The translations under genes and the position numbers were made by a program. Below the pieces are notes generated by a model, which was given only the letters and a program-made list of their open reading frames with translations, did no database searches and had not been told where the DNA came from. From an uncultured Gammaproteobacteria bacterium (lineage in GTDB: Bacteria; Patescibacteriota; Patescibacteriia; UBA11705; JABHMO01), in NCBI GenBank assembly GCA_964590105.1, contig CAZPYM010000001.1, positions 431,782-495,781 on the forward strand: a stretch of DNA of 64,000 nucleotides, in the 5' to 3' direction. Below, one piece after another: positions 1-64,000 of this stretch; positions within the stretch are counted from its first letter, which is position 1, and each line of letters begins with the position of its first letter.

Positions 1-447
1 ATTCAGGCCGTTGGCATTTAACCCTCGGACAGCTGACTCTCTGCCCATGCCCACGCCGCGCACAAAAACATTTACGTCTTTTAGCCCGAACGGCTTGGCT
101 TTATTTACCGCTTCCCGAACAATCACGCTGGCCGCATATGGAGTAGCCTTTTTCGGTCCTTTGAATCCATTGGCTCCGGCGCTGGAAAAAGCGATTACAT
201 TGCCGGTCTGGTCAGTCAAAGAAACAATCGTATTATTATATGTTGCTTTGATATATGCATTGCCTATCGGCACTGAACGCTGTATTTTCTTTTTGCCTTT
301 TTTAGCTTTTAAGGTTTTCTTTGAGCCTTTTGCCTTTTTTTCAGTTTCAATCGGCGCGTCAGAAGACATCGGATCTTGACCGTTTACTTCAGCTGCTATA
401 TTTTTAGCGGATTCAGCTACTGGCATTGTTGTTTGATCTTCAACCAT
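1..447 (-). CDS. rpsK: 30S ribosomal protein S11 (partial; 3-prime end lies beyond the window start; N-terminal extension or an internal start near 369)
   Basis: Reverse-strand translation of 1-447 gives ...GNAYIKATYNNTIVSLTDQTGNVIAFSSAGANGFKGPKKATPYAASVIVREA...VRGVGMGRESAVRGLNANGLN, matching the S11 core (FNNTIV...GFKG...TPYAA...GPGRES). The frame runs off the window so it is absent from the ORF track. It sits in the expected position downstream of rpsM. Confidence 0.85.
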   Translation of the reverse strand, partial: MVEDQTTMPVAESAKNIAAEVNGQDPMSSDAPIETEKKAKGSKKTLKAKKGKKKIQRSVPIGNAYIKATYNNTIVSLTDQTGNVIAFSSAGANGFKGPKKATPYAASVIVREAVNKAKPFGLKDVNVFVRGVGMGRESAVRGLNANGLN

Positions 448-485
448 ATTTTATTGCAAATAAATTTTATTCAAATTATTAAAAA

Positions 486-875
486 TTATGTTTTTTGCGC
501 AGAGGTCTTTCTGCCGCTGCCCATAGTCCTGCGCACATTGCCGCGTCTTGTCCGGCAATTTGTTTTGGTTCTCTGTCCACGACACGGCAAACTTTTGGCA
601 TGTCGGCTGCCACGATAGCTTCGGATTTCTTTTAACCTTTTAATATTTGCTAAAATTTCCCTCCGGAGAGCGCCTTCTACGCGATTATCCCGCTCAACTT
701 CCAGACGCAGTATGTTTACTTGGTCTTCTGTTAAATCTTTTGTTCTGATGTTCGGATCAATCTTGGTCACCGCCATAATTTTTTCTGCTGTGGTGAGTCC
801 AATGCCAAAAATATATGTCAGGGCAATGACGATTCTTTTTTCATTTGGTAAATTGATTCCCGCTATTCTAGCCAT
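486..875 (-). CDS. rpsM: 30S ribosomal protein S13
   Basis: [26 protein letters not shown]... and the C-terminal [25 protein letters not shown] are S13 hallmarks. Confidence 0.9.
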
Positions 876-905
876 AGTTTTATATTCTTTTATCCTTGTA
901 TTCTT

Positions 906-1019
906 TTATCCTTGCCTTTGTTTGTGCTTTGGATTTTTGCAAATAACCCAAACTCTTCGCTTGCGGCGAATTGTTTTGCAGTCTTTGCAGATCTTTTTTA
1001 CAGAGGATCTTACTTTCAT
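906..1019 (-). CDS. rpmJ: 50S ribosomal protein L36 (37 aa; missed by the ORF track because of its size)
   Basis: Reverse translation gives [37 protein letters not shown], the canonical L36 zinc-ribbon sequence, between infA and rpsM as in the conserved operon. Confidence 0.85.
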
Positions 1020-1078
1020 ATTAATTAATAAAGGCAATAAAAAATTATATTCTGAAAACAATTTTTTTGTTTATATAT

Positions 1079-1294
1079 TTAGAAGCGATACACAATGCGT
1101 CCCTTGGTCAAATCGTATGGCGTCATTTCCACCTTTACGTCATCGCCAACCAAAACCCGGATTCTGTTCATGCGCATTTTCCCCGCCAAATGAGCCAGCA
1201 CTGTATGTCCGTTTTCCAGCCTGACGCGAAAAGCCGCTGCCGGTAAAAGTTCTTCAACTGTCCCTCGAATTTCAATGTTGTCTTTTTTACCCAT
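1079..1294 (-). CDS. infA: translation initiation factor IF-1
   Basis: [71 protein letters not shown] is the S1-like IF-1 fold; infA-rpmJ-rpsM-rpsK synteny. Confidence 0.9.
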
Positions 1295-1547
1295 GAAAAA
1301 GTAACTTAATTATAATGTTTTTTAAAAATATGTCAATACAAAAACAGTAAAATCAGCCTTGGCCTTGGCGCAATTTTTGATATTTATTTAATTTTAGCAA
1401 AATAATATCGATATCAACAAGTTTTTCAGGATCAACTTTTCAATTAATTTACTTAAATATACTACACAATATTTTTAATATTGTCAAACTACTTGTTAAC
1501 ATGTTCTGCGCTCTCACGTTCCACGCTACCCGTTCCAGCTCCACGCC

Positions 1548-3362
1548 CTACTTCCTTTTGAACATTTTTTCCAATTCACTGAACTTAAATTCTATGGCAC
1601 ATGGTCGGCCGTGTACACAGGTATAATGGTTGCTTAATTTTTCAAGATCAGCCACTAGCGCCTCCATTCCTTCAATCGATAATTCATCACCAAATTTAAT
1701 GGCGCTCTTACAAGCCATCATTTTAAAAATTTCTTCTACCGGTCCGCTTGGCAAATCATCCACTATCGCCATTTCAGTCAGTTCACCAAGTATCTGCAAA
1801 ATTATCTGCTTAATATCACTATTTACAAAAAACCGCGGTACGGCCGAAACAGCAAAACTATTGCCGCTGAAATTGGCAATTTCAAAACCCAGTCTTTCCA
1901 GCAGTTCCGCATTACTTTCAAATAAACTGATTTCTGTCGGCGCCAGTTCGATTTTTTGAGGCAAAAGCAATTTTTGGCTGGCCAATTTTCCGATCTGCCA
2001 TTCGCGGACAATCTTTTCATATTGGATTCTTTCTGAACTAGCATGTTGATCATATATTTTTATTGCTTCTTCTGTTTGCGCCACAATATAGGAATTCTGA
2101 ACCTGCCCTAAAATTTTGTATTCATCAACAAAAACTGGTTCATCGTTTTTAATCTCCGCAAAAACTTCTGGTCTCACTTCATCCGCCGTATGAACCATTC
2201 TCTGATTAAAATTATCAATTGCCTTTCGGAAATCCGTTGACATTATTTTGGGTTGAGAAAAATCCGAATTTGTATTTGGCCGATTAAATTTTTTGATTGG
2301 AATTTGTTCTTGTTTTTTTTCCAAAACATGCCCTATCGGCACAAACCCTTTAACTTCTTTGGCGCTAACCTGACGCTCGAGCTCATTTTCATCCAGAACA
2401 CCGGCGATAATTTGATAAATTGCCCGATAAATTATCTGCGGTTCTGAAAAACGCACTTCCATTTTTCGCGGATGCACATTGACATCAACGCTTATCGGAT
2501 CAATTATTAAATCAAAAATATAAACCGGATGTAAATCTCGCGCCAATAATGTGCCGAAAGCGGATTTAACTTGTTTGGAAATAATATACTCATTAACCGG
2601 CCTCTTATTAATAAACAAATACTGCAACTTGCGATTATTACGGCCGATAGCCGGCAAGCCAATATAACCTTTGACCTGGATCCCCTCGCGCTTCAAATCC
2701 ACCGGCAATAAATTGGCAGCAATATCATCGCCCAGGCAATCAGCAATCCGCGATGACAAGCCCGCCGCCGGAAACTGATAAACTGTTTTAGCGTTATGAA
2801 TCAACTTCCATGAGATTTCCGGATAAGCCAGACAATAATTCAAAAAAAGATCCACGATATGATTAAATTCAGTGACCGCGGTTTTTAAATATTTTTTTCT
2901 GGCCGGAATATTATAAAACAAATTTTTCACCTCCACGCTCGTGCCGTCCGCCGCGCCAATGTCTGCGACCGCCACTTGTCCGTTTTCCATTCTGAGGCTA
3001 GTACCGATGATTGATTCCTTGTTTTTCGTGACTAAACAAAATTCGCTGACTGCGGAAATACTGGACAGCGCTTCTCCGCGAAAACCCAGAGTTTTTATTT
3101 GATATAAATCTTCCGAAGAAGAAATTTTACTTGTTGAATGCTCGACCAGGCAGAGATTGGCGTCTTCCCGATCCATACCACAACCGTCGTCCGTCACTTT
3201 GATCAGATTTATTCCGCCGTTTTCCAATTCAACAATAATATTTTCCGCGCCGGCATCAAGCGCGTTTTCAACCAATTCTTTCATCACGGAAGCCGGCCGC
3301 TCCACCACTTCACCTGCCGCGATTTGATTGATTAATTCTTTTGGCAAAATTTTTATTGGCAT
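1548..3362 (-). CDS. mutL: DNA mismatch repair protein MutL
   Basis: N-terminal GHKL ATPase motifs (IAAGEVVERPASVMKELVENALDAGA, DDGCGM), MutL length and C-terminal dimerisation region. Confidence 0.9.
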   Translation of the reverse strand: MPIKILPKELINQIAAGEVVERPASVMKELVENALDAGAENIIVELENGGINLIKVTDDGCGMDREDANLCLVEHSTSKISSSEDLYQIKTLGFRGEALSSISAVSEFCLVTKNKESIIGTSLRMENGQVAVADIGAADGTSVEVKNLFYNIPARKKYLKTAVTEFNHIVDLFLNYCLAYPEISWKLIHNAKTVYQFPAAGLSSRIADCLGDDIAANLLPVDLKREGIQVKGYIGLPAIGRNNRKLQYLFINKRPVNEYIISKQVKSAFGTLLARDLHPVYIFDLIIDPISVDVNVHPRKMEVRFSEPQIIYRAIYQIIAGVLDENELERQVSAKEVKGFVPIGHVLEKKQEQIPIKKFNRPNTNSDFSQPKIMSTDFRKAIDNFNQRMVHTADEVRPEVFAEIKNDEPVFVDEYKILGQVQNSYIVAQTEEAIKIYDQHASSERIQYEKIVREWQIGKLASQKLLLPQKIELAPTEISLFESNAELLERLGFEIANFSGNSFAVSAVPRFFVNSDIKQIILQILGELTEMAIVDDLPSGPVEEIFKMMACKSAIKFGDELSIEGMEALVADLEKLSNHYTCVHGRPCAIEFKFSELEKMFKRK

Positions 3363-3372
3363 AAATATAGGT

Positions 3373-3427
3373 AGGGACAGTAGGGGCAGAATTATATTCT
3401 GCCCCTACTGTCCCTGCCCCTACTGTC
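3373..3427. repeat. perfect 20-bp inverted repeat (AGGGACAGTAGGGGCAGAAT / ATTCTGCCCCTACTGTCCCT, 3-nt loop) plus a third direct half-copy GCCCCTACTGTC, immediately 5-prime of the mutL start
   Basis: Read directly: 3373-3392 is the exact reverse complement of 3396-3415; the loop TAT and flanking bases spell TATAAT on the minus strand; 3416-3427 repeats 3401-3412. Confidence 0.8.
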
Positions 3428-3454
3428 ACTACCTTATCATATCTAAAAATTTTT

Positions 3455-3486
3455 GCAAAAAAAGGCGCCGTTACGTGTAACGACGC
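3455..3486 (-). terminator. rho-independent terminator downstream of the GC-rich 470-aa gene
   Basis: On the minus strand GCGTCGTTAC-ACG-GTAACGGCGC hairpin followed by CTTTTTTTGC (A-tract 3455-3463 on plus). Confidence 0.55.
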
Positions 3487-3538
3487 TCTTATTTATCGCC
3501 CCCCTAAGGGACTAATTTACTGTGCCTGTCTCACAGCC

Positions 3539-4951
3539 TCACAGCTTGATAATCCTGACTCCGAGGCCGGACAAACCTTCTTTCAACGAACTGAACAGCA
3601 TGGAAGCAAGCTCCCCGCCGGCCTGATTCGCCTTCGCGACTTCGTACACCGGCTTGTAGGCAGGATTCATGGCGGCCAGTTGCTCCAGCCTTTCAAAAAT
3701 CCGGTCAAAGACTGACGACAGGCGCTCCGTAAAGGCGTACTTGGCCGCCTCCTCGGCGAGAGCTGGACTCTCTTCCACCAGGGCAAGAATGCCTGCCGTG
3801 GAACAGTCGTCCGAAGTGAAGTATTCCTTCACCCGCGTCTCAATCGCCCGCGCTTCTTCGATCTTGGCGCGCTCCGCCTCGAACCGCGCCTGCAGATCAG
3901 TGAAGTACCCCCGATCGTCGCCCGCGCCGGCCAGCGCCGAAAGCTGTGCCCTCATCTGCGGCAACATTTCATCCTGCACCGCGAACGTGGCTACCGCCTT
4001 GCGGGGAAATGCCATGAGCGCATCCATGTCTCCGGTTGCCCAGGACGGCGGATTCACCGCCCGGAGCATTTCCATTTGCACCCGGACAATCTGCGCCTTG
4101 GTCTCATCCGAAAAGTCTGCGAGATCGCCCTCATAGTCGCCGCTCTCCATGGTCAGGTCCAGCTGATTCAGCGCAATGGCCTGGCGCAGAAAGCCAAGCA
4201 CCATGGCAAAGAAAAACTGATCCTGTTCCGCGCTCCGACCGATCGATTCGATTGTCTCCGCGAGCGAATGCAGGAGGCTGGGCATCCGATTGTTCACCAC
4301 CATTGCCAAACCGACGGCAGTGTCCGTATCCCGTGTTTCATTCATAAAATCGGCAATGAGATCAACAGCTTCCATCCTGATTTCGTCAGGACAGCAGCTG
4401 AAATCTCCATTTGCCTTGATCAACGCGTTGAAGCTTTCCTTGAAACCGGCTCGGCGTTCTACGAACGCCAAATACTTCAACGCTTCAGCGCTGCGCTCCG
4501 CGGACGGGCCGAGAGTACCGAGCGCCTTTTCCAAATCTGATCTGACCTGCGGCACAATACCGCTCAATTTCTCGAACACCGACTCCAGGATTACCTGTCC
4601 CAGGCACCTGTTGTGAATGAGCGGAACAACCATTGCGGCCACTCTTTGCTTGAGTTCTTCCGGCGCTGACACGAAATCGCCGTTCGCTTCACACAGATCC
4701 GCGAATTCGACGTACTGTTCCACGAACGCCGCAAGCTCGATCAGCCGATCGCGATTTTCTGCGCCGGCTTCAGCCGGTTTCCGCATTTCATCCAGCATAA
4801 ACGGCAGCAGGCCTTCGTCATGCTGACCCATCATTGCAGTGAAAATGCCTTCCCCATTGGCCAAATCATTTTGCAACTTTTCCATTTTCATTGCCAAGCA
4901 CTTTTTCAAGGCATGACAATCACGACACCTCGAATCTTCTTTCCTGATCAT
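3539..4951 (-). CDS. hypothetical protein, 470 aa, alpha-helical with internal repeats (ANGDF...PEEL / ANGDF...PDEI); GC-rich foreign-looking cassette between mutL and mutS
   Basis: Long ORF, about 57-60% GC against about 43% flanks; many spurious overlapping plus-strand ORFs, typical of GC-rich coding; perfect SD AAGGAGG 5 nt upstream of ATG (plus 4957-4963); no recognisable domain. Confidence 0.7.
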   Translation of the reverse strand: MIRKEDSRCRDCHALKKCLAMKMEKLQNDLANGEGIFTAMMGQHDEGLLPFMLDEMRKPAEAGAENRDRLIELAAFVEQYVEFADLCEANGDFVSAPEELKQRVAAMVVPLIHNRCLGQVILESVFEKLSGIVPQVRSDLEKALGTLGPSAERSAEALKYLAFVERRAGFKESFNALIKANGDFSCCPDEIRMEAVDLIADFMNETRDTDTAVGLAMVVNNRMPSLLHSLAETIESIGRSAEQDQFFFAMVLGFLRQAIALNQLDLTMESGDYEGDLADFSDETKAQIVRVQMEMLRAVNPPSWATGDMDALMAFPRKAVATFAVQDEMLPQMRAQLSALAGAGDDRGYFTDLQARFEAERAKIEEARAIETRVKEYFTSDDCSTAGILALVEESPALAEEAAKYAFTERLSSVFDRIFERLEQLAAMNPAYKPVYEVAKANQAGGELASMLFSSLKEGLSGLGVRIIKL

Positions 4952-5011
4952 GCGCGCCTCCTTGTTGTTGTTGCGCCAATCGACAAAACTGAAAAGAACA
5001 CTAGAAATAAG

Positions 5012-5040
5012 ATAGTATTATATTTTTAAATTTTTGTCAA
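5012..5040 (-). promoter_or_regulatory. candidate sigma70 promoter of the 470-aa gene (TTGACA-17-TACTAT on minus strand)
   Basis: Minus strand reads TTGACA (plus 5035-5040), a 17-nt spacer, then TACTAT (5012-5017), about 55 nt upstream of the SD/ATG. Confidence 0.45.
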
Positions 5041-5075
5041 GTCCAAACGTTTCAGTAATTATACGCAAAATTTAA

Positions 5076-7643
5076 TTACAACTCCACTAATTCATCCTTC
5101 AATTCCGCGATCTTCTGCAAAGCCTGGAGCGGCGTGAGTTCATCAACCTTCAAATTTGCCAATTCGCTCGAAACTTTCTTTTCTTTTGGCGTTGCTTGGA
5201 GCGCCAGACGGGTCTGCTCTGCTCTTTTTGTTAATTTAATTTCAGTCCGATTTTCAAGTCCGGCGAGGATTTCATTGGCGCGCGAAGTTAATTCCTCCGG
5301 CAGGCCGGCGATTTTTGCCACTTCAATTCCATAGCTCTCTGAAGTAGCGCCTTTAACAATTTTGTGAAGAAATACCACGCGCCCCTTGTCTTCGCTCACT
5401 GCCACGCAATAGTTTTCAGCCCGCTCAAGATTTTCCGCCACTGACGTCAATTCATGGTAATGAGTGGCAAATAAGGTTTTGGCGCGAAGATTATTGTGAA
5501 TATGCTCCATCATTGCCCAGGCAATGGAAACACCGTCGTAAGTGGAAGTGCCGCGTCCGGGCTCATCCAAAATTATAAGCGAATTTTTACTGGCATTATT
5601 TAAAATATTGGCCGCTTCCTGCATTTCCGCCATAAAAGTGGAAACGCCCTGCGTCAGATTGTCTGAAGCGCCGACCCGGGTAAAAATCCTGTCAACAACG
5701 CCGATTTCCGCGGCTTCAGCCGACACAAAACTACCGGTTTGCGCCATAAGAACGATCAACGCTGTCTGGCGCAAAAAACTTGATTTACCACTCATGTTCG
5801 GACCGGTCAGCAAAATAAATTCATTCTTGTCGTGATCCAAAACCAAATCATTTGGCACATATCTTTCTCTTTGAAATTTTTCTATCACCGGATGTCGACC
5901 GCTAGAAATTTTTATTTTTCCTGAATTATTCACAACAGGACGGCAAAAATTATTTTCACTTGCCAAGACCGCCAGGCCAAGAAAAATATCTAGGCGAGCA
6001 ATCAGATCAGTGGTTTTTTGCAAGGACGCAAAATACTTAACAATCTTTTCAACTGTTTCAAGAAAAATCTGGCGTTCAATATTACAAATTTTTTCTTCCG
6101 CGCCAAGTATTTTTTCTTCGTATTCTTTTAATTCAGGAGTAATGAATCGTTCGGCATTAACCAATGTTTGTTTGCGAATATAATCATCAGGCGCTTGATT
6201 CAGATTGGCATTGCTGATTTCAATATAATAGCCAAACACCCGATTAAACTTCACTTTCAAAGACGAAATACCGGTTCGCTCCACTTCCCTGGCCTGCATT
6301 TGCAAAAGCCAGTCTTTGCCGCCGCGGGAAATTTTCCGGAGTTCATCAAGCTCTTCATTATAATTATCCTTAATCATACCGCCCTCGACAATCAAGGCCG
6401 GTGGCTCCTCAACAAAAACTTCATCCAGCAATTGAACCAATTCTTCGTGATTGTCCAGTTCAGATTGAGTTTGAATCAACAGCGCTGATTTTTTTTGTTC
6501 AAGCAATCTTTTTATCTCAGGAACAATAGTTAAACTTTTTTTCAAACCCAAACAGTCGCGCGCGTTTCCGCGTCCACAGCCAAGCCGCGCCATGAGGCGC
6601 TCCAAATCAGCCATTAACTTTAGTTTTTCAATTAAACTTTTTATTAAAATTAAATCTTGTTTAATTTCTCCGACCGCTTCGAGCCGCTTTTCAATATACT
6701 CCGGATTTAATAACGGATAAAATAGCCAGCGCCTGAACATCCGGCCACCCATACTGGTCGTTGTTTTGTCAATTACGGACAATAAAGAACCCTGGAATTC
6801 ACCGGAAAAGTTCGCCCGGAATAATTCCAAATTTCTGATTGTCGCCTCGTCCAAAACCATTCGATCGGAAAAATTGTAGCGGCTAATCTTGGTAATATGC
6901 GCCAATTCTGATTTTTGATTGTCTTTTAAATATGCAAGTAACCGACCGGCGGCGCAGATTGCCTGTTCCATGTTTTCCAGTCCAAATGACTGCAGATTTT
7001 TCATTTTAAAATGCCGCGTCAGAATATTGTACGGTTTTTCAAAAACTGAAAGATCAAAAACATTAACATGACTTTGCTCCGCCACAAAATCGCGGCAACG
7101 GGTGTCATTGGCCAAACTTTTATTAATAATTACTTCAGTGGCTCTGATTCGGAACAATTCATTTTTTAAAACATTTAAATCACTGATTTCAGCCGCTAAA
7201 AACTCACCGGTTGTCAGATCAGCCACCGCCAGCCCCCAGATATTTTTTTCAAGCGTCAAGCTGGCAATATAATTATTTGAATTGTTTTGCAAAGTTGAAT
7301 TCACGAGCGTTGTACCTGGCGTAACAACCTGAGTTACTTCACGTTTCACAATTCCGGGCAATGAAGGATCGCTCACCTGGTCGCAGATCGCCACTCTTTT
7401 TCCGGCTTTTAATAATTTAGCCAGATAACTTTCGAGAGCATGATGCGGCACGCCGCACATGGGCGTTTCATTCGCCGCCCCCTTGTGTCTCGCTGTCAAG
7501 ACAATATCCAAAATACCTGAAGCCTGCCGGGCATCCTCTCCAAAAAGTTCGTAAAAATCGCCCAAACGAAAAAACAACAACTCATTAGGATGCTTTTCTT
7601 TTATTTCCCGATATTGTTTCAACATTGGAGTTAGTTCGCTCAT
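5076..7643 (-). CDS. mutS: DNA mismatch repair protein MutS
   Basis: MSELTPMLKQYREIKEKHPNELLFFRLGDFYELFGEDA mismatch-binding N-terminus; Walker A GPNMSGKSSFLRQ; DEPGRGTSTYDG; 855 aa. Confidence 0.92.
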   Translation of the reverse strand: MSELTPMLKQYREIKEKHPNELLFFRLGDFYELFGEDARQASGILDIVLTARHKGAANETPMCGVPHHALESYLAKLLKAGKRVAICDQVSDPSLPGIVKREVTQVVTPGTTLVNSTLQNNSNNYIASLTLEKNIWGLAVADLTTGEFLAAEISDLNVLKNELFRIRATEVIINKSLANDTRCRDFVAEQSHVNVFDLSVFEKPYNILTRHFKMKNLQSFGLENMEQAICAAGRLLAYLKDNQKSELAHITKISRYNFSDRMVLDEATIRNLELFRANFSGEFQGSLLSVIDKTTTSMGGRMFRRWLFYPLLNPEYIEKRLEAVGEIKQDLILIKSLIEKLKLMADLERLMARLGCGRGNARDCLGLKKSLTIVPEIKRLLEQKKSALLIQTQSELDNHEELVQLLDEVFVEEPPALIVEGGMIKDNYNEELDELRKISRGGKDWLLQMQAREVERTGISSLKVKFNRVFGYYIEISNANLNQAPDDYIRKQTLVNAERFITPELKEYEEKILGAEEKICNIERQIFLETVEKIVKYFASLQKTTDLIARLDIFLGLAVLASENNFCRPVVNNSGKIKISSGRHPVIEKFQRERYVPNDLVLDHDKNEFILLTGPNMSGKSSFLRQTALIVLMAQTGSFVSAEAAEIGVVDRIFTRVGASDNLTQGVSTFMAEMQEAANILNNASKNSLIILDEPGRGTSTYDGVSIAWAMMEHIHNNLRAKTLFATHYHELTSVAENLERAENYCVAVSEDKGRVVFLHKIVKGATSESYGIEVAKIAGLPEELTSRANEILAGLENRTEIKLTKRAEQTRLALQATPKEKKVSSELANLKVDELTPLQALQKIAELKDELVEL

Positions 7644-7889
7644 ATTTGAACACCTTATTGACCGCTGTTATCTTATCAAATAATTTTTTTTTCAGCAATA
7701 TTACTTTGCCAAGCTGACGGCGGAGACACAAGAACTTCCTAACTCCCATGATATGTATCATGAGAGCGCAAAAAATCATTCCAAAAAAAATACCCTCTGC
7801 CAAACTTTATAACAGACGGTAATTTTTCCCGCCATAAAATATTTCACGCTATTTTCGACAAGCTGACTTTAACCGCAAAACCATTTGGC

Positions 7890-8219
7890 CTACTTTTGAT
7901 CGCTAACATCTGCCTGTTCCTTTTTTAATTCTTCCGCCCACTGTTCTTCTTTTTCTCCCTGATTTTTTGGTTCAGCTTTTTTAGCATTTTCTATTTCTTC
8001 CTTTTTAACTTCAGCGCCGGACTCGCCAGCTTCATACAAATCTTTCGGTTCCAGCTTTTTTTCTAAATCTTTTTTCTGGCTATCCTCCATTTCAGCCATG
8101 GCTTCGCATTTATTGCAGTAATCAGGATATTTCAACGATTGCTTGACTCCGGCCAGCGCTGAAACTTTGGCAAACAAACCTTCAATTGGCGCTTTGCAGT
8201 ATTTACATTTTTTTGTCAT
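7890..8219 (-). CDS. hypothetical small protein with N-terminal CxxC...CxxC zinc ribbon and a K/E-rich tail
   Basis: MTKKCKYCKAPIEG...YCNKCEAM, four Cys in ribbon spacing, then a low-complexity charged tail. Confidence 0.5.
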   Translation of the reverse strand: MTKKCKYCKAPIEGLFAKVSALAGVKQSLKYPDYCNKCEAMAEMEDSQKKDLEKKLEPKDLYEAGESGAEVKKEEIENAKKAEPKNQGEKEEQWAEELKKEQADVSDQK

Positions 8220-8328
8220 AAAATTTATACTAATAATTATATAGGCGGATAATGCGAATATTATTACTCCTTTGTAACCATCTCATTGACTTCCATAATT
8301 TTTATTCTCTATCCTAACGAGCAATATG

Positions 8329-8583
8329 TTAATTTTCTTCAACTTGTTTATTGTGTCTTTGTAACTCTTTAATCCTGGCTTTTAAATTCTCTGCTTCTTG
8401 TTCAAGGTTTTGAAGTATAACTTTGCATGAACGAATTTTTTCCTTTAATTCCCTTTTTGGCTCCGGATCTTTTTTCTGGTCCAACGGCTCTTCAAGCTCT
8501 TTTAAATTTTCTCTTTTTTGTTTTATCACTTGTTCTATTATACTCAATTCCTCTTCCAATGCTCTAAGCTGACTTTCAATCAT
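8329..8583 (-). CDS. hypothetical coiled-coil protein (84 aa)
   Basis: Heptad-like E/K/L-rich sequence; no recognised family. Confidence 0.45.
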   Translation of the reverse strand: MIESQLRALEEELSIIEQVIKQKRENLKELEEPLDQKKDPEPKRELKEKIRSCKVILQNLEQEAENLKARIKELQRHNKQVEEN

Positions 8584-8647
8584 TTCAATTGAGTCGTGAC
8601 GTGGCGGTAATTAAAATCTCCGTATATTTTTATTTAAGATTAATAAT

Positions 8648-9298
8648 TTATTTAGCTTTTCCTTGCAAAAATTTATCTCTAAGTTTTATCACACAATCTC
8701 TTAATCCATAATTAGAAGTTAAAAACCTGGGATCAGATTCACCCTGCACAACTTTTATTATTACCGGTTTTAAATAATCCTGCACCTCTAATTCTCTTCC
8801 TTGAGAATCATATAATTTATTTTCATACAAATCTAAAGAGCTGAAAAGATCTTCAACTGTTTTAGAATGAGCGATATTATATTGTAATTTAGTTCTTTCT
8901 ATAATTAAGGATACTTCAGTAAAATTAGGTATATTATGTCCACTAAGATAAATATCTGTTATTAAAGCCGATATATCCACTAATTGACCTTTCTCATCTT
9001 TATTAAAAATTTTTCCAATTCTTATTGTGCCTTTATTATATTTTTTTACCTCTGGCGATAGATTTTGGATATTACCCATTTCCACAATAACACCTCTATT
9101 ATCATAATAAAAATTTACTCCGGCGCAACTAAACTTTCTACCATTAACATCTCGACAGCCAGCATTCCCTCCAACAGATTTTTGGCTTAATACTTGTCGC
9201 ATTCTTTTGCCAATAAATTCCAAATTGGCGGAGACTAACATGTCTCTATCATTTTCTAAAGCTTCTGACGAACTTAGGACTTCTCTATTTGCATTCAT
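8648..9298 (-). CDS. hypothetical protein (216 aa)
   Basis: ORF of host-like composition in tandem with the two small genes above; no motif recognised. Confidence 0.5.
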   Translation of the reverse strand: MNANREVLSSSEALENDRDMLVSANLEFIGKRMRQVLSQKSVGGNAGCRDVNGRKFSCAGVNFYYDNRGVIVEMGNIQNLSPEVKKYNKGTIRIGKIFNKDEKGQLVDISALITDIYLSGHNIPNFTEVSLIIERTKLQYNIAHSKTVEDLFSSLDLYENKLYDSQGRELEVQDYLKPVIIKVVQGESDPRFLTSNYGLRDCVIKLRDKFLQGKAK

Positions 9299-9333
9299 AT
9301 TGTTAGACTGCTAAATAAATTGTTTTATAAAAA

Positions 9334-11259
9334 TTATTCCAACACTGCCTTTATCCTCCGCACCCCAGCTGAACTGGATTCTTCTTTTTTGATTCTGAAT
9401 TTTCCAAGCTGGCCGGTTCTCAGCGCGTGCGGGCCGCCGCACATTTCGCAGGAAACGTTTCCAATCGTGTAAACTTTGGCCACGTGCCCGTATTTGTCTT
9501 CGAAAAGTCCGATCGCGCCTTTTTTCTTGGCATCTTCAATCGCCATCTCTTCACAACCAACTTCAATGTCACCGCCAATCCATTCATTAACCAAATCTTC
9601 AACCTGCTTGATTTGTTCCGAAGTCATTTTGTCGGGATGCGTAAAATCAAACCTCAACCTTTCCGGCGTGATATTACTTCCCTTTTGCAAAGCGTGCGGA
9701 CCCAATACTTTGTGCAAAGCCGCTTGAAGCAGATGAGTGGCTGTGTGCAATTTGCAAGTTTCTTCTGAAGCATCGGCCAGCCCGCCTTTGAATCTTTGCT
9801 CAGCACCGGCGCGAGAAAGGACCTGATGTTTTTCAAATTCAGCATCAAATTCTTCTTTTTTAATTATTGCCCCAATTTCTTTTGCCAGCTCTTCAGTCAT
9901 TTCAAATGGAAAACCATAAGTTGCAAATAAAACAAAAGCCTCCTTGCCGTCAATTTTTTTGTCTTTGGCCATTTTATTAAATTCCCGTAAACCTTTTTCC
10001 AAGGTCTCGGCAAACTTTTCTTCTTCCTTTACCAATTGATTTATAATTAGTTCTTTGTTTTTTTTCAATTCAGGATAAATATCCTGCATAACACTCACGA
10101 CCACTCCCGCGACTTTGTGAGTAAAGACACCCTCAATGCCTAGCTGTCTTCCGTAGCGCACCGCTCTTCTAATTAACCTACGCAAAACATACCCCTGATC
10201 AACATTTGACGGTTCGATCCCGTGTTCATCGCCCAAAATAAATGTGGCCGCCCGGACATGATCGACAATAACGCGAATCGCTTTTTTATTTTTTTCATAA
10301 TCATCAGCATCTTTTTTACCGTAAATGTCTGTGCCTTCAATTCCTTCTTGCCCCAGATATTTGTATTTTCTGAGCATATTCACCTCAGCCACGATCGGTT
10401 CAATATGCGGACAATAATAATTGTCAGGTAAGTCATTTAAAACTGAAATCGTTCTTTCCAATCCCATTCCAGTATCAACATTTCTCTGCTTTGCTTTTAC
10501 ATATTCATATTGTTCTTCACTACTTTTACCTTTTACCTTTTCACTTTTCCCGCCAAAGGCGGGTCCGCCCATGGCGGAAACTTTTAACTTTTTATTATAT
10601 TCCATAAACACATCATTCCAGATTTCAACATATTTGCCGCATGAACAGCTGGGCTGACAATCCGGCCCGCATGGTTCCTTGTCCGAAATATAAAACATTT
10701 CCGTGTCCGGTCCGCATGGTCCTGTTTTTCCGGCCGGCCCCCACCAGTTTTCTTTTTTATCGTATTTATAAATGCGTTCTTCCGGCATACCAAGCTTTTT
10801 CCAAACATTAAAACTATCCTCGTCAAAAGGAGCGTCATTGTCACCCGCAAAAACAGTGACTGCTAATTTTTCAATCGGCAGGCCCAAATATTTTTCAGAA
10901 GTCAAAAATTCAAAACTGCATTCAATCGCTTCTTTTTTCCAATAACCTGCCAGCCGTAGCCCATCAGGCGAAGGCTGGTCGCCAAGCGACCAATTACCGA
11001 GCATTTCAAAAAAAGTCAAATGCCATTGATCGCCGACTTCATCAATATCATTAGTGCGAATGCATTTTTGGAAATCAGTCAGCCTGGTGCCGGCCGCGTG
11101 TTTTTCGCCCATTAAATATGGAACCAGAGGATGCATTCCGGCTGTGGTAAATAAAACAGTCGGATCATTTTCCGGAATTAATGAAGCTGAAGGGATAATC
11201 GCGTGCCCTTTGTCTTTAAAAAAATTTAAATACATTTGGCGAAGTTCGTGCGCATTCAT
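9334..11259 (-). CDS. alaS: alanine--tRNA ligase, short form (catalytic + tRNA-binding + editing domain, lacking the C-terminal C-Ala/DHHA1 region)
   Basis: N-terminus FFKDKGH...PENDPTVLFTTAGM...FFEMLGNWSLGD; editing-domain HxxxH (HTATHLLQAALHKVLG) and CEMCGGPH zinc motif; 641 aa against about 870 typical. Confidence 0.85.
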   Translation of the reverse strand: MNAHELRQMYLNFFKDKGHAIIPSASLIPENDPTVLFTTAGMHPLVPYLMGEKHAAGTRLTDFQKCIRTNDIDEVGDQWHLTFFEMLGNWSLGDQPSPDGLRLAGYWKKEAIECSFEFLTSEKYLGLPIEKLAVTVFAGDNDAPFDEDSFNVWKKLGMPEERIYKYDKKENWWGPAGKTGPCGPDTEMFYISDKEPCGPDCQPSCSCGKYVEIWNDVFMEYNKKLKVSAMGGPAFGGKSEKVKGKSSEEQYEYVKAKQRNVDTGMGLERTISVLNDLPDNYYCPHIEPIVAEVNMLRKYKYLGQEGIEGTDIYGKKDADDYEKNKKAIRVIVDHVRAATFILGDEHGIEPSNVDQGYVLRRLIRRAVRYGRQLGIEGVFTHKVAGVVVSVMQDIYPELKKNKELIINQLVKEEEKFAETLEKGLREFNKMAKDKKIDGKEAFVLFATYGFPFEMTEELAKEIGAIIKKEEFDAEFEKHQVLSRAGAEQRFKGGLADASEETCKLHTATHLLQAALHKVLGPHALQKGSNITPERLRFDFTHPDKMTSEQIKQVEDLVNEWIGGDIEVGCEEMAIEDAKKKGAIGLFEDKYGHVAKVYTIGNVSCEMCGGPHALRTGQLGKFRIKKEESSSAGVRRIKAVLE

Positions 11260-11280
11260 AAATTTGGAGATTAGAGATTA

Positions 11281-11395
11281 GAGTTTGGGAATTAAAAGTT
11301 AAAAAGTGAAAGGTGAAAACCGAAATTCAGTTTACTCAATTAACTAGATTAACTTAATTAACTAGCTTAACTTGATTAACTTTACCACAAACCAC
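11281..11395. repeat. low-complexity word repeats (GAGATTAGAGATTAGAG; AAAAGTTAAAAAGTGAAAGGTGAAAACC; TTAACTAGATTAACTTAATTAACTAGCTTAACTTGATTAAC) upstream of alaS
   Basis: Read directly; the two halves are partially complementary. Confidence 0.55.
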
Positions 11396-11503
11396 GCCTA
11401 ACCATATATACTATTTTAGCTTAGAAATATACTTTTGACAAATGGGATTAATCACATTATTCGAACAACCACTTATTCAAATTTAGACAAAATCGAACAA
11501 CTA

Positions 11504-11532
11504 TTGACATTTACCGCACGGCATGCTATAAT
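11504..11532 (+). promoter_or_regulatory. consensus sigma70 promoter with extended -10 (TTGACA-17-TGcTATAAT)
   Basis: TTGACA 11504-11509; spacer 17 nt; TG 11524-11525; TATAAT 11527-11532; about 50 nt upstream of ATG 11582. Confidence 0.6.
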
Positions 11533-11581
11533 TAACTTTTGATCAATAATGTTCATTGCTCTATACAGTGGGAGGGAAATC

Positions 11582-12010
11582 ATGACGACTGATTCTGACA
11601 TGAAAGAGTACGAGGCCAGAAAGCAGAAGGCGCGACAAGCGGCCGAGGCGGAAGCTCGGCGAATCGCGGACGCGGAAACAGCCAAACTGGCCGGCGTCAG
11701 CCGGCACGTGCCGAAACAGGACTTCACCGACATGTGGCAAGAAGTGTACGACGTGGCCATTGCCAACATCATGGAATCATTCGAATTCGAAGAAGACATG
11801 CGCGACATTGACGCACAGATGCAGTACCCGTTCCCCGATGAAGCGCCGGATGCATTTGAACACGGATTCGACGCAGAAGGCAAGCTCGGCCTTCGCCGCC
11901 GGAATGTGTTCACCGACGCGGATTGCATGGACATGGCCATGTGTGAGGAGGAGCGCTGGAACGACGACTGGGTCATGACCGAAGAAGCATGGGGGCTGGA
12001 TCGCGATTGA
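11582..12010 (+). CDS. highly acidic hypothetical protein (142 aa; 37 D/E, net charge about -20, aromatic-rich), GC-rich cassette; DNA-mimic / anti-restriction candidate
   Basis: ATG 11582 preceded by GGAGGG 11571-11576 (5-nt spacing); GC about 58%; composition counted from the translation; own promoter and terminator. Confidence 0.7.
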   Translation: MTTDSDMKEYEARKQKARQAAEAEARRIADAETAKLAGVSRHVPKQDFTDMWQEVYDVAIANIMESFEFEEDMRDIDAQMQYPFPDEAPDAFEHGFDAEGKLGLRRRNVFTDADCMDMAMCEEERWNDDWVMTEEAWGLDRD

Positions 12011-12029
12011 TCTGGCCACCAGACAATAG

Positions 12030-12066
12030 CCCGCCTTTCGCGCAACGCGATTGGCGGGTTTTTTTA
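12030..12066 (+). terminator. rho-independent terminator
   Basis: CCCGCC-TT-TCGCG-CAA-CGCGA-TT-GGCGGG stem followed by TTTTTTTATTT. Confidence 0.7.
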
Positions 12067-12100
12067 TTTCACAAAATAATAATCGCTTCTTTTTCAAAAA

Positions 12101-13204
12101 TCACACAATCTCTCCCCCGCCCAGACATTCATCTCCCTGATAAAAAACACAGTATTGGCCGGGAGTGATTGCCCGCTCCGTTTTTTTCAGCTTAACAACA
12201 TATTTACTGGCCGCTGCTTTTTCCACAACACAAGCCAGATCTTTGGCGCGGTAGCGCACCCGACATTTGCATTTTAGCGGCAGTGAGGGAACTTGACCGG
12301 AAATCCAATTCACTTTTTTAACAACAAATTCTTTGTTTAAAATATCCTTCTCATCTTTGCTTACCCATAGCGTATTGTTTTTTTTATCCAGACGCACGAC
12401 ATACCACGGCCCGCCGGCCAGGCCAATCCCCTTGCGTTGACCAATTGTGTACAAGGGCAAACCATTGTGTTCGCCAATTATTTGCCTTGTAGACATTTCT
12501 AAAATATTTCCTTTTTCGAGTTTAATATATCTGGACAAAAATTCACCAATCTTATTATCCGCCACAAAACATATTTCCTGCGATTCTTTTTTTTCGGCGG
12601 TCGGCAATTTATATTTTTGAGCCAACTTTCTAACTTGTTCCTTGGTATAATTTCCAACCGGAAATAAAATATGCGCCAAATCTTTTTGTTTTATTTGATG
12701 CAAAAAATATGACTGATCTTTGTTTTTATCTTTTCCGCAGGACAATTTTATCTTTGCCCTTTGATCCTTGCCCTTTGATCCTCTTTGCTTTGCAAAGTGT
12801 CCCGTCGCCACAAAATCAATTCCCATTGGTTTTAATTTTTTCCACAGTTCACCAAATTTTATAAATTGATTGCATCGCACGCACGGATTCGGGGTACGGC
12901 CGCACTCGTATTCATTAACAAAATTGTCAACAATTTTTTTCTTGAACGGAAGCTTCATATCAATTACATAAAACGGGATGCCCAGCTTGCGACAAACTCG
13001 CCTGGCGTCTTCAGCAGATTCGAATGAACAGCAAATGTTTTCACGAACTTTGCCTTTCACTTTATCTGACCAAAATTTCATAAAAACGCCGACAACATCA
13101 TAACCTTGATCTAACAACAAGGCTGCGGCTACAGAAGAATCAACTCCACCGCTCATACCAACAGCGACTCGTTTATTTTTATTTTTTTTCATAATAACTA
13201 TCAA
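12101..13204 (-). CDS. mnmA: tRNA-specific 2-thiouridylase MnmA (start may be ATG at 13192)
   Basis: PP-loop SGGVDSS and the conserved MnmA C-terminal domain. Confidence 0.88.
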   Translation of the reverse strand: MIVIMKKNKNKRVAVGMSGGVDSSVAAALLLDQGYDVVGVFMKFWSDKVKGKVRENICCSFESAEDARRVCRKLGIPFYVIDMKLPFKKKIVDNFVNEYECGRTPNPCVRCNQFIKFGELWKKLKPMGIDFVATGHFAKQRGSKGKDQRAKIKLSCGKDKNKDQSYFLHQIKQKDLAHILFPVGNYTKEQVRKLAQKYKLPTAEKKESQEICFVADNKIGEFLSRYIKLEKGNILEMSTRQIIGEHNGLPLYTIGQRKGIGLAGGPWYVVRLDKKNNTLWVSKDEKDILNKEFVVKKVNWISGQVPSLPLKCKCRVRYRAKDLACVVEKAAASKYVVKLKKTERAITPGQYCVFYQGDECLGGGEIV

Positions 13205-13238
13205 AAAAGACGCTTTCCAGCGCCTTTTTTATATCATG

Positions 13239-13604
13239 TTAAGCTAATTTTTTCAAGGTCACCTTTACTTCCGGAACATAGGTATTATTATTTTCGTCCA
13301 CCACTTCCACTTTATTATTTTTCATCAATTCATTCCACATTATATCTGACAAAACCTGTCTTGTGTCACGAATATCTGTCCTGACGTCTTCCAAACTATT
13401 AAACTCTGAAGAATAATCTGCACGAATTATTTGTTCGATTTGTTTTTTCCTAGCGCGTAGCTTGGTCATTTCGTCCGCAATGTCCTGATATTCTTTCGTT
13501 CCCACAAAAGCCTCCTTGATAGTGGCGGTATATTCTTTTTGTTTCTTTTTTGCTTCCTGAATTTCATGATAAAGATCTTTGATTCGCTGTTGATTGTCAG
13601 ACAT
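13239..13604 (-). CDS. hypothetical coiled-coil protein (121 aa)
   Basis: Charged helical sequence; no family recognised. Confidence 0.45.
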   Translation of the reverse strand: MSDNQQRIKDLYHEIQEAKKKQKEYTATIKEAFVGTKEYQDIADEMTKLRARKKQIEQIIRADYSSEFNSLEDVRTDIRDTRQVLSDIMWNELMKNNKVEVVDENNNTYVPEVKVTLKKLA

Positions 13605-13777
13605 AAACTAATATTAATATTAAGTAAAGATAAACACAAAACTCATTATAACAAAACTGTTCAAAACAAACAATTGTGTATACAAAAACCGTTTTCAAAA
13701 CGGCCAATTTTCAACTTTTGTTATTTGTTATATTACGCAAATAAGAATCGTACGAATTACCAAGATTGCTGATCCTA

Positions 13778-13830
13778 ATTTGTTATTTGTAATTTGTTTG
13801 TGATTTGTTGTTTGTAATTTGTAATCTTTC
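13778..13830. repeat. degenerate heptamer tandem repeat, family TTTGTAA (TTTGTTA TTTGTAA TTTGTTT GTGATTT GTTGTTT GTAATTT GTAATC)
   Basis: Read directly; the same word family recurs at 18000-18170, 23400-23455 (reverse orientation) and 59841-59900. Confidence 0.7.
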
Positions 13831-15054
13831 ATTTTCGCCCGAAAGATACTGCTTTAACAAACGATAAACTTCTTCATAATTCATCCGGATCTTGGCGCCC
13901 ATAACCAGCGCAATTAATTCTTTATCATTATTTTTTGCCTGCGTTACCAAATTGTAGCCGGCTTCATCAGTCCAGCCGGTTTTGGAGCCAGTAATATACA
14001 AATCACGATTTAATAACTTTTCACTGGTATTTTGCACCCAATATACCAGCTCATTATTAAGCGGGCTAACCTTGTACCACCTGGTTGTGGTGGCTTTTAA
14101 TATTTCTAGATTATTAAACGCCTGCCTGGCAATCATCGCCATTTCCTCGGCCGTGGAAACATTGTGCTCATCCAGACCGGTCGGCTCGACAAAATAAGTA
14201 TTTGATAAACCCAGGTCAAGCGCTTTTTGATTCATCGATGCAATAAATTTATCCCGAGGCAAACCCGTCACGCGAGTCAGAGCTTCGGCGGCATTATTTT
14301 TTGACCCAACAAGCATGGCATAAAACAAATCTTTTACCAAAACCCGGTCGCCTTCCTTCACCCACAGCGTCGCGCCACCGACATAATCAGACTTTTGCAT
14401 GACAATTTCTTTGTCCCAGCCGGGATTATTCTCAAGGAAAACCAGAGCGGTCATTAATTTTGTCAAACTGGCGATTGAACGGACTTCATGCGAATTTTTT
14501 GTAAATAAAACATTGCCGGAAGATTTATCCATGACAATAGCGGATTCAGCCGTCAGCGACTCTGGATCATCTTCCAAAACCGCTATCTTGGCATAGGGGA
14601 AAATTGTTTTTGCGCGAGCAGTTTTATTTTCAAAATCAATTGTTGTCGGAAGCGCCCGCCATTTCCCTTGATGATTGTCATAAAAATATATTGACTTAGC
14701 CTCGACGTTTTCACTTTCAAAAGCCAGAGACAACAAAACCGGCTTAGCCAAAAAACCGGCTTTATTTGTTTTTATGTCATAAGAATAAAATCCGCTGACT
14801 GCCCTTTTCTTGTCCAGCAGAGAATCAACATTATCAGTATTGGCAATGCTTACTATTAAACTGTCTTTGTATTGACCGGAAAAAACAGGGATCCAAAGTT
14901 GTTTGTCAGCGCTTTTGACTGTAAATCCCCTTGCTAATGTTTGTTCATTAAAACTAACAACCACAAAATCAACAACCTTGGCATCAGCCGCCTGATAAAT
15001 CGCAAAAGTGAATACGATTATTGATATTAAAATTATCCACCTTTTTATATCCAT
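13783..15054 (-). CDS. D-alanyl-D-alanine carboxypeptidase (PBP5/DacB-like serine peptidase S11) with an N-terminal extra domain; C-terminal tail encoded by the heptamer repeat
   Basis: SxxK (SIASLTKLMT), SxN (VGSKNNAAE), N-terminal signal/TM; the last 12 codons overlap the TTTGTAA repeat, so the true stop is uncertain. Confidence 0.75.
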   Translation of the reverse strand: MDIKRWIILISIIVFTFAIYQAADAKVVDFVVVSFNEQTLARGFTVKSADKQLWIPVFSGQYKDSLIVSIANTDNVDSLLDKKRAVSGFYSYDIKTNKAGFLAKPVLLSLAFESENVEAKSIYFYDNHQGKWRALPTTIDFENKTARAKTIFPYAKIAVLEDDPESLTAESAIVMDKSSGNVLFTKNSHEVRSIASLTKLMTALVFLENNPGWDKEIVMQKSDYVGGATLWVKEGDRVLVKDLFYAMLVGSKNNAAEALTRVTGLPRDKFIASMNQKALDLGLSNTYFVEPTGLDEHNVSTAEEMAMIARQAFNNLEILKATTTRWYKVSPLNNELVYWVQNTSEKLLNRDLYITGSKTGWTDEAGYNLVTQAKNNDKELIALVMGAKIRMNYEEVYRLLKQYLSGENERLQITNNKSQTNYK

Positions 15055-15195
15055 ATTTTTCTCAAAACGCGTATCGCATAACGCATTGCGCGTAACGTAA
15101 AACGACTAACTCATCATTATAAACACAAATTTCAAACGCTTTATTAACAACGTTTGAAATTGCTCTGTGCCTTAAAATTCCTGCTTTATTTTAGT

Positions 15196-15669
15196 TTACA
15201 TTTTGATAATTCCGGCCGGCGTCACTTTGTAACAGCCTCCCAGATTAAACTCATTAACACCCTTTTCCAAATTAAAAAGAATCTCATAATCCGTCGGTTC
15301 CAGCCGGGTAAAACTATAATTACACCCTTTATCGGCACAGGCACCCGCATTGGCGCAACTTACGTCAAGAACTTTCGGATCATTTGTTTTTACCAAACCA
15401 GGCATTACTTTCACCAGCACTGAATTTTCTTTTTTGGAACACAGGCTGACAAAAGTCAGATCGCAATACGCCTGATCATAACCGCCAGTTTCATTTTTTA
15501 CCACTTCGAGCGCACTCCGGAGCGTCTGCATGTCGCTGATCCTTTTTGAATCTCTGATTTGTCGTTGCTTTGAATTTAACGAAATCACAAGCAAAGTCAA
15601 AATCAAACCTATGATTCCGACTACAATTAAAATTTCAACTAATGTAAAGCCTTTTAGTCTAGATTTCAT
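15196..15669 (-). CDS. type IV pilin-like protein (prepilin; start corrected to MKSRLKGFTLVE...)
   Basis: Class III signal KG/FTLVEILIVVGIIGL, prepilin peptidase site G-F, N-terminal hydrophobic helix; ATG at 15669. Confidence 0.75.
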   Translation of the reverse strand: MKSRLKGFTLVEILIVVGIIGLILTLLVISLNSKQRQIRDSKRISDMQTLRSALEVVKNETGGYDQAYCDLTFVSLCSKKENSVLVKVMPGLVKTNDPKVLDVSCANAGACADKGCNYSFTRLEPTDYEILFNLEKGVNEFNLGGCYKVTPAGIIKM

Positions 15670-15694
15670 ATAACTCCCATATTGAATTTTCCTA

Positions 15695-16165
15695 TTACTT
15701 CTTAACAATTCCCGTGTTAGACATACTATAACAACCGGCCTCTTTAAACATTCCGGCTCCAGTCTCCAGATAGAACTCAACAGCATAAGTACTCGCCGAT
15801 AGCATTCGCACTGCATATTCACAGCCAGCGACACAGTTACCCGCAACTATACAACTTCCGGCTGTTCCAATCGGGTCTTTAAGATTCTTAATTGTTGGCA
15901 AAAACCCTTCCAAAGCTCCACCAGTACACTGATATAACATTTTTCCCGCAAAACAAGTATTCTCTGGCTTGTACGAGCCACTTTCATTATTAACCAACTC
16001 AAACGCTGTTTTCAGCGCGTCCATATCGCTTAGCCGCTTGGTATCGCGTCCTTTTTCTCTGACATTGCCAAGCGAAACAACAGCCAGTGAAGATAAAAGC
16101 CCAATGATTGCAATCACAACCAAAAGCTCAATCAAAGTAAAACCTTTTTGCTTTTTCATAAACAT
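15695..16165 (-). CDS. type IV pilin-like protein (paralog 2)
   Basis: MKKQKGFTLIELLVVIAIIGLLSSLAVVSLGN...; Cys-rich C-terminal domain. Confidence 0.75.
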   Translation of the reverse strand: MFMKKQKGFTLIELLVVIAIIGLLSSLAVVSLGNVREKGRDTKRLSDMDALKTAFELVNNESGSYKPENTCFAGKMLYQCTGGALEGFLPTIKNLKDPIGTAGSCIVAGNCVAGCEYAVRMLSASTYAVEFYLETGAGMFKEAGCYSMSNTGIVKK

Positions 16166-16200
16166 TTAACAATTAATTTTTATTTTATCATTTCAATTTA

Positions 16201-16662
16201 TTATAGTTTTACGATTCCCTTTTCCGTCAAAGCATAACATCCCTTGTCTTTGAACTGCCCGGCGCCGTTCTCAAGATAGAAAATAATTCTATAGCTACTT
16301 TCCGTTAACGCTATCAGATTGTAATCACAGACACTGGTGCATCCGGTGGCGCAAACTGCAGTTCCCGCAGGATCAATTAAATTCTTAATTGTTGGCAAAC
16401 TCGCTTCCAAGTAACCGTTAACGCAGGAGTGTAGCGCTCCGGACACGCATCCAAGGCCGGTCTTGTATCCGCCATGATCATTATTCACCAGCTCCATGGC
16501 TGTTTTTACCGCGTCCATATCGCTCAAACGTTTTGTATCGCGGCCTTTTTCGCGAATATTTCCAAGAGAAACAACAGCGAGTGATGATAATAGACCAATA
16601 ATGGCAATCACCACCAATAACTCAATTAACGTAAAACCTTTTTTCCTCATAATTTTTTTCAA
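16201..16662 (-). CDS. type IV pilin-like protein (paralog 3; N-terminal about 55 aa nearly identical to paralog 2)
   Basis: MRKKGFTLIELLVVIAIIGLLSSLAVVSLGNIREKGRDTKRLSDMDAVKTA... Confidence 0.75.
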   Translation of the reverse strand: MKKIMRKKGFTLIELLVVIAIIGLLSSLAVVSLGNIREKGRDTKRLSDMDAVKTAMELVNNDHGGYKTGLGCVSGALHSCVNGYLEASLPTIKNLIDPAGTAVCATGCTSVCDYNLIALTESSYRIIFYLENGAGQFKDKGCYALTEKGIVKL

Positions 16663-16720
16663 TTAATTAAATTTTATATATATGACTTTGTTATTTGTGA
16701 CTTTCGCTGTTTTAATTATA

Positions 16721-17926
16721 TCACATATTATTAGAAATTTCATACATAGGCAGGACAATCGCGGTAATCATCACCGCCACTGCCACGCCGAGAACGATCA
16801 TAATGACCGGTTCGAGCAAAGACATCAGGTTGTCAATGGTATTATTTACTTCCCTAGTGTAAAATTCGCTTATTTTTTCCAATACCGCCTCCATCATTCC
16901 AGTTTCTTCGCCGGTTTCAAGCATTTGCGAGAGCATTTGCGGCACTAATTTGCTTTTGCTAAATTCTTCGCCCAGCGCGCCGCCGCCCTCAACGTTTTGT
17001 TTTGTCTTCAAAAGTAATTCCCGATATATTGAATTTCCAACCATATCAGAAGCAATGCCCAGACCCTCAACAATATCCACTCCACCTATGAGCAAAGTTC
17101 GGAAACTGCGCGCAAACCTGATTACGGCAATATAATTTAATAGTGGGCCAAAAATAGGTAAATTTAATTTTAAATTATCAACCGCCCTTTTTCCTTTTTT
17201 ACTCTTGGAAAAAAGGCGCAGACCACCAACAACCGCAATTATTACAAGTAACAAAAGCCACCAATCATGGATCAAAAATTCGCTGATCCCCTGAATAATC
17301 CTCGTGGCCAGCGGCAATTCCGCACCGGTCTGCGTCAGCATATCAGTTAATTTCGGAACGACAAAAATCATCATCAAAGCGCCGATCGCCACCAAACTGC
17401 AGACAATAAAAATCGGGTAAATCATGGCTCCTTTGATTTTGCTTTTCAAATCATAATCTTTTTCCATCTGATCAGCCAGATAAAGAAGTACTTCCTGCAG
17501 ACGGCCGGATACTTCGCCGGACTTGATAATATTGACAAAAAAACTATCAAAAATTTTCGGGTAGTGCGACAAGGCTTCTGAAAATCTTACTCCACCCTCA
17601 ACTTCCTGCACTACGCTGGCAGTTGTTTTTTTGAGCTTTTTATTTTTAGTTTGCGAAGCCAAATCTTTCAATGCTTCAACCACCGGCACTTCAGCAGAAA
17701 TCAATATTGAAAGCTGCCTGGAAAAAATAACCAAATCCTTTGGTTTTACGCGCCCGACCAGTAAATCAAAATTAAAAATATTACTTTTTTTTTCTTCCAA
17801 AAACAAAACTGAATATCCGCGCTCTTCCAAAAGATCCACGGCAATGCTTTCTGTTTCCGCCTCTACTGCGCCTTCTGACAGCGCCTGTTCATTGTATTTT
17901 TTCGCTCTATAGTTATATAAGGGCAT
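16721..17926 (-). CDS. pilC: type IV pilus assembly platform protein PilC (GspF family); start corrected to MPLYNYRAKKY
   Basis: Two GspF repeats (FSRQLSILISAEVP..., ...FARSFRTLLIGGV), three TM segments, adjacent to pilB. Confidence 0.85.
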   Translation of the reverse strand: MPLYNYRAKKYNEQALSEGAVEAETESIAVDLLEERGYSVLFLEEKKSNIFNFDLLVGRVKPKDLVIFSRQLSILISAEVPVVEALKDLASQTKNKKLKKTTASVVQEVEGGVRFSEALSHYPKIFDSFFVNIIKSGEVSGRLQEVLLYLADQMEKDYDLKSKIKGAMIYPIFIVCSLVAIGALMMIFVVPKLTDMLTQTGAELPLATRIIQGISEFLIHDWWLLLLVIIAVVGGLRLFSKSKKGKRAVDNLKLNLPIFGPLLNYIAVIRFARSFRTLLIGGVDIVEGLGIASDMVGNSIYRELLLKTKQNVEGGGALGEEFSKSKLVPQMLSQMLETGEETGMMEAVLEKISEFYTREVNNTIDNLMSLLEPVIMIVLGVAVAVMITAIVLPMYEISNNM

Positions 17927-17999
17927 AGTAGAGTAGTGAGTGGTGAGTGGTAAGTGGTGCTTGCCCTGTACCCGAACGAAGAGAGTGGTATAGGAAGTG

Positions 18000-18170
18000 G
18001 TGAATAAAACGAAAATCACAAATTCCGAACTACAAATCACAAACAATAAAGTATAAATAACAAATTACAATCAACTTTACTATCAATCAAGTTAGATTCT
18101 GACGCCTTTGGATTCATTTGAAATTTGTAATTTGTTTGTAATTTGGAATCTGTACTTTGTGATTTACAGT
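18000..18170. repeat. intergenic heptamer-word repeats in inverted orientation (ACAAATCACAAACAA...AACAAATTACAATCAA at 18020-18070, then TTTGTAATTTGTTTGTAATTTGG at 18121-18150), a potential long imperfect hairpin between pilB and pilC
   Basis: Read directly; 18121-18145 is the reverse complement of the ACAAATTACAAA words upstream. Confidence 0.65.
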
Positions 18171-18171
18171 T

Positions 18172-19932
18172 CTATTCCTGTTCCTCCACTTCCTTGCTGA
18201 CACGGAAGACTTCTTCCATAGTCGTAACACCAAGCAGTGCCTTGATAAGTCCATCCTGGATAAGGTTTATTCTCCCGAGCCTATCCAGTTCCTTTTCTAC
18301 TTCGACTTGAGCAAATCCATTGGCAATGATTATTCTCATTTTGTCGGAAATAGGCAGAGCCTCCGAAATTACCACGCGACCGCTATAGCCCGTGTTTTTA
18401 CAGACCGGACACCCTTTGCCCTTGTAACCGAACAATTCATTTTTTGTTAAATCAATCTCTGCCGGCAATTTATCCGCCGATATGTCCTTTAATTGCTGGC
18501 GAACTCGAACCGCCACATCTGCAGGCAACGGATATTGCTCTTTGCATTTTGAACAAATTCTGCGGCTCAATCTCTGGGCAATAATCAGATTGAGCGTTGA
18601 AGCCAGCAAAAACGGCTCCAATTTCATATCAATCAAACGCGGTATGGCTCCAAGAGAATCATTGGTATGCAAAGTGGAGAACAACAGATGACCGGTCAGT
18701 GCGGCGTGCACTGCCATTTCCGCAGTTTCATTATCGCGAATCTCTCCAACCATGATAATATCCGGATCTTGTCGCATAAGCGAACGCAAACCCGAGGCAA
18801 AAGTAAATTTTACTTCAGGCCGGACTTGCGCCTGATTGATGCCGGGAATATTGTATTCCACCGGATCCTCAAGCGTAGTGATATTCACCCCTTCCTTATT
18901 TAATTCGCTAAGAATTGAAAAAAGTGTGGTCGATTTACCGGAGCCCGTCGGACCAGTCACCAAAATCATGCCGTAGGTTTGTTCCAGCGCTTTTTTTACT
19001 ATTGCTCTGATTGAATCGCTGAATCCAAGCTGTTCCAAAGTCAAAGCCTTGTTTGACATGTCCAATATTCTGAGAGTAGCTTTTTCCTTGCCGGCCAAGG
19101 GCATAATCGATACTCGCAAATCATATCCTTGCTGACCGGTTTCATATTTAAAGCGACCATCTTGCGGCACTCTGGTTTCATCAATCTTCAAGTCTGATAA
19201 AACCTTTATTCTAGAAATAACAGAATCGTGGATATAGCCAGGCAGAGTAAGTACAGTATTTAATATGCCATCAATGCGGAAACGAACGCGGGAAATATTT
19301 TCGTACGGTTCAATATGAATATCAGAGGCTCGGCTCTCAATGCCATGTTTCACAATCATAGAAACGATTTGAGAAACCGGCGCGCTCTTGATTACCTCTT
19401 CAATATTTTCAGTTGAAACATCTTCAAGTTCTTTTTCTTTCCTTTCTTCTTCCACTTGGCTGACTGCCGTCGCCACGTCCGTGCCAAAAGCTCCATATTT
19501 TTTTAATGCTTCCTGCCAGGCATAAACTGAACATAAATAATATTCCACCGCAAAGTTCTTGTTTGCGGCCCAAAAATCAATTGCCTCTCTGGCATTGTAA
19601 TCTTCCGGCTTGGCAATGGCGATTTTTAATTTTTTGTCCTCCCTGGAAAAACAAATGGCAAAATGCTGCTCAGCCAATGTTAATGGCAGGACAGCCTGGG
19701 CATCTTCGGGAATATTTTGCTGTAAAAGAGAAATATATGGATAATTAAAAAATTCCGCCTCCGTTTGAGCCAGTCTTTCCGCATCGATAAATCCGCCTTT
19801 GACAGCCACTTCTCTTAATTCCTTATTAGCATTTGCGGCTAAAATATTTTCCAGCTCCCGCAATTGCGCCTCCCTGATCACGCCTTTTTGTAATAAAAAA
19901 TTCAGCAGTTTTTTTTGTATTTCTTTAATCAT
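18172..19932 (-). CDS. pilB: type IV pilus assembly ATPase PilB (GspE family)
   Basis: Walker A VTGPTGSGKSTT, Asp box, His box, tetracysteine CSKC...CPVC; 586 aa. Confidence 0.88.
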   Translation of the reverse strand: MIKEIQKKLLNFLLQKGVIREAQLRELENILAANANKELREVAVKGGFIDAERLAQTEAEFFNYPYISLLQQNIPEDAQAVLPLTLAEQHFAICFSREDKKLKIAIAKPEDYNAREAIDFWAANKNFAVEYYLCSVYAWQEALKKYGAFGTDVATAVSQVEEERKEKELEDVSTENIEEVIKSAPVSQIVSMIVKHGIESRASDIHIEPYENISRVRFRIDGILNTVLTLPGYIHDSVISRIKVLSDLKIDETRVPQDGRFKYETGQQGYDLRVSIMPLAGKEKATLRILDMSNKALTLEQLGFSDSIRAIVKKALEQTYGMILVTGPTGSGKSTTLFSILSELNKEGVNITTLEDPVEYNIPGINQAQVRPEVKFTFASGLRSLMRQDPDIIMVGEIRDNETAEMAVHAALTGHLLFSTLHTNDSLGAIPRLIDMKLEPFLLASTLNLIIAQRLSRRICSKCKEQYPLPADVAVRVRQQLKDISADKLPAEIDLTKNELFGYKGKGCPVCKNTGYSGRVVISEALPISDKMRIIIANGFAQVEVEKELDRLGRINLIQDGLIKALLGVTTMEEVFRVSKEVEEQE

Positions 19933-19962
19933 TCAGACGTTATTAATATCAAATTTTTAATT

Positions 19963-20364
19963 TTAATCTTCCTGAACCGGCGCTTCTGGGGCTAGTTCCT
20001 TTGCTTGATTTTGTTTTCCCGCGGCTAAAGTCGCGCTTTTTTCCGCTTCAAAAGGATTTTCTTTTGGGCCCACAATTTCTTCCGCTACGAGCGGCCAATC
20101 GCCATTCTTTTGCAAATCATTAAATTTTTTGTCTTCCTGCAAGTATCCCTTGATTACATTCAAGTCATCAATTGTCTTTGTTCCTTCCCCGGACAAAAAA
20201 TAATAATCAGAAGGGCTCGCAAGCAGACTCTGATATTGCGGTTGAAAATAAAAACGCTCGGCGCTCCAAATTCCCACCGCCAAAATTATTATGGCGGCTA
20301 TAACTATCGCCGCCACAGTCGCCTCTTTATTCTTCCGGCTCCGGCTCTTCATATTGTTCACCAA
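19963..20364 (-). CDS. hypothetical single-TM protein in the pilus locus
   Basis: N-terminal TM (AAIVIAAIIILAVGIW), low-complexity C-terminus; overlaps the upstream gene by 38 nt. Confidence 0.45.
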   Translation of the reverse strand: MVNNMKSRSRKNKEATVAAIVIAAIIILAVGIWSAERFYFQPQYQSLLASPSDYYFLSGEGTKTIDDLNVIKGYLQEDKKFNDLQKNGDWPLVAEEIVGPKENPFEAEKSATLAAGKQNQAKELAPEAPVQED

Positions 20365-21013
20365 AGTAATAAGTATTTAAAGTCAGACTATAAACATTGC
20401 TGTCTGGAGTATAAGCAATTGACTTGATATCCAGTAATCTTAAATTGTTTTCAATATCCGCCAAATAATTTTTAAATGTAAAATAATCTCCGCCCTTGAC
20501 ATTTAGCGTCAAGATTAGTTTATTCAACTGACGAGCGGCGACGCCTTCTTTTTCTTCAAGATTTTCGCCGGCGGCAATATCAAGTGAGCCAAGAAATAAA
20601 TTATTTTTTATGGCCAAGGCCTCCAATTGAACAAATATTCCCGGCAAATCTTTTTCTAAAGGTAATATATCAATAATTTTTTTCGAAGATTCGCCGATGT
20701 TATCAAAATCAATTTTTATTGACTTCGCTCTACCGAGTTCTTGTTCTTTTTCCGCGAGTACTGCTTGTTTTTGAACTATCCTACTTTTAATATCTTCAAT
20801 ATCAGTCCGATACAGCAAAAAACTAGCCGCCACAAAAACGCAAAGCGCTGCCGCTATGACCAATAATAACAATAGTTTATATATTTTAATAAAAGACTCG
20901 GCAAACGACACAAAGCCGCCTCTTTTTATTTTTTTATCGCTAATAATTTCCGACGAATGGCGGATTGTCTCTGGTTTTGGTTTGTTGTTTCGTGCTTCGG
21001 AAGAATTTAACAT
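20327..21013 (-). CDS. PilO-like pilus assembly protein
   Basis: Single TM, coiled coil, then a C-terminal domain with PilO-like topology; position between the pilN-like gene and pilB. Confidence 0.5.
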   Translation of the reverse strand: MLNSSEARNNKPKPETIRHSSEIISDKKIKRGGFVSFAESFIKIYKLLLLLVIAAALCVFVAASFLLYRTDIEDIKSRIVQKQAVLAEKEQELGRAKSIKIDFDNIGESSKKIIDILPLEKDLPGIFVQLEALAIKNNLFLGSLDIAAGENLEEKEGVAARQLNKLILTLNVKGGDYFTFKNYLADIENNLRLLDIKSIAYTPDSNVYSLTLNTYYFGEQYEEPEPEE

Positions 21014-21056
21014 AATAATTTATCAACGAATGCGGATAACACAGGGTGAAGGTTAT

Positions 21057-22175
21057 TTATTTTAGTAAAGCATTGTCCATCAGATGCAGGGTAATATTGA
21101 ATTCTATTGGAAAATAATTTGCCGGCAACTCTGGTTCGGTCATTTCGGTCTCAAAGGCAAACTCGTCTACTGTTTCTTCGGCAGACTGGCTGGCTGAACT
21201 GACTTCCACACTTTGGACAAAATCAGCCTTTTGAAAAATCTGCAGCTGCTCGGCCACGCTATGATAAGTCTTGGTTTTTGCGGTTAATAATATATCCCCA
21301 TTGCTCTCAGCAACAAAATTTGTGTAATAAACATCTTTGGCAATATTGTGTTCTAGCTCGTCAAATAAAGCGGTCCAATATATATGATTTTCCAAAAGCA
21401 CTTGCAATATTTTTGCCCTTTCATACAAATTGTCTGCCTGCAGCTGATCAGAACTGAATGAATTGATCTCCGCTTCAGTCTGCGATATTGACTGCATTAA
21501 ACCAGAATACTCACCAGCCAATTTTATTTTTTCAAATTTGATTACCAAAAACACCCCTGAAAATAACAACAAAAACATCAAAATAACTACCAGCAGCACA
21601 TTCAACCGTCGCCAAAACTGGGTGCGAACAATTCCCACATAATCTTCGGAAATTAAATTGATTTCTGCCGGCGGTTTTTTGAATCTAATCACAGCCAAGC
21701 CCCGTTGAAAAAGGCTGGCCAATGACTTCGAAGTTTTAACATCTTCTATTTCATCCGCTGTTTCACGAATTATTTTTTTACCGGTGCCATTCAACTTATC
21801 AATAATTTGCGGGATCTTCATGCGGAAAGTACTATCCGCTGGTGGCTGTTTGACTTCGATTATAGGCCTTGGCAATGGTGGAATTGGCGGCACCAGGGCT
21901 ATCGACGGAGTCGGAGGTGTTGGCAGAACCGACCTTAATTCAGGTTTTTTTTTAATTCGAAAAATTCCCCTTTTTTGCGGTTGGTCTTTTTGTTCTAGTC
22001 CGATTTTAATTGTCTGCTCAGATTTTGCCAGTCCTGATAAATCCTTTTTTCCTGCTAATTTCTCCGGCAAGTGCATTTCAAATTTCTTGGCCCCCATCGC
22101 CTCCTGCACTTTTTTCTTTTCCAATTCTTCTTTTTCTTTCAAATCATCAGGCAGCAAACTGATTCCATTTGACAT
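21057..22175 (-). CDS. PilN-like pilus assembly protein with a proline-rich N-terminal extension
   Basis: Central TM (LLVVILMFLLLFSGVFLVI) followed by a PilN-like periplasmic region; immediately downstream of pilM. Confidence 0.5.
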   Translation of the reverse strand: MSNGISLLPDDLKEKEELEKKKVQEAMGAKKFEMHLPEKLAGKKDLSGLAKSEQTIKIGLEQKDQPQKRGIFRIKKKPELRSVLPTPPTPSIALVPPIPPLPRPIIEVKQPPADSTFRMKIPQIIDKLNGTGKKIIRETADEIEDVKTSKSLASLFQRGLAVIRFKKPPAEINLISEDYVGIVRTQFWRRLNVLLVVILMFLLLFSGVFLVIKFEKIKLAGEYSGLMQSISQTEAEINSFSSDQLQADNLYERAKILQVLLENHIYWTALFDELEHNIAKDVYYTNFVAESNGDILLTAKTKTYHSVAEQLQIFQKADFVQSVEVSSASQSAEETVDEFAFETEMTEPELPANYFPIEFNITLHLMDNALLK

Positions 22176-22251
22176 ATTTAATTCAGTTTATAAGGTTCGT
22201 AAAATTCGTAAAGTTTATCAAGTTTGCGCCAAAGGCGGAAACTTTTAACTT

Positions 22252-23364
22252 CTACTCAATATCTCTCATGGCAAGCCCGATGGCAGTAGCCAGACGCGGT
22301 CCGATATTTTCCAGAACCGGTTGCATTTCTTCCGGATATATTACCCGCGACCAGGGATTGCCGATGAATGTTTTTATACCCAGATTGTCAGTAAAATATT
22401 TTGACATGTTAAACAACTTGGCGGTGCCACCTGATAAAACTATTCTTTCAATTTTTTTGCCTTTGTTGCCCGGCTGTTCTGTGTAAAAATTCATAGTGTA
22501 TTGGACCTCGTCCATGATTGCTCTCACCGGACGCTCGATAATTTCCGGCAAGGTCGCGCCATCCTGAAGCAACTCTGAATCGCCGGACAAATCCCGCTTA
22601 AATTGTTCTGCCTGACTTTCGGCAACATTTAATGTCTCGGCTATCTCTCTGGTAATTTCCAGCCCGCCAACACCCAGACTCCGACTTAAAAGAGGAATGG
22701 CGTTTTCTATTACAGATATATCAGTATTCACCGCGCCGATATCAACGAGAACAACTGTTGCTTTGTCTTTGCCGACAAGTGAACGCGCCAGGGCAAAAGA
22801 TTCGGTTTCTAAACTAATTAAATCCAGATTAGCTTTCTTGAAAATCTCAATGTATTTTTGAACCACTTCTTTTGAAGCGCCCGTAAGCAACACCTGTAAA
22901 TTTTTTATTTTATCCAACTTGGCTGTTTCTTTGTTGGTCAAAATATCATCTGAAGCTATAACTTTCCAATCCAGAATCATTTCTTCAAGCGGCAACGGCA
23001 AAACTTTTTTTGCCTCCCATTCAACTGCGGCAGTAATTTTTTTTGGCGAAGCCAGATCTTTTTTGCTAATTTCACTCAAAGAAATAATTGAACTAAAAAC
23101 CGCCGGCGCAGGTAAGGCTGTAACCGCTCTTTTGGTAATGACTTTGCTTTGTTGTGTAACTTTTTTGATTAATTCGGCAGTTTGTTCCGGTTGATCAATC
23201 AATTTTGCGCCCTCGCCTTTGAGCGATCGCTCCAAATAACCGTAAGTAACCAATTGCGCCCGGCCATTATTATTGGTCAATTCAACCAGCTTGATACTGC
23301 TGCCGCCAATGTCAATGCCAAGATAATTTGTGTCTGTTGAGCTGGTTTTTGAAAATAGTCCCAT
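22252..23364 (-). CDS. pilM: type IV pilus assembly protein PilM (actin-like ATPase)
   Basis: LGIDIGGSSIKLVEL..., actin-fold phosphate motifs (VDIGAVNTDISV, LSGGTAKL). Confidence 0.8.
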   Translation of the reverse strand: MGLFSKTSSTDTNYLGIDIGGSSIKLVELTNNNGRAQLVTYGYLERSLKGEGAKLIDQPEQTAELIKKVTQQSKVITKRAVTALPAPAVFSSIISLSEISKKDLASPKKITAAVEWEAKKVLPLPLEEMILDWKVIASDDILTNKETAKLDKIKNLQVLLTGASKEVVQKYIEIFKKANLDLISLETESFALARSLVGKDKATVVLVDIGAVNTDISVIENAIPLLSRSLGVGGLEITREIAETLNVAESQAEQFKRDLSGDSELLQDGATLPEIIERPVRAIMDEVQYTMNFYTEQPGNKGKKIERIVLSGGTAKLFNMSKYFTDNLGIKTFIGNPWSRVIYPEEMQPVLENIGPRLATAIGLAMRDIE

Positions 23365-23399
23365 ATAAGTTTATTAGTAAATAAATGATGAGTAGTGAA

Positions 23400-23455
23400 A
23401 AAATTACAAACCACAAACAACAAATCACAGGCAAATCACGAATTACAAACAAAAT
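23400..23455. repeat. heptamer-word repeat (AAATTACAAACCACAAACAACAAATCACAGGCAAATCACGAATTACAAACAAA) upstream of pilM
   Basis: Read directly; reverse-orientation copy of the TTTGTAA family. Confidence 0.65.
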
Positions 23456-23663
23456 GAAGATGTGAAATAAAATAAACGTTAGGAGACCTAAGAAGATAGA
23501 AAAGAAAAGACGGCTACCCCAATTTCTAATTTCAAATTTCTAGTTTCGCTTCTTCCTCCCTTACTCTTCTCACCCATTTCCATTCTTATTCGTTCATACT
23601 GATATTCCACAAAATTTATTATATCATTTTTCAACTAAAAAAGGAATTATTTATACACACCAA

Positions 23664-25253
23664 TTATTTTTTTATTTTTGGCAAGGCTTTCGCCAGATCA
23701 ACAAAGCCCAGCGGCGGGTTGGAAATAACCCTAGAGTCATAAATCACTCTTTCCGCTGACTCATTCAATCCTTGTTCAGAGTAATTGCGCTGAAACTTGA
23801 ATTCATGCGCTACCATTAGGCCCTGAACTTCAAGCGGCTTATCAATTTGCCCTTCTCCTTTCGTGCCGGTATTTATTGTCCCCTCCGCAAAATAACTGCC
23901 AACCACTTTTGTTACATTCGGATCAATGTAAATATTGCCACCGCCGCCATCGTCATTCTTTATAACAATCCAACCGATTGAAGCCAACTTTTTCAAGCTG
24001 TTTACAGACGTTAACTGGTAATATTGATTACCCTTAACATGCAGGTCGCCACGAACAATAATCGTACCGGCGCCGCTATAATTTGAATAACCATTATAAA
24101 TAACTTTCGCGGGTACGCTCAAATCATGATTTGAATAATACACATTTCCTTTTAAATAATTGTCATAAAATGTAGCCGCAGTAATCTTTTTTACTGGTCC
24201 GTATTGCTCTGCCAACATACCTTTTATGTCTAAAAGCCCCAATTCTGATTGATAAGCGCTTTCTTGTTTTGGCAGATTAAGGAGACCGACCTCGTCACTC
24301 ACCCAGTCGGCTGACCCGCACTGACCGGTCGCTTCACATTCTGAAGAAAAGTGAACTATACTGCCATTGCTTTGAACCATGTAAGTTGCGTTATAACTGT
24401 CCTCTGGCGTCACACCCTGGTACATTGAACCAACTCCCTTTTGCCCATAGACATCTCCGCCTATTGTTTCCAAGTACGGAGGATTAATTATTGCTTGTGA
24501 CTCTAATGGATGAAATCCCAACCAACCAAAGCCAGTCCCATTTCCATTACCATTCCAACCCCAACCAATTAGCATGTTATTTGAATAATCAATACCAACG
24601 CCGTATTTGTAACACTTGTCGCACTGATAACAGATATTCCCTACGCAATTACTACAGGCTTCGCAAATCTCCTGGCTACCAGAAAAATCTTCAGAAGCAA
24701 AACAAATTCCGCAACGCTCTCTGCTTTCATCTTTTAATAAAGCGCAGTTGCGGCAGGCGTATTTTTTGCCCGACAAATTAACTTCCGGCCCCAAAAGCTT
24801 CAGCCAGCCGTCGGCGCCAATTGAAGTCCAGGCCGCCCAGCCGTCAATAAGGCCATGGTCGGAAAGTCTGACTTGCGGAGCAAAGCCGTCAGGCGTGACT
24901 GCCAGATTAGGCAAACTCGGACCGGTACAGCTCTCGCCAAAACACAGCCAGCCGACATTTTCCGACCAGGCATAGCCGTTTAATTTACCCGTATTGGAAT
25001 CATAATCAACGCCATAATCAGTTTGAATACATTTATTGAGAATTTCTTCGTTATAGCAATTGAGCGACACCCAGCCGATATTTTCCGACCAGGCAAAACC
25101 GCTGACTTTGTGATTTTTGCTGGCGTTGACGGCGAAGTCTCCGGAGAGCAAAAAGGCAATAAAACAAAAAATCAATAAAGCAAAAAAGCAATAAAGCGAT
25201 TTATCTCTTAAATGAAATCGCGCCAAAAAATTTTTAACCGGTTGTTTTGCCAT
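23664..25253 (-). CDS. large Cys-rich secreted / membrane-anchored protein with GYAWSENxGW repeats (start corrected to MAKQPVKNF)
   Basis: N-terminal signal anchor (LYCFFALLIFCFIAFLL); repeated SGFAWSENIGWVSL / NGYAWSENVGWLCF; more than 30 Cys; pilus-locus neighbour. Confidence 0.6.
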   Translation of the reverse strand: MAKQPVKNFLARFHLRDKSLYCFFALLIFCFIAFLLSGDFAVNASKNHKVSGFAWSENIGWVSLNCYNEEILNKCIQTDYGVDYDSNTGKLNGYAWSENVGWLCFGESCTGPSLPNLAVTPDGFAPQVRLSDHGLIDGWAAWTSIGADGWLKLLGPEVNLSGKKYACRNCALLKDESRERCGICFASEDFSGSQEICEACSNCVGNICYQCDKCYKYGVGIDYSNNMLIGWGWNGNGNGTGFGWLGFHPLESQAIINPPYLETIGGDVYGQKGVGSMYQGVTPEDSYNATYMVQSNGSIVHFSSECEATGQCGSADWVSDEVGLLNLPKQESAYQSELGLLDIKGMLAEQYGPVKKITAATFYDNYLKGNVYYSNHDLSVPAKVIYNGYSNYSGAGTIIVRGDLHVKGNQYYQLTSVNSLKKLASIGWIVIKNDDGGGGNIYIDPNVTKVVGSYFAEGTINTGTKGEGQIDKPLEVQGLMVAHEFKFQRNYSEQGLNESAERVIYDSRVISNPPLGFVDLAKALPKIKK

Positions 25254-25333
25254 GTGTTTATTATACAACAAATTATCGCAAATAAAAAATCGCCCTGTCT
25301 TAACAGAACGATTGTCTTGCTTATAAAATCTCG

Positions 25334-25591
25334 CTACATCCAAACCCGAGGATCATTGTTCGGATCATCGTCGTCAGCTTCCTGCCAAACATCCAACCAT
25401 TTGCCGACAACAAACGAAGCGAGCCCTATGCCCAGCCCGACGACCGCCGCACAAAACGTTTGTACATCGCTCAAATTGATAATTTGAAACGTCGGCCCCA
25501 GCAATATGGCGCCGGCCACAATCAAACAGCCAAGCGTCATTCCCAAACGCGGCAAAAAATATTTCAGAGAATTCTTCATGGCCACCTCCAC
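25334..25591 (-). CDS. small hypothetical membrane protein (two TM)
   Basis: Two hydrophobic helices, acidic C-terminus (EADDDDPNNDP). Confidence 0.4.
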   Translation of the reverse strand: MEVAMKNSLKYFLPRLGMTLGCLIVAGAILLGPTFQIINLSDVQTFCAAVVGLGIGLASFVVGKWLDVWQEADDDDPNNDPRVWM

Positions 25592-25708
25592 GGTTTGAAT
25601 TTTGAATGAACCTAATAAACCGATTGTTAATGTTATAAAAATATAAGAGATTTGTCAAGACTGAAAATCCGAGATTGGCGCCGGATCTTTGAATAAAACT
25701 TCGCACCC

Positions 25709-25745
25709 TCAACCCTAGTTTCTAGTTTCCAGTTTCCAATTTCTA
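25709..25745. repeat. heptamer tandem repeat, family AGTTTCY (CCCTAGTTTCTAGTTTCCAGTTTCCAATTTCTATTTTCCAATTTC)
   Basis: Read directly; a nearly identical word string is at 56504-56545. Confidence 0.7.
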
Positions 25746-26147
25746 TTTTCCAATTTCATCAAGTGCTTTATTTACCAGCGCATCCGCTTCTGTGTTCTGC
25801 TCTCTATAAAGATGTTTATATACAATTTTTTTGAAATGATGCTGTAAATTGTAAATCTTCAAAAACTGCTGAGCCAATTCTTGGTTTTTCACTTTGTATT
25901 CTCCTTTCAACTGTTTCACAACAAGTTCGCTGTCCAAATTAAATTCCAATTCCGTACCACCCAACTCTTTTGCTTTTTCCAGCGCAAAAACCACGGCCTG
26001 ATACTCGGCCTGATTGTTGGTAGTCTCGCCAATGTATTTGCCTTCACCGTGCAAAACTTTACCTTTTTCATTTTTAATTACATACCCGATTGCAGCCGGG
26101 CCGGGATTGCCCCTCGCTCCCCCGTCGCAGTTTATTGTTAGTTTCAT
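25743..26147 (-). CDS. rnhA: ribonuclease HI
   Basis: MKLTINCDGGARGNPGPAAIGYVI...NNQAEYQAV...EL...NTEADALV, the RNase H DEDD carboxylates. Confidence 0.85.
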   Translation of the reverse strand: MKLTINCDGGARGNPGPAAIGYVIKNEKGKVLHGEGKYIGETTNNQAEYQAVVFALEKAKELGGTELEFNLDSELVVKQLKGEYKVKNQELAQQFLKIYNLQHHFKKIVYKHLYREQNTEADALVNKALDEIGK

Positions 26148-26163
26148 ATTGTGCTTATTACTT

Positions 26164-27900
26164 TTAGCTTTTACATTTTACCTTCAAATCCACAACTTTA
26201 AACTCAAATTCCCGATTCCCATTCCATTCATTAATACCAAGTTCGCACACTGCCTCTATTGTATCACCGACACGAAGCTTTTCCAACCACTCTTTTGCTT
26301 TTCCAAACCAAAGCATTTTGTAAAGCTGGGGACTTTCTTGTTTTACGCTAAGCCGCAAATGAGTTTGATCCTGGCCAATGGCATCCATGGCGGCAATTTT
26401 CAAATCCCTGATTACAAAAAGCGGTTTTGAATTGCCCTCGCCAAACGGAGCAAATTTTTCTAGCTGTCCCAAAAAATCAAAGTCAATTTGATTGATTTGG
26501 ATTTCAGCGTCAACATCGAGTACCGGCCGTAAATCAATTTCGCCAAGCTCTTTTTCCACGTGCTTGGTAAAATCATTTTCAAATTGCTCGCGAACCTCAA
26601 TCTCAGTCAATGTAAATCCGCAGGCACCGGCATGACCGCCATATCGAGCGAAAAAATTATTAACTGAATGCAACCCCTGAATAATATTAAATTCCGCGAT
26701 TGAACGGCCGGATCCTGTAACTTTTCCGTTGGAAAGCGTCATGGCGATTGCCGGACGATAAAACTCGTCACTAAGCCGCCCAGCAATCAGGCCAACAATT
26801 CCGGGTAACCAGGTCTCATCATATACAAAAATAATTTTTTTTGTTTCAATTGATTCAATCTGCAATTTAGCTTCTTCCAACGCCTTAATAATTACCTTCT
26901 GGCGCGCCTGATTATTCTCCTGCAATTCCAAAGCTATTCGCTCAGCTTCCAACGCATTTTCGGAAACTAATAATTCATAAGCAACGCTCGCGTGGTTCAT
27001 CCGACCAGCGGCATTTAGTCTCGGCGCGATTTGGAATCCGATTGTAAAAGAATTAATCCCCTTGGAACCAATTGATTCGAGCAACTTTTGCAATCCCACC
27101 CAGCGCGTTTGTTCCAACACTTTCAATCCCCACTTAACCAAAACTCTATTCTCGCCAATAATCGGTGCCACATCAGCCACCGTTCCTATCGCCACAATGT
27201 CCAGCAGCCATTTTTGAAATCCTTCAACCCCTCCATAAACGTGGAACGTGGAACGTGGAACGCGGCTGACATCAGTTAACAGTCCGCAAATTAACTTATA
27301 AGCAACTCCCGCGCCGACCAGCTCTTTGAACGGATAGCCGCTATTATCTACTTTGGGATCTAAAATTGCGTAAGCATCCGGCAATTCCAAAAGTGGCTCA
27401 TGGTGATCCGTAACGATGACATCAATCCCCATTGTGTTTAGGGTGGCGATTTCTTGCACATTAGTTATACCGCAATCAACTGTAATCAAAAGTTTTGTTC
27501 CCTGAACACGAAAGTTGTTCAGATTCTCCATGTTTAATCCATAACCATCGTCTTCCCGATGCGGGATGAAGACTTCCACTTCTGCGCCAAGCAATTTAAG
27601 GGTCCGGGACAAAATAGCTGCGCTAGTAACTCCATCAGCATCATAATCGCCGTGAATTAAAATTCTTTCCTTCTTTTCAATCGCCGACCAAATACGCTGG
27701 ACCGTCTTTTCCATGTCAGTAAACAAGAATGGATCATAGAGCTTTTCATATTCAGGATTAAAAAAATAATCAATTGCCGATTGACTTATCAAACCTCTGT
27801 TATATAATAGCTTTGCAATAATCGGATGATAGCCCGCAAGCTTAGTTTTAAACTCATCCGGTGGAGTATCTTTGATTTTCCAACTTTTTGACATATACAC
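26164..27900 (-). CDS. recJ: single-stranded-DNA-specific exonuclease RecJ
   Basis: DHH motifs (ILIHGDYDADGVTSAAIL, DHHE), DHHA1 region (GGHAGACGF), 578 aa. Confidence 0.88.
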   Translation of the reverse strand: MYMSKSWKIKDTPPDEFKTKLAGYHPIIAKLLYNRGLISQSAIDYFFNPEYEKLYDPFLFTDMEKTVQRIWSAIEKKERILIHGDYDADGVTSAAILSRTLKLLGAEVEVFIPHREDDGYGLNMENLNNFRVQGTKLLITVDCGITNVQEIATLNTMGIDVIVTDHHEPLLELPDAYAILDPKVDNSGYPFKELVGAGVAYKLICGLLTDVSRVPRSTFHVYGGVEGFQKWLLDIVAIGTVADVAPIIGENRVLVKWGLKVLEQTRWVGLQKLLESIGSKGINSFTIGFQIAPRLNAAGRMNHASVAYELLVSENALEAERIALELQENNQARQKVIIKALEEAKLQIESIETKKIIFVYDETWLPGIVGLIAGRLSDEFYRPAIAMTLSNGKVTGSGRSIAEFNIIQGLHSVNNFFARYGGHAGACGFTLTEIEVREQFENDFTKHVEKELGEIDLRPVLDVDAEIQINQIDFDFLGQLEKFAPFGEGNSKPLFVIRDLKIAAMDAIGQDQTHLRLSVKQESPQLYKMLWFGKAKEWLEKLRVGDTIEAVCELGINEWNGNREFEFKVVDLKVKCKS

Positions 27901-27908
27901 ATTTTACT

Positions 27909-28010
27909 ATGAACAAAAACAAATTACAAAAAATTGTCTGGATAATTATCGTGGTAATCATGATTTTTTCTATGGTTATGTGGACACTTGGCTCGCTGTT
28001 TTACTACTAA
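27909..28010 (+). CDS. possible 33-aa hydrophobic peptide ORF (MNKNKLQKIVWIIIVVIMIFSMVMWTLGSLFYY)
   Basis: ATG...TAA ORF read from sequence, single TM helix, immediately followed by the 28027-28051 hairpin; no SD, so this is speculative. Confidence 0.2.
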   Translation: MNKNKLQKIVWIIIVVIMIFSMVMWTLGSLFYY

Positions 28011-28026
28011 TAAGGCAAAAAAAAGG

Positions 28027-28060
28027 CCGCCCATGGCAGACGCCGGGCGGCTTTGTTGTT
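28027..28060 (-). terminator. rho-independent terminator of the metallophosphoesterase cassette
   Basis: GCCGCCC...GGGCGGC stem (28027-28051); on the minus strand it is followed by CTTTTTTTTTGCC (A-tract 28013-28024 on plus). Confidence 0.6.
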
Positions 28061-28800
28061 CAACTTCCTTCATACAGTCGCTTGGTAAGAATACCGTCGA
28101 GATTGAGCTTTTTCATTTCAGCAACCGTTTCATCAATCCTGTACGAAACGCGCCGATACTCTGCCAAGAGCTTGTGGCGGAAAAAATCCACCACCATGTA
28201 ACAGGCGCGCGGGTCATCGTCGCGCGGCTGGCCGACGCTACCCACATTGATGGCGAACTTCGACGGGAAACGAACCTCCAGCGGCGAATGTGACATACCA
28301 AGCTTTACTAATCCATGCTTGATGTGGTAGATTGCCGGCTGATGAGTATGGCCAAAGAACAAAACCGGCGTCGCAACAGCCGTCAACTGCTGGCGGGCGA
28401 TATGTTCGTTGCGAATATACTCCCAGCCGTCAGGATCTGTCCAGTTCGCGTGAACCATTGAAATTCCCAGGTTGGGAATATCCATGGCCATTTCCAGTCC
28501 CCGCAAAAAGGCCAGATCATCAGCCTTGAGCATTTTGGCATTCTGCGCCATTGCCAACAACGCCGGGTAATTATGATTGGCCATGTTGCAGCCATGCCCC
28601 ACGCCAAAATCATGATTTCCCATGAGCGTCAGATTGCAATGCTCCCTGGCCCAAGCAATGCATTCCCGCGGAAACGGACCATAACCGGTCACATCGCCGA
28701 GGCAGTAGATCACATCAACGCCCATTGTGGCAATGTCTTTCGCAACGGCTCGCAGAGCCGGCCAATTGCTGTGAATGTCCGACAATATCGCCGCTCTCAT
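28060..28800 (-). CDS. calcineurin-like metallophosphoesterase (GC-rich cassette)
   Basis: Motifs DIHSN (D-x-H), LGDVTGYGP (GDxxDRG-like), LMGNHD (GNHD/E), FFGHTHQ; GC about 55%; SD AGGAGGA 5 nt upstream of ATG. Confidence 0.75.
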   Translation of the reverse strand: MRAAILSDIHSNWPALRAVAKDIATMGVDVIYCLGDVTGYGPFPRECIAWAREHCNLTLMGNHDFGVGHGCNMANHNYPALLAMAQNAKMLKADDLAFLRGLEMAMDIPNLGISMVHANWTDPDGWEYIRNEHIARQQLTAVATPVLFFGHTHQPAIYHIKHGLVKLGMSHSPLEVRFPSKFAINVGSVGQPRDDDPRACYMVVDFFRHKLLAEYRRVSYRIDETVAEMKKLNLDGILTKRLYEGS

Positions 28801-28850
28801 TGTATCCTCCTATCGTTGTTTTGCTAAATATTACCAAACTAAAACATTAT

Positions 28851-28879
28851 ATGATAGCATGACAACCAAAGATTGTCAA
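28851..28879 (-). promoter_or_regulatory. sigma70 promoter with extended -10 (TTGACA-17-TGcTATCAT on minus strand)
   Basis: Reverse complement of plus 28874-28879 = TTGACA; reverse complement of 28851-28856 = TATCAT, preceded by TGc. Confidence 0.5.
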
Positions 28880-28940
28880 CGGCCAGCTATTTTTATCAAT
28901 TTTTTGTGTAAAATAAATCAAAAAACATCGCTAGGCTTGA

Positions 28941-28973
28941 CAAAAAACAAAGCAGCGCCTGATACGCTGCTTT
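28941..28973 (-). terminator. rho-independent terminator downstream of lepA
   Basis: Minus strand AAAGCAGCG-tatcagg-CGCTGCTTT followed by GTTTTTT. Confidence 0.6.
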
Positions 28974-28996
28974 ATAAAACAATTTAATCTCACATT

Positions 28997-30826
28997 TTAT
29001 CGCTTCATCACCGCAAGAAAAGCTTCCGGCGGAATATTCACTTTCCCTTTACCCAACGCCATCATTTTCTTTTTACCTTTTTTCTGCTTGGTGAGAAGTT
29101 TTTGGCGGCGACTATAATCACCGCCGTAAAGTTTGGCGGTCACATCTTTTCGCAAAGCTGAAATGCGTTCCGCGGCAATAATCTTGCCGCCAAGCGCCGC
29201 CTGCAATTTGATCACAAACTGCTGGCGAGGAATCGTGGCTTTCAGACCCTCAACAATTTTTTTTCCAACTTTAAATGCCGCGTCTCGATAAACAATCGTG
29301 CCAAAAGCTTCAATCGAATCTTCCGCAACTAAAATATCCAGCTTCAAAAGTTCAGCCGGCTTATAGTTGTCAATTTCATAATTCATTGAGCCGTAGCCGG
29401 AAGTTACGGTTTTTAATTTATCATAAAAATCAACAATCAACATGGCCAAAGGAATTTTGTAATGCAAAATCACTCTGGTTTCGTCAATAAATTCAGTATT
29501 TAAATATTCGCCGCGGCTCTCCTGCACCAAAGTCATAACATTGCCCATAAAATCTTTTGGCGCTACAATGTCAACCTTCATAATCGGCTCTTCCATATGA
29601 TCAATTTGCGACGGATCGGGAAATTCATTTGGATTTTTTATTAAATATTCCACATCAGACAAGATTTGTTCTGTTTTCACTCCCTTGGGAAATTTAGCGC
29701 CCGGCTTTAACACAACCTTGTAAGCCACGCTCGGAACAGTCACCACCAAGTCCAGATCAAATTCCCGCCTTAGCCGCTCCTGAAAAATTTCCAAGTGCAG
29801 CATTCCGAGAAATCCGCAGCGAAAGCCAAAACCAAGGACCGGAGAATTTTCCGGCTCGTAAGCCAGCGCGGCGTCATTTAATTTTAATTTGCCAATCGCT
29901 TCACGCAGTTCACTGTATTCGTTTCCTTCCTGACAAAATATGCCGGCGTAAACCATTGGCTTGACTTCTTTGTAGCCGGCCAAAGGCTGGGCTTTGCCTC
30001 GCTCTTTTAAAAGTGTAATCGTATCGCCGACCCGGCACTTTTCGATCTCCTTTAACCCGGTAACGACATAACCGATTTCACCGGCGCCTAATTTGTCTTT
30101 TGGAATTAAATTCGGTTTCAAAATTCCGCAATCCAGAACTTCGCCCAGAGCCTCTGTTCCGGCCATAAATATCTCATCGCTCTTTTTTATTTCCCCATCT
30201 ACAATACGGGCATAAGCAACCACGCCCTTGTATTCATCGTAATAAGAATCAAATATCAAGGCGCGGAAAGGCAAAGCCAGACTGCCTTTTGGTGCGGGAA
30301 CCTTTTCTATTACAGCCTGTAAAATTTCCAGTACTCCTTCACCGGTTTTAGCGCTGCACTTTAATATTTCCTCCGGCCTGCAACCGACAAGATTAATAAT
30401 CTCGTGCATTACCTTTTCAACATTGGCCGCCGGCAAATCAATTTTATTTATAACCGGAATAATTTCCAGTCCCTGCTCAATTGCCAAATATAAATTCGCC
30501 AGCGTCTGCGCCTGTACTCCCTGCGCCGCATCAACGAGAAGCACCGCGCCTTCGACCGCCGCGAGCGACCTGGAAACTTCATAATTAAAATCAACATGCC
30601 CAGGGGTATCAATTAGGTTCAGAATATAATCCTGGTAATTCATGCGGGCGGGCTGCAGTTTGATTGTAATTCCCCTTTCTCGCTCTAAATCCATTGTATC
30701 CAAAACCTGTTCTTTCATATTTCTCTTTTCTACAGTTCCGGTTAATTCCAAAAAACGGTCAGCCAGAGTACTTTTCCCGTGATCTATATGTGCTATTATA
30801 CAAAAATTTCTTATTTTATTCATCAT
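28997..30826 (-). CDS. lepA: elongation factor 4 (LepA); start corrected to MMNKIRNF
   Basis: FCIIAHIDHGKSTLADR G1 motif, DTPGHVDF, NKIDL; LepA-specific C-terminal domain. Confidence 0.88.
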   Translation of the reverse strand: MMNKIRNFCIIAHIDHGKSTLADRFLELTGTVEKRNMKEQVLDTMDLERERGITIKLQPARMNYQDYILNLIDTPGHVDFNYEVSRSLAAVEGAVLLVDAAQGVQAQTLANLYLAIEQGLEIIPVINKIDLPAANVEKVMHEIINLVGCRPEEILKCSAKTGEGVLEILQAVIEKVPAPKGSLALPFRALIFDSYYDEYKGVVAYARIVDGEIKKSDEIFMAGTEALGEVLDCGILKPNLIPKDKLGAGEIGYVVTGLKEIEKCRVGDTITLLKERGKAQPLAGYKEVKPMVYAGIFCQEGNEYSELREAIGKLKLNDAALAYEPENSPVLGFGFRCGFLGMLHLEIFQERLRREFDLDLVVTVPSVAYKVVLKPGAKFPKGVKTEQILSDVEYLIKNPNEFPDPSQIDHMEEPIMKVDIVAPKDFMGNVMTLVQESRGEYLNTEFIDETRVILHYKIPLAMLIVDFYDKLKTVTSGYGSMNYEIDNYKPAELLKLDILVAEDSIEAFGTIVYRDAAFKVGKKIVEGLKATIPRQQFVIKLQAALGGKIIAAERISALRKDVTAKLYGGDYSRRQKLLTKQKKGKKKMMALGKGKVNIPPEAFLAVMKR

Positions 30827-31036
30827 ATTATAATTTGAACTTGCCGCCTGCCCGCCGAAGCCTTGGCGAAGGCGGGTGATCAATGTGAACAATAATACAA
30901 AAATTACGAATATTATTCATAACAAAAACTTAAACAATTGTTGCGAGTGATTACATAATAGCCAAAAACCGCCAAAAAATCAATACACAAAAAAAGGACC
31001 CGCGCTGGGATCCTTTGCTCTATGTCATTTCTTTTT

Positions 31037-31216
31037 TCAACTTTTCTTGTTTTTCGGAGTCAACGATGTTGAAAGTGGCTGACCTGTTGGTTGCACATAA
31101 TCAGATAACTTAAAGGTTCCATTCTCCAACGTCTCTGCTATATCCGGCGGCAGAGCCTTTGCCTTGCTGCCTTCAAGCATGCACCATTTTCCGCCAACTT
31201 TTCTGATATGCGCCAT
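31037..31216 (-). CDS. hypothetical 59-aa protein (MAHIRKVGGKWCMLEG...), second gene of a two-gene cassette
   Basis: ATG 31216 with perfect SD GAGGAGGA 5 nt upstream, overlapping the stop of the upstream gene; not in the ORF track (under 60 aa). Confidence 0.4.
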   Translation of the reverse strand: MAHIRKVGGKWCMLEGSKAKALPPDIAETLENGTFKLSDYVQPTGQPLSTSLTPKNKKS

Positions 31217-31227
31217 TTGATCCTCCT

Positions 31228-31482
31228 CTATTCCTCCGCCAAAAGTTTCATCAACTCGTCCAAAGAATATCGGCGATCCTTACCGCTCTTTGCTTCTTCA
31301 TATCCCGCCGCCACTCTATCGCGAAAAGCAGGGTCGGTATTCAGTCTTTGTTCAAATCGTATTCTCACCAATTCTTCTTCCGTCAACTGCTCCGGCAGAC
31401 CGTCTTCTCCTTTTGGAAAACACTCGGCCATGGCGCAAAAGCCGCTTTTTTCGCCGCCTTTCTTGTTGTCTTTATCCGTCAT
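31228..31482 (-). CDS. putative addiction-module antitoxin-like protein (84 aa)
   Basis: C-terminal ...FRDRVAAGYEEAKSGKDRRYSLDELMKLLAEE resembles the 'putative addiction module component' antitoxin family C-terminal helix (my recollection, not searched); GC about 50%; SD GGAGGG. Confidence 0.45.
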   Translation of the reverse strand: MTDKDNKKGGEKSGFCAMAECFPKGEDGLPEQLTEEELVRIRFEQRLNTDPAFRDRVAAGYEEAKSGKDRRYSLDELMKLLAEE

Positions 31483-31574
31483 CTAGCCCTCCGTTGCCAT
31501 AACAGTCCAATTTAGTTTATCATAATGGCTTTAATTAATCAATAATCATAGATTTCATTATTTGCAATCATTTT

Positions 31575-33203
31575 TTAACCCGCTTCTCGAATTCCCTCTT
31601 CGACTTCCACGCTCTTAAATAATTTTTTCTTCAAGCCTGCTACAAAATTCAAAAGCTCTTCTGTCTGCAATAAATATCCGACCAGGACAAAAACTGCAAT
31701 TCCCACGATTGTAGCAATAAGCCCCTGCATGAAAACGCCCCAGAACTTTTGCATATCAACAGAAAGGCCGAGCCAAGTTTTGGTATACTGAACCGCAACT
31801 CCCATTAGCAATGAAGCAAAGGAAATTTTTGCCAGCGCGACGATGATGCCATTACGCCAGATATTCGGTATTCTCAGCTTCAGCCAGACCACAAGCAAAA
31901 CCAGATTAAAAATCGAACTTATAGAAAATCCGAGAGCCAAACCAAGCACGCCAATCTTTTGAATCAGCCACCAGCTCAAAAAAACATTTACCAAAAGGCA
32001 CAAAAAGGCGGCATAAAACGGAATTTTGGTATTGTGCCGGGCATAAAACGCTCTCGCCAACAAAGGAAGCAATGATTGCGCGAACAAGCTAAGACAAAAC
32101 AAACCAAGCGAATTGGCTGTCAAAACCGTATCATTCCAGTCAAATTTTCCAGAACCGAGAATAATGCGGACAATCTGCGCTCGCAGAATTATAAATAAAA
32201 TTGAACAAGGGATTACAAAAAATAAAATTTGTTTAAAAGTGCGCTGAAAAGATGAACAAAAATTTTGTTCATCTTTTCCCGCAAATGACTTTGACAGAGC
32301 CGGAAAAACAGCAATAGCGTAAGACACACCGAATATACCGATGGCAAAACTTTGTAAATTATTTGCTAGGTTAAATATCGCCAAACTTCCGGCGGCCAAA
32401 GTTGAGGCCAGAACAGTAATTATGATCAAATTAAACTGGCCGCTCGCCAAACCCAGGATTCTCGGCCCCATCATTTTAATTATTTTTACAAAATGTGAAT
32501 CCTTAAAATTTAATATAAGACGGTAACCAAACCCAAGCCGGAAAACCGTTGGAATTTGTATTAACAAATGCAGGCCGGCGCCGAGTATCACGCCAAAAGC
32601 CAAACCATAAATATTGTACCGATCCACCAAGAACAAGGCGCCAAAAATAATTCCCAAATTATACATCACCGGCGCCAGTGAAAAAATTAAAAATCGCCTG
32701 AATGATTGCAAGACGCCGCCAAAAACACCGCTAAGTCCGAGCAATATCGGACTAAAAAACATCAGACGAGTTAAATTGATAGTGAGCTGGAGCTTGTCGC
32801 CGCTAAAACCGGGCGTTATGAGCGGCACCAACCACGGACTTAACACTGCCAGGATCAAACATGCGCCGAACAAAAACAAAGCCAGAATATTTAAAATATT
32901 ATTTACAAGATTCCAGGCCAGCTCATTTGTTTTGTATAGCGGGCTTTCTTCATTTTTCAAAAGACCAATAAAAACAGGAATAAAACCCGCGGACAGCGCG
33001 CCGAGAACAATCAAATTGTAAACCAAATCAGGCACGCGAAAAGCCGCGTAGTAAATATCCAGCTCATTGCCGGCGCCAAATTGGCCGGCCAAAATGCGAT
33101 CTCGCACGATTCCCAAAATCCGAGAAAGCAAACCGGCCGCGGCGATCACCACGGCGGCTGAAGTTATGGAAGTGAATTTAGTTGCAAAAAGTTTTTTAAA
33201 CAT
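31575..33203 (-). CDS. murJ: lipid II flippase MurJ
   Basis: 14-TM MviN/MurJ sequence with conserved RILGIVRDRILAGQFGAG...DIYYAAFRVPD N-terminus. Confidence 0.85.
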   Translation of the reverse strand: MFKKLFATKFTSITSAAVVIAAAGLLSRILGIVRDRILAGQFGAGNELDIYYAAFRVPDLVYNLIVLGALSAGFIPVFIGLLKNEESPLYKTNELAWNLVNNILNILALFLFGACLILAVLSPWLVPLITPGFSGDKLQLTINLTRLMFFSPILLGLSGVFGGVLQSFRRFLIFSLAPVMYNLGIIFGALFLVDRYNIYGLAFGVILGAGLHLLIQIPTVFRLGFGYRLILNFKDSHFVKIIKMMGPRILGLASGQFNLIIITVLASTLAAGSLAIFNLANNLQSFAIGIFGVSYAIAVFPALSKSFAGKDEQNFCSSFQRTFKQILFFVIPCSILFIILRAQIVRIILGSGKFDWNDTVLTANSLGLFCLSLFAQSLLPLLARAFYARHNTKIPFYAAFLCLLVNVFLSWWLIQKIGVLGLALGFSISSIFNLVLLVVWLKLRIPNIWRNGIIVALAKISFASLLMGVAVQYTKTWLGLSVDMQKFWGVFMQGLIATIVGIAVFVLVGYLLQTEELLNFVAGLKKKLFKSVEVEEGIREAG

Positions 33204-33229
33204 GAGGTATTAATACTTGATGTACTGAT

Positions 33230-34354
33230 TTATCCAATCAACCGAGCAATCATCAACTCCTCATTTGTCGGAATAACTAAAACTCGCGGCCGATTCGGCA
33301 ATCCTCTGACAATTAGATCGCGCACGTCTTTATTGCGCTCGCCAATCCCTGCGGTAAATACGACAGCGTCAACATTATCAAGAACAACAGTATAAGCGCC
33401 AATATATTTTTGAATTCTATAAACAAACATTTGCAAAGCTAATCGCGAAAGATATTTTTGCTGATCGGTAAATTTCAATGGCGTTGTATATCCGGGGATT
33501 TTATAACCCGAGGCAATCATTATGTCACGCATATCTTTCAGACCTGAAACGCCTTTTAAACCAGATTCAAAGTTTAACAATTTTTCTATCTGACTATCGC
33601 TCATTCCTTCGCGCTTCAAATAAAAAATAATCGCCGGATCAATGTCTCCCGACCGCGTCGACATCATCACTCCTTCTAGCGGAGTAAAGCCCATTGACGT
33701 GTCAATTGATTTCCCTTGCTTTATTGCGGTAACTGAACAACCGCTGCCCAAATGGCAAGTAATCAAATTTGGCTTTTCCTTTCTCAACTGTTTTGCCGCC
33801 TGTAAACTGACATATTGATGAGAAATTCCATGAAAACCATAGCGTCGCAACTGATATTTTTTATAAATTTTATAAGGCAAAGGATACAAAAAAGCATAAT
33901 CTGGCATCGAAGCGTGAAAAGCAGTGTCAAAAACCGCGTAATTTTTTACAGTCGGCAATAGTTTCAGGCAAGCTTTAATGCCGGCAATATTATGCGGGTT
34001 ATGCAAAGGCGCCAACTTATTATATTTTTCCAGCTGCTTCAAAGTTTGAGCAGTTATCAATATCGGCTTAATAAATTTCTCCCCGCCATGAACAACGCGA
34101 TGGCCGACCTTATAAATTTTGTGAAGTTCAACCTGATTTCTCCGCAGAACGTCAATAACCGCACTAAAAGCCTGATCATGATCTGCTATATTTTGCGCGC
34201 GCTTCTCACTTGTTTTTCCAAAATTATAACTGACAAAAGATCCTTTTTGTCCGATTTTTTCAACCAGCCCCGCGGCAACTTCTTTTTGTTTCTCAGTGAA
34301 CAATTTGAATTTCAGGCTTGAACTACCGACATTAATAACCAAAATATATTTCAT
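33230..34354 (-). CDS. ackA: acetate kinase
   Basis: ILVINVGSSSLKFKLF, HRVVHGG, the C-terminal VIPTNEELMIA motif. Confidence 0.85.
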   Translation of the reverse strand: MKYILVINVGSSSLKFKLFTEKQKEVAAGLVEKIGQKGSFVSYNFGKTSEKRAQNIADHDQAFSAVIDVLRRNQVELHKIYKVGHRVVHGGEKFIKPILITAQTLKQLEKYNKLAPLHNPHNIAGIKACLKLLPTVKNYAVFDTAFHASMPDYAFLYPLPYKIYKKYQLRRYGFHGISHQYVSLQAAKQLRKEKPNLITCHLGSGCSVTAIKQGKSIDTSMGFTPLEGVMMSTRSGDIDPAIIFYLKREGMSDSQIEKLLNFESGLKGVSGLKDMRDIMIASGYKIPGYTTPLKFTDQQKYLSRLALQMFVYRIQKYIGAYTVVLDNVDAVVFTAGIGERNKDVRDLIVRGLPNRPRVLVIPTNEELMIARLIG

Positions 34355-34379
34355 ACATTTAAGAAAGCTTGTTGCTTAT

Positions 34380-34952
34380 TTATTCAACAATAATTATTCC
34401 TTCGGTCGGCCCGTCAATTCCCGCGGCATTGGCTTCGTCAGTATCTAGGTGAATCGCCTCTTCATAATTTTCCGCCACTCTCACTTCCACCTCATCAAAT
34501 ACTAATGCCCGCGGGCCTTCCACTGCGACTTTAACGTTTTGTCCGTTTGCCAGCCCGTAATTAGCCGCCTCCTGCGAAGACAAATGAATATGTCTTTTGG
34601 GTACTATCAAGCCCTCTTCCAAGTCCAATTCTCCTTTCGGACCAATAATTTTAACCGCGCCGGAACGAATCACTTTTCCTGACAAGCGCAAAGGAGCTTT
34701 GCAACCGAGAGCAAAAGTATCTGTTCTGGAAACTTCCGCCTGTGTATGACTGCGGCACGGTCCGATGATTCTGACGCCCTCTAACTTCCCCTTCGACCCG
34801 ACTAAAATCACTGTATCAGTACTGGCAAATTCTCCGCCTTGGGATAAATCCTTAACTTTGGCCAATTCATAGCTATCGCCAAAAAGCGTTTCCAAATCGT
34901 GCCTGGTAAAATGGATATGACGCGCTGAAATTTCAATTCTGATTTTTAACAT
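34380..34952 (-). CDS. phosphate acyltransferase of the PduL type (two PduL repeats)
   Basis: Duplicated RHIH(F/L) motifs (ARHIHFTRHD, KRHIHLSSQE), about 190 aa; adjacent to ackA. Confidence 0.65.
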   Translation of the reverse strand: MLKIRIEISARHIHFTRHDLETLFGDSYELAKVKDLSQGGEFASTDTVILVGSKGKLEGVRIIGPCRSHTQAEVSRTDTFALGCKAPLRLSGKVIRSGAVKIIGPKGELDLEEGLIVPKRHIHLSSQEAANYGLANGQNVKVAVEGPRALVFDEVEVRVAENYEEAIHLDTDEANAAGIDGPTEGIIIVE

Positions 34953-34962
34953 AATTTATAAA

Positions 34963-34989
34963 TTATTATTATTATTATTATTATTATTA
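34963..34989. repeat. (ATT)9 microsatellite
   Basis: Read directly. Confidence 0.9.
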
Positions 34990-35121
34990 AAACCAACTTT
35001 ACGCAACATTTAATTGCGTTTTATATTATCCATTTTTATTATTCAACTATATTTTAGCATATCTGCCTGACATTTGGAAGTTGATAAGTTTTATGTAAAA
35101 CAGCAATGAATCTTCTTTTAC

Positions 35122-35150
35122 TTGACATTACAATAAAATTTGCTTATATT
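35122..35150 (+). promoter_or_regulatory. sigma70 promoter (TTGACA-17-TATATT, TGc just upstream)
   Basis: TTGACA 35122-35127; TATATT 35145-35150. Confidence 0.5.
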
Positions 35151-35192
35151 TAAATGTCAAACAGTTTTGTCCAACAACGAGGAGGGGCATTA

Positions 35193-35843
35193 ATGGACAA
35201 AAACAGAGCTCCGCCAAAAAAACAGTTCTTTGCCAAAGTAAGGCAAAAAATTTCAGATGAACGTTGTATTGTAGCCATTGAAGTGGCCTACAATATTGCC
35301 AAAGAAGCGCACCGTCAGCAACAGCGCAAAGACGGAGAACGCTATTTTGACCACGTCAAAGCCGTTGCCTGGATTCTGCTCACAGAAACAGGAATTACTG
35401 ATCAATTACGGCTAACAATTCTGTTAACAGCAGCCCTGCTACATGACATTATTGAAGACACCTTTGTTGCCAAGCGCCGGCATCTTAAATTCATGTTTGA
35501 TCAGGTTTCTCCGGACATCACCGCAGTCGCCTGGGAAGTGACAAAAGTCAAGGTGAACGATCCGCAAAAAAAATGGCGAAAACTGCTGGCCAGCAATCGG
35601 GTACCGACCAAGCTGGTCAAAGCGGCCGATCGACTGCACAATCAACGAACTCTGCTTTACTGCAGTCGCCGTCAGATCAGAAAGAAAAACAAAGAAACCA
35701 GAAACACGATCCTGCCATGGCTACGCACCAATCTTGAGACGATAGATGAGCAAAGCCGTCAGCAAATACTCGCCCTGGTCGATAAAATTGAAAAGCAAAC
35801 CGCGGCTAACGAAGAATGGCTGAAAAGCCAGAGAAAAAAATAA
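35193..35843 (+). CDS. HD-domain (p)ppGpp hydrolase-like protein (small alarmone hydrolase, RelA/SpoT HD family)
   Basis: H...R..G.....H...VAWIL...............AALLHDIIEDT HD motif; ATG 35193 with SD GAGGAGGGG; GC about 47%. Confidence 0.7.
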   Translation: MDKNRAPPKKQFFAKVRQKISDERCIVAIEVAYNIAKEAHRQQQRKDGERYFDHVKAVAWILLTETGITDQLRLTILLTAALLHDIIEDTFVAKRRHLKFMFDQVSPDITAVAWEVTKVKVNDPQKKWRKLLASNRVPTKLVKAADRLHNQRTLLYCSRRQIRKKNKETRNTILPWLRTNLETIDEQSRQQILALVDKIEKQTAANEEWLKSQRKK

Positions 35844-35845
35844 AA

Positions 35846-35880
35846 CAGCATCCTTACATCAGGAGCTGTTTATTTTTTTA
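35846..35880 (+). terminator. intrinsic terminator (probably bidirectional, shared with the minus-strand pfkB gene)
   Basis: CAGCATCCT-tacatc-AGGAGCTG followed by TTTATTTTTTTAT. Confidence 0.5.
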
Positions 35881-35897
35881 TTGAAAGTATTAACAAT

Positions 35898-36875
35898 TTA
35901 CAATCTTATTTTCAGTAGTCCGTTCTGCGCGCCCACTCGATACAAAACATTGGCGCTGTTTCTGATTCCGAGACGCAGCGCTTTTTCAAAATCTTCCCAC
36001 TTCACAAGGCCGGCCAATAGTCCGGAAGAAAAAGCATCGCCCGCGCCCACCGTGTCAACTATTCTGTGGATCACACTGACAGCTGGAGCATAAAAATAAT
36101 TATTTAATTCATCAATCGCAACAGCCCCCCTGACTCCCTGCGTAATTACGACTTTTTGCGGGCCGTACGCTTTTATTTTTCGCAGTAAATACTTTGAATC
36201 ATTCAATCTGGTTTTGACTGTTCGAGGATTATCATTTTTCACAAGTTCAATAGCTTCATCTTTATTCAAAATTAAAAGTTCAATGTCTGGTAAAAAGCTG
36301 ATCAATTTATTAAATTCCTTGAGCTGCAACGAGCCCGGATTCCAGGCGATCTTCACATTCCTGCGCGTTTGCCGCACCAGTTTGTCAAATTCCAGCGCCC
36401 AGCTCCTATTAGTTAAAGCAGAAACATAAAACCATTTTGTGCGAAAGTTTCTTAAACCGGCAACTTCCAGAAAACTACTCGCTCCTTTGTAAGTAAAAAT
36501 AGTGTGCTCCTTGTCCCGGGCCGCTGTCATAACAATTGAAAACCCGGTTCTCTCTTCTCGGTCAACGCTGATGAGCCTGGTGCTGATTTGTTTACTTTTT
36601 AAATAAGAATACATTTCTCTGCCAACCTGATCGCGTCCGACATGAACCATGGGCGCGCTATCAAGTCCAAAATTTTTCAAACCAACCGCCGTGTTCAGCG
36701 CTCCGCCGCCATAATTGACAAACACCTCCTTAATGGGGACTTTGGCGCCGTATTCCACTGCCATTAATTTTTGGCGGGTAATGTCCTTGCTGTTTTTTAT
36801 CACGCTTATTTCGTCACTGTAAAACATTATGTCTTTTAGAGCGCTGCCCACGGTGACCACATCAAAAATTTTCAT
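35898..36875 (-). CDS. PfkB-family carbohydrate/nucleoside kinase (start corrected to MKIFDVVTVG)
   Basis: N-terminal GG motif region and C-terminal DTVGAGDAFSSGLLAG signature. Confidence 0.75.
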   Translation of the reverse strand: MKIFDVVTVGSALKDIMFYSDEISVIKNSKDITRQKLMAVEYGAKVPIKEVFVNYGGGALNTAVGLKNFGLDSAPMVHVGRDQVGREMYSYLKSKQISTRLISVDREERTGFSIVMTAARDKEHTIFTYKGASSFLEVAGLRNFRTKWFYVSALTNRSWALEFDKLVRQTRRNVKIAWNPGSLQLKEFNKLISFLPDIELLILNKDEAIELVKNDNPRTVKTRLNDSKYLLRKIKAYGPQKVVITQGVRGAVAIDELNNYFYAPAVSVIHRIVDTVGAGDAFSSGLLAGLVKWEDFEKALRLGIRNSANVLYRVGAQNGLLKIRL

Positions 36876-37114
36876 ACTTTTATTTTTATGTTTTTGTTTT
36901 CTTCCGCAATGAACGGACAGATGTTTTATTAATTTATTAGTTTCTTGATTTTTTATTTTTACAATCGCATCTTTTAATATTATAACACAAAATAAAAAAA
37001 AGGGCGAAGCGTCACCCTTTGTAAACACGGACTTAACGTTATCGTTCATCCACAGATGCGATCACCTGCCTAGGTTTTTCTTCTATAATGATGAACAGAT
37101 AGGTAACCGCGCGT

Positions 37115-37384
37115 TCACTGGCCATTGCTTTCCTTCCACAAAGGCGGTTGTGAATTCGCAACCGCTTCAATCTTTTCAATAAGCTCCGACAATTCCTCTG
37201 CGGTCGGCTCATCGAAAATAGAAATCGCCAGCGGACAGATGAAGCCATCGAAAACCCTAAGCTCAATCTGCCTAGGTTTTGCAAATTCACGACGACAGAA
37301 AACGATTAAGGCAATCAAAGTCCCATAAGCTATCAAAAGCGTCAGAATCATACCCGCAAAAAAATATGGGTCATGGAAGTTCAT
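37115..37384 (-). CDS. small hypothetical membrane protein (89 aa)
   Basis: One TM (FFAGMILTLLIAYGTLIALIVF), SD AAGGAGGG before ATG 37384. Confidence 0.4.
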   Translation of the reverse strand: MNFHDPYFFAGMILTLLIAYGTLIALIVFCRREFAKPRQIELRVFDGFICPLAISIFDEPTAEELSELIEKIEAVANSQPPLWKESNGQ

Positions 37385-37411
37385 TGTTTCCCTCCTTGTC
37401 AAAGGACAAAA

Positions 37412-37786
37412 CTACGCCAAACGTTTTATTTTATTTATTGTGATTAAAATCGCGCCGCGGCACGGTTCGCCCTGATTCTCTTTCAAGGCTCTCACCTTGT
37501 CAAACCATTTTCCTTTTGTAAAATAATCGGCTTTGCCGGAAAATTCATACCCCTCGCATTTAGTTTGCCAGTCGCTGTTCCAAACAGCCACGGCCGCCAA
37601 ATTATTTTTCAAAATATTTTCCGTTGTCTCCCGCATATAATTGTCCGTCGCCAAAATCCTGTTTACACCCACGACCTTGCAATAACCAACGGCAATCACA
37701 TGCGGCGAGCCGTCCTCATTTACAGTGGCCAAACCTAAAGCATTATTTTCAATCAGTTGCTTTTGTTTTGAATTGAGTTTGACCAT
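37412..37786 (-). CDS. pyridoxamine 5-prime-phosphate oxidase-like FMN-binding protein
   Basis: Size and GLATVNEDGSPHVIAVGY split-barrel-like motif; weak assignment. Confidence 0.5.
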   Translation of the reverse strand: MVKLNSKQKQLIENNALGLATVNEDGSPHVIAVGYCKVVGVNRILATDNYMRETTENILKNNLAAVAVWNSDWQTKCEGYEFSGKADYFTKGKWFDKVRALKENQGEPCRGAILITINKIKRLA

Positions 37787-37792
37787 ACCGAA

Positions 37793-39172
37793 TCACAATT
37801 TTTCCTCAAAATATTTTTCCAAATCTTTAATTTTAATTCTTTCCTGTTCCATTGAATCTCTATCTCGAACTGTGACAGAATCATCTTTCTCCACAGTATC
37901 AAAATCTACAGTAATACAATAAGGTGTTCCGATCTCATCCTGACGGCGGTATCGTTTCCCAACATTGCCATTGTCGTCAAATTCACAAACCCACTTGGTT
38001 TTCAAATTGTCAAATATTTCCTTGGCTATTTTGACAAGCTCGGGTTTATTTTTCAAAAGCGGGAACACCGCGATTTTTACCGGCGCTAATTCATTTTTTA
38101 ATTTAAGAACAACGCGTTCTTCCTCGCCGACTTTTTCCTCGGTATAAGCATCGCACAAAACCACAAACAAACTTCGACTCAACCCGGCGGAAGTTTCCAC
38201 CACCCACGGAATGAATTTTTCATTTGTTTTCGGGTCAGTGTAGCTGAGGTCACAACCGGAATGCTTGGAATGCTGGGTTAAATCATAATCAGAACGATTG
38301 TGAATACCTTCCACTTCTTTGAACCCGAATGGGAATTCATATTCAATATCCCAAGCTTCCTTGGCATAAAAAACTAAATTTTCATGTTCATGCCAGCGCA
38401 ATTTTTTTTCATTAATTCCCAAATTATGAACATAAAAATCCCAACGCTCCTTTTTCCAACGATTATATTCTTTCGTCGCCTCTTTCTCTTTGACAAAGTA
38501 TTGCATTTCCATCTGTTCAAATTCGCGCGTGCGGAAAATAAACTGGCGGGCGGTAATTTCATTACGAAAAGCTTTGCCAACTTGCGCAATGCCAAATGGA
38601 ACCTTCACCCGGCTGGAATCAAGCACATTTTTAAAATTAACATAAATGCCCTGGCAAGTCTCGCCGCGCAAATACGTCGGTTCCTTGTCCCAGTCGCCGG
38701 TAAAGTTACCAAGATTTGATTTGACCAGTAAATTAAAATTCCTGGCTTCGGTAAAATTTTTGGCTCCACAACTCGGGCATTTGACTTTGTCTTTATTTTT
38801 TTCAAATATTTTATTGATCTCGTCTTCCGACATTTTTTCGTCGGCAAAAACACCGACTTCTTCGAGCAAATGATCCACTCTGGAACGAGCATGGCATTTT
38901 TTACATTCAGCCAAAGGATCAGAAAACCCGCTGACATGCCCGCTCGCCTCCCAAACTTTTGGCGACATAAAAATCGCTGAATCTAGCCCGACAATGTTTT
39001 CATGATTCTGAACCATGTTTTTCCACCAAGCTTGCTCAATGTTTTTTTTCAATTCTACGCCATAAGGACCAAAATCATAAACAGCGGCAAACCCGCCGTA
39101 TATTTCACTTGACGGATAAACAAATCCCCGCCTTTTGCAAAGGCTTATAATTTTTTCCATTGAATCTTTCAT
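37793..39172 (-). CDS. glyQS: glycine--tRNA ligase (dimeric GlyQS type)
   Basis: Class II motifs, RGFVYPSSEIYGG N-terminus, C-terminal anticodon-binding domain; 459 aa. Confidence 0.85.
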   Translation of the reverse strand: MKDSMEKIISLCKRRGFVYPSSEIYGGFAAVYDFGPYGVELKKNIEQAWWKNMVQNHENIVGLDSAIFMSPKVWEASGHVSGFSDPLAECKKCHARSRVDHLLEEVGVFADEKMSEDEINKIFEKNKDKVKCPSCGAKNFTEARNFNLLVKSNLGNFTGDWDKEPTYLRGETCQGIYVNFKNVLDSSRVKVPFGIAQVGKAFRNEITARQFIFRTREFEQMEMQYFVKEKEATKEYNRWKKERWDFYVHNLGINEKKLRWHEHENLVFYAKEAWDIEYEFPFGFKEVEGIHNRSDYDLTQHSKHSGCDLSYTDPKTNEKFIPWVVETSAGLSRSLFVVLCDAYTEEKVGEEERVVLKLKNELAPVKIAVFPLLKNKPELVKIAKEIFDNLKTKWVCEFDDNGNVGKRYRRQDEIGTPYCITVDFDTVEKDDSVTVRDRDSMEQERIKIKDLEKYFEEKL

Positions 39173-39241
39173 ATTTACAGATTACAGATCAATACGGAAG
39201 TACGGATATTTAATCAGTATATCAGTACAATCAGTAATCAT

Positions 39242-39799
39242 TTACACAGACATTATTTCTTTTTCTTTTACCTCAGTCAAATTTTGCAAATCCTTATTCA
39301 AGCCAGTAACCTTTTCATCCAACTCTTTTACATAATCGTATTTATCATCTTCAGTAATATCGCTATTCTTAAAGGCCTCAGTGACCTCATCCTTGATTCT
39401 CTCTCTCACTGAACGCACTGCGACTTTGGCGGTTTCCAATTTTTCATTAATTGACTTAACCATATCTTTCCTGTTTTCTTCTGTCATCTGAGGTACGGTC
39501 ACCCTGACCAAAGTGCTTTCTGCGGAAACAGCCAAACCTAAATTAGCATATGAAATAGCTTTTTCAATTTCTTTGATCAAATTCTTGTCCCACGGCTCAA
39601 TAGTCATGGAACGAGCTTCCGGCACAGCAATACTGGCCAGCTGTTTGATTGGAGTTTTCACGCCATAAGAATCCACCAGTATATCCTCAACCATGCTCGG
39701 ATTTGCTCGGCCGGCGCGAACATTGGCCAGTTCTTTTTTAAAATGATCAATCGACTGAACAAAGTCCCCCTCATACTTTTGAATAAATTCATTACTCAT
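39242..39799 (-). CDS. frr: ribosome recycling factor
   Basis: Typical RRF sequence and length (185 aa), VRAGRANPSMVEDI motif. Confidence 0.88.
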   Translation of the reverse strand: MSNEFIQKYEGDFVQSIDHFKKELANVRAGRANPSMVEDILVDSYGVKTPIKQLASIAVPEARSMTIEPWDKNLIKEIEKAISYANLGLAVSAESTLVRVTVPQMTEENRKDMVKSINEKLETAKVAVRSVRERIKDEVTEAFKNSDITEDDKYDYVKELDEKVTGLNKDLQNLTEVKEKEIMSV

Positions 39800-39851
39800 A
39801 TATTTTTTTTATTTCTTAATTACCCAATTCCCCAATTACTTAATCTCAAAT

Positions 39852-40916
39852 TTATTCCGCAATTTCTTTCACACCAACAAAGATCTTTGCGGGTTCCTTT
39901 GGATGAACTATTATTTCGCTCGCCACTCTAGTGGTCGGCGTTTTCTTCACTACCCAATTTACACCTGCATCAAGCGTTTTGTAAACCGCGGAATTAGTAC
40001 TGTAATAAATATAATTCGCATTGGTCGGATCAATTGCCAAGGAATAAATAATCTCCGAAGCCGGCGGAGTCAAAAGCTTCACCTCAAGCCAGGTGTCGCC
40101 GCCGTCGAGACTGCGCAACAGACCATATTTATTGGCATAAATAATCATATTCTTGACAGTAACCGACAAATCAAAGTCATAATATGATTTTGACTCCTTG
40201 TAATCCTTCATTGCTTTATTCAGATCCTGCCAGGTTTCCCCTTTATCCATTGACTTAAATAAACCGGTACTTTCTACTCCCACATAAACATTTCGGCTGT
40301 CATGCGGGTCAACCATGATCTTAAAAATCCTTTTTTTCAATTGATTAACCATTCTCCAGCTAACCCCCATATTTTCACTCTTAAGAACTGACCCATCGGA
40401 CAACCCGCTATAGATAACATTCGGATCATACCAATCGATCGCCAAAGCCGTAACCAGTTTCTCCGCATTGTCAGTATAATAAATCTGAACCCAACTCCTA
40501 GCGCAATCCTCACTCTTGAAAATGCGGGTATCCACCGCCGCATAGAGCCGGCATTTATTTTTATTATCCACCGCCAGATCCCTAACCAACCCGGCCGGCA
40601 AGCGCTCTGACTTCATCCAGCCGAGACCACCATTATAGGAATAATACAAACCATCAGCTCGAGTTCCCACATAAATAGCGTCTGAATCGCTCGGATCAAA
40701 TTTCATAAAATACACATCCACTCCGCCTATCGTTCCCGGAGTCTCGCCCGGAGTCATCAGCTGTGAACGGTGTTTCCAGGTCTCAAATCGATCATCAGTA
40801 AAAAAGGCGCCACCCAATTTACTCGGCGCAGCCGCTTGTTTTTTTAGTGTAATGCAGCCAGTTGCGCTAAAGATTAAGATTAACACGACCGCCAGCAATA
40901 AAAATTTCCTCCACAT
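39852..40916 (-). CDS. lipoprotein with BNR/Ycf48-like beta-propeller repeats
   Basis: Lipobox LIFSATGC; repeated S.DGG.TW motifs (DGGDTW, KGETW, MGVSW). Confidence 0.6.
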   Translation of the reverse strand: MWRKFLLLAVVLILIFSATGCITLKKQAAAPSKLGGAFFTDDRFETWKHRSQLMTPGETPGTIGGVDVYFMKFDPSDSDAIYVGTRADGLYYSYNGGLGWMKSERLPAGLVRDLAVDNKNKCRLYAAVDTRIFKSEDCARSWVQIYYTDNAEKLVTALAIDWYDPNVIYSGLSDGSVLKSENMGVSWRMVNQLKKRIFKIMVDPHDSRNVYVGVESTGLFKSMDKGETWQDLNKAMKDYKESKSYYDFDLSVTVKNMIIYANKYGLLRSLDGGDTWLEVKLLTPPASEIIYSLAIDPTNANYIYYSTNSAVYKTLDAGVNWVVKKTPTTRVASEIIVHPKEPAKIFVGVKEIAE

Positions 40917-41036
40917 ATTATTTTTAAGTTAAAAGTTTCCGCCATTGGCGGATGCGCCTTTGGCACAAAAAGTGAAAAGCGATATTAGCGGTTTTTCGCA
41001 CCTACCACTTCTATCACTTCTTTCTCTTTTTATTTA

Positions 41037-42089
41037 TTAAATATCAATTATTAAATTTTCCAGAGCAAATCTGGCGTTGATGTTTTCTTTTATTAATTTC
41101 TTTGTTTCTTCTATCCGCTGAATGAATCCGACAATTTTTCCACAATCATATACATCGGATATTTTTTTTAATTCTTCGATTAAATACGGATTGACCACCA
41201 ATTCATTTTTATAATTAGCGATCAGCAACAAATCTCGGGATAGACCGCTCAGGTGATTAAGCTTTTCCATTAGCGCATCTGTCTGCTTGTTATTTTCCGC
41301 GAGTTTTTCCACAAACTTAAATTTCTTCACTATCCCGCTGTTAAAAATTTGTAGCATTTCAGTATTTTCCTGTTTGTAAGACTGAAACTTTTCAGGCTCA
41401 GCAAAAAACTTCATCGCCACTGTCGGTCGCCCCTCAGCCACGCTTGCCAATTCCAGAGCCAGTGAACGATTAGCTCCCCGGCCAAGCAAATACTGATAAA
41501 TCTCCTCATTGGTCACCGGTAAAAACTTTAACGACTGACAACGGGACAAAATAGTCGGCAAAAGCAATTCCTTGTTCGGCGTCATTAGTATAATGATTGT
41601 CCGCGGCGTTGGCTCTTCCAACGTTTTTAATAAACAATTGCTGGCCTCCTGATTGAGCAGCTGGGCCTCCGGAATCAAAACGATTTTGTATGAATTGAGA
41701 AACGCTCGCTTGCTGATTTTTTCCAGCAAATCCCGGATTTGAGCCACGCTGAGCGCATTTTTCTTTTTGCCTGTTTTTTCATTGATCTCCCGCTCAACAA
41801 CGTACAAATCAGCGTACACTTTTGATTTAAATTGTTTACATGAATTACACAGTCCGCAGGGAACAACTAATTTGTCTGCCTCAAAGCTTGATGCTTGTAA
41901 ATATTTTTTATAATTCTCGCAAAGTATGGTTTGAGCAAATGTTCTGGCAGTCAGAGTTTTTCCTGTTTTAGCCGGCCCGCAAAAAATATAAGCATGGGCA
42001 AAATTGTTACCTAGCACTCCTCTCTGCAAAAAACCTTTGATTTTTTTGTGTCCAATGATTGGCCAGTCAAAACTGAGCTCTGGTCTCAT
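41037..42089 (-). CDS. holB: DNA polymerase III subunit delta-prime
   Basis: AAA+ P-loop-like GPAKTGKT, Zn module CGLCNSC, sensor motifs. Confidence 0.8.
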   Translation of the reverse strand: MRPELSFDWPIIGHKKIKGFLQRGVLGNNFAHAYIFCGPAKTGKTLTARTFAQTILCENYKKYLQASSFEADKLVVPCGLCNSCKQFKSKVYADLYVVEREINEKTGKKKNALSVAQIRDLLEKISKRAFLNSYKIVLIPEAQLLNQEASNCLLKTLEEPTPRTIIILMTPNKELLLPTILSRCQSLKFLPVTNEEIYQYLLGRGANRSLALELASVAEGRPTVAMKFFAEPEKFQSYKQENTEMLQIFNSGIVKKFKFVEKLAENNKQTDALMEKLNHLSGLSRDLLLIANYKNELVVNPYLIEELKKISDVYDCGKIVGFIQRIEETKKLIKENINARFALENLIIDI

Positions 42090-42120
42090 AAATATATTTT
42101 AGCAAAAAATAAAACTATTG

Positions 42121-43218
42121 TCATTTTTCTCTAATAACTTGGAGCGTTTGCCGAGCGCATTTTTCCCAGGAAAAGTTTTGCGCGCGGTCAAATCCTCGTC
42201 TGCGCAGATCAGCCGCCACCTCTGGTTTTAACAAAACCTGTTCCATTTTCTCAACAATTTCGTGTTCATTTTCCGGATCAAACAAGAGCGCCGCTTCACC
42301 CGCCGCTTCCGGCAGGCTGGTGGCATTGGAACAAATAACCGGGCAACCCGAGGCCATGGCTTCCAGAACCGGGATGCCGAAGCCTTCGAACAAAGAAGGA
42401 AAAACAAAAAGGTCGGCACAGTTCAGCCAGATCGGCAAATCCTTGTCGTCAATCCAGCCGGGAAAAATTACTTCTGTTTGTAAATTATTTTCTATTATAT
42501 TTTTCTGAACCCGCTCAAAGCCAAACCCCCGCTTGCCAATTAAAACCAATTTGTGTTTATCTTCAGGATTTTTACTTTTAAACTTCCCAAAAGCATTCAC
42601 CAGCCGCGGAATATTTTTTTTCTCTTCCAGCCGGCCAATAAATAATATGTAAGGATTGCCAAGTGGCGAAGCGGGCGAATCCAGCTTGCGATAATTAACA
42701 GAATCAAAACCGTTCAGAACAACTCTGATCTTTTCAGATGGAATTTTATAATAATCGCGGATATCTTTTTTGGAATACTCAGAAACAGTAATAATCTGAT
42801 CAGCAAATCTTTTGATAAAACGAATGGTCAGCCGGTGATACAATTTATCAGCCCAGGGATAAAGCTCTGGAAAATGTTCAAACCCGATGTCGTGAACCGT
42901 TACGACAACTTTCGACGGATTAAAAAGCGGAATGGTGTGCGCCGGCACAAACAAAACATCGGGAATCTCCCGGCCAAATTTCATTTCCAAACTTAATCTA
43001 CTAAGTGTCCAGAATCGCGGCAAGGGCCATTTTAAAACACGCTCTTCAAAATTATCTGGACAAATTGCCAATGCGCCCTGCAATGGTTTGTCCGTAAACA
43101 AAAAATAGCGGTTATCCTTATCTATTTTTTTGAACTCTTCAATCAAATGATAAGAATACCACTCCACTCCGGTCTTCTTTGGTTTGTTGGCGCGGGATGC
43201 GTCTATTCCTATTAACAT
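42121..43218 (-). CDS. family 1 (GT4) glycosyltransferase
   Basis: EGFGIPVLEAMASGCPVI and the E-x7-E region. Confidence 0.75.
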   Translation of the reverse strand: MLIGIDASRANKPKKTGVEWYSYHLIEEFKKIDKDNRYFLFTDKPLQGALAICPDNFEERVLKWPLPRFWTLSRLSLEMKFGREIPDVLFVPAHTIPLFNPSKVVVTVHDIGFEHFPELYPWADKLYHRLTIRFIKRFADQIITVSEYSKKDIRDYYKIPSEKIRVVLNGFDSVNYRKLDSPASPLGNPYILFIGRLEEKKNIPRLVNAFGKFKSKNPEDKHKLVLIGKRGFGFERVQKNIIENNLQTEVIFPGWIDDKDLPIWLNCADLFVFPSLFEGFGIPVLEAMASGCPVICSNATSLPEAAGEAALLFDPENEHEIVEKMEQVLLKPEVAADLRRRGFDRAQNFSWEKCARQTLQVIREK

Positions 43219-43350
43219 AAATTCAAAGCACAAAACTCAAAGCTCAAAGAACAAAAAAAACTTAAAGTGTAAAATTCAAAATATAAAAACAACCTTGGAA
43301 TTTTAAATTTTTAATTTTAGATTTCCTTTGGACTTTAAATTTTGTACTTT
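43205..43350. repeat. intergenic imperfect palindrome built from A-rich heptamer words (CAAAGCACAAAACTCAAAGCTCAAAGAAC...TTAAAGTGTAAAATTCAAA // TTTGGACTTTAAATTTTGTACTTTGGGCTTT)
   Basis: Read directly: the second arm is approximately the reverse complement of the first. Confidence 0.6.
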
Positions 43351-43355
43351 GGGCT

Positions 43356-44363
43356 TTATTTAGTAGCTAATACAGACCGCTTGTACAATTCAAGATTATC
43401 AAGCGCAATGCCCGTTCCCTTGGCCACGCAAAGCAGAGCGTCATCAGCCACATAAACCGGCACGCCGACCGCGCGCGAAACCAATTGATCAATATCGCGG
43501 AGCAAACTGCTACCACCGGACATAATTATTCCTTTGTCAATAATATCAGCTGACAATTCCGGTGGTGTCTGATGTAAAACTTCTTTTACCGCGTCAATTA
43601 TTCCTTGCAAATCTCTTTGCAAAGCTTCCGTCACGTCATTGGCGCTGATGCTGATAGTTTTTGGTAAACCGGAAATCATGTCGCGGCCGCGAATGTCTAT
43701 CACTGCCGGCCCCTCTGAATACATAGCTGAACCGATTTCTATTTTAATATCTTCAGATGTTCTCTCGCCAATAGCCAGATTATATTTTCGCCGGATGTAT
43801 TCAGCGATTGAAGCGTCAAATTTATTTCCGCCGATCCGAACCGAGGCAGAAGCAACTATACCGCCGAGAGAAATAACCGCAATTTCAGACGTGCCGCCGC
43901 CGATATCAATAATCATATGTCCGGAAGCGCTGCCAATCGGAATATTGGCACCGATAGCCGCGGCAATCGGTTCTTTAATAATGTAAGCGGCTCTGGCGCC
44001 GGCCGCAATGGTCGCGTCAATCACTGATCTGCGCTCCACGGAAGTAATGCCGGCCGGTACGGCGACCATAACTTCCGGTCTGAACAACTTGATGCCGCCA
44101 ACTGCTTTATTAATAAAATAACGAAGCATTGCTTCGGTTGTTTTATAATCAGCGATCACGCCGTCTTTGAGCGGCCGGCTGGCGACAATTGTATCCGGCG
44201 TGCGGCCAATCATTTCTTTGGCTTCATCTCCCACAGCCATAATTTTTTTGTCAGTCATTGAAATGGCCACAACAGACGGCTCATTAATCACAATCCCTCT
44301 CTTCGGCAGATGAACCAGAGTATAAGTAGTGCCAAGATCAATTCCAATTTTCCGGATAAACAT
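43356..44363 (-). CDS. mreB: rod shape-determining protein MreB (start corrected to MFIRKIGIDLG)
   Basis: IGIDLGTTYTLV, actin-fold motifs, 336 aa. Confidence 0.88.
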   Translation of the reverse strand: MFIRKIGIDLGTTYTLVHLPKRGIVINEPSVVAISMTDKKIMAVGDEAKEMIGRTPDTIVASRPLKDGVIADYKTTEAMLRYFINKAVGGIKLFRPEVMVAVPAGITSVERRSVIDATIAAGARAAYIIKEPIAAAIGANIPIGSASGHMIIDIGGGTSEIAVISLGGIVASASVRIGGNKFDASIAEYIRRKYNLAIGERTSEDIKIEIGSAMYSEGPAVIDIRGRDMISGLPKTISISANDVTEALQRDLQGIIDAVKEVLHQTPPELSADIIDKGIIMSGGSSLLRDIDQLVSRAVGVPVYVADDALLCVAKGTGIALDNLELYKRSVLATK

Positions 44364-44369
44364 AATCAA

Positions 44370-44520
44370 GTTAAAAGTGTAAAGTTCAAAGTTAAAGGTA
44401 AATTCCAGCGCAAGTTTTCCTGCTACAACAATCACTGCCTGTTTTTACTTTCAACTTCTTATTTATACTCTTCCTTTTAATTTTTACCTTTTAACTTTTA
44501 ATTCTCCAATTTTCCAATCA
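44370..44520. repeat. intergenic imperfect palindrome of heptamer/octamer words (GTTAAAAGTGTAAAGTTCAAAGTTAAAGGTAAATT ... TTTTAATTTTTACCTTTTAACTTTTAATTCTCC)
   Basis: Read directly. Confidence 0.6.
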
Positions 44521-45045
44521 CTTAATTTCTGGTTTTTGTTTTTGATTTTTATATTCCAATAATCTATCTGCTTTTATTTTTGATTCTTGTTCAAGAAAAA
44601 ATTTATTTACGCCGGGAATCATTTTCAGCCATTCCACAATCACCCTGACCACTTTGTGCATTTTAACTTTTGCCGCGTGCAACAGTCCTTCAACTTCTCT
44701 GGCAGTTTCTTCGCCCTTTTGTTTGAACTCTGGCTTGCGATTGTCAGGCAGTTCTTTGTAAAGATCCGCCAGTCCTTCCGCCAGGATCGTTTCAATCTGA
44801 ATCAAATCCTCGCTTTTTGGCTGGCTCACTGCTGTCGGCTGGGCCGGAGCGGTTTGAGTCGGAGCCGCGGATACCGGCGCTTGTTCAGCCGCCTGTTCCG
44901 GAGTCGGTTTTTCTACTGATTGCTCCGGCGCAATTTCAACTTTAACCGGCGCTTGCTCAGCGGTTTCTGCAATTTGTTGTTCCGGAACTACTTCTTGTTT
45001 TAGAAATTCTGCCTCGGGCGTCGGCGAGGTATTTTGGATAGCCAT
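44518..45045 (-). CDS. hypothetical protein with a P/Q/A/E-rich low-complexity N-terminal half
   Basis: ORF only. Confidence 0.45.
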   Translation of the reverse strand: MAIQNTSPTPEAEFLKQEVVPEQQIAETAEQAPVKVEIAPEQSVEKPTPEQAAEQAPVSAAPTQTAPAQPTAVSQPKSEDLIQIETILAEGLADLYKELPDNRKPEFKQKGEETAREVEGLLHAAKVKMHKVVRVIVEWLKMIPGVNKFFLEQESKIKADRLLEYKNQKQKPEIK

Positions 45046-45280
45046 ATTAGTATACTTATTTTACTTGTTAAATCATAATAAATCAAGCGCAGTTATTCAC
45101 TGATAATTATACAATATTTTCAATAAATATACAAACATTTCAATTAGCCCAATTAAACCGAATTTTGTAGTTTAATATTGATAATTTCCGCTCCAAATAT
45201 TTTTTAAAAACGCCCCACCTCTTGTAACCTTTACTACTAGTATCCATATCGGCTAAATTTACAACAAAGACCAACTAGCA

Positions 45281-45309
45281 TTGACTTTTTTTAAAAAACA
45301 TGCTACAAT
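45281..45309 (+). promoter_or_regulatory. sigma70 promoter with extended -10 (TTGACT-17-TGcTACAAT)
   Basis: TTGACT 45281-45286; TG 45301-45302; TACAAT 45304-45309. Confidence 0.55.
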
Positions 45310-45343
45310 TATTTGTTCATAAACAATATAATGGAGAAAGAAA

Positions 45344-45622
45344 ATGATCGGAATCGACGGCCTTTTTCAAGTAGTAATTGCCTTTGTCCTCACAATTTTC
45401 ATTTTCGGAGTGCTCATCAACATGGCACTCTTGCCCTTCCCGAAGTCGTGGCAAAAGGCTGTCAACAAGGCCGGCAAGAACGCCATCGTGGCAATCTGGA
45501 CCGGCGCCTGGAGACTGGTATTCTGGATACTCACAGCTCCCTTCATCGGCATCTGGCGCGCCATCCGGAGGATGCGCAACCAACCGCCGCCGCCCCGCCC
45601 TCAAGGCAATCAGCGTCGATGA
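45344..45622 (+). CDS. small two-TM membrane protein with a basic proline-rich C-terminus (92 aa), GC-rich cassette
   Basis: Two hydrophobic helices; SD GGAGA; GC about 55%; the overlapping antisense ORFs are composition artifacts. Confidence 0.6.
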   Translation: MIGIDGLFQVVIAFVLTIFIFGVLINMALLPFPKSWQKAVNKAGKNAIVAIWTGAWRLVFWILTAPFIGIWRAIRRMRNQPPPPRPQGNQRR

Positions 45623-45643
45623 CGATGATCCCGCCAACACAAA

Positions 45644-45680
45644 ACACTGCCGTTCTCGCCTGGCAGTGTTTTTCTTTTTA
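45644..45680 (+). terminator. rho-independent terminator
   Basis: ACACTGCC-gttctcgcct-GGCAGTGT followed by TTTTCTTTTT. Confidence 0.65.
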
Positions 45681-46643
45681 AATTTTTTTCAATATCGATT
45701 TTATATCTCGAACACTTTCAACGCGTACCAATTGCGAACGCAAAGCGCCGGCGCCGGGAAACCCGCGGAAATACCAGCACAAATGTTTTCGCAGTTCGAT
45801 AATGCCGTGGCTATTTTTTGCTTTAAAGTTTAATTCAGCGTGCCGCAGTACAATTTTCTTTACTTTATTTAAATTCGGATAAGTATACTTTCCGCTCCGC
45901 AAATAATCTTTTGTCTGCTGAAATAGCCACGGCCGGCCATACACGCCGCGCGCCAGAGCTATTCCGTCAACACCGGTTTGGTCAAGCATTTTTTTCGCAT
46001 CTTCAGGATTATTCAATCCCCCATTGCCGATTACAAGGCCGTTAAACTTTTTCTTTGCTTGCTTTATCATTTCATAATCAACTTCACCGCCAAACGCCTG
46101 TTCGTAAGTTCGGCCATGCAGCATAAGAGTTGAAACAGATAAGTTTTTTATTTTATCAATAAAATCCAAAACTGTAATTTGTTTTTTACCCGTATCAATT
46201 GATACGCGCGTTTTAACGGAAACCGGCAATTTAGTTGCTTCGCAAACCGCCTGAACAAGTTCGTGACACAGATTCAAACTTCTAAGCAAAGTAATGCCTC
46301 CTTCATGCGCCACCACTTTTTTCGCCGGACAGCCGAAATTAATATCAATGCCGTCAAAGCCCGCCTGCTCAACTATTTCAACTGCCTTGGAAACCAATTC
46401 CGGCCGCTTACCAAAAAGCTGGAGCACAATCGGCTTGGCTTTGTTTTGCCGGGCAAGCATGGCTATAGTTTTCTTGGAATCATAATAAAGCGCGTCGATC
46501 GAAGTCATTTCCGTATAAACAACATCAGCTCCATTTTCCCGACAAAGCAAACAAAAAGAACTGTCCGTGATGCCGGCCATAGGCGCGAGCACTAGTATTG
46601 GATTTTTTATTGTTAACCAAAAATTTTTCATATTATAATACAA
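45678..46643 (-). CDS. dusB: tRNA-dihydrouridine synthase
   Basis: LAPMAGITD, TIM-barrel Dus motifs, catalytic Cys region. Confidence 0.8.
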   Translation of the reverse strand: MYYNMKNFWLTIKNPILVLAPMAGITDSSFCLLCRENGADVVYTEMTSIDALYYDSKKTIAMLARQNKAKPIVLQLFGKRPELVSKAVEIVEQAGFDGIDINFGCPAKKVVAHEGGITLLRSLNLCHELVQAVCEATKLPVSVKTRVSIDTGKKQITVLDFIDKIKNLSVSTLMLHGRTYEQAFGGEVDYEMIKQAKKKFNGLVIGNGGLNNPEDAKKMLDQTGVDGIALARGVYGRPWLFQQTKDYLRSGKYTYPNLNKVKKIVLRHAELNFKAKNSHGIIELRKHLCWYFRGFPGAGALRSQLVRVESVRDIKSILKKI

Positions 46644-46674
46644 TTAATTCATTTTAATAATATCTTTTAATTAT

Positions 46675-46702
46675 TGACAAATATTATTTTCTACATTATA
46701 AT
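46675..46702 (+). promoter_or_regulatory. sigma70 promoter (TTGACA-16-TATAAT)
   Basis: TTGACA 46675-46680; TATAAT 46697-46702. Confidence 0.55.
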
Positions 46703-46747
46703 CTAACGACTGCATTTATTTTTCACACCAGAAAAAGGAGGTGTGCC

Positions 46748-47131
46748 ATGAAAGAGCTCGGCCGCCATGTGTTGATTGAATTTTATGAATGCGCCACCGA
46801 GGCGCTGAACAACCTAGAATTCATTGAAGAACAAATGCTCGAAGCCGCCAGATTGACGGGCGCGACCATTGTCGGCAAAATCTTCCACCGATTCAGTCCA
46901 CACGGTGTTTCAGGCGCAGTGGTGATTGCTGAGTCGCACCTCACGATTCACACCTGGCCGGAATACGACTACGCGGCAGTTGATCTTTTCACCTGCGGAC
47001 CAACCGTTGATCCGTGGAAAGCTTTCACTCACCTGCAAACCGCAATCGGTTCCAAACGCACTTCTCAGACTGAGATCCGACGCGGGCTTTTTCCACAAAA
47101 CGTCAGCCACAAGCCCGGCGCTGACGGATGA
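46748..47131 (+). CDS. speH: S-adenosylmethionine decarboxylase proenzyme (small SpeH type), GC-rich cassette
   Basis: [11 protein letters not shown]..., self-processing site region ...[11 protein letters not shown]; perfect SD AAGGAGGTG; GC about 52%. Confidence 0.8.
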
Positions 47132-47156
47132 CTGGCGATAATTAATCGCCCAATTT

Positions 47157-47196
47157 TCAAAAAGCTGCATCTTCACAGAGCAGCTTTTTCTTTTAC
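47157..47196. terminator. bidirectional intrinsic terminator between speH (+) and cysS (-)
   Basis: AAAAAGCTGC-atcttcacagag-GCAGCTTTTT with A-tract and T-tract on both sides. Confidence 0.65.
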
Positions 47197-48575
47197 CTTT
47201 TTTTTCTTAGTTTACTGTTGTCGGCCATATCATCTATAATCCAGCCGGCTTCTTCTATCTGCCGGCGAAATTCATCCGCCTTTTCCCATTTTTTGTTTGC
47301 TCTGGCTTTGTTTCTCTCCTGCAAAAGCGCTTCAATCTCCGCGGGAATATCCACCTGCTCTTCGACCGCTTTTTCCAGGCCCAAACCCAATATTTTATCG
47401 AATTCAATGAGTGTGGCTCGTTTATCAAAATCTGAAATCGGCGCCTTGAAAACTTCCCAGGCCACGGCCACGGCCTGCGGCATAGACAAGTCATTATTCA
47501 CATATTCCACGAATCTCTTTAATAACCCCTGATCAACCTGACCGACTTGTTTTCCTAAATCAATAAATTTATTTTTCATTTTTTCCCAAATATGGCTGGC
47601 ATTTTCTATTGCCTCCCAACTAAAATTCAACTTGCTGCGATAATGAGATGACAAGCAGAAAAAACGGTAAACAACAGGATCAAAACCTTTTTGCTCAAAT
47701 GTTTCCAGCGTCACAAAATTGCCTTCTGATTTTGCCATTTTTTCTTCATCATTAACAATTAAAAATTCTCCATGCAGCCAGTAACGAACAAATTGTTTGC
47801 CGGTCGCCGCTTCGCTCTGCGCGATTTCATTTGTATGATGCACCGAAACATGATCAATGCCGCCGGCATGAATATCAATTGTTTCACCGCAATATTTCAT
47901 GCTCATGGCCGAACATTCTAGGTGCCAGCCGGGAAATCCAACGCCCCAGGGACTTTCCCACTCTTGTTGCCTTTTGCCGGGAGTAGCGGAAAATTTCCAA
48001 AGCGCAAAATCAGTTGGATTTTTTTTCTCAATATTTGTTTCCACGCGCGCGCCTTCTTCCTGGCCTTCGAGATTGAGTCTAGCCAGGTCTGCGTAACTGG
48101 GAAACTTTGACGTATCAAAATATATTCCGTCAGAAATTTTATATGTATATCCTTTTTTCTCCAATGTCTTTACTAATTCAATCTGTTCATTGATATGAGC
48201 AGTCGCCCGAGCCCAGATATCCGGTGCCAAGATATTTAATTCATCAAGATCATTCTTAAATGCTTCCGTATAAAATTCCGCGATTTCTCTGGCGGTTTTC
48301 ATTTCCAGACGAGCGCTCTTTTCAATTTTGTCTTCACCTTCATCGCTGTCACTGGTCAAATGTCCGACATCAGTTATGTTGATCACATGCTTAACCTTAA
48401 AATCATTGAACAACAATGCCCTTTTTAAGATATCTTCAAAAATATATGTCCGCAAATTTCCAATATGCGCAAAATCATAAACCGTTGGTCCGCAAGCATA
48501 AAAAGTCACCTCTGCCGGATTCAGAGGCTTGAATTCTTCAATTTCTCTTGAGAGCGTATTGAATAGTTTCAGCAT
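47193..48575 (-). CDS. cysS: cysteine--tRNA ligase
   Basis: HIGN (HIGH-like) and KMSKS motifs, Zn-binding Cys residues, 460 aa. Confidence 0.88.
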   Translation of the reverse strand: MLKLFNTLSREIEEFKPLNPAEVTFYACGPTVYDFAHIGNLRTYIFEDILKRALLFNDFKVKHVINITDVGHLTSDSDEGEDKIEKSARLEMKTAREIAEFYTEAFKNDLDELNILAPDIWARATAHINEQIELVKTLEKKGYTYKISDGIYFDTSKFPSYADLARLNLEGQEEGARVETNIEKKNPTDFALWKFSATPGKRQQEWESPWGVGFPGWHLECSAMSMKYCGETIDIHAGGIDHVSVHHTNEIAQSEAATGKQFVRYWLHGEFLIVNDEEKMAKSEGNFVTLETFEQKGFDPVVYRFFCLSSHYRSKLNFSWEAIENASHIWEKMKNKFIDLGKQVGQVDQGLLKRFVEYVNNDLSMPQAVAVAWEVFKAPISDFDKRATLIEFDKILGLGLEKAVEEQVDIPAEIEALLQERNKARANKKWEKADEFRRQIEEAGWIIDDMADNSKLRKKR

Positions 48576-48595
48576 AGCCTTTCCCTAAATGTAAA

Positions 48596-48660
48596 TTCAC
48601 CAATTCGCTAATTCACTAATTCGCCAATTCACACTTCAATCACACCTCACAACTTTAACT
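48596..48660. repeat. octamer-word tandem repeat (NNNAATTC: GTAAATTC ACCAATTC GCTAATTC ACTAATTC GCCAATTC ACACTTC...)
   Basis: Read directly; similar words at 39811-39850 and 44480-44520. Confidence 0.6.
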
Positions 48661-48667
48661 TATTTTC

Positions 48668-49819
48668 TCAATCCCCGCAAGTGCCTCCAAACCAACCCAG
48701 CGACACGAATATTTTCACTGTTCCACTCGCTTCACGCAGATTTTCAAGAGCTTTGCCGACCACAGTTCCCGCACTGACTGCTTTCATGCCATAGCCCGAC
48801 CGCGAAGAAGCTGTAATAAAATCGCCGGCTTCAATCGGCCCATTTTCATTGGTAACTTTTACCGGCACAATTCCGCTAAGGGCCACCGGCGCGCCGTTTA
48901 TTTCACTGGCATTGTTTAGTGTCATTGACGGCGCGGTTGAAACAACGCCCACCACTGTTTTATTTTTACTGGTTGCTTTTATTAAGTTCAGATTGTCATC
49001 AACAGCCACAATATCACCGCCGGCTACCGGATCTGACATAGTAATCGCTTCCGCCAAGTCGCCGCAACCATTACAGCCGCTACTCACGTTGAGCATACCA
49101 TTAATCTCAACATTGCCCTGAAAACTACCCGCCCAAGTATTTCCTTGCGCCTTGATGCCAATATCATTTAGCCCAAGCTCAACAGCGCTATTAAGAACTT
49201 TATAAGTCGGTGCGCTATAATTATACGCGCCGAGAGCAACCGGCTCAGTCTGCGTATCCGAATTTTTAAAAAAGTTTAACTGTGTTATGGATGCTGGTTT
49301 ATTATCCTTGTACAACTTGGCCTGCATGGCCATTTTATCCGCTCCAAGATTCATACCGGTTCCCTTACCATAGATATTCGCGCCCAGAAAAAGGCTATAA
49401 GCAAACATACCGGTACCGCTCAAATCAGAATTCAAAAAATATCCACCATATGAATTACTGCCACTTATAGAGGAATAATATCCAGAGTAACCACTTTTAT
49501 TAGCGGTAACATAGGCTCCCCGAGAAACAGTATTTATATTAACCTCTGAACCATTGCTATTATTTTTCGTACGAATAGCTCCCGAAGTACCAATCCCCAC
49601 TCCAAGTCCATATGAATTGCCTGGATCAATTCCGCGCAAACCGAGCGAACCGGTCTTGGACTGATTATTGGAACTCACATTGAGAGGCGCCTCGACATTT
49701 CCCGCGGGCGGAGTATTACTAGGCTCAGTCCAGGCAAAGGCCCGATTTATTACCAGGACGCAACCAAAAATAGCTATCAAAAATATAAAATTAACAACCA
49801 ATAACATTTTGCTCTTCAT
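48668..49819 (-). CDS. secreted Gly/Ser/Asn-rich hypothetical protein
   Basis: Signal peptide; low-complexity G/S/N/Y-rich central region; C-terminal ...SLGWFGGTCGD. Confidence 0.5.
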   Translation of the reverse strand: MKSKMLLVVNFIFLIAIFGCVLVINRAFAWTEPSNTPPAGNVEAPLNVSSNNQSKTGSLGLRGIDPGNSYGLGVGIGTSGAIRTKNNSNGSEVNINTVSRGAYVTANKSGYSGYYSSISGSNSYGGYFLNSDLSGTGMFAYSLFLGANIYGKGTGMNLGADKMAMQAKLYKDNKPASITQLNFFKNSDTQTEPVALGAYNYSAPTYKVLNSAVELGLNDIGIKAQGNTWAGSFQGNVEINGMLNVSSGCNGCGDLAEAITMSDPVAGGDIVAVDDNLNLIKATSKNKTVVGVVSTAPSMTLNNASEINGAPVALSGIVPVKVTNENGPIEAGDFITASSRSGYGMKAVSAGTVVGKALENLREASGTVKIFVSLGWFGGTCGD

Positions 49820-50041
49820 ATTTTTTTTATTAATTTATTTCAGTCAAATTGTACCACTATTTAACTATTATGCCAATTTGTGCTATAATTCTTGTAAGGA
49901 TTTAAAACAAAATTCTGAATTAATTGTTCAGATCGCATTGTAAATAATATTGCCTTCCACCTTCATCACTTCTAGCTCTTTATATTTTCCATTCGGCATC
50001 CGCCGGACAAGTCTTCGTCAATCTTCTTTAATCATCTTTAT

Positions 50042-50563
50042 ATGCAAAACTTTTTCACTTGGACTTTGGTCATCTTTTTAATCGTTCTAATCAGCGTTAT
50101 TAGTTTTCTAACCGGCATTTATATCGGCAAAAGCAAACTGTCCGAAAGCAAAATCGCGCAGGAAAAACAACTTTACGTTGAAAAAATCAGCGAAAAAATA
50201 AAATCTCTGCCGGGCATGAGCATCATGGAATCATTGCCTGACGATATTATTCACGGCCGGATTATTTCAATCTCCGGAAACAAACTGCAAATAGCCGCTG
50301 AACCAATGTCAATCAATGAGTTACTGCAAGAAAACCCAGTCGAATACCAGCTGCAAATTACAGATAAAACAAAAATTTATTACTTAAAAATCAAAGATAA
50401 TATTGAACTGCCAGCTGATCCGACAACAATGCCAAACTTAATAACCGAACAAGCATTATCTTTTGAAGACATCAAAGTCAATGAGCAAATCGCCGTAATC
50501 ATTGATCCCGCGCAAAAATCAAATCCGGTGATAGACGCCATAGAAATAAAAGTCAATAGATAA
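50042..50563 (+). CDS. hypothetical N-terminally anchored membrane protein
   Basis: N-terminal TM; no SD; plus-strand gene in a minus-strand block. Confidence 0.4.
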   Translation: MQNFFTWTLVIFLIVLISVISFLTGIYIGKSKLSESKIAQEKQLYVEKISEKIKSLPGMSIMESLPDDIIHGRIISISGNKLQIAAEPMSINELLQENPVEYQLQITDKTKIYYLKIKDNIELPADPTTMPNLITEQALSFEDIKVNEQIAVIIDPAQKSNPVIDAIEIKVNR

Positions 50564-50604
50564 AAAACAAAAACCGCCAGAGTTCAACTGGTGGTTTTTT
50601 ATTT
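50562..50604. terminator. bidirectional intrinsic terminator (CCGCCAG-agttcaa-CTGGTGG, A-tract before and T-tract after)
   Basis: Read directly; lies between convergent genes. Confidence 0.55.
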
Positions 50605-50610
50605 GGAAAA

Positions 50611-51714
50611 TTATTTTTCTTTTTCAAATTCTTCAAGCAATTTTTTCTGACGTCGGCTCAGTTTTTTCGGCACATCAATTTCAATTATTACATACAAGTC
50701 TCCCCTGCCCGCGGAATGAAGATATGGCACCCCCTTGCCCCGCAAACGAAATTTATTTCCCGGTTGAGTGCCGGCCGGGACTTTGAGTTCTATGGCGCCG
50801 TCAAGAGTTTCAACTTCTGTTTTACAACCAAGCGCCGCTTCGGCAAAGCTGATTTTTTTTGCCGTATAAACATCATTGCCGTGTCGTTCAAAATTCTTGT
50901 CCGACAACACGCGGATCTGAACATACAAATCTCCCGACTGACCGCCATATGGCGCCGCGTTTCCCTGCTCTCTCATTTTCAAACCTGAATCATTTTCTAT
51001 TCCGGCAGGAACCTGCAGGTCAATCACTTCTTTTTTCTTGGTAATTCCTTGACCATGACATTTGGTGCAAGGCGTTTGCGCTTTTTTACCTTCGCCTCCG
51101 CAATCAGGACAAGTGGTTGCCGTCTGAATTGCTCCAAGTATAGTTTGTTGTACTCGGCTCACCCGCCCCTGGCCGCCGCATTTCTGACAAGTGATAATTT
51201 TTGTTCCGGGTTCTGCCAAATTGCCGTGGCAGTGGTCGCATTTTACAGTTTTATAAAGCTCAACTTGCTTTTTTGTTCCAAAAACAGCTTCCTTGAAATC
51301 TATTTGCAGATCGATCTGAATGTCTTCACCAAAATTTTGAGATCGGCTCTGCCCCCGGCCACCGCCAAATCCGAATATGTCGCCGAAAATATCGCCTAGA
51401 TCAAGTCCGCCGAAATCAAAATTCGCGCTTCTACTGCCGCCGCCGCCACGAGCCTGCTTCATAAAATCATCCCAATTCATGCCGCCGCCAAATCCGCCCA
51501 TCTGGTCGAATGTTGAGCCGTACTGATCATACTTCTGGCGCTTTTCCACATTGCCAAGGACTTGATATGCTTCATTTATTTCTTTGAATTTTTTTTCATC
51601 TCCGGTTTGTTTATCAGGATGGTATTGGTGCGCCAGCTTACGAAAAGCGCGCTTGATCTCATCTTGATCAGCGCTTTTATCGACATTTAGAATTTTATAG
51701 TAATCTTTACCCAT
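50611..51714 (-). CDS. dnaJ: molecular chaperone DnaJ
   Basis: J domain HPD (YHPDKQ), G/F-rich linker, four CxxCxGxG zinc-finger repeats. Confidence 0.9.
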   Translation of the reverse strand: MGKDYYKILNVDKSADQDEIKRAFRKLAHQYHPDKQTGDEKKFKEINEAYQVLGNVEKRQKYDQYGSTFDQMGGFGGGMNWDDFMKQARGGGGSRSANFDFGGLDLGDIFGDIFGFGGGRGQSRSQNFGEDIQIDLQIDFKEAVFGTKKQVELYKTVKCDHCHGNLAEPGTKIITCQKCGGQGRVSRVQQTILGAIQTATTCPDCGGEGKKAQTPCTKCHGQGITKKKEVIDLQVPAGIENDSGLKMREQGNAAPYGGQSGDLYVQIRVLSDKNFERHGNDVYTAKKISFAEAALGCKTEVETLDGAIELKVPAGTQPGNKFRLRGKGVPYLHSAGRGDLYVIIEIDVPKKLSRRQKKLLEEFEKEK

Positions 51715-51734
51715 ATATAATCATGACACTGCAA

Positions 51735-52322
51735 TTATTTGACTAAACGGTAATAATAATCTCTCTCTTTATCAACTTTATCACTTTCAATTTCTACTTC
51801 CTCCACTTGTTTAAATCCAAAACTTTGTAAAAATTCCAATGACTTCCCGCGGAAAAATTTAAATATCTGCTCCAACTCAAGATCTTTTTTAACCGGCTCA
51901 AATATATTAGCATTTAGATAACCTTGCCCGATTCTAGCCTCACCGCCAGACTTTAATACTCTTTTAATTTCCTTAATAATTTTTTCGACCTGCTCTCTGT
52001 CTTCCAAAATACTAACCGGCCCGCCCATGGAAAGAATAAGATCAAAGGATTCATCCTCAAAAGGCATTTGAGTGGCGTCCGCCCGCACAAAGCCTTCAGT
52101 TTTCAATTTAGGTTCTTTAATATCAATAGCAATGATACTAATATCCTTTTCATCTTTATAACATTCAGCCAAACTGCTGTCGCCGGCACCGACGTCAAGA
52201 GTTTTCTTGTTTTTCAGAAATTTTTTTGACACTCCCAGATTGCGTTCAATTCGTTCCGCATATTCTTGATGCGACGATTTTTGTTCCGGTGCTTCAAACA
52301 TATTAAATATTTTTATTTTCAA
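51735..52322 (-). CDS. class I SAM-dependent methyltransferase
   Basis: Motif I LDVGAGDS. Confidence 0.55.
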   Translation of the reverse strand: MKIKIFNMFEAPEQKSSHQEYAERIERNLGVSKKFLKNKKTLDVGAGDSSLAECYKDEKDISIIAIDIKEPKLKTEGFVRADATQMPFEDESFDLILSMGGPVSILEDREQVEKIIKEIKRVLKSGGEARIGQGYLNANIFEPVKKDLELEQIFKFFRGKSLEFLQSFGFKQVEEVEIESDKVDKERDYYYRLVK

Positions 52323-52737
52323 AATTATTAAATTCCTTTAATTGTTTTTTTACTTCGCTATCAGTCATGAAAAAGGTTGCTTGTTCATCCGGATCAATCG
52401 GAACAGGTTTCGAGGCGGAAAAATTGAATTCCTCGGACTTGATACATTTAATTTTCTTTTGCCTGGCCAGATACCTGATTTCCTTGTCCGACGTAACCAG
52501 AACATACATGGAAGGATTATCGCACTTATCAATCAATCGGGCAATACCGTCATCAGCATCGCCTGTGAATATCACCTGAACAAAATTTGTGTTCAAGTCA
52601 TGCGGACACCGGCCATCAAAAATAATTATGGCTGTTTTTCTCCTTGTTCGGCAAAATTCATTCACCGCGTTAATCAGGCCTTCTTTTTCCGGAAAGTCAG
52701 TTTGATACAGCAAGTTGTAGCCATCTATTAAGTACAT
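52303..52737 (-). CDS. NYN/YacP-like PIN-fold domain protein (predicted RNase)
   Basis: YLIDGYNLL...IIIFDGR...VTSD conserved acidic residues typical of the YacP/NYN family. Confidence 0.55.
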   Translation of the reverse strand: MYLIDGYNLLYQTDFPEKEGLINAVNEFCRTRRKTAIIIFDGRCPHDLNTNFVQVIFTGDADDGIARLIDKCDNPSMYVLVTSDKEIRYLARQKKIKCIKSEEFNFSASKPVPIDPDEQATFFMTDSEVKKQLKEFNNFENKNI

Positions 52738-52810
52738 GTATAATAATTTTGCAAAATACTTATTATTATCGCAATATATTAGCTAAATTTAGACAAAACC
52801 ATCATTACTA

Positions 52811-52839
52811 TTGACTTTTTATGTAAAATATAATATAAT
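52811..52839 (+). promoter_or_regulatory. sigma70 promoter (TTGACT-17-TATAAT)
   Basis: TTGACT 52811-52816; TATAAT 52834-52839. Confidence 0.55.
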
Positions 52840-52910
52840 GTATTGATTTAATCTGTTCATTTCACTAACCGTCTCAGGCAGCTATGCCACAAATAGCAAA
52901 GGGAGAAAAC

Positions 52911-54035
52911 ATGGGAAAGAAAGCGTGGACATTCGCAATTCTGCTGGGGCTTGTAGCTTCTATTTCCGTACCATGGATTGTTATCAAGATCGTTGCCAAG
53001 ACGCAGAGCCCCGAGACGCACGAGCCGACGATGATGGAGAACGGCGACAACCCGGTAGAGTCCGGCCAGGACGAGCCCACAATGATGGAAAACAGCGACA
53101 ACCCGGTAGAGTCAAGCCAGGACGAACCCACGACTCTTCGCCTGCCGATGTACGTACAAACGACGGTCCAGGCGCGCCTCCTCACGATGGAGGAACTGGC
53201 CTTGGACTTTCCGGAAAACTATGACATTGAACAACGGGGTGACTATCACAGAATCGCCAAGAACTGCACGGCGACCGAACTGGCCACCAAGGCTGATTGC
53301 CTGCCGCTCACCGGCTGGTTCAAGAAGGCTTACTTGAAGTCTGACGGTTCCATTACCGTGGACTTCCAATGCAATCCAAACGACTCGCGAATGTGTACCG
53401 TGCTTTTGCGCGGACCTGTAAGCGATGGAACTGTCTACGGCTGTGGTCTTCCGGATGCGGCCCTCGAAGATATCCTCGTCATGGACTTACTTGGCGCCGG
53501 ATATAGCCTTCTGAAAGACGGGGCAGTCGAATACATCCGCTACGGCGGCAAAGACCTAACCGGCGGCCACCATTCATTCTTCATCAAGGACGGCCTGATC
53601 TATGGTAGGTACGGAACCGATGAAGAGCTCGTGCGCCGCGCTGACGGCTCGTTTGTCCGCGAAAGCGGCTCGTTCGCCGAGCAGATCAGGAAAGAGGCTC
53701 AGGCTAAGAAAGTGCTGGACTTTCTCGGCTCCGGATACTCCATGCGCTACGACGCCGTGTTCGAGTTTATCCAATACGACAAGCAGGACGTGGTGCCTCG
53801 CGGCTACCATTACTACATCCTCCGCGATGATCGGATCTACGGCATTCTCGGCGCGACCGAAGAGGAAGTTCTCGCCAACCGGCCGAAGATTCCGCCAGAA
53901 AAAAGGGATATGATCGGTCAATCATGTCTTTGTCCGGATCTCGGACTTGGGACATGGGTGGAACTCGGGTACAAAGAGCTGGTCTGCGTTCATCTGCCGG
54001 AAAGAGGTCCCATCTGCCATTCCAACTGCTTCTAG
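52911..54035 (+). CDS. secreted hypothetical repeat protein (GC-rich cassette; alternative upstream start 52884)
   Basis: Signal peptide MGKKAWTFAILLGLVASISVPWIV; tandem EPTMMENxDNPVESxQD repeats; duplicated about 55-aa module (LLGAGYSLLKDGAVEYIRYGGKD... / FLGSGYSMRYDAVFEFIQYDKQD...); SD GGGAGA before 52911; GC about 57%. Confidence 0.65.
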   Translation: MGKKAWTFAILLGLVASISVPWIVIKIVAKTQSPETHEPTMMENGDNPVESGQDEPTMMENSDNPVESSQDEPTTLRLPMYVQTTVQARLLTMEELALDFPENYDIEQRGDYHRIAKNCTATELATKADCLPLTGWFKKAYLKSDGSITVDFQCNPNDSRMCTVLLRGPVSDGTVYGCGLPDAALEDILVMDLLGAGYSLLKDGAVEYIRYGGKDLTGGHHSFFIKDGLIYGRYGTDEELVRRADGSFVRESGSFAEQIRKEAQAKKVLDFLGSGYSMRYDAVFEFIQYDKQDVVPRGYHYYILRDDRIYGILGATEEEVLANRPKIPPEKRDMIGQSCLCPDLGLGTWVELGYKELVCVHLPERGPICHSNCF

Positions 54036-54101
54036 CCAAACTCGCCCAGTCCCAACATCCGTTGGGCAAGCCCCGGGCAAATTCAACAAAATAATTGAAA
54101 G

Positions 54102-54135
54102 GAGTTCAAGCCTCACCGCTTGAGCTCTTTTTTAT
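54102..54135 (+). terminator. rho-independent terminator
   Basis: GAGTTCAAGC-ctcaccgc-TTGAGCTC followed by TTTTTTATT. Confidence 0.6.
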
Positions 54136-54137
54136 TA

Positions 54138-54151
54138 GCGTAGTTTCGCGT
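54138..54151 (+). repeat. 14-bp motif GCGTAGTTTCGCGT (copy 1; a GTTTCGCGT half-copy again at 54165-54173)
   Basis: Identical 14-mer at 57928-57941, the other end of the hrcA-grpE-dnaK operon. Confidence 0.8.
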
Positions 54152-54181
54152 TCTGTTTTACACGGTTTCGCGTATTCCTCT

Positions 54182-54463
54182 TTATTTTTCTTCCTTAAAT
54201 CCAATTTCCTTATTTAATTCCGGCGACTCTTCAATCACGCCATACTTTTCTTCATACTTTTTCAAATTGTCAGTCAAGGCGGCTACCATTTTTTTGTAGT
54301 GCCCCGGATTGGAAATCAGTTTGCCGACCACCTTACCGGACGGTGGCAAGACATTGGCAAACATCAGGATAAATTCTTCCTTTGTATGCTGTACCTGCAT
54401 CAGATTGGTGTATTCTCCGCCGGCAATGTTGTCGCTGATCTGAATTTTTTGTTGTTCTGTCAT
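54182..54463 (-). CDS. small conserved hypothetical protein at the distal end of the dnaK operon
   Basis: 93-aa ORF tightly linked to dnaK; no motif recognised. Confidence 0.5.
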   Translation of the reverse strand: MTEQQKIQISDNIAGGEYTNLMQVQHTKEEFILMFANVLPPSGKVVGKLISNPGHYKKMVAALTDNLKKYEEKYGVIEESPELNKEIGFKEEK

Positions 54464-54528
54464 ATATAATATTTCTCTATATTATTAATTCCGCGTAAAC
54501 CCGCGTTAAATCCGCTGAGTTCACGTCT

Positions 54529-56457
54529 TTATTTCTTTTCCTCAAAATCCGCATCCTGCGTTTTGTCGTCAGATCCTGAGCTTGCCGAAGCGTCACTATC
54601 CTTTCCGGTTCCCTTCTCGCTCTTCTCTCCCTGTTTCCCCTGTTCCGCCTGCGCCTTGTACATTGCCTCGCCCGCCTTCATCGCCACCTGATTAATTTCT
54701 TCCAGTTTTTTCTTGATCGCTTCAATATCTTCTCCGTCCTTAATCTTTTTAAGTTCTTCGACTTTTGTCGTTAAATCTTTTTTTATTTCCTCGGAAATTT
54801 TATCACCGGATTCCTTCATCATTTTTTCAGTTGTATAGCAAATACTCTCTGCCTGATTTTTGATTTCAATTGCTTCTTTCTTTTTCTTGTCTTCATCAGC
54901 ATGCTCCTCCGCGTCTTTTTTCATTTTTTCAATTTCTTCTTTGCTTAAACCGGACGACGCTGTTATTGTAATGGCCTGCTCTTTATTTGTCGCTTTGTCT
55001 TTAGCTTTTACATTCAGAATGCCATTGGCATCAATATCAAAGCTGACTTCAACTTGAGGCACGCCTCTCGGAGCCGGCGGAATTCCGTCGAGAATAAATC
55101 TACCAAGTGTTTTATTGCCCTCGGACATTTCACGTTCGCCTTGAAGCACATGAATCTCAACCGTATTCTGATTATCAGCGGCGGTTGAAAAGACCTGTGA
55201 TTTCGAAGCCGGAATTGTCGTATTTTTTTCAATAAGTTTTGTCATTACTCCTCCCAGAGTTTCGATCCCAACTGAGAGCGGTGTAACATCAAGCAAAAGC
55301 ACATCTTTAACATCTCCCTGCAAAACTCCAGCCTGAACAGCCGCGCCCATAGCCACCACTTCATCAGGATTAACGCCCACGTGAGGTTTTCGTTTGAAAA
55401 ACTCTTCCACTTTTTTTAAAACAAGCGGCATGCGGGTCATCCCGCCGACCATCAGAACTTCTTCCAGATCTTCAACTTTTAGACCGGCGTCTACTAAAGC
55501 TTTTTTGCACGGCTCCAAAGTTCGGTCAACCAGAGAGGCAACTAATTCCTCAAGTTTTGCCCTGCTGACTTTTTTTACCAAGTGAGTCGGATTCCCGCTG
55601 GCATCCTGCGCAATAAAAGGCTGGTTAATTTCCGTTTCTTGCGCCGTTGACAATTCAATCTTGGCTTTTTCCGCCGCTTCTTTCACTCGCTGCAAAGCCA
55701 TTTGATCTTTACTCAGGTCAACGCCGGTTTCAGATTTGAATTCTTTAATTATCCAGTCAATTATTACTTTATCAAAATCATCGCCGCCCAAATGAGTATC
55801 TCCATTGGTAGATTTCACCTCAACAGTGTCTTCGCCAACATCTAAAATTGAAATATCAAAAGTTCCGCCGCCAAGATCATAAACCGCGATTTGCTCGCCT
55901 TTTTTCTTGTCAAAACCATAGGCCAAAGCTGCTGCAGTGGGCTCATTTATAATACGGCGAACTTTCAATCCGGCAATTTCACCAGCATCTTTTGTTGCTT
56001 GTCTTTGCGCGTCATTAAAATACGCCGGCACGGTAATTACCGCTTCCTCTATTTTTTCACCCAATTTTTCTTCCGCATCCGATTTCATTTTTTGGAGTAG
56101 CATTGCTGAAATTTCCTGTGGTGTATATTCTTTGTCTGCCATTTTGACTTTTACGCCGTCACCCGACTGAACTAGTTCATAAGGAAGCGTTTCTTTGTCT
56201 TTTTGGACTTCATCATCTGAGAAGCGAAGCCCGATCATTCGTTTAATTGAAAAAACTGTATCTTTTGGATTGGTTACTGCTTGTCTTTTCGCAGAAAGCC
56301 CCACCAATCTTTCTCCTGTTTTGCCGATTGCAATTACGGAAGGCGTAGTTCTATTGCCTTCTTTATTTTCTAAAATTTTTGGCTTTCCGCCCTCAACAAT
56401 TGCCATGCAACTGTTAGTTGTGCCCAAATCGATTCCTAGAATTTTTGACATATTCAT
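54529..56457 (-). CDS. dnaK: molecular chaperone DnaK (Hsp70)
   Basis: [25 protein letters not shown]-type motifs, EEVD-less C-terminus, 642 aa. Confidence 0.93.
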
Positions 56458-56503
56458 TTTTAGAAACCGGGAACAGGAAATTGGAAATCAGGGTTTAGCG
56501 CTG

Positions 56504-56545
56504 TTACTTTCTACCCTAGTTTCCAGTTTCAAGTTTCCAATTTCG
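56504..56545. repeat. heptamer tandem repeat, family AGTTTCY (CCCTAGTTTCCAGTTTCAAGTTTCCAATTTCGTTTTA) between grpE and dnaK
   Basis: Near-copy of 25709-25745. Confidence 0.7.
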
Positions 56546-56547
56546 TT

Positions 56548-57144
56548 TTATTTATTATTGACTACTACCTTCGCCGCCTGAACACATTTTTTGTTCAGCA
56601 TATATCCAGGTCGAATTTCTTTTATAACTTGGCCATCTTTTTCTTGCTCTGAAGGACGCTCCATAGTTCTGCCGGAGACAGCCTGTGGCGTGCTTGCCGG
56701 AGCGGCTGAATTTTCCACCGTTCCACCGGAGGCAAATTGTGGAGCGCTTGCGGGAGCGGCTGAATCTTCCACCGCCTCGTGCAGACCAGGATCAAATTTT
56801 TCTCCGACAGTCTTGATGGTCTCAACTCCATTTTGCGCCAGGAAATCCTCCAGTTGCTTTTTGATGTAACCGAAACCGATTACCCATGGACTATCTTTTT
56901 CATTTTCCGGAATCTGACTAAACGCCGCTTTGAAATTATCCAAAACCGGCAATATTTCCATGATCAAATTCGCATTTGCGTATCGAACATAGTCTATTCT
57001 CTTTGCATCAAATTCTTTTACTAAATTCTGATAGTCAGCTTGTGCTCTTTTCCAGCCGTTTAGGTACTCTTCACATTTTTGCTTAAGATCTTCTTCCTTA
57101 CTTTTACCTTTAACCTTTGGTCTTTTAACTTCTTTTTCTGCCAT
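56548..57144 (-). CDS. grpE: nucleotide exchange factor GrpE (with an in-frame internal tandem duplication)
   Basis: GrpE coiled-coil and beta-domain motifs; C-terminal AAPASAPQFASGGTVENSAAPASTPQAVSG repeat. Confidence 0.85.
   Translation of the reverse strand: MAEKEVKRPKVKGKSKEEDLKQKCEEYLNGWKRAQADYQNLVKEFDAKRIDYVRYANANLIMEILPVLDNFKAAFSQIPENEKDSPWVIGFGYIKKQLEDFLAQNGVETIKTVGEKFDPGLHEAVEDSAAPASAPQFASGGTVENSAAPASTPQAVSGRTMERPSEQEKDGQVIKEIRPGYMLNKKCVQAAKVVVNNK
56684..56774. repeat. about 54-bp period tandem duplication inside grpE (TGTGGNGNGCTTGCSGGAGCGGCTGAATYTTCCACCG twice)
   Basis: Read directly, 56684-56720 against 56738-56774. Confidence 0.7.
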
Positions 57145-57149
57145 ATATT

Positions 57150-57842
57150 TTATGTTAATAATTTTACTGACTCTCGCACCAAGGCATAATTTTTTTGATA
57201 ATTCATGCGCATTGGACCGATAAGAGCAATTATTCCTTTATATTTTCCTAATTGGTATTTAAAAACTACTAAACTACAATCACAACCGAGCGGATTATTT
57301 GAACCGATCAGAACCTCCGCCTCTTGAATCGCCTTTTTATCAAGCTCAATAATTTTTGAATCCAGGCGATCAATTACCGAAGACAGGTTGACTACCAAGT
57401 CTGATCGCTGAAATTCCGGCTGGGAAAAAATATTTGACAGGCCGGTGTAATAATTGTCGCATTCTGCAAAGGTGACCATTACACCCTGCTTTGACAGTTC
57501 GGCAATTTTTTGGGCGAAATTTTTTATTTTAAGCCGATCTTCTGTTTGTTGTTTTTTTATTTCAAGTAATATTTTGTTTTCTAGCTCGGTTAATTGCTTT
57601 GTTTTATCCAAATAATTTTCAACATAAAACTGATAAGCTTTTTCTGTCGGAACCCGTCCGGCAGAAGTGTGCGGCTGGAAAACGTAACCTTCTTTTTCCA
57701 AAGCAACTAATTCATTTCTCACCGTTGCAGGGCTAAGCTTTTCTTTCATTTTGGCGACTAAAAAACTTGAGGCCAAAGGTTTTGCATCTTTTATAAATGC
57801 CTCAATAATTCGTTTTAATATTTTTCTTTGTCTTTCGTTCAT
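57150..57842 (-). CDS. hrcA: heat-inducible transcription repressor HrcA (ORF-track start 57860 would be TTG; ATG at 57842)
   Basis: N-terminal winged HTH (RQRKILKRIIEAFI...PATVRNELVALEKEG), HrcA C-terminal domain; CIRCE immediately upstream. Confidence 0.8.
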   Translation of the reverse strand: MNERQRKILKRIIEAFIKDAKPLASSFLVAKMKEKLSPATVRNELVALEKEGYVFQPHTSAGRVPTEKAYQFYVENYLDKTKQLTELENKILLEIKKQQTEDRLKIKNFAQKIAELSKQGVMVTFAECDNYYTGLSNIFSQPEFQRSDLVVNLSSVIDRLDSKIIELDKKAIQEAEVLIGSNNPLGCDCSLVVFKYQLGKYKGIIALIGPMRMNYQKNYALVRESVKLLT

Positions 57843-57864
57843 ACTAAACCATTCTAACAAACAA

Positions 57865-57891
57865 TTAGCACTCCTGTCAAGTGAGTGCTAA
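57865..57891. promoter_or_regulatory. CIRCE operator (TTAGCACTC-N9-GAGTGCTAA), perfect consensus, with TTGACA -35 inside the spacer and TAGAAT -10 just downstream on the minus strand
   Basis: TTAGCACTC 57865-57873, spacer CTGTCAAGT, GAGTGCTAA 57883-57891; minus strand reads TTGACA (57875-57880) then TAGAAT (57851-57856). Confidence 0.9.
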
Positions 57892-57927
57892 TTTGTTACT
57901 TTTTTCGCTTTTGCGTTGTAAGGGTTC

Positions 57928-57941
57928 GCGTAGTTTCGCGT
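57928..57941 (+). repeat. 14-bp motif GCGTAGTTTCGCGT (copy 2, preceded by GGGTTCGCG)
   Basis: Identical to 54138-54151. Confidence 0.8.
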
Positions 57942-59798
57942 CTACTTCACTACCCCATCTTTCAATTTCCCCTTGCTGTCATAAATAAGTTTCGTCGTCA
58001 CCGTTCCTAAATCTTTTCGTATCAGCTTGCCAGTGGCTTTGTCTGCTCCGGAAATAGTTAAATCAGTCAGGAGAGCAGGATATGTCCCCTTTTGTCCAGC
58101 CGTCGGAATAATGCCTACCTCAAAAGCAAATCCAATATTTTCCGGATTAACCGGAACCTTGGAAATCTGCCAGGTTAATGTTTTGGTTGCATCGTCATAT
58201 TTAATCGGGTCGCCGACCGGCACATTGGTTTTTTCATTCCAGCTGACATTGAAGGGCAGGGTGGCGGAAACCGTAACGTTCTCAACATCATTAATATCAT
58301 TAATCATTTTGGCAAAAATCCAATATTTGGTTTCCTTGCCAACTCGCGGTGGAATTGAGCCGCGACCGAGCTGATCGCCGGTTTTCGCGTAATACATTGG
58401 ATAGGCTTGGACTGATAAATTGCTATTCAATTGAAATCCCAAAGTTGGCGCAAAGAATCCCGCCTCTTGCCCTTCGGCTTTAAACCCATACGACAAGGCG
58501 CTGTTCAAAGTTCTCGACTGACTGCCGGCCACATATTCCCTGGTGCCAATACTTAACTTGATCTCACCTGATTCGCCGGGTTGGATCAAGGCCAGCCGCG
58601 GAATCTCTTGAAAATCCCAGGCAATCATTTGCTCTTCAAATCGACCATTATCCATCTGAATATTTTTCAAATCCCAATAATCATCTGATAAATCAAGCTT
58701 AAATGAGACGTTCTCAATAGTATGGCCGCCCTTATTAAAATATGAAATCATTGCCTCAACTGACTGGCCGGGAGTAATTGTCCCATCGCCCGAGGCGCTA
58801 AATTTGACTTCAAATTTTGGATCGAAAATTTCAATTGAATAAACTTTTTGCGCCTGCAACAATTCCTGGCCGTTCGGGCTTTTCCAGATTAATTCGAAAG
58901 TTAAATCAGCTGACTCCCGGTCTGTTTCAGCTGCCAAGCCAAAGGCCAGACTGTATTTTTCTTCGTGATCCAAATCAATTTGCCAAGTGTAATCATCTTG
59001 CTGAAGCGGTTTGCCGGCAAATGAGGTTCGCAAAGATAATTGTTGATAATCGGTGGAAGCATTATTATTGGCTATCTCGCCGGTAATCTCAATCTTCTGA
59101 TTTTTTATCATTTGAGCCGGCGTATCAGTCGTGAGAACCAGGAAACTACTACCAATGTTGTAACGGAAAAATTTTGTTTTGCTGAATTGTCCCCACAGCC
59201 GTTCGCCCTTTTTGTCGGTTTTGTAAAAGCTGGCATTAACCACCAAATTATAATCCTCTCCAATACTGCCAAATGTTCTGACTTTTATTAAGATCTTGCC
59301 ATTAGCCCCTGGCCCCAGATCGCCAAGATGAAGAGTGTTGTGATTAAAATCATAACCGGCGGCGGAAACATCCAACAATTCAAAATAGCCTTCGTATTTA
59401 AAGCTCAAATTTACTTCTTGAAGAGGAAATTTATTTTCATTGGAATAATCAACCTGAAAAACTGTTTCCTGTCCGCTGATCAAAGCCTCCCTCGGACCAG
59501 ATACTTCCAGCTGGAAATTATCAGAAAAATAATGAAATCCGCCCCAGAGCCAAAATATATTCAAGCCAATCAAAACCAAAACTCCGGCCGCGATTAACAG
59601 ATCCATTACCAAATGTTTTTTATTGAATTTATATCTTACATTCCACCGCTGTTTTAATCTTTTGTGCGGATATGTAATTATATTGACAATCACATTCTTT
59701 TTGCCCGCTTTGTCCGCCGCTTTGATAATGTCTTCCTCAATTTTTTCCAAATCATCGCCATTGGAATCGACTTCGAATGTTTTAATTTTCTTTCCCAT
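57942..59798 (-). CDS. large hypothetical membrane-anchored protein with an extracellular beta-rich domain
   Basis: N-terminal cytoplasmic segment, TM (LLIAAGVLVLIGLNIFWLWGGF), long extracellular region; no family recognised. Confidence 0.5.
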   Translation of the reverse strand: MGKKIKTFEVDSNGDDLEKIEEDIIKAADKAGKKNVIVNIITYPHKRLKQRWNVRYKFNKKHLVMDLLIAAGVLVLIGLNIFWLWGGFHYFSDNFQLEVSGPREALISGQETVFQVDYSNENKFPLQEVNLSFKYEGYFELLDVSAAGYDFNHNTLHLGDLGPGANGKILIKVRTFGSIGEDYNLVVNASFYKTDKKGERLWGQFSKTKFFRYNIGSSFLVLTTDTPAQMIKNQKIEITGEIANNNASTDYQQLSLRTSFAGKPLQQDDYTWQIDLDHEEKYSLAFGLAAETDRESADLTFELIWKSPNGQELLQAQKVYSIEIFDPKFEVKFSASGDGTITPGQSVEAMISYFNKGGHTIENVSFKLDLSDDYWDLKNIQMDNGRFEEQMIAWDFQEIPRLALIQPGESGEIKLSIGTREYVAGSQSRTLNSALSYGFKAEGQEAGFFAPTLGFQLNSNLSVQAYPMYYAKTGDQLGRGSIPPRVGKETKYWIFAKMINDINDVENVTVSATLPFNVSWNEKTNVPVGDPIKYDDATKTLTWQISKVPVNPENIGFAFEVGIIPTAGQKGTYPALLTDLTISGADKATGKLIRKDLGTVTTKLIYDSKGKLKDGVVK

Positions 59799-59840
59799 AT
59801 TTTATTTTATTATTCTTCATCTGACACGCGCCATGAAATA

Positions 59841-59900
59841 TTTATTGTTATTTGTTATTTGTTTGTAATTTGTTATTTGTCATTTGTAATTTTCATGTTT
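59841..59900. repeat. heptamer tandem repeat, family TTTGTAA (TTGTTATTTGTTATTTGTTTGTAATTTGTTATTTGTCATTTGTAATTTT)
   Basis: Read directly. Confidence 0.7.
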
Positions 59901-60170
59901 TATCTTCCTTATAATTATCATTCCTGCAATATACAAAAAAATCGGTTTGATGAATAAAATTAAAAGTCCAAGTCCGTCGCTGCCAACCTTGACTAAGCCG
60001 GAACGATCGGCACTATAAATCGGATTGGCCATTATTCGGTGAACAATCAAGTTAAGCCAAACAAAAACGACCAAGCTTAAAACGATCATTAAACTCAATT
60101 CAGTTTTTTGAGTAAAATAATATTTTAGCAAAGTGGATAAGTAAAGTTTGTATTTTTGAATTCTCGTCAT
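59880..60170 (-). CDS. small hypothetical membrane protein (96 aa)
   Basis: Two or three hydrophobic segments; the start overlaps the repeat. Confidence 0.35.
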   Translation of the reverse strand: MTRIQKYKLYLSTLLKYYFTQKTELSLMIVLSLVVFVWLNLIVHRIMANPIYSADRSGLVKVGSDGLGLLILFIKPIFLYIAGMIIIRKIKHENYK

Positions 60171-60196
60171 AATAATAATTTAGTACTAATTCTTCC

Positions 60197-60907
60197 TTAC
60201 AAATATAGAATATCAATAGAATGTCTGACATTAATTATACAATGGCCGCCAACCTCTTTGCCAATTAGATCTTTGATTATTTCATCTTTGTTCTCCGCGT
60301 AAAACTTTTTATTTTCTGTTCCCTGAAAAAAGAACCTCAAAATTTCATACATTTCCGCTGCGTTTTGAGTTTTTATTTGAGCAGAGAAAGGATGCTTCTC
60401 GTGTTTTATTTTATTTGAACTAAAATAATCATACCTATCTGGACAGCTTGAAAATTGTGACAAATTGGTATTAAAATCAAAAAATTGATTATCAAACTTG
60501 TTTTTCGAATTTACATCAATAACCATGACAATCCCATTTTTTGATAATAACCTTTTCATCTTAGCGAAAAAATTATCCCAGGATTGATATGGTATTTCCC
60601 ACAACACATAAGCAACTAAGATGACATCAAAAAACATGTCGGTCCGGAATTCAAAAAAACTTTGTTTGCTAAAAGTGACTTTTGGATTAGCTTCAACATC
60701 TTTATTTAATCTAAATTCCTTATCTATAGCCACGATCTGATTAAAAAATTTTATAATTGGTTGCAATATCTCTCCGGTACCACAACCGATATCTAAAAGA
60801 TTATTATATTTTTTTCGATCCAAAACCTTAATCAAATTTCTCTTAATAACCTCTTTCTCGTTTGAATAAAAAATGTATTTTTGAATTAAAGTCGTATAGT
60901 CCTTCAT
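60197..60907 (-). CDS. class I SAM-dependent methyltransferase
   Basis: Motif I LLDIGCGTGEI. Confidence 0.6.
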   Translation of the reverse strand: MKDYTTLIQKYIFYSNEKEVIKRNLIKVLDRKKYNNLLDIGCGTGEILQPIIKFFNQIVAIDKEFRLNKDVEANPKVTFSKQSFFEFRTDMFFDVILVAYVLWEIPYQSWDNFFAKMKRLLSKNGIVMVIDVNSKNKFDNQFFDFNTNLSQFSSCPDRYDYFSSNKIKHEKHPFSAQIKTQNAAEMYEILRFFFQGTENKKFYAENKDEIIKDLIGKEVGGHCIINVRHSIDILYL

Positions 60908-60962
60908 AGCGTCTTGCCTTAAATTTTAAAATTTGATTTTCATTATTCCTCTCGCGCCCGCC

Positions 60963-62996
60963 TTAAAACCCCGCCAGCGTAAAAACATCGGCAGTGGTGG
61001 CGATAATTTCAACTTTTCCATCGCCGTCTGTGTCTGAAGTTACAACTTTGACACCGGCCCGCAAATTTTTGTCAAAAGCGAAAAAATCAGGACCATCCGC
61101 CTTACCGTTTTTATCAAAAGACTTAACGTGCGGTCCGCCGCCATTGCCCGGCCCCGTGATAATTTCATCCACGCCGTCGCCGTCAATATCGCCGGCCGCC
61201 ACATTTACCCCGCCACGAAATTTCGGATCATAGGCGAAAAATCCCGGATTAATACAACGTCCGTCAGGCGCGAAAACGCGCACATGAGGGCCCCCGCCAA
61301 AACCAGCGCCGGTTACTATTTCATACCAACCGTCGCCATCCAAATCAGCAATGGTAACATTCACGCCGCCGCGAAATTCCGGGCCATAGGCAAAAAATCC
61401 CGGATTAATCAGTTTGCCACTGCTGTTAAAAATTCTGACTTGCGGTCCGCCACCTTTTTCCGTGCCGGTAATTATTTCCATTGTGCCGTTATTATCCAGA
61501 TCACCGACAGTAATATTAATACCACTATCGTACTTTTCTGTATATGGAAAAAAGCTGGTTATTAATTCGCCTTTTGAATTATAAATTTTTACTTGATTAA
61601 TGTCCGCCACTAGAATTTCTTTTTGCCCATCATTATTTATGTCTTTCTCAATTATCTGACTTCCGCCTTTGTAATTTTCATTGTAGGCAAAAAATCCGGT
61701 TCTAGCCACATGGCCGAACTCGTTGTAAACTTTGGCAAACGAGCCATTGACATAAGTGGCATTATAAATATTTTCAATCGGCCGAAGCAGGACAAGGCCG
61801 TCATTGGCCGCCAAATCCACATAATCGACAAAAGAGCCGTCATTGGTCAGCGCGTCCTGCGTACCATGCAATTTTTCATATTCGCCGCCAAGATCAAGTC
61901 CATATTCTTTGTTCGTGGAATTAACCAGAATCAAGCCGTTTTTAAAATCCCGGCGCCACAAGCCCTCGGCATATGTTTTGGAATTATTAAGAACATTTGT
62001 TGCTTGCCCGGCCGGCTCGCCAAGATATGCTTCATACTCGTCATACCACCATATTTCCCGATGGCTCTGATCGCCATTATCAAAGCTGTAATAACCGTTA
62101 TCAAGAAGCGCGCTCGCCAGACCAAAACGCATTTTTTTGTAATCCTGACTATTTCCTGAGTTATTTACGTTGGCATTAAGAATGCTGAGCGATGGATGCG
62201 CGCCATTACTATTTACAAATGAATATTTTTTCAGAGTTTCAGCCCAACCCTTGGCTGGAAAATGTTCATACAACACTCCATTTAAATATTTGTAATAATA
62301 GTCGCCGCCATTACCCATTATCAAAGCGTCTTCACCCAAGAGCATGCGGGTATTGCCAAGCAAGACTTCCATGCCTTCGCGCCACTTATTATTAATTTCA
62401 CCGATTGGTTCTGCCACGCCGTTCTGATCAAGGTCAATATTATAAGATTCCATAAAGGAAAGATCATCCCAGACATTATCATAAAATACTCCATCCCAAT
62501 AACCGCTGGCCATTAATTCATTTTTCACAAACAACGGCAAAACATCCTGCCAGCGCTTACCGTTTTTAATGGGCGCGTTTGAAGTCACATTAAGCATCGG
62601 ATTTGGCGCCCACCAAGCGACTTTCTTCCCGCCTGAATCTTTTAGCCACCAGCTCTCATCAATCTGCTGATATAATTTTTGTCGGAGCGTCCCTGCGAGC
62701 GTACCCGAGTCTCCCCGGATTTCTTCAGACGCAATGTAAGCCAAAAGTTTTACATCAGGATTTAATTTTTTAATTAATTTCAAACTTTCCGGCGAATAGG
62801 TCTGCACTTCCATGGCAATGATAAGCACATCCCATTTGGCTAATTCTTTTGCTTCTTCCGTTGTAATATCCCAGCGGAAAAATAGATTCGCCAGCTTTGG
62901 ATATTGATTGTGATTCAAATCAGCTCCCGTGGTGATAAACAAGGGAGTTATAATTAAAAATAAAATAATTGTTGTGTATAAAAACTTTTTACGCAT
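60963..62996 (-). CDS. secreted protein with an N-terminal glycoside-hydrolase-like (TIM-barrel-like) domain and C-terminal FG-GAP/VCBS repeats
   Basis: Signal peptide; five or more repeats of D(L/I)D(N/G)(N/D)G..EI(I/V)TG.G.GGGP(Q/H)V(R/K).F. Confidence 0.6.
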   Translation of the reverse strand: MRKKFLYTTIILFLIITPLFITTGADLNHNQYPKLANLFFRWDITTEEAKELAKWDVLIIAMEVQTYSPESLKLIKKLNPDVKLLAYIASEEIRGDSGTLAGTLRQKLYQQIDESWWLKDSGGKKVAWWAPNPMLNVTSNAPIKNGKRWQDVLPLFVKNELMASGYWDGVFYDNVWDDLSFMESYNIDLDQNGVAEPIGEINNKWREGMEVLLGNTRMLLGEDALIMGNGGDYYYKYLNGVLYEHFPAKGWAETLKKYSFVNSNGAHPSLSILNANVNNSGNSQDYKKMRFGLASALLDNGYYSFDNGDQSHREIWWYDEYEAYLGEPAGQATNVLNNSKTYAEGLWRRDFKNGLILVNSTNKEYGLDLGGEYEKLHGTQDALTNDGSFVDYVDLAANDGLVLLRPIENIYNATYVNGSFAKVYNEFGHVARTGFFAYNENYKGGSQIIEKDINNDGQKEILVADINQVKIYNSKGELITSFFPYTEKYDSGINITVGDLDNNGTMEIITGTEKGGGPQVRIFNSSGKLINPGFFAYGPEFRGGVNVTIADLDGDGWYEIVTGAGFGGGPHVRVFAPDGRCINPGFFAYDPKFRGGVNVAAGDIDGDGVDEIITGPGNGGGPHVKSFDKNGKADGPDFFAFDKNLRAGVKVVTSDTDGDGKVEIIATTADVFTLAGF

Positions 62997-63000
62997 TCAA

Positions 63001-63060
63001 CGTTTATTAAGCTCAAAGTTACAAGCTCAAAGTTCAAAGTAAATTTAAAATTTCAAATAT
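63001..63060. repeat. A-rich heptamer words (GCTCAAAGTTACAAGCTCAAAGTTCAAAGTAAATTTAAAA), left arm of inverted repeats flanking the four-helix-bundle gene
   Basis: The reverse complement of 63505-63565 gives CCAAGTCCAAAGCTCAAAGTTCAAAAATCAAAGTAAACTTCAAG..., sharing the GCTCAAAGTTCAAA and CAAAGTAAA words. Confidence 0.6.
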
Positions 63061-63070
63061 AAAACTTCAA

Positions 63071-63493
63071 CTAATCACAAGGAGAATCCTCCCTACTGAC
63101 GTCTTCGTGCTTGTCAACTGCTGTTTTAATTCTTGTTCCTTCCCTATCATGCACTATTGAAGCGAAAATTTTCGTTAATTCAAATGCTTCTTGAGCTGAA
63201 GCCATTCTCTCTGTTTCCAAAATGCTATCTTCAGGAACGCATAGCAATCGCAACCACAATCTGCTTTCCTTAGCTTCTTTCCGACAAAGCTTTAACCTAT
63301 GTAATTCGTCTTTCTTGCTTATTGCTTCGCAAGCTTCTATATAATTGGCGGCTACTGAACCAGATGATCTAATCACCTGTTTGCCATCTTCAATGTTTGA
63401 GGTAGTTTTAGGTATCTGGCAAACATGCGCTCTAACCCTTTTGGCAAAATTAAAAGTTCTTTCTTCTAGATCATACTTTTTGTCTTGAAGCAT
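63071..63493 (-). CDS. four-helix-bundle protein of the family usually encoded inside 23S rRNA intervening sequences
   Basis: DLEERTFNFAKRV...SSGSVAANYIEA...SKKDELHRLKLCRKEAKESRLWLRL resembles the recalled family consensus (DLxxR.F.FA..V......P..........QL.RSATSIGANIAEG...S.KDF...L.IA.GE..ET..WL). Confidence 0.65.
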   Translation of the reverse strand: MLQDKKYDLEERTFNFAKRVRAHVCQIPKTTSNIEDGKQVIRSSGSVAANYIEACEAISKKDELHRLKLCRKEAKESRLWLRLLCVPEDSILETERMASAQEAFELTKIFASIVHDREGTRIKTAVDKHEDVSREDSPCD

Positions 63494-63499
63494 ATGCCA

Positions 63500-63565
63500 G
63501 TATTTAAATTTTTAACTTTAGACTTGAAGTTTACTTTGATTTTTGAACTTTGAGCTTTGGACTTG
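63500..63565. repeat. T-rich heptamer words (TTTAAATTTTTAACTTTAGACTTGAAGTTTACTTTGATTTTTGAACTTTGAGCTTTGGACTTGG), right arm of the inverted repeats
   Basis: Approximately the reverse complement of 63001-63060. Confidence 0.6.
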
Positions 63566-63566
63566 G

Positions 63567-64000
63567 TTAACCGAGCTTCACTCCGCCTTTATCCAAAACG
63601 CCTTCATAACAGCGCATCAACCGTTGATAATATTCGCTTGAACAATTTTTGTGTTCAACCGCCTGCCGCGCGTTTCTGCCCAATTGTTCGAGGCTATCAG
63701 TTTCATTGAAATGTTGGCTAATTTTTGCCCGCAAATCCTTTAGATTACCGGCCTCAAAATGCCAGCCGTTTACTCCGTCGGCAATCATTTCGTTCAGCCC
63801 ACCCAAATTGGCGGCCAGCACCGGTTTACCAAGCGCCATTGCTTCGATGGCCAGCATCGGATAATTTTCATACCATTCCGACGGCATGACTACAAATCTG
63901 GCATTCTTTATACAAGCAAAAAGTTCCTGGTCATATTTTGCACCCAAATATTCAACATTTTTTATTTGCTTTCTGGCAATAAAATTTTCAATCAGCTTTT
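63567..64000 (-). CDS. family 1 glycosyltransferase, C-terminal part (gene continues beyond the window end)
   Basis: EWYENYPMLAIEAMALGKPVLAANLGGLNEMI is a GT4 C-terminal motif; the reading frame stays open to position 64000. Confidence 0.6.
   Translation of the reverse strand, partial: KLIENFIARKQIKNVEYLGAKYDQELFACIKNARFVVMPSEWYENYPMLAIEAMALGKPVLAANLGGLNEMIADGVNGWHFEAGNLKDLRAKISQHFNETDSLEQLGRNARQAVEHKNCSSEYYQRLMRCYEGVLDKGGVKLG

What the first reader, a model, noticed from the sequence alone, without database searches (positions are those of the whole stretch)
35122..35880. Orphan small alarmone hydrolase (HD domain) on its own promoter and terminator
The HD motif matches RelA/SpoT hydrolase domains (H..R..G....H...VA.IL ... 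AALLHDIIEDT), but no synthetase domain is present anywhere in the window. The gene has a promoter (TTGACA-17-TATATT), SD GAGGAGGGG and a terminator, with GC above background. Stand-alone (p)ppGpp/(p)ppApp hydrolases act as antitoxins to toxic alarmone synthetases and in phage-host conflicts. In a reduced CPR-like genome an orphan copy is notable.
Basis: partly seen in the sequence, partly recalled or inferred. Interest (0 to 1): 0.55.

Follow-up and report, generated by a model that had tools for sequence, protein, structure and literature searches.

The report
Stand-alone alarmone hydrolase in CPR bacterium
This is an ordinary-looking, intact single-domain RelA/SpoT-type hydrolase gene that an ultra-small (CPR/Patescibacteria) bacterial lineage keeps at a fixed place among housekeeping genes; it is not a toxin-antitoxin or phage-conflict gene, and whether the genome lacks any alarmone-making enzyme could not be checked here.

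Summary
Window 35193..35843 (+) encodes a 216-aa protein made only of a RelA/SpoT-type HD domain. All hydrolase motifs are intact: R45, H54, H84-D85, E88-D89, D146-R-L-H-N150. They are invariant in 24 relatives down to 40% identity. The gene has a near-consensus promoter whose -35 box is invariant in five divergent relatives, a Shine-Dalgarno site and a hairpin plus U-tract terminator. It does not resemble YfbR-type nucleotidases.

A marker protein places the organism among Kuenenbacteria/Falkowbacteria-like CPR. The arrangement PTAC(-) | hydrolase(+) | PfkB(-) recurs in four relatives. No synthetase domain or motif occurs in the 64-kb window or in 187 kb around ten homologues. There are no defence-system hits and no close phage relatives, so an antitoxin or anti-defence role is unlikely. 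GC content is within 1 SD of the window's genes.

The protein is closest to the hydrolase half of long Rel/SpoT enzymes. It has Lys, not Asp, at the Mesh1 D91 position that confers NADPH phosphatase activity. I therefore predict a Mn2+-dependent (p)ppGpp/(p)ppApp 3'-pyrophosphohydrolase. Verdict: new member of a known kind, modest interest.

The parts
35122..35150 (+). Sigma-70-type promoter: -35 TTGACA (35122-35127), 17-nt spacer, -10 TATATT (35145-35150)
   Evidence: 11/12 consensus match, the best in the region. TTGACA is invariant and a TATAnT-type -10 lies at the same spacing in relatives L091, L093, L094 and L095.
35179..35187 (+). Shine-Dalgarno sequence GAGGAGGGG, 5 nt before the start codon
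   Evidence: Read directly from the sequence. Purine-rich GGAG-type boxes sit at the same place in relatives.
35193..35843 (+). Coding sequence of the 216-aa single-domain RSH hydrolase (small alarmone hydrolase). Catalytic residues are R45, H54, H84, D85, E88, D89, K143, D146, H149 and N150. The C-terminal helix 186-214 lies outside the Pfam domain.
   Evidence: Pfam HD_4 and NCBIfam spoT_relA N-terminus. PDB hits to Rel/SpoT/Mesh1. AF2 model with pLDDT 93 and Foldseek top hits Rel, Mesh1, RelSeq and SpoT. Motif invariance in 24 family members.
35843..35879 (+). Intrinsic terminator: bulged hairpin 35843-35871 followed by AUUUUUUU. It lies between the convergent hydrolase and PfkB genes, with an A-rich run on its 5' side, so it probably works in both directions.
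   Evidence: RNA fold -12.9 kcal/mol, z -4.0 against shuffles. Sequence. Bidirectionality is inferred.
34380..34952 (-). Context, not part of the unit: divergently transcribed PduL-type phosphotransacylase (PTAC), followed by acetate kinase (33230-34354) and MurJ (31575-33203)
   Evidence: Pfam. The same neighbours occur in relatives.
35898..37049 (-). Context, not part of the unit: convergent PfkB-family kinase. The likely true start is M59 at 36875, giving 325 aa.
   Evidence: Pfam PfkB matches residues 101-378. Homologues in relatives are 325-349 aa.

Best explanation
The gene encodes a catalytically competent, monofunctional RSH-family hydrolase. Its predicted activity is Mn2+-dependent removal of the 3'-pyrophosphate from (p)ppGpp and probably (p)ppApp, giving GTP/GDP or ATP/ADP.

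It is a vertically inherited chromosomal housekeeping gene of a Kuenenbacteria/Falkowbacteria-like CPR lineage. It is transcribed alone from a strong, conserved sigma-70-type promoter and ended by a hairpin terminator shared with the convergent PfkB gene.

Its sequence is closest to the hydrolase half of long Rel/SpoT enzymes. It keeps their DRLHNxRT and VTK motifs, so it should behave like the 'off-switch' half of a Rel enzyme without the synthetase, TGS and ACT parts.

Shown: domain identity, intact and conserved catalytic residues, fold, transcription signals, conserved synteny, and no synthetase nearby.

Inferred: substrate, metal dependence, constitutive expression, and the source of the alarmone. 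That source could be an unlinked synthetase elsewhere in the genome, or nucleotides of foreign origin.
For: - Domain: HD_4 above the Pfam cutoff; only the N-terminal hydrolase part of the spoT_relA models matches.
- A family profile hits long-RSH hydrolase domains at 1e-22 to 1e-19, Mesh1 at about 1e-15, other bacterial SAHs at 1e-9 to 1e-6 and the Bacteroides ppApp hydrolase at 1e-4.
- The pairwise alignment to B. subtilis Rel is collinear from residue 10 to 176 and matches AHRxQxRxxGExYxxH, LLHDxxEDT and ADRLHNxRTL.
- R45, G48, H54, H84, D85, E88, D89, T90, K143 and D146-N150 are invariant in 24 sequences. R45, H54, H84, D85, E88 and N150 are fully invariant, and D146 (215/216) and D89 (208/216) nearly so, in 216 more distant stand-alone homologues.
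- AF2 model pLDDT 93, pTM 0.91. Foldseek probability is 1.00 to Rel, Mesh1, RelSeq and SpoT.
- hhalign places K118 opposite Mesh1 D91, the Asp that gives Mesh1 and Xanthomonas SAH their phosphatase/NADPH activity (PMC11554896). The family has K in 20/24 and N in 4/24, never D.
- The promoter is conserved and the terminator folds well.
- Synteny PTAC | SAH | PfkB ... GlyRS-RRF-HolB recurs in four relatives.
- The exact protein was recovered on 8 contigs from several samples.
Against: - No enzymology exists for this subfamily.
- No synthetase was found in the window or beside any homologue. The presence of a physiological substrate in this organism is therefore unproven.
- RSH hydrolases can be promiscuous: XccSAH hydrolyses pGpp, ppGpp, pppGpp, pppApp and NADPH (PMC9765508).
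- The close family carries a 6-residue insertion between H54 and H84 and a 3-residue insertion before T117, both of unknown effect.
- The D91 rule comes from one study of a few enzymes.
Confidence: 0.62

Rival explanations
1. True genome-level orphan. The lineage has lost every alarmone synthetase and keeps only the hydrolase. The enzyme would then clear alarmones that arrive from outside: scavenged host nucleotides, (p)ppApp made by injected Tas1-type toxins, or tRNA 3'-pyrophosphorylation by foreign toxSAS. It might instead serve a non-alarmone metabolic role.
For: - No synthetase domain or E-x-Q-x-R-T motif in 64 kb of the genome.
- None in 187 kb around ten homologues, against a positive control of 77/79.
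- Precedent exists. Several archaea and all metazoa carry an SAH without any synthetase (PMC3153485), and at least one Saccharibacteria genome is reported unable to make (p)ppGpp (PMC6031116).
- CPR bacteria depend on imported nucleotides (established knowledge).
Against: - Only about 11% of the source contig was readable, and SAS or long RSH genes need not be linked to an SAH.
- Most Saccharibacteria are reported to have (p)ppGpp synthesis genes (PMC6031116).
- The strict conservation of Rel-like substrate motifs fits an endogenous alarmone cycle equally well.
Confidence: 0.25
2. Mesh1-like metabolic phosphatase. The main substrate is NADPH (to NADH) or another 2'/3'-monophosphorylated nucleotide rather than an alarmone.
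For: - Mesh1 is among the best structural and sequence matches (38% identity over 140 residues).
- Orphan SAHs can act on NADPH (PMC9765508).
- The neighbours PfkB kinase and PNPOx-like protein have cofactor or sugar-phosphate chemistry.
Against: - The Asp that confers phosphatase activity (Mesh1 D91) is Lys118 here and is never Asp in the family (PMC11554896).
- The DRLHNxRT motif is of the long-RSH type, where Mesh1 has DKLYNLRD.
- The family profile scores long RSH hydrolase domains about 7 orders of magnitude better than Mesh1.
Confidence: 0.07
3. Type IV antitoxin of a toxic small alarmone synthetase, or an anti-defence or phage-derived hydrolase.
For: SAHs of the PbcSpo and PaSpo subfamilies, including phage ones, neutralise all tested toxSAS (PMC7229694). 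The gene stands alone on the opposite strand from its neighbours.
Against: - No toxSAS or other PF04607 gene is adjacent here or in nine homologous loci.
- Position and promoter are conserved among housekeeping genes across relatives down to 50% identity and one more distant.
- No PADLOC hit for it or its neighbours.
- The best phage matches are about 30% identical, and there is no IMG/VR relative.
- GC and GC3 are typical of the window.
- Similarity to the P. aeruginosa SAH structures (6yvc, 6z3n) and the Bacteroides ppApp hydrolase is weak.
Confidence: 0.04
4. Generic HD-superfamily nucleotidase (YfbR/5'-deoxynucleotidase type), or a catalytically dead relic of a truncated Rel gene.
For: The HD superfamily is broad. 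The protein is collinear with the N-terminus of long Rel enzymes and could be a truncation product.
Against: - No hit to HD_3/YfbR-type families or structures even at E<=1.
- Every catalytic residue is invariant across the family, and the gene is kept with its promoter in diverged genomes. That argues for selection on activity.
- No synthetase remnant follows the gene; only 54 nt separate it from PfkB.
Confidence: 0.02

Closest known systems
Hydrolase (HD) domain of long bifunctional Rel/SpoT enzymes (B. subtilis Rel 8acu/6yxa, M. tuberculosis Rel 5xnx, RelSeq 1vj7, T. thermophilus Rel 6s2t, A. baumannii SpoT 7qpr)
   Same: Best sequence and profile matches (E 1e-22 to 1e-19). The alignment is collinear from the N-terminus (residues 10-176 against 10-174). 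The motifs are the same: RxxGxxYxxH, HD, ED, VTK, DRLHNxRT. The fold is the same.
   Different: No synthetase, TGS, helical or ACT domains: 216 aa against roughly 560-800. It ends in one long extra helix (186-214). It has small insertions of 6 and 3 residues within the domain. The intramolecular synthetase/hydrolase switch of Rel enzymes cannot operate.
Mesh1 / HDDC3 (metazoan SAH; 3nr1, 5vxa, 3nqw) and the bacterial Mesh1-L group of Atkinson et al. 2011
   Same: Single-domain RSH hydrolase of similar size. It is the best-matching stand-alone structure (TM about 0.75-0.79 normalised to Mesh1) and shares 38% identity over the core. Mesh1 is found in organisms that lack a synthetase (PMC3153485).
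   Different: Lys118 replaces the phosphatase-conferring Asp91. The motif is DRLHNxRT where Mesh1 has DKLYNLRD. Assignment to Mesh1-L could not be tested because the published subfamily HMMs were not available.
Characterised bacterial SAHs: C. glutamicum RelH (7qoc/7qod), T. denticola TdActSpo2 (7p1y), P. aeruginosa SAH (6yvc, 6z3n), Listeria Lmo0812 (4yf1), Bacteroides (p)ppApp hydrolase (7smg), Xanthomonas XccSAH
   Same: Same architecture (HD domain only) and the same catalytic residues. Housekeeping 'orphan' SAHs without a partner toxin are documented (XccSAH, PMC9765508).
   Different: Much weaker sequence similarity (1e-9 to 1e-4), so this is a different subfamily. XccSAH has Asp at the Mesh1-D91 position (PMC11554896); this protein does not.
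SAH antitoxins and phage SAHs (C. marina ATfaRel, phage PVP-SE1 PbcSpo, phage SSU5 PaSpo; PMC7229694)
   Same: Stand-alone RSH hydrolase. If active, it would very probably also neutralise toxSAS products in a heterologous assay.
   Different: No adjacent toxSAS, no mobile or phage context, conserved chromosomal synteny.

Membership tests
RSH superfamily hydrolase domain (Pfam HD_4, PF13328) | Sequence match to the family model above its curated threshold | tested here: met
   42 bits against a cutoff of 27.2, covering 144 of 156 model positions. NCBIfam spoT_relA matches model positions 1-143.
RSH superfamily hydrolase domain | 2H2D metal site and ED diad: H54, H84-D85, D146; E88-D89; plus R45 and N150 | tested here: met
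   All are present and aligned to B. subtilis Rel and Mesh1. They are invariant in 24 family members. In 216 wider homologues R45, H54, H84, D85, E88 and N150 are invariant, D146 is 215/216 and D89 is 208/216.
RSH superfamily hydrolase domain | All-helical HD fold superposable on Rel/SpoT/Mesh1 | tested here: met
   AF2 pLDDT 93. The top 40 Foldseek hits are all RSH hydrolases at probability 1.00.
RSH superfamily hydrolase domain | Mn2+-dependent hydrolysis of the 3'-pyrophosphate of (p)ppGpp | not testable with these tools
   Needs an enzyme assay.
Small alarmone hydrolase (SAH) class | HD domain only: no SYNTH, TGS or ACT domains in the same polypeptide | tested here: met
   216 aa with only HD_4/HD hits. 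The terminator follows 0-36 nt after the stop codon, and only 54 nt separate the gene from the convergent gene. 23 homologues are 203-252 aa.
Named SAH subfamily (Mesh1-L, PbcSpo, PaSpo, etc. of Atkinson 2011 / Jimmy 2020) | Best hit to the subfamily HMM, or placement in the published tree | not testable with these tools
   The HMMs and datasets are not held. As a proxy, the profile is nearer to long RSH and Mesh1 than to P. aeruginosa SAH, RelH, TdActSpo2 or the ppApp hydrolase.
toxSAS-SAH type IV toxin-antitoxin module | Adjacent (bicistronic or overlapping) toxic SAS gene with a RelA_SpoT (PF04607) domain | tested here: not met
   The neighbours are PTAC and PfkB on the opposite strand. There is no PF04607 hit or synthetase motif in the window or in ten homologous loci.
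toxSAS-SAH type IV toxin-antitoxin module | Mobile, variable, defence-island or prophage context | tested here: not met
   Synteny and promoter are conserved in four relatives. PADLOC gives none. Phage and IMG/VR searches give nothing close. GC is typical.
Mesh1-type NADPH / 3'-monophosphate phosphatase | Asp at the Mesh1 D91 position, supplying a ligand to the second metal (PMC11554896) | tested here: not met
   hhalign pairs K118 with D91. The family has K 20/24 and N 4/24. The wider set has K 159/216, with Asp not among the six commonest residues.
YfbR-type 5'-deoxynucleotidase (HD_3) | Sequence match to YfbR-like HD families or structures | tested here: not met
   No such family or chain is listed at E<=1.
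Genome-level 'orphan' SAH (no RSH synthetase in the organism) | Absence of any PF04607 domain in the complete genome | not testable with these tools
   Only the 64-kb window is readable. The 563,767-bp contig that carries the gene is not returned by the look-up. The single genome-collection scan was swamped by generic long-RSH genes.

The most novel reading that the evidence does not exclude
A whole CPR lineage (Kuenenbacteria/Falkowbacteria-like) has discarded every (p)ppGpp/(p)ppApp synthetase. It nevertheless keeps, under purifying selection and at a fixed locus with a strong promoter, a Rel-derived pyrophosphohydrolase. In an epibiont that lives on scavenged host nucleotides, the enzyme would then act as a one-way 'alarmone filter'. 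It would destroy host- or competitor-made alarmones, or pyrophosphorylated tRNA ends, that the cell cannot make itself. That would be a bacterial counterpart of the Mesh1 puzzle in animals.
Probability: 0.25. Interest if true: 0.55.

Novelty: new member of a known kind. Interest (0 to 1): 0.3.

Why it matters
Small alarmone hydrolases are well known, so the gene itself adds little. Three points are worth keeping.

1. The family is routinely mis-annotated as 'bifunctional (p)ppGpp synthetase/hydrolase' or 'GTP pyrophosphokinase'. That would make metabolic reconstructions of CPR genomes wrongly credit them with alarmone synthesis.

2. It is a stably inherited core gene in one CPR lineage, not a conflict gene. 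It therefore bears on how ultra-small symbionts handle stringent-response nucleotides, a topic on which full-text searches found essentially nothing.

3. If the full genomes prove to lack any synthetase, this lineage would be a clean bacterial case of hydrolase-only alarmone metabolism, and the question could be settled with one HMM search and a simple enzyme assay.

Tried and rejected
1. Genome-wide synthetase check by walking along the source contig. The exact-protein look-ups never return the 563,767-bp contig, and only short metagenome contigs are served. I abandoned this route.

2. Genome-collection scan with the family alignment. The 79 long-RSH loci were reused as a positive control for the synthetase motif (77/79).

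3. Literature on ppGpp in CPR/Patescibacteria/Parcubacteria. The only relevant item is one sentence on Saccharibacteria (PMC6031116). The supplements of Jimmy et al. 2020 are not held.

4. Rfam and tRNA scans of the window, looking for ppGpp/PRPP riboswitches or taxonomic markers, found nothing.

5. Phage origin: the tblastn hits are about 30% identical and mostly host Rel genes inside 'phage' records. IMG/VR gave none. The PHROG hits are generic phosphohydrolase families.

6. Long proteins among the nearest representatives. Those of 318-561 aa are HD-only with extensions, except P0246 (HD + RelA_SpoT + TGS, 561 aa). By eye, P0246 and the other HD+synthetase fragments look like ordinary Firmicutes/Bacteroidetes Rel. 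They were therefore not usable as CPR synthetase seeds, and the third homology search was left unused.

7. The BLASTP pairwise alignment to Mesh1 misaligns the VT(K/D) region. I replaced it with hhalign.

8. A formal phylogeny against the named SAH subfamilies was not attempted. No reference set or tree software beyond neighbour-joining was available, and about 150 alignable positions would not resolve it.
Full report
**What is there.** The mechanical ORF at 35154..35843 (+) is best read from the ATG at 35193, giving 216 aa. That start is preceded by GAGGAGGGG at 35179-35187 with a 5-nt gap. Gene callers used it on eight independent contigs carrying the identical protein. It is also where 23 homologues begin. 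The earlier ATG at 35154 starts only 4 nt after the -10 box ends, at or before the expected transcription start.

The promoter TTGACA-17-TATATT (35122-35150) matches 11 of 12 consensus positions, the best match in the region. In an alignment of the upstream regions of four relatives, the -35 hexamer is invariant. Those relatives' proteins are 74%, 59% and 50% identical to the window protein, and a fourth (P0124) is more distant still. A TATAnT box follows at the same spacing.

Starting at the last base of the TAA stop codon (35841-35843), a bulged hairpin at 35843-35871 folds at -12.9 kcal/mol. That is z = -4.0 against shuffles, and a U-run follows. The pattern scanner missed it only because it does not allow bulges. 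The hairpin sits in the 54-nt gap between the hydrolase and the convergent PfkB gene, so it probably terminates both; this is an inference.

The gene's GC content is 45.9%, against 42.2 +/- 5.2% for the window's genes.

**What the protein is.**
- Pfam gives HD_4 (PF13328) at 42 bits, above the cutoff of 27.2, and nothing else credible.
- NCBIfam matches only the first ~143-164 positions of the ~690-700-position spoT_relA models.
- Against PDB sequences the best hits are the hydrolase domains of B. subtilis, M. tuberculosis, S. aureus, S. equisimilis and T. thermophilus Rel, then Mesh1.
- A profile of 24 family members sharpens the order. Long RSH enzymes score 1e-22 to 1e-19 and Mesh1 1e-15 to 1e-13. 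C. glutamicum RelH, T. denticola ActSpo2, L. levettii SAH and P. aeruginosa SAH score 1e-9 to 1e-7, Listeria Lmo0812 scores 2e-6, and the Bacteroides (p)ppApp hydrolase scores 1e-4.
- The alignment to B. subtilis Rel is collinear from residue 10 to 176. It matches AHRxQxRxxGExYxxH, LLHDxxEDT and ADRLHNxRTL.
- R45, G48, H54, H84, D85, E88, D89, T90, K143, D146, R147, L148, H149 and N150 are invariant in the 24-member alignment, which goes down to 40% identity.
- In 216 more distant stand-alone homologues the core metal and ED residues are invariant or nearly so.
- An AlphaFold model built on that alignment is confident (pLDDT 93.2, pTM 0.91). All of its top Foldseek matches are RSH hydrolases.
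- Beyond the domain there is one long C-terminal helix (186-214).

**Substrate class.** A 2024 study shows that Mesh1 owes its phosphatase activity (NADPH, ppGp) to Asp91, which ligands a second metal. The promiscuous Xanthomonas SAH has the same Asp, whereas SpoT does not hydrolyse ppGp efficiently (PMC11554896).

hhalign then aligns Mesh1 T90-D91 with T117-K118 of the window protein. The family has K in 20 of 24 sequences and N in 4 of 24. Asp is not among the common residues in the wider set.

Together with the long-RSH form of the DRLHNxRT motif (Mesh1 has DKLYNLRD), this predicts a pyrophosphohydrolase acting on (p)ppGpp-type substrates rather than a Mesh1-like phosphatase. Discrimination between guanosine and adenosine alarmones cannot be inferred.

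**Organism and context.** The window's ribosome recycling factor finds its nearest named relatives in Candidatus Kuenenbacteria, Candidatus Falkowbacteria and 'Patescibacteria group'. The Kuenenbacteria hit lies on an 84,377-bp contig, the same length as the longest contig carrying the 74%-identical hydrolase P0003. The gene content also fits a CPR genome: a type IV pilus cluster, PduL-type phosphotransacylase plus acetate kinase, and many ORFs without families.

The hydrolase is a lone + strand gene. On one side are PTAC-AckA-MurJ, transcribed divergently. On the other are PfkB, a PNPOx-like protein, GlyRS and RRF, with PfkB convergent.

The same arrangement recurs in four relatives: PTAC(-) | hydrolase(+) | PfkB(-), flanked by MurJ, LepA, GlyRS, RRF, a BNR protein, HolB and a glycosyltransferase. 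In one of them, acetate kinase is replaced by an ADP-forming acetyl-CoA synthetase. This is the signature of a vertically inherited core gene.

**The family.** An exhaustive HMM search of 1.84 billion cluster representatives finds 41 clusters at E<1e-30 and 5045 at E<1e-10. Nearly all of the top 150 are 180-240 aa. The few longer ones are HD-only with extensions, except one HD + RelA_SpoT + TGS protein at 4e-25. Sources label members 'bifunctional (p)ppGpp synthetase/hydrolase' or 'GTP pyrophosphokinase', which is wrong for a protein with no synthetase domain.

**Is it an antitoxin or conflict gene?** toxSAS-SAH modules are adjacent two- or three-gene loci, and phage SAHs belong to the PbcSpo and PaSpo subfamilies (PMC7229694). 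The evidence here points the other way:
- No PF04607 domain occurs in 30 scanned ORFs of the window.
- The E-x-Q-x-[RK]-[TS] synthetase signature is absent from every real ORF in the window. In 187 kb around ten homologues there is a single lysine-variant match (EYQQKT, L099), in a 128-aa called gene with no Pfam family, which I judge to be chance. The same test detects 77 of 79 long-RSH loci.
- PADLOC finds nothing for the gene, its neighbours or the window's unannotated ORFs.
- Phage records give only ~30%-identical matches, and IMG/VR gives none.

I therefore reject the antitoxin / anti-defence reading for this locus, at a confidence of about 0.04.

**Is it an orphan?** Within 64 kb, yes. 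Genome-wide, unknown. The 563,767-bp contig that carries the gene is listed but never served, and the one genome-collection scan was swamped by generic Rel genes.

Precedent exists both ways. Most Saccharibacteria are said to encode (p)ppGpp synthesis, and one does not (PMC6031116). Several archaea and all metazoa carry an SAH with no synthetase (PMC3153485). I put about 0.25 on a true hydrolase-only genome.

**Verdict.** It is wrong or unsupported on the conflict framing, and untested on orphan status.

The gene is a new member of a known kind: a Rel-like small alarmone hydrolase that is a conserved housekeeping gene of a CPR lineage. Interest is modest (0.3). It would rise to roughly 0.55 if complete genomes of the lineage prove to lack any alarmone synthetase.

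Noticed in passing
window 34962-34988: A perfect (ATT)9 microsatellite lies 10-36 nt upstream of the PTAC start codon, in the divergent intergenic region. It is the only ATT run of 4 or more units in the 64-kb window. The four contigs of the same population that span it also have 9 units, three Logan assemblies break exactly at it, and it is absent from the relatives L091, L093, L094 and L095. No obvious Shine-Dalgarno sequence precedes PTAC.
   Followed up: partly
window 3539-4951 (-) and 52884-54035 (+): Two long ORFs with no Pfam or PADLOC family have 55-56% GC (GC3 about 67%), against a window mean of 42%. The second contains a near-duplicated acidic segment (…EPTMMEN(G/S)DNPVES(G/S)QD…, read). 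These could be horizontally acquired or unusual secreted proteins.
   Followed up: no
window 28060-28800 (-), 46748-47131 (+): A calcineurin-like phosphoesterase (52.6% GC) and the SAM decarboxylase gene (53.4% GC) are also well above the window's GC. The metallophosphoesterase keeps its place next to RecJ and LepA in relative L093.
   Followed up: no
window 35898-37049 (-): The PfkB kinase ORF is called at 383 aa, but the Pfam match starts at residue 101 and homologues in relatives are 325-349 aa. The real start is probably M59 (36875), giving 325 aa.
   Followed up: partly
L091 7072-9153 versus window 33230-34354: In the 74%-identical relative (Cand. Kuenenbacteria per its co-located RRF), acetate kinase at the conserved position next to PTAC is replaced by a 693-aa ADP-forming acetyl-CoA synthetase-type protein (CoA_binding / Succ_CoA_lig / ATP-grasp_5). 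This looks like a swap of the ATP-yielding step.
   Followed up: no
L096 9226-10615: Two stand-alone HD_4 hydrolase genes sit in tandem, embedded among aminoacyl-tRNA synthetase genes (IleRS, ArgRS, ThrRS, and Asp/Lys-type). The bacterium is apparently not CPR, since an outer-membrane protein and a histidine kinase are nearby.
   Followed up: no
L097 10001-12852; L100 5208-9099: In a Terrybacteria-type contig the hydrolase is convergent with recG, recalling the E. coli spoT-trmH-recG neighbourhood (from my own knowledge), and lies downstream of prkA-DUF444-spoVR. In L100 it sits between a CCA-adding enzyme plus NUDIX gene and a ribosome hibernation factor (S30AE) plus SecA.
   Followed up: no
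L098 (196-kb contig, 8001-8645 and 15620-15892): A more distant family member lies in a run of many small same-strand ORFs without families, with PDDEXK nuclease, metallophosphatase, ClpP and a second HD_4 fragment. The region looks phage- or element-like, unlike the window's locus.
   Followed up: no
window 15196-23364 (-): A type IV pilus cluster is present: two N-methyl-motif pilins, PilC, PilB ATPase, PilO-, PilN- and PilM-like genes. PilO, PilN and one pilin rest on Pfam; the second pilin, PilC, PilB and PilM were named by eye from translations.
   Followed up: no
databases (P0003 = NQT49916.1, P0010, P0007, P0019 etc.): Members of this HD-only family are annotated by their sources as 'bifunctional (p)ppGpp synthetase/hydrolase', 'GTP pyrophosphokinase' or 'GTP diphosphokinase', although they have no synthetase domain. 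This is a systematic mis-annotation that could inflate apparent ppGpp-synthesis capacity in CPR genomes.
   Followed up: partly

What the first reader, a model, noticed from the sequence alone, without database searches (positions are those of the whole stretch)
52811..54135. GC-rich secreted repeat protein with duplicated about 55-aa modules
A signal peptide is followed by tandem acidic EPTMMENxDNPVESxQD repeats, then two copies of a Y/G-rich module (…GAGYSLLKDGAVEYIRYGGKD… / …GSGYSMRYDAVFEFIQYDKQD…) and a Cys-containing C-terminus. GC is about 57%, with a consensus promoter and terminator. It is inserted between the NYN-domain gene and the end of the dnaK operon. I recognise no homology. It may be an immunity- or lipoprotein-like module or a surface receptor-binding protein.
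Basis: partly seen in the sequence, partly recalled or inferred. Interest (0 to 1): 0.55.

Follow-up and report, generated by a model that had tools for sequence, protein, structure and literature searches.

The report
Foreign membrane-anchored repeat protein in swappable slot
A GC-rich, horizontally acquired gene sits backwards inside the heat-shock gene cluster of an ultra-small (Patescibacteria) bacterium and encodes a membrane-anchored protein built from two copies of an uncatalogued 78-residue domain; it is expressed from a promoter and leader that related genomes reuse for quite different surface-protein genes.

Summary
Window 52911-54035 (+) is an intact 374-aa ORF with a near-consensus promoter, a Shine-Dalgarno site and a strong terminator. 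Its GC is 55.6% (GC3 68%) in a 41% GC genome. It carries a 51-nt acidic tandem repeat and a duplicated module (z = 18 against shuffles). The true module period is 78 aa, not about 55.

Pfam, NCBIfam, PHROGs, PADLOC and PDB sequences give nothing. An exhaustive search of 1.84 billion proteins finds only about 22 small relatives. They are lipoproteins in Patescibacteria-like contigs or small proteins in phage-like contigs.

The gene lies between dnaK-DUF3467 and NYN-dnaJ. In close relatives this slot holds unrelated GC-rich secreted or membrane genes. In distant relatives it is empty.

The promoter and a 23-nt invariant leader are conserved upstream of this unrelated cargo in three genomes. That was unexpected.

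Best reading: foreign cargo in a conserved expression site, encoding an anchored, outward-facing binding protein. It may work like the Ltp phage-exclusion lipoproteins. Function is inferred, not shown. Interest is moderate.

The parts
52811..52839 (+). Sigma-70-type promoter TTGACT-17-TATAAT. It lies in an AT-rich, host-like intergenic region (18-27% GC).
   Evidence: 11 of 12 consensus matches. Conserved at the DNA level in L007 (TTGACA-17-TATAAT, 12 of 12) and in L013. GC.
52877..52910 (+). Conserved 5' leader with invariant blocks GGCAGCTATGCC and AATAGCAAAGG. The second block overlaps the Shine-Dalgarno site (GGGAG at 52901-52905).
   Evidence: The same two blocks stand in the same order directly upstream of unrelated ORFs in L007 (2912-2945) and twice in L013. 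These are the only 4 copies in 481 kb of fetched DNA. There is no Rfam match, and the alignment shows only a 4-bp hairpin with no covariation.
52911..54035 (+). Coding sequence, 374 aa, GC 55.6%, GC3 68%.
   Evidence: An identical protein is called in ENA, JGI and NCBI assemblies.
52911..52997 (+). N-terminal membrane anchor or signal sequence (aa 1-29). It has a KK n-region, a 20-residue hydrophobic core and no lipobox Cys.
   Evidence: Kyte-Doolittle maximum 2.3 over aa 7-28. AlphaFold models a helix over aa 3-31 with pLDDT 84-92.
53020..53131 (+). Tandem 51-nt repeat, 2.2 copies. It encodes the acidic, Pro-containing spacer EPTMMENxDNPVESxQD, which is predicted to be disordered.
   Evidence: TRF score 175 with 88% matches. 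Protein alignment. pLDDT is below 50. The segment has 12 D/E against 2 K/R.
53145..53450 (+). Middle region (aa 79-180) with 5 Cys. It has no detectable homologue and is modelled with low confidence.
   Evidence: The only hit in the exhaustive search is P0007, which is repeat-inflated and spurious: 34 bits per repeat over 30 repeats. pLDDT is 27-52.
53463..53696 (+). Module unit 1 (aa 185-262; conserved core aa 197-244): a helix followed by a five-strand beta meander.
   Evidence: Internal duplication z = 18. Homologues at E 1e-26 to 1e-4. pLDDT above 90.
53697..53900 (+). Module unit 2 (aa 263-330; conserved core aa 275-323).
   Evidence: Same evidence as unit 1. A one-residue insertion (VVPRG) is shared with the second module of P0011 (VSPRG). 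This suggests the two-module layout is old.
53901..54032 (+). C-terminal Cys-containing beta-hairpin motif: EEEVLxNRP ... SC ... GLGTWVxLG ... CVHLPERG.
   Evidence: 49% identity over 51 aa to the C-terminus of P0023, which is the first gene in the same slot of L007. pLDDT is 70-83. A natural variant, G53926A, changes the conserved Cys339 to Tyr.
54097..54137 (+). Intrinsic terminator hairpin with a U-tract. It lies between the convergent genes X and DUF3467.
   Evidence: dG -21.7 kcal/mol, z = -6.35.
52303..52737 (-). Left flank of the slot: NYN_YacP gene, followed by a methyltransferase gene and dnaJ.
   Evidence: Pfam PF05991, E 9e-9. Synteny.
54182..54463 (-). Right flank of the slot: DUF3467 gene, the last gene of hrcA-grpE-dnaK-DUF3467.
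   Evidence: Pfam PF11950, E 1.4e-16. It occupies the same position in the insert-free loci L017 and L019.

Best explanation
The gene is foreign cargo carried in a conserved expression site.

Shown by the data:
- The genome is a Patescibacteria genome. Its nearest species representatives are Kuenenbacteria and Falkowbacteria.
- The interval between hrcA-grpE-dnaK-DUF3467 and NYN-methyltransferase-dnaJ is a recurrently remodelled slot.
- In the three closest genomes an AT-rich, host-like promoter plus an invariant leader (GGCAGCTATGCC ... AATAGCAAAGG-ATG) points antisense to the operon. It drives unrelated genes of about 54-57% GC for membrane or secreted proteins.
- In this window the cargo is a 374-aa mosaic protein. 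It has a membrane anchor, a disordered acidic spacer made by a 51-nt duplication and a Cys-containing orphan region.
- After these come two copies of a 78-aa helix plus beta-meander module and a Cys-containing C-terminal hairpin.
- The module belongs to a rare, uncatalogued family. It is found as lone antisense lipoprotein genes in Patescibacteria-like contigs and as small genes in phage-like contigs.

Inferred:
- The protein sits N-in, C-out in the membrane.
- The spacer holds the tandem modules away from the membrane, and the modules bind a macromolecule at the cell surface.
- The most likely role is a phage-derived, Ltp-like surface shield, acting by superinfection exclusion or receptor masking.
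- The cargo is exchanged by recombination between the conserved flanks.

Confidence is about 0.85 for the anatomy, foreignness and slot. It is about 0.3-0.35 for the phage-exclusion function.
For: Autonomous unit:
- Promoter, Shine-Dalgarno site and terminator.

Foreign composition:
-.
- Codon usage is uncorrelated with host genes (r -0.09 to 0.04). It correlates at r 0.43-0.64 with the other GC-rich genes in the window and with slot cargo in L007 and L013.

Real junctions:
- Three assemblies show the same junctions.

Slot:
- L017 and L019 have dnaK-DUF3467-NYN tightly packed.
- L013, L014, L016, L018, L020 and L007 have 1.1-2.2 kb of different content. This includes antisense lipoproteins and, in L013 and L007, 54-57% GC cargo.
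- Only the L007 cargo is related to this protein (z 10-25).

Conserved expression site:
- Promoter and leader are conserved upstream of unrelated ORFs.

Family:
- 24 hits among 1.84 billion representatives. About 22 of them are true relatives.
- Many have lipoboxes or TM anchors. None has a Pfam domain.

Structure:
- Module pLDDT is above 90.

Phage link:
- P0010 lies beside a terminase large subunit (phrog_2666, E 1e-15).
- P0019 and P0022 lie in arrays of small co-directional ORFs with YopX, Terminase_5/HTH_23, Apyc1 and RNA ligase.

Architectural analogy:
- Ltp has a membrane anchor, a low-complexity spacer and acidic repeat domains that bind the phage tape-measure protein (PMC3952083).
- The modules here are net acidic: 26 D/E against 19 K/R.
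Against: - There are no prophage genes, integrase, tRNA or flanking direct repeats near the gene.
- Nothing matches in PHROGs, PADLOC, INPHARED phages or IMG/VR.
- The phage association rests on 3-4 poorly annotated metagenomic contigs.
- Those phage-like contigs are 28-40% GC, so they are not the donors of this 56% GC gene.
- The single-module phage versions lack signal sequences, so the module is not envelope-specific in itself.
- A conserved native promoter and leader argues for a host-regulated function rather than a classic moron.
- No fold or sequence similarity to Ltp or any other exclusion protein was found.
- Topology was judged only by hydrophobicity and AlphaFold.
Confidence: 0.4

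Rival explanations
1. Host-attachment factor of an episymbiont. The anchored protein projects its tandem modules and Cys-containing domains to bind the surface of the partner cell. The slot is variable because partner specificity changes.
For: - Same anatomy: anchor, spacer and repeat domains.
- The slot carries lineage-specific secreted or lipoproteins in every close relative.
- The cargo diverges faster than its flanks: 30-49% identity against 62-70% for NYN and DnaK between the window and L007.
- The cargo GC of about 55% in three genomes of 40-47% GC could reflect acquisition from a common, GC-richer partner organism.
- HGT into Patescibacteria from diverse groundwater donors is documented (PMC12455944).
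Against: - There is no similarity to any known adhesin domain.
- Signal-less single-module relatives in phage-like contigs are hard to reconcile with an adhesin-specific domain.
- No partner organism or donor was identified.
Confidence: 0.25
2. Glycan-binding or wall-binding lectin-like protein. Each module is a propeller-blade-like beta meander. Proteins with one, two or three modules would oligomerise into a closed ring, as two-blade lectins do, and bind cell-wall or extracellular polysaccharide.
For: - The module motif GGYHSFFLKDGxxYGxLG resembles the RCC1-like blade motif of BLIP-II on four blades. The whole-sequence E-value is 0.0078 and no single stretch is significant.
- The modules are rich in aromatic residues and Gly.
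- Family members have 1, 2 or 3 modules.
Against: - All structural scores are below significance.
- Each unit has a 13-20-residue helix that propeller blades lack.
- No oligomer prediction could be run.
Confidence: 0.12
3. Secreted or anchored proteinaceous inhibitor of a hostile enzyme such as a lysozyme, protease or beta-lactamase-like enzyme. This would be analogous to the tandem-domain inhibitor BLIP or to the lipoprotein lysozyme inhibitors.
For: - Tandem alpha+beta domains of about 76-78 aa in an exported protein recall BLIP. This rests on my recollection of the BLIP architecture and was not tested.
- There is a weak motif resemblance to BLIP-II.
- Many relatives are small lipoproteins.
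Against: - No target enzyme is encoded nearby.
Confidence: 0.08
4. Functionless passenger. Recently acquired foreign DNA happens to keep an open frame behind a resident promoter, or the locus is an assembly artefact.
For: - The gene is an orphan at the full-length level. Among 5.8 billion clusters only itself is found.
- A natural variant destroys a conserved Cys.
- The middle region has no homologue and a low pLDDT.
Against: - The 374-codon frame is intact, with a Shine-Dalgarno site and a terminator.
- The modules keep the family's conserved residues and fold confidently.
- The C-terminal motif is conserved with the positional homologue in L007 even though the DNA has diverged.
- Sequence is identical over 12.7 kb in an independent assembly, and the same slot architecture occurs in MAGs from other studies.
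Confidence: 0.05

Closest known systems
Ltp-type superinfection-exclusion lipoproteins (Streptococcus thermophilus phage TP-J34)
   Same: Three-part design: membrane anchoring, a low-complexity spacer, then tandem repeat domains exposed on the cell surface. The repeat domains are acidic. The family is phage-associated (PMC3952083; here).
   Different: There is no sequence or fold similarity. The anchor here is a TM helix, not a lipid. The spacer is acidic, not serine-rich. The modules are helix plus beta meander. The gene is not in a prophage. No exclusion activity is known.
Phage morons (independent promoter-gene-terminator units spread by HGT)
   Same: A single gene with its own promoter and terminator and a deviant base composition, inserted between two genes and transcribed independently of them (PMC3594210; here).
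   Different: It sits in a chromosomal housekeeping operon, not in a prophage. The promoter and leader are resident and conserved across genomes, and only the coding cargo is foreign.
RCC1-like beta-propeller blades, e.g. BLIP-II
Expression sites with exchangeable surface-protein cargo (integron cassettes; variable surface-protein expression loci). This comparison is drawn from general knowledge.
   Same: A fixed promoter and leader drives interchangeable, unrelated genes for surface proteins. In L013 the leader is repeated before each of two cargo genes.
   Different: No integrase, attC-like repeats, silent cassette archive or invertible element was seen in the window or loci. Only three genomes were examined.

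Membership tests
Any curated protein family (Pfam-A, NCBIfam, PHROGs, PADLOC) | Score above the family threshold, or at least E < 0.01 | tested here: not met
   The best Pfam hit is E 0.24, 11.6 bits against a cutoff of 27. NCBIfam gives none, PHROGs none and PADLOC none. Scanning the 33 module instances singly gives no shared Pfam family.
Unnamed 78-aa module family (P0008-P0029) | Core motif Y-x-I-x3-GA-x2-Y-L-x3-G-x-R-x2-GG-x-H-x-F-x2-DG-x2-YG-x-LGA-x2-E-x-V, with near-invariant His and two Gly | tested here: met
   Two copies, at aa 197-244 and 275-323. phmmer E-values of 2e-26 to 6e-4 to 22 relatives among 1.84 billion proteins. Alignment A1 shows H37, G48 and G51 conserved.
Unnamed 78-aa module family (P0008-P0029) | 78-aa period with a linker helix when modules are repeated | tested here: met
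   The offset between the two cores is 78 aa, the same as in P0008 (cores at 41, 119 and 197). Helix and strand pattern.
Bacterial lipoproteins | Lipobox L-[AS]-[GA]-C at the end of the signal peptide | tested here: not met
   The first Cys is residue 119. The homologues P0011, P0012, P0013 and P0023 do have lipobox-like sequences.
Sec-exported or signal-anchored proteins | Positively charged n-region followed by a hydrophobic h-region | tested here: met
   MGKK followed by 20 hydrophobic residues, Kyte-Doolittle up to 2.3. AlphaFold helix over aa 3-31.
Sec-exported or signal-anchored proteins | Signal peptidase I cleavage site (small residues at -3 and -1) | tested here: inconclusive
   The only weak candidate is IVA|K after residue 29. 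No dedicated predictor was available.
Ltp-type superinfection-exclusion proteins | Sequence or fold homology to the Ltp repeat domain | tested here: not met
Ltp-type superinfection-exclusion proteins | Encoded in a prophage and blocks DNA injection | not testable with these tools
   There are no prophage genes in the flanks. Activity needs an experiment.
Phage moron | Own promoter and terminator, and deviant composition | tested here: met
Phage moron | Located within a phage or prophage genome | tested here: not met
   The flanks are dnaK-DUF3467 and NYN-methyltransferase-dnaJ.
Classical genomic island | Integrase, tRNA target and flanking direct repeats | tested here: not met
   There is no tRNA in the 64-kb window. 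No meaningful flanking direct repeats. No integrase-like ORF nearby.
RCC1-like / BLIP-II beta-propeller | Seven tandem blades closing a propeller, with significant profile or fold similarity | tested here: not met
Known RNA family for the conserved leader | Rfam covariance-model match, or covarying base pairs | tested here: not met
   The best Rfam hit has E 8.2. RNAalifold finds 4 invariant pairs and no covariation.

The most novel reading that the evidence does not exclude
The dnaK|NYN slot may be a dedicated cassette-exchange expression site in a clade of Patescibacteria. A fixed promoter and a 23-nt invariant leader (GGCAGCTATGCC ... AATAGCAAAGG) would act as the regulatory element and as the recombination anchor. 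Behind it, foreign GC-rich genes for surface proteins would be swapped in and out. The 78-aa module would be a new fold shared between these cargo proteins and phage proteins. Ultra-small episymbionts would then have a previously undescribed way to renew their surface repertoire from a foreign gene pool.
Probability: 0.2. Interest if true: 0.7.

Novelty: new variant of a known kind. Interest (0 to 1): 0.45.

Why it matters
Patescibacteria live attached to other cells, have tiny genomes, and their surface proteins are almost entirely uncharacterised.

This locus offers three concrete things:
- A rare, confidently folding 78-aa domain that no curated family library used here (Pfam, NCBIfam, PHROGs, PADLOC) contains and that matches no solved structure. 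It links chromosomal surface proteins of these bacteria to phage-like elements.
- A clear case of foreign cargo (about 55% GC in 40-47% GC genomes) placed inside the otherwise conserved HrcA/CIRCE heat-shock cluster. There it splits dnaJ from dnaK transcriptionally.
- A conserved promoter and leader driving unrelated cargo in three genomes. This gives a short searchable motif for finding more such sites.

If the slot proves to be a general cargo-exchange site, it would bear on how reduced-genome symbionts vary their surface against phages or hosts. If not, this is one more laterally acquired hypothetical surface protein, which is common in these genomes.

Tried and rejected
1. P0007, a 2865-aa repeat protein (E 3e-40), as a homologue of the middle region. 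Rejected: each repeat gives only about 34 bits across a repeat junction, summed over 30 repeats.
2. Ribosomal protein L6 as a fold match. Rejected: Foldseek E 0.016, TM 0.1.
3. BLIP-II or RCC1 membership. Rejected: only a 14-residue hairpin motif matches.
4. Assembly chimera. Rejected: the same junctions appear in three assemblies, and there are analogous loci in other MAGs.
5. Classical island or IS insertion. No tRNA, integrase or target duplications were found.
6. Paralogues elsewhere in the window. The module HMM hits only this ORF.
7. Structured RNA in the leader. There is no Rfam hit and no covariation.
8. The conserved 3' flank as a cassette boundary. The ACGCGAAAC motif also follows another minus-strand gene at 57933. 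It therefore probably belongs to the ends of the minus-strand genes, not to the cassette.
9. Expanding the family came to little. Degenerate DNA patterns found 0, 0 and 1 true member. IMG/VR and INPHARED gave nothing.
10. The afdb50 fold library was unavailable.
11. The short peptides P0002-P0006 listed in the same 90% cluster are unrelated sequences. This is a clustering artefact.
Full report
**1. Observation**

The ORF at window 52911-54035 (+) encodes 374 aa.
- An in-frame ATG lies at 52884. The start at 52911 has a Shine-Dalgarno site (AAGGGAG, 5-nt spacer) and is the start used in public gene calls.
- The promoter TTGACT-17-TATAAT at 52811-52839 matches 11 of 12 consensus positions.
- The hairpin at 54097-54132 plus its U-tract folds at -21.7 kcal/mol (z = -6.35).
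- The CDS is 55.6% GC with GC3 68%. The six neighbouring genes are 36-45% GC with GC3 32-51%, and the window averages about 41%.
- The GC-rich tract runs from about 52980 to 54120. The promoter region is 18-27% GC and the membrane-anchor codons are 46%.
- A 51-nt unit is repeated 2.2 times at 53020-53131 and encodes EPTMMENxDNPVESxQD twice.
- The two modules align with score 108, against 24.7 +/- 4.6 for shuffles (z = 18). Their offset is 78 aa.
- Ten Cys residues fall in two clusters, at aa 119-178 and aa 339-373.

**2. Not an artefact**

- A 12.7-kb contig from another assembly is 100% identical to window 46935-59633 and spans both junctions.
- A 1.75-kb contig from a third assembly differs by one base, G53926A, which changes Cys339 to Tyr.

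**3. Homology**

- Pfam, NCBIfam, PHROGs, PADLOC and PDB sequences give nothing.
- The word-indexed 5.8-billion-cluster database finds only the protein itself.
- The exhaustive phmmer search of 1.84 billion representatives finds 24 proteins.
- One of them, P0007, is spurious: a 34-bit similarity multiplied by 30 repeats.
- The others are 83-273-aa proteins with one to three copies of the same module. Many have TM anchors or lipoboxes, and none has a Pfam domain.
- P0023 instead shares the C-terminal motif EEEVLxNRP ... GLGTWVxLG ... CVHLPERG.
- The module consensus is Y.I...GA..YL...G.R..GG.H.F..DG..YG.LGA..E.V, with a near-invariant His and two Gly.
- The family is very rare. Further searches added only P0030 and a second contig carrying P0013.

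**4. Structure**

- With the 23-sequence alignment, AlphaFold2 gives pLDDT above 90 for aa 180-320. It gives pLDDT 27-57 for aa 31-180.
- A trimmed model of aa 176-374 reaches mean pLDDT 88 and pTM 0.70.
- Each unit is a 13-20-residue helix followed by a hairpin and a three-strand meander. The C-terminal motif forms hairpins at pLDDT 70-83.
- Foldseek against PDB gives a best E of 0.016 with TM 0.1.
- Foldseek against viral models gives a best E of 1.6e-3 with TM 0.23.
- No known fold is matched.
- A profile search of PDB sequences shows only a 14-residue resemblance of GGYHSFFLKDGxxY to the blades of BLIP-II.
- The AlphaFold database library was unavailable. A match there remains possible.

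**5. Genomic setting**

- The order on the minus strand is hrcA-grpE-dnaK-DUF3467 | X (antisense) | NYN_YacP-methyltransferase-dnaJ.
- A canonical CIRCE element lies upstream of hrcA at 57865-57891.
- A scan of species-representative genomes with the NYN protein identifies the lineage as Patescibacteria. The nearest is a Kuenenbacteria MAG (L013; DnaK 91% identical), followed by Falkowbacteria MAGs.
- The order grpE-dnaK ... NYN-dnaJ is conserved in these genomes.
- In the two most distant loci (L017, L019), dnaK, DUF3467 and NYN are tightly packed.
- In the closer loci the interval is 1.1-2.2 kb and holds different things:
  - L013: an antisense 189-aa lipoprotein and an 84-aa membrane protein, 53-57% GC in a 40% GC genome.
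  - L014: an antisense 234-aa lipoprotein and a GIY-YIG gene.
  - L016 and L018: a predicted (TlyA/FtsJ-like) methyltransferase, joined in L018 by a small lipoprotein and a GIY-YIG gene.
  - L020: an antisense 207-aa protein.
  - L007: two sense-to-X genes of 54-55% GC. These are P0023 (lipobox plus the C-terminal motif) and P0014 (two modules).
- Only the L007 cargo is related to X (z 10-25). All other slot proteins are unrelated (z below 3.5).

**6. A conserved expression site**

This was not anticipated.
- The NYN-X intergenic region aligns between the window and L007 from the -35 box to the start codon, although the coding sequences behind it are largely unalignable.
- Two invariant blocks recur in the same order directly upstream of the start codon at four places. 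The blocks are GGCAGCTATGCC and AATAGCAAAGG, and the second contains the ribosome-binding site.
- The four places are the window, L007, and twice in L013, once before each of its two cargo genes.
- These are the only four copies in 481 kb of fetched DNA.
- L007 has a perfect 12 of 12 promoter and two strong terminators bracketing its cargo.
- The leader has no Rfam match and no covarying structure. It is absent from IMG/VR.
- The promoter and leader are therefore resident and constrained, and the GC-rich coding DNA behind them is what changes.
- Codon usage of X is uncorrelated with host genes (r -0.09 to 0.04). It correlates with the other GC-rich genes of the window and with the L007 and L013 cargo (r 0.43-0.64). 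This largely reflects shared GC3.

**7. Contexts of other family members**

- P0012, P0025 (named by NCBI as a hypothetical protein of a Pacebacteria MAG) and P0013 are lone opposite-strand genes among co-directional housekeeping genes.
- P0010 lies on a contig with a terminase large subunit (phrog_2666, E 1e-15).
- P0019 and P0022 are signal-less, single-module proteins. They lie in arrays of small co-directional ORFs with YopX, Terminase_5/HTH_23, Apyc1 and RNA ligase.
- P0009 lies among many small unannotated ORFs.
- The module thus occurs both in phage-like elements and as isolated chromosomal genes.
- In those contexts its GC is close to its surroundings. They are therefore not the direct donors of X.

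**8. Mechanism**

Shown:
- An independently transcribed, compositionally foreign gene in a recurrently remodelled slot behind a conserved promoter and leader.
- A protein with a membrane anchor, a disordered acidic spacer, an orphan Cys-containing region, two confidently folding modules and a conserved C-terminal hairpin.

Inferred:
- N-in, C-out topology.
- Projection of the modules from the membrane, and binding of a surface-encountered macromolecule.

The design parallels Ltp of phage TP-J34. Ltp has an anchor, a spacer and acidic repeat domains that bind the tape-measure protein of a superinfecting phage (PMC3952083). The single-gene unit resembles a moron (PMC3594210). Given the phage contexts of relatives, I favour a phage-derived surface-shield role at about 0.3-0.35. 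Rivals are:
- a host-attachment role (about 0.25);
- a lectin-like oligomer (about 0.12);
- an enzyme inhibitor (about 0.08);
- a functionless passenger (about 0.05).

HGT into Patescibacteria is already documented, at up to 13% of genome length (PMC12455944). Foreign cargo as such is therefore not surprising.

**9. Novelty and verdict**

- The gene is a laterally acquired hypothetical envelope protein, which is a known kind of thing.
- It has three features that are not catalogued: the 78-aa module family, the conserved leader and promoter with exchangeable cargo, and the placement inside the heat-shock cluster.
- I rate it a new variant of a known kind, with interest 0.45.
- The most novel reading not excluded is a dedicated cargo-exchange expression site for surface proteins in these symbionts (probability about 0.2).

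Noticed in passing
window 3539-4951 (-): A 470-aa ORF with GC 55.8% and GC3 66.7% sits between mutL (1548-3362) and mutS (5076-7643). It has no Pfam or PADLOC match. Its composition is almost identical to X, so it may be another foreign insertion splitting a conserved gene pair.
   Followed up: partly
window 11549-12010 (+): A 153-aa acidic ORF without a signal sequence, about 53% GC. It lies on the rare + strand between alaS and the tRNA-thiolase-like gene at 12101-13204. It is another GC-rich antisense islet and has no PADLOC match.
   Followed up: partly
window 28060-28800 (-) and 46748-47131 (+): Two further GC-rich genes (52.6% and 53.4% GC) with clear families: a calcineurin-like metallophosphoesterase and an S-adenosylmethionine decarboxylase. 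At least five GC-rich genes occur in this 64-kb window of a 41% GC genome.
   Followed up: partly
window 57865-57891 (-): A canonical CIRCE operator, TTAGCACTC-N9-GAGTGCTAA, lies upstream of hrcA. The cluster interrupted by X is therefore HrcA-regulated. With X and its terminator in place, NYN-methyltransferase-dnaJ must be transcribed separately from hrcA-grpE-dnaK-DUF3467.
   Followed up: partly
window 54143-54151, 54165-54173, 57933-57941 (-): The motif ACGCGAAAC occurs three times (0.47 expected by chance), each time just downstream of a minus-strand stop codon. Related copies follow dnaK in L007 and lie between ksgA-like and MFS genes in L010 and L011. It may be a 3'-end or terminator-associated motif.
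   Followed up: partly
window 53926: A natural G-to-A variant in one assembly (L001) changes Cys339 to Tyr. This is the Cys conserved with the positional homologue P0023 and is likely half of a hairpin disulfide.
   Followed up: partly
L014 1522-1830 (+) and L018 5612-5911 (+): Small GIY-YIG-type genes (about 100 aa, MK.YFTYI..CSDG.FYTG...) lie inside the same dnaK|NYN slot in two relatives. They could be homing-type elements that contribute to remodelling of the slot. The assignment is from the sequence motif only.
   Followed up: no
L013 5395-5445 and 5780-5830 (-): The two cargo genes of the Kuenenbacteria slot share the leader and also their first seven codons (MNLI[N/S]K). This points to a local duplication or recombination at the 5' end.
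   Followed up: partly
L035 4873-9499: In a Pacebacteria contig the family member P0025 sits antisense between a PPDK_N fragment and a separate PEP-utilizers fragment, together with two unannotated ORFs. This may be an insertion into a split pyruvate phosphate dikinase or PEP synthase gene.
   Followed up: no
window 50042-50563 (+): A 173-aa membrane-anchored protein on the + strand, downstream of dnaJ. It is conserved in position and sequence (37-40% identity) in L013 and L014 and has no Pfam family.
   Followed up: no
protein cluster of P0001: The 90% identity cluster that holds X also lists 44-48-aa peptides (P0002-P0004, P0006) that are unrelated in sequence. This looks like a clustering artefact in the database.
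   Followed up: no

Follow-up and report, generated by a model that had tools for sequence, protein, structure and literature searches.

The DNA analysed here, a stretch of 64,000 nucleotides from the tiny genome of an uncultured CPR bacterium belonging to Candidatus Kuenenbacteria (hereafter the window), carries a heat-shock operon whose spacers and borders contain short repeated words. The operon, its neighbours and the repeat arrays are listed below in order of position; the arrays are referred to throughout as sites A, B and C.

54102..54133: intrinsic terminator with a 10-bp stem (GAGTTCAAGC/GCTTGAGCTC), then a T-run on the plus strand
54132..54173, minus strand: site A, four units, ACGCGAAACC GTGTAAAACAGA ACGCGAAACT ACGCTAATAA, at offsets 0/10/22/32
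54182..57842, minus strand: the operon hrcA-grpE-dnaK-DUF3467
54182-54463, minus strand: DUF3467 gene
54487..54517, minus strand: site C, three units, CAGCGGATTTA ACGCGGGTTT ACGCGGAATT, in the dnaK-DUF3467 spacer, at offsets 0/11/21
54529-56457, minus strand: dnaK
56548-57144, minus strand: grpE
57150-57842, minus strand: hrcA
57851..57891, minus strand: hrcA control region, with CIRCE (TTAGCACTC-N9-GAGTGCTAA) at 57865-57891
57900..57916, minus strand: degenerate further units of site B, ACGCAAAA and GCGAAAAAA
57922..57941, minus strand: site B, two perfect 10-nt units, ACGCGAAACT ACGCGAACCC, holding the second 14-mer (57928-57941)
57942..59798, minus strand: upstream gene for a 618-aa protein without a Pfam family, conserved and syntenic in relatives

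Upstream of hrcA, CIRCE overlaps the -35 box (TTGACA, 57880-57875), and the -10 box (TAGAAT) follows at 57856-57851. The ATG of hrcA (57842) stands only 9 nt past the -10 box, so the mRNA is probably leaderless. No terminator lies between the 618-aa gene and hrcA, either in the window or in its nearest relative (L047). At the opposite end of the operon, the hairpin at 54102..54133 has a flanking A-tract and a weak U-tract on the minus strand and is therefore probably bidirectional; it would serve both a convergent gene for a 383-aa protein and the heat-shock operon. Rfam gave no match at gathering thresholds in the whole window and none at E up to 1 in 53900-58100, and no tRNA or tmRNA genes were found in the window. 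Among the window ORFs that were scanned against Pfam, no regulator other than HrcA was found.

The plus strand of this region carries the 14-mer GCGTAGTTTCGCGT at 54138-54151 and at 57928-57941. The original prediction, in which these were identical repeats bracketing the operon, holds as regards sequence and placement: both copies are exact, no further copy is present in the window at up to 2 mismatches, and one copy lies 31 nt past the DUF3467 stop codon while the other lies 34 nt upstream of CIRCE. Half-copies had also been described beside both 14-mers. One of these is real, an exact GTTTCGCGT at 54165-54173; the other, GGTTCGCGT at 57923-57931, agrees at only 8 of 9 positions. When the comparison of the two sites is lengthened, 17 of 18 bases agree (54135-54151 and 57925-57941). 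What had been overlooked is the minus-strand orientation of the operon, which puts each repeat immediately 3' of a stop codon. Repeated 14-mers number 147 in the window, alongside 86 clusters of 17-mers with no more than 1 mismatch, and a bare pair of 14-mers is thus within chance. It is the context of the pair, and not the bare repeat, that exceeds chance. Both copies fall in non-coding DNA, which makes up 8.8% of the window.

Each 14-mer spans one and a half copies of a tandem unit of about 10 nt that has the core ACGCGR on the minus (operon) strand. Site B starts directly behind the TAG stop codon (57942-57944) of the 618-aa gene and has the build of a phased array (direct repeats with a 10-11-bp period in 2-4 copies), its two perfect units standing at offsets 0/10. 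Site A starts 8 nt past the DUF3467 stop codon, ahead of the probably bidirectional terminator, and includes both the first 14-mer and the exact half-copy. Site C, a third array in the spacer between dnaK and DUF3467, had not been noticed in the original prediction. It starts 11-12 nt past the dnaK stop codon and has the skeleton ACGCG-N5-ACGC at 54493-54506; its units join a predicted RNA hairpin, the whole spacer having a folding energy of -18 kcal/mol (z -5.5). Across the arrays, cores are spaced 10-11 nt apart, with up to four units at offsets 0/10/21-22/31-32, and all three operon-spacer arrays are on the sense strand and start 0-12 nt behind a stop codon. The self-complementarity of CGCG also allows adjacent cores to pair as 4-bp mini-hairpins.

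The exact pattern ACGCG-N5-ACGC, which was derived post hoc, has 3 matches in the window, all in operon spacers and on the operon strand, where 0.25 were expected; for this pattern, chosen after the data were seen, 1 of 100 shuffles reached 3 matches. It does not occur in 14.3 kb more DNA of the same genome (78 kb overall). As for the concern that the 14-mer is a generic dispersed intergenic motif, no other copy exists in these 78 kb, yet the sharing of short repeat words among spacers is a general habit of this genome. The arrays are one family within the short-unit repeat arrays that fill about half of its spacers.

Comparison with related genomes gives a mixed picture of conservation. Contigs L031-L044 belong to the same strain (99.9-100% identical to the window) and are uninformative on conservation, and the collections searched contained no relative between 87% and 100% HrcA identity. 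The nearest relative, L047, has an hrcA with 84% nucleotide identity, or 68% at third codon positions. In this one species pair site B is kept at 21 of 22 positions (ACGCGAAACTACGCGAA(A/C)CCTT), CIRCE and the promoter are identical, and about 25 nt of spacer next to site B contain indels and mismatches. With a neutral identity of 68%, the binomial estimate for 21/22 in this single species pair is about 0.002-0.004. Further units of site B are in phase in L047 (ACGCAAAACA ACGCGACGTA; offsets 0/10/22/32). The grpE-dnaK spacer is unalignable between the window and L047, which indicates that spacers are free to change at such a distance.

In L049/L050 and L051, where DUF3467 has 84% nucleotide identity, neither site A nor site C is present, and L049 carries an array of another unit, GTACAGAT, at the position of site A. 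A related array was found in L001 (85% HrcA identity), where four ACGCGGAT units follow dnaJ: ACGCGGATAA ACGCGGATCTA ACGCGGATTG ACGCGGATAA. They begin 1 nt past the dnaJ stop codon, at offsets 0/10/21/31, and are followed by an A-tract and then a canonical terminator, an arrangement shared with site A; in the window, dnaJ is without an array. The four independent arrays (sites A, B and C and that of L001) all point the same way with respect to the gene upstream. Site B, being common to L047, is the older copy, and site A a recent, nearly identical one. The ACGCGR arrays are a young family, so far seen in only three species of one Candidatus Kuenenbacteria clade.

Among the explanations proposed earlier, we give almost no credence to the idea that the 14-mers are target-site duplications or att-like repeats flagging the heat-shock operon as horizontally acquired. 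Its one support is the direct-repeat geometry on both sides of a gene block, a feature shared with genomic islands. The idea is refuted by the identity of the operon and its flanking genes across close relatives: the order 677aa-96aa-618aa-hrcA-grpE-dnaK...YacP-DnaJ-CysRS is common to all of them, and hrcA-grpE-dnaK lie between the 618-aa and YacP/DnaJ neighbours in L001, L015, L002, L003 and L017, with no empty site. Unlike a genomic island, the block is syntenic and lacks mobility genes and a compositional shift. Only hrcA, grpE, dnaK and DUF3467 lie between the two copies, no integrase or transposase is present among the window ORFs scanned or called, and the GC values for 54-58 kb, 0.43 and 0.39, compare with a window mean of ~0.41. 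The repeats are moreover internally tandem and adjoin no element ends, and a third copy (site C) lies inside the block. At this locus the operon is ancestral. A role as terminators had also been suggested, but the 14-mers are not terminator-like: no terminator-like site was found at either, the predicted stems there have only 3-6 bp with no U-run after them, and the real terminator is the hairpin and T-run adjoining site A. A variant of this idea, which we consider improbable, is that site B is the collapsed intrinsic terminator of relatives, with the ACGCG/CGCG outer stem and loop kept and the inner stem and T-run lost, and that site A is its copy. A hairpin with a T-run does stand just upstream of CIRCE in every other relative. 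That of L001 consists of ACGCGATTTCGTAACTACGAAATCGCGT and a T-run, with ACGCGA..AACTACG..CG ordered, by eye, as in ACGCGAAACTACGCG of the window, and CGCG-N6-CGCG mini-hairpins are predicted. However, MAFFT did not align the L001 terminator and site B in that register, and L001 has a different gene upstream. A dead terminator remnant would not stay 21/22 in L047, and the variant fails on the four-unit arrays at site A and behind the L001 dnaJ.

Pure coincidence, meaning that 14 bases agree by chance between two unrelated spacers, could appeal to the repeated 14-mers and 17-mer clusters counted above. It is nonetheless very improbable, since both copies are in spacers, for which about 0.06 such 14-mer pairs are expected by estimate, and since further cores lie close by, site C repeats the skeleton, L001 has a related array and L047 an orthologous one. 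A close rival, to which we give real if tentative weight, is that the arrays are a neutral spacer minisatellite, produced by frequent short (7-11 nt) duplications and inter-spacer copying, with no sequence-specific role; the identical 14-mer would then have been copied recently from site B into site A. Significant short-period tandem structure is present in 22 of the 42 spacers of at least 45 bp, high tandem scores are ~26 times commoner in spacers than in coding DNA, and 34 spacer pairs have common words of at least 12 nt, several of them 16-18 nt long. Sister species have different units in orthologous spacers and do not conserve sites A and C, and units decay fast, as in GTGTAAAACAGA and ACGCTAATAA. 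Against neutrality stand the retention of site B at 68% neutral identity beside a spacer diverged with indels, the confinement of the ACGCGR family to chaperone-gene spacers in two genomes, the uniform orientation, and the array starts right behind stop codons. The presence of MutS (5076-7643) and MutL (1548-3362) in the window also counts against it, although loops of 7-11 nt largely escape mismatch repair; it led us to reject absent mismatch repair as the cause of slippage.

The best reading of the arrays, to which we assign a probability of roughly 40%, is that they are a phased binding platform for a factor that remains putative. In this view the retained arrays would offer several phased sites, at the borders of heat-shock transcription units, to a putative oligomeric factor that binds nucleic acid. 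Such a platform could act on duplex DNA, with its units on one helix face and site B spanning about -78 to -97 relative to the start of hrcA, or at the level of the sense transcript, in a 3' UTR or between cistrons; we put the odds of these two forms as about even. The anatomy, phasing, restriction to operon spacers, footprint at site B (in one species pair) and uniform orientation of the arrays speak for this reading. The earlier suggestion that the two 14-mers are a shared, putative regulatory site is possible in light of the 10-11 bp phasing and the 21/22 conservation in L047 of the copy upstream of CIRCE. On the other side, site A, site C and the array of L001 stand at the 3' ends of genes, in two cases between convergent genes, and such places offer no promoter for control. 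The absence of sites A and C from L049/L050 and L051 and the lack of an array at the window dnaJ also count against a platform, as do the tandem arrays of many other units in 22/42 spacers, a general mutational habit that could yield the family.

The more specific proposal that ACGCGR arrays at 10-11 nt are putative recognition sites of an undescribed DNA-binding regulator or 3'-UTR-binding protein seems unlikely to us. If true, it would mean a second heat-shock control layer beside HrcA/CIRCE in CPR/Patescibacteria, and the recurrent repeat 'flavours' of spacers would be an uncatalogued system of dispersed cis-elements. DUF3467 and the 96-aa protein encoded near the operon were considered as candidate binders and set aside; neither has a PDB relative by sequence, and to the eye the 96-aa protein looks hydrophobic and membrane-like.

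Among known systems, the operator of CtsR has the consensus A/GGTCAAA NAN A/GGTCAAA and overlaps the -35/-10 boxes or the transcription start (PMC12634643). CtsR sites form a second heat-shock operator next to CIRCE in chaperone genes of Firmicutes and are found at dnaK/groEL promoters (PMC6305308). The arrays resemble this operator in being a direct repeat of heptad, 3 nt and heptad with a 10-bp period (here ACGCGAA ACT ACGCGAA, 57925-57941), in the position of site B next to a CIRCE-controlled dnaK operon, and in the A-rich tail of each heptad. They differ in that CGCGAAA and CGCGAAC agree with GGTCAAA at only 4/7 and 3/7 positions, that site B is about 44-45 bp upstream of the -35 box with no promoter overlap, and that three of the four arrays here are at gene 3' ends. 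No member of the CtsR family and no ctsR gene was found among the window ORFs scanned.

The boxes of OmpR/PhoB-family response regulators and of MraZ are made up of 2-4 direct repeats with a 5-7-nt core and a 10-11-bp period on one helix face. Repeat number, core size and period are similar in the arrays, and the four-unit layout resembles two dimers; the core sequence, however, shows no relation to theirs, none of the arrays but site B lies upstream of a promoter, and the putative regulator of the arrays is without a candidate. REP/BIME elements of proteobacteria are imperfect palindromes of 20-40 nt with strong stems, present in hundreds of copies. Like the arrays, they are short clustered repeats behind stop codons, in 3' UTRs or between cistrons, that are transcribed with the upstream gene and differ between orthologous spacers of related genomes. 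The arrays, in contrast, self-pair only by a 4-bp CGCG stem and occupy 3 sites in 78 kb, all at one operon; site B is predicted to form no stable hairpin of the REP/BIME kind (z -1.8 in the window, -0.55 in L047), and no RAYT-type transposase was seen in the window.

To our knowledge, CPR bacteria are uncultured and their regulation is almost unstudied, and the literature search gave no paper dealing with short intergenic repeats of their genomes. A conserved phased array beside CIRCE, the only recognisable regulatory element, would be a concrete starting point in the search for either a second regulator or a factor acting at mRNA ends. For annotation, short words that recur identically in the spacers of such genomes usually belong to tandem arrays that evolve fast, and should not be taken for insertion scars.

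Three minor observations may be added. Four phased ACGCG units were found at 92 loci in viral contigs, all of them generic 10-bp tandem repeats, mostly from high-GC phages, and unrelated to the present family. A link to restriction-modification was rejected because CGCG is not avoided (246 copies, observed/expected 0.9). The 3' ends of dnaK and DUF3467 are alike (54179-54199 against 54526-54546, 86% identity); duplication was rejected as the cause, and a bias in Lys/Glu codons is the most likely explanation.

The 14-mer GCGTAGTTTCGCGT that the original prediction placed on either side of the hrcA-grpE-dnaK-small gene operon is present at 54138-54151 and 57928-57941 of the forward strand, and a search of the window at up to two mismatches returned no further copy. 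Identity between the two sites reaches 17 of 18 bases. The half-copies said to lie beside both were partly borne out: a third copy of GTTTCGCGT lies at 54165-54173, and GGTTCGCGT at the second site matches at only 8 of 9 positions. Because the window is full of repeated 14-mers (147) and of 17-mer clusters with at most one mismatch (86), a bare repeat is ordinary here and proves nothing; context is decisive. The observation was correct but over-read. On the minus strand the 14-mer reads ACGCGAAACTACGC, and the repeats are short phased intergenic arrays, neither the bounds of an acquired block nor terminators. The arrays, built of units of about 10 nt with the core ACGCGR, lie in the spacers of the heat-shock operon as follows.

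57150-57842, minus strand, hrcA
56548-57144, minus strand, grpE
54529-56457, minus strand, dnaK
54182-54463, minus strand, DUF3467 gene, last of the operon
57941-57922, minus strand, site B, ACGCGAAACT ACGCGAACCC
54173-54132, minus strand, site A, ACGCGAAACC GTGTAAAACAGA ACGCGAAACT ACGCTAATAA
54517-54487, minus strand, site C, dnaK-DUF3467 spacer, CAGCGGATTTA ACGCGGGTTT ACGCGGAATT, same skeleton as sites A and B

The first base of site B directly follows the TAG stop codon of the 618-aa gene upstream, and 34 nt separate the array from CIRCE (57865-57891). CIRCE and the -35 box of the hrcA promoter (TTGACA-18-TAGAAT) overlap. Site A begins 8 nt past the DUF3467 stop codon and ends at the A-tract of a hairpin with a T-run at 54102-54133. 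That hairpin is the real terminator, probably a bidirectional one common to the operon and the convergent 383-aa gene, and the proposal that the repeats themselves terminate transcription does not hold. Core-to-core spacing is always 10-11 nt, or 22. Since CGCG is self-complementary, adjacent cores are able to form 4-bp mini-hairpins, with weak predicted stability at sites A (z -2.1) and B (z -1.8); site C is part of a stronger predicted hairpin (z -5.5 for the whole spacer). A search against Rfam gave no match. Phased ACGCGR arrays are a real, lineage-specific family, all on the sense strand with their onset directly behind stop codons, and as far as seen they appear confined to chaperone-gene spacers.

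In the nearest relative (L047), with hrcA identities of 84% over all nucleotides and 68% over third codon positions, the 618-aa gene likewise abuts hrcA and the array reads TAA ACGCGAAACT ACGCGAAACC TT ACGCAAAACA ACGCGACGTA ahead of CIRCE. The first 22 nt of the site B array are identical at 21 positions, indels and mismatches occur in the ~25 nt that follow, and CIRCE and promoter are identical; the grpE-dnaK spacer is unalignable. By our own calculation the binomial probability of 21/22 at 68% neutral identity is about 0.002-0.004, a single modest indication of constraint. A conventional hairpin and T-run with no ACGCG array stands upstream of CIRCE in L015, L045, L046 and L048 (one species) and in L001, L002, L003 and L019. 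In L001 (HrcA 85% identical) the units ACGCGGATAA ACGCGGATCTA ACGCGGATTG ACGCGGATAA, four in all, lie 1 nt past the dnaJ stop codon and are followed by an A-tract and canonical terminator, the layout of site A. Behind the stop codon, L049 and L050 (DUF3467 84% identical in nucleotides) have an array of another unit, GTACGGAT GTACAGAT..., and their dnaK-DUF3467 spacer is short and lacks ACGCG; in L051 the DUF3467 gene lies in another context. Sites A and C are not conserved and site B is shared with L047, so site B is the older copy and site A a recent, nearly identical one. The window (57843-57941) and L047 lack an intrinsic terminator between the 618-aa gene and hrcA; all other relatives have a hairpin and T-run at this place. 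Transcription could therefore run on from the 618-aa gene into the operon.

That the repeats are target-site duplications bounding an acquired block was rejected, and we give this idea practically no credence. By HrcA the window is closest to Candidatus Kuenenbacteria/Falkowbacteria MAGs of the Patescibacteria (CPR), and L001, L015, L002, L003 and L017 all preserve the order 677aa-96aa-618aa-hrcA-grpE-dnaK ... YacP-DnaJ-173aa-383aa-CysRS. The GC content of the operon block is unremarkable, and the ORFs that were scanned or called include no mobility gene; the operon is therefore ancestral at the locus. Species do differ in the adjoining DNA: relatives have additional genes, spanning 0-2.2 kb, between the 618-aa gene and hrcA, and other genes between dnaK and YacP. 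The 383-aa orphan gene (52884-54035, opposite strand to the operon) is without a Pfam family, has a local GC of 0.47, holds a coding 51-bp tandem repeat (x2.2) at 53020-53131 and is missing at the corresponding position in L001 and L015. Any acquisition in this region would concern this gene rather than the operon. A small GIY-YIG-type nuclease gene, recognized by eye from the sequence, is apparent directly after dnaK in L003 (14230-14700), L017 (13670-14140) and L015 (13560-14060), with hairpin-forming repeats (GTCATGCTGAG...CGAAGCACG) on both sides. This putative, mobile-looking insertion appears to occupy the place of the DUF3467 gene and site A.

We tentatively favor, with a probability of about 0.42, a putative phased binding platform for an oligomeric factor, which may act on DNA or on the transcript, over neutral spacer repeats, because site B shows a footprint, the four-unit phasing recurs and orientation is uniform. 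The main rival, a real possibility short of an even chance, is that neutral repeats spread by short duplications and copying; it draws on the absence of sites A and C from relatives and on a genome-wide habit of spacer tandem arrays. Among the 42 spacers that measure 45 bp or more, Tandem Repeats Finder and an autocorrelation test found 22 with significant short-period tandem structure, mostly of period 7, and high tandem scores are ~26 times commoner in spacers than in coding DNA. Words of at least 12 nt are common to 34 spacer pairs (several of 16-18 nt), the 14-mer pair being one case and not the longest, and unit 'flavours' recur in non-orthologous spacers and across species. A collapsed terminator remnant is unlikely: the L001 hairpin ACGCGATTTCGTAACTACGAAATCGCGT has the outer stem and loop in common by eye, but MAFFT does not support the register. 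Coincidence is more doubtful still. Exact ACGCG-N5-ACGC matches in the window number three, sites A, B and C (0.25 expected), a count reached in 1 of 100 shuffles for a pattern picked after the data were seen, and no more were found in an additional 14.3 kb from this genome (L038, L041).

Among known systems, CtsR operators (PMC12634643, PMC6305308) resemble site B in their heptad-3-heptad layout adjoining CIRCE, but array sequence and position relative to the promoter fail to match, and no ctsR gene was seen among the window ORFs scanned. Response-regulator or MraZ phased boxes have only geometry in common with the arrays. REP/BIME elements are also placed behind stop codons, but their strong palindrome and copy number are not matched.

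Imperfect tandem arrays with units of 7-9 nt are present in about half of the spacers, for example:

13605-13825, spacer
18047-18171, spacer
23365-23663, spacer
25713-25757, spacer
39173-39241, spacer
43234-43355, spacer
48576-48667, spacer
59799-59892, spacer

The flavours TTTGTAATTTG, AGTTTCC, CTCAAAG and AATTCRC recur, direct or inverted, in non-orthologous spacers and in other species; no description of such recurring arrays was found in the searchable literature. Inverted CTCAAAG-type heptad arrays (62997-63070 and 63494-63566), with a 17-nt word in common in inverted orientation, flank a 140-aa 23S_rRNA_IVP-family gene (63071-63493). The 18-nt word GGCGGAAACTTTTAACTT is common, inverted, to two distant spacers (22234-22251 and 40932-40949), both copies adjoining GCGCC...GGCGG motifs. 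A period-7 array, ACGCGCA ATGCGTT ATGCGAT ACGCGTT (15068-15093), immediately precedes the start codon of a D-Ala-D-Ala carboxypeptidase gene. Its core also contains CGCG, but its architecture is unlike that of sites A-C.

Within the operon, the spacer after grpE (56458-56547) is built of short tandem units that fold into a long hairpin (-30.7 kcal/mol, z -5.9). The orthologous spacers of L047 (1392-1492), L001 (11405-11522) and L005 (10755-10895), with z about -6, and of L015 (11372-11462), with z -1.8, also form a long hairpin. The unit sequence is unrelated in L047 and L001, so the sequence has changed and the structure has not, and the predicted hairpin may serve in mRNA processing or stability. 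In the hrcA control region (57840-57891) 9 nt separate the end of the -10 box TAGAAT from the ATG, and the mRNA is probably leaderless; this short layout with CIRCE over the -35 box is also found in L015, L001 and L047. Gene callers start hrcA at a TTG 18 nt further upstream (236 aa), a position that precedes the -10 box. An internal tandem duplication of 54 nt with 78% identity is found in grpE (56660-56767), and a 26-nt direct repeat with one mismatch (61229-61254 and 61385-61410) lies inside the 677-aa GHL15/FG-GAP gene.
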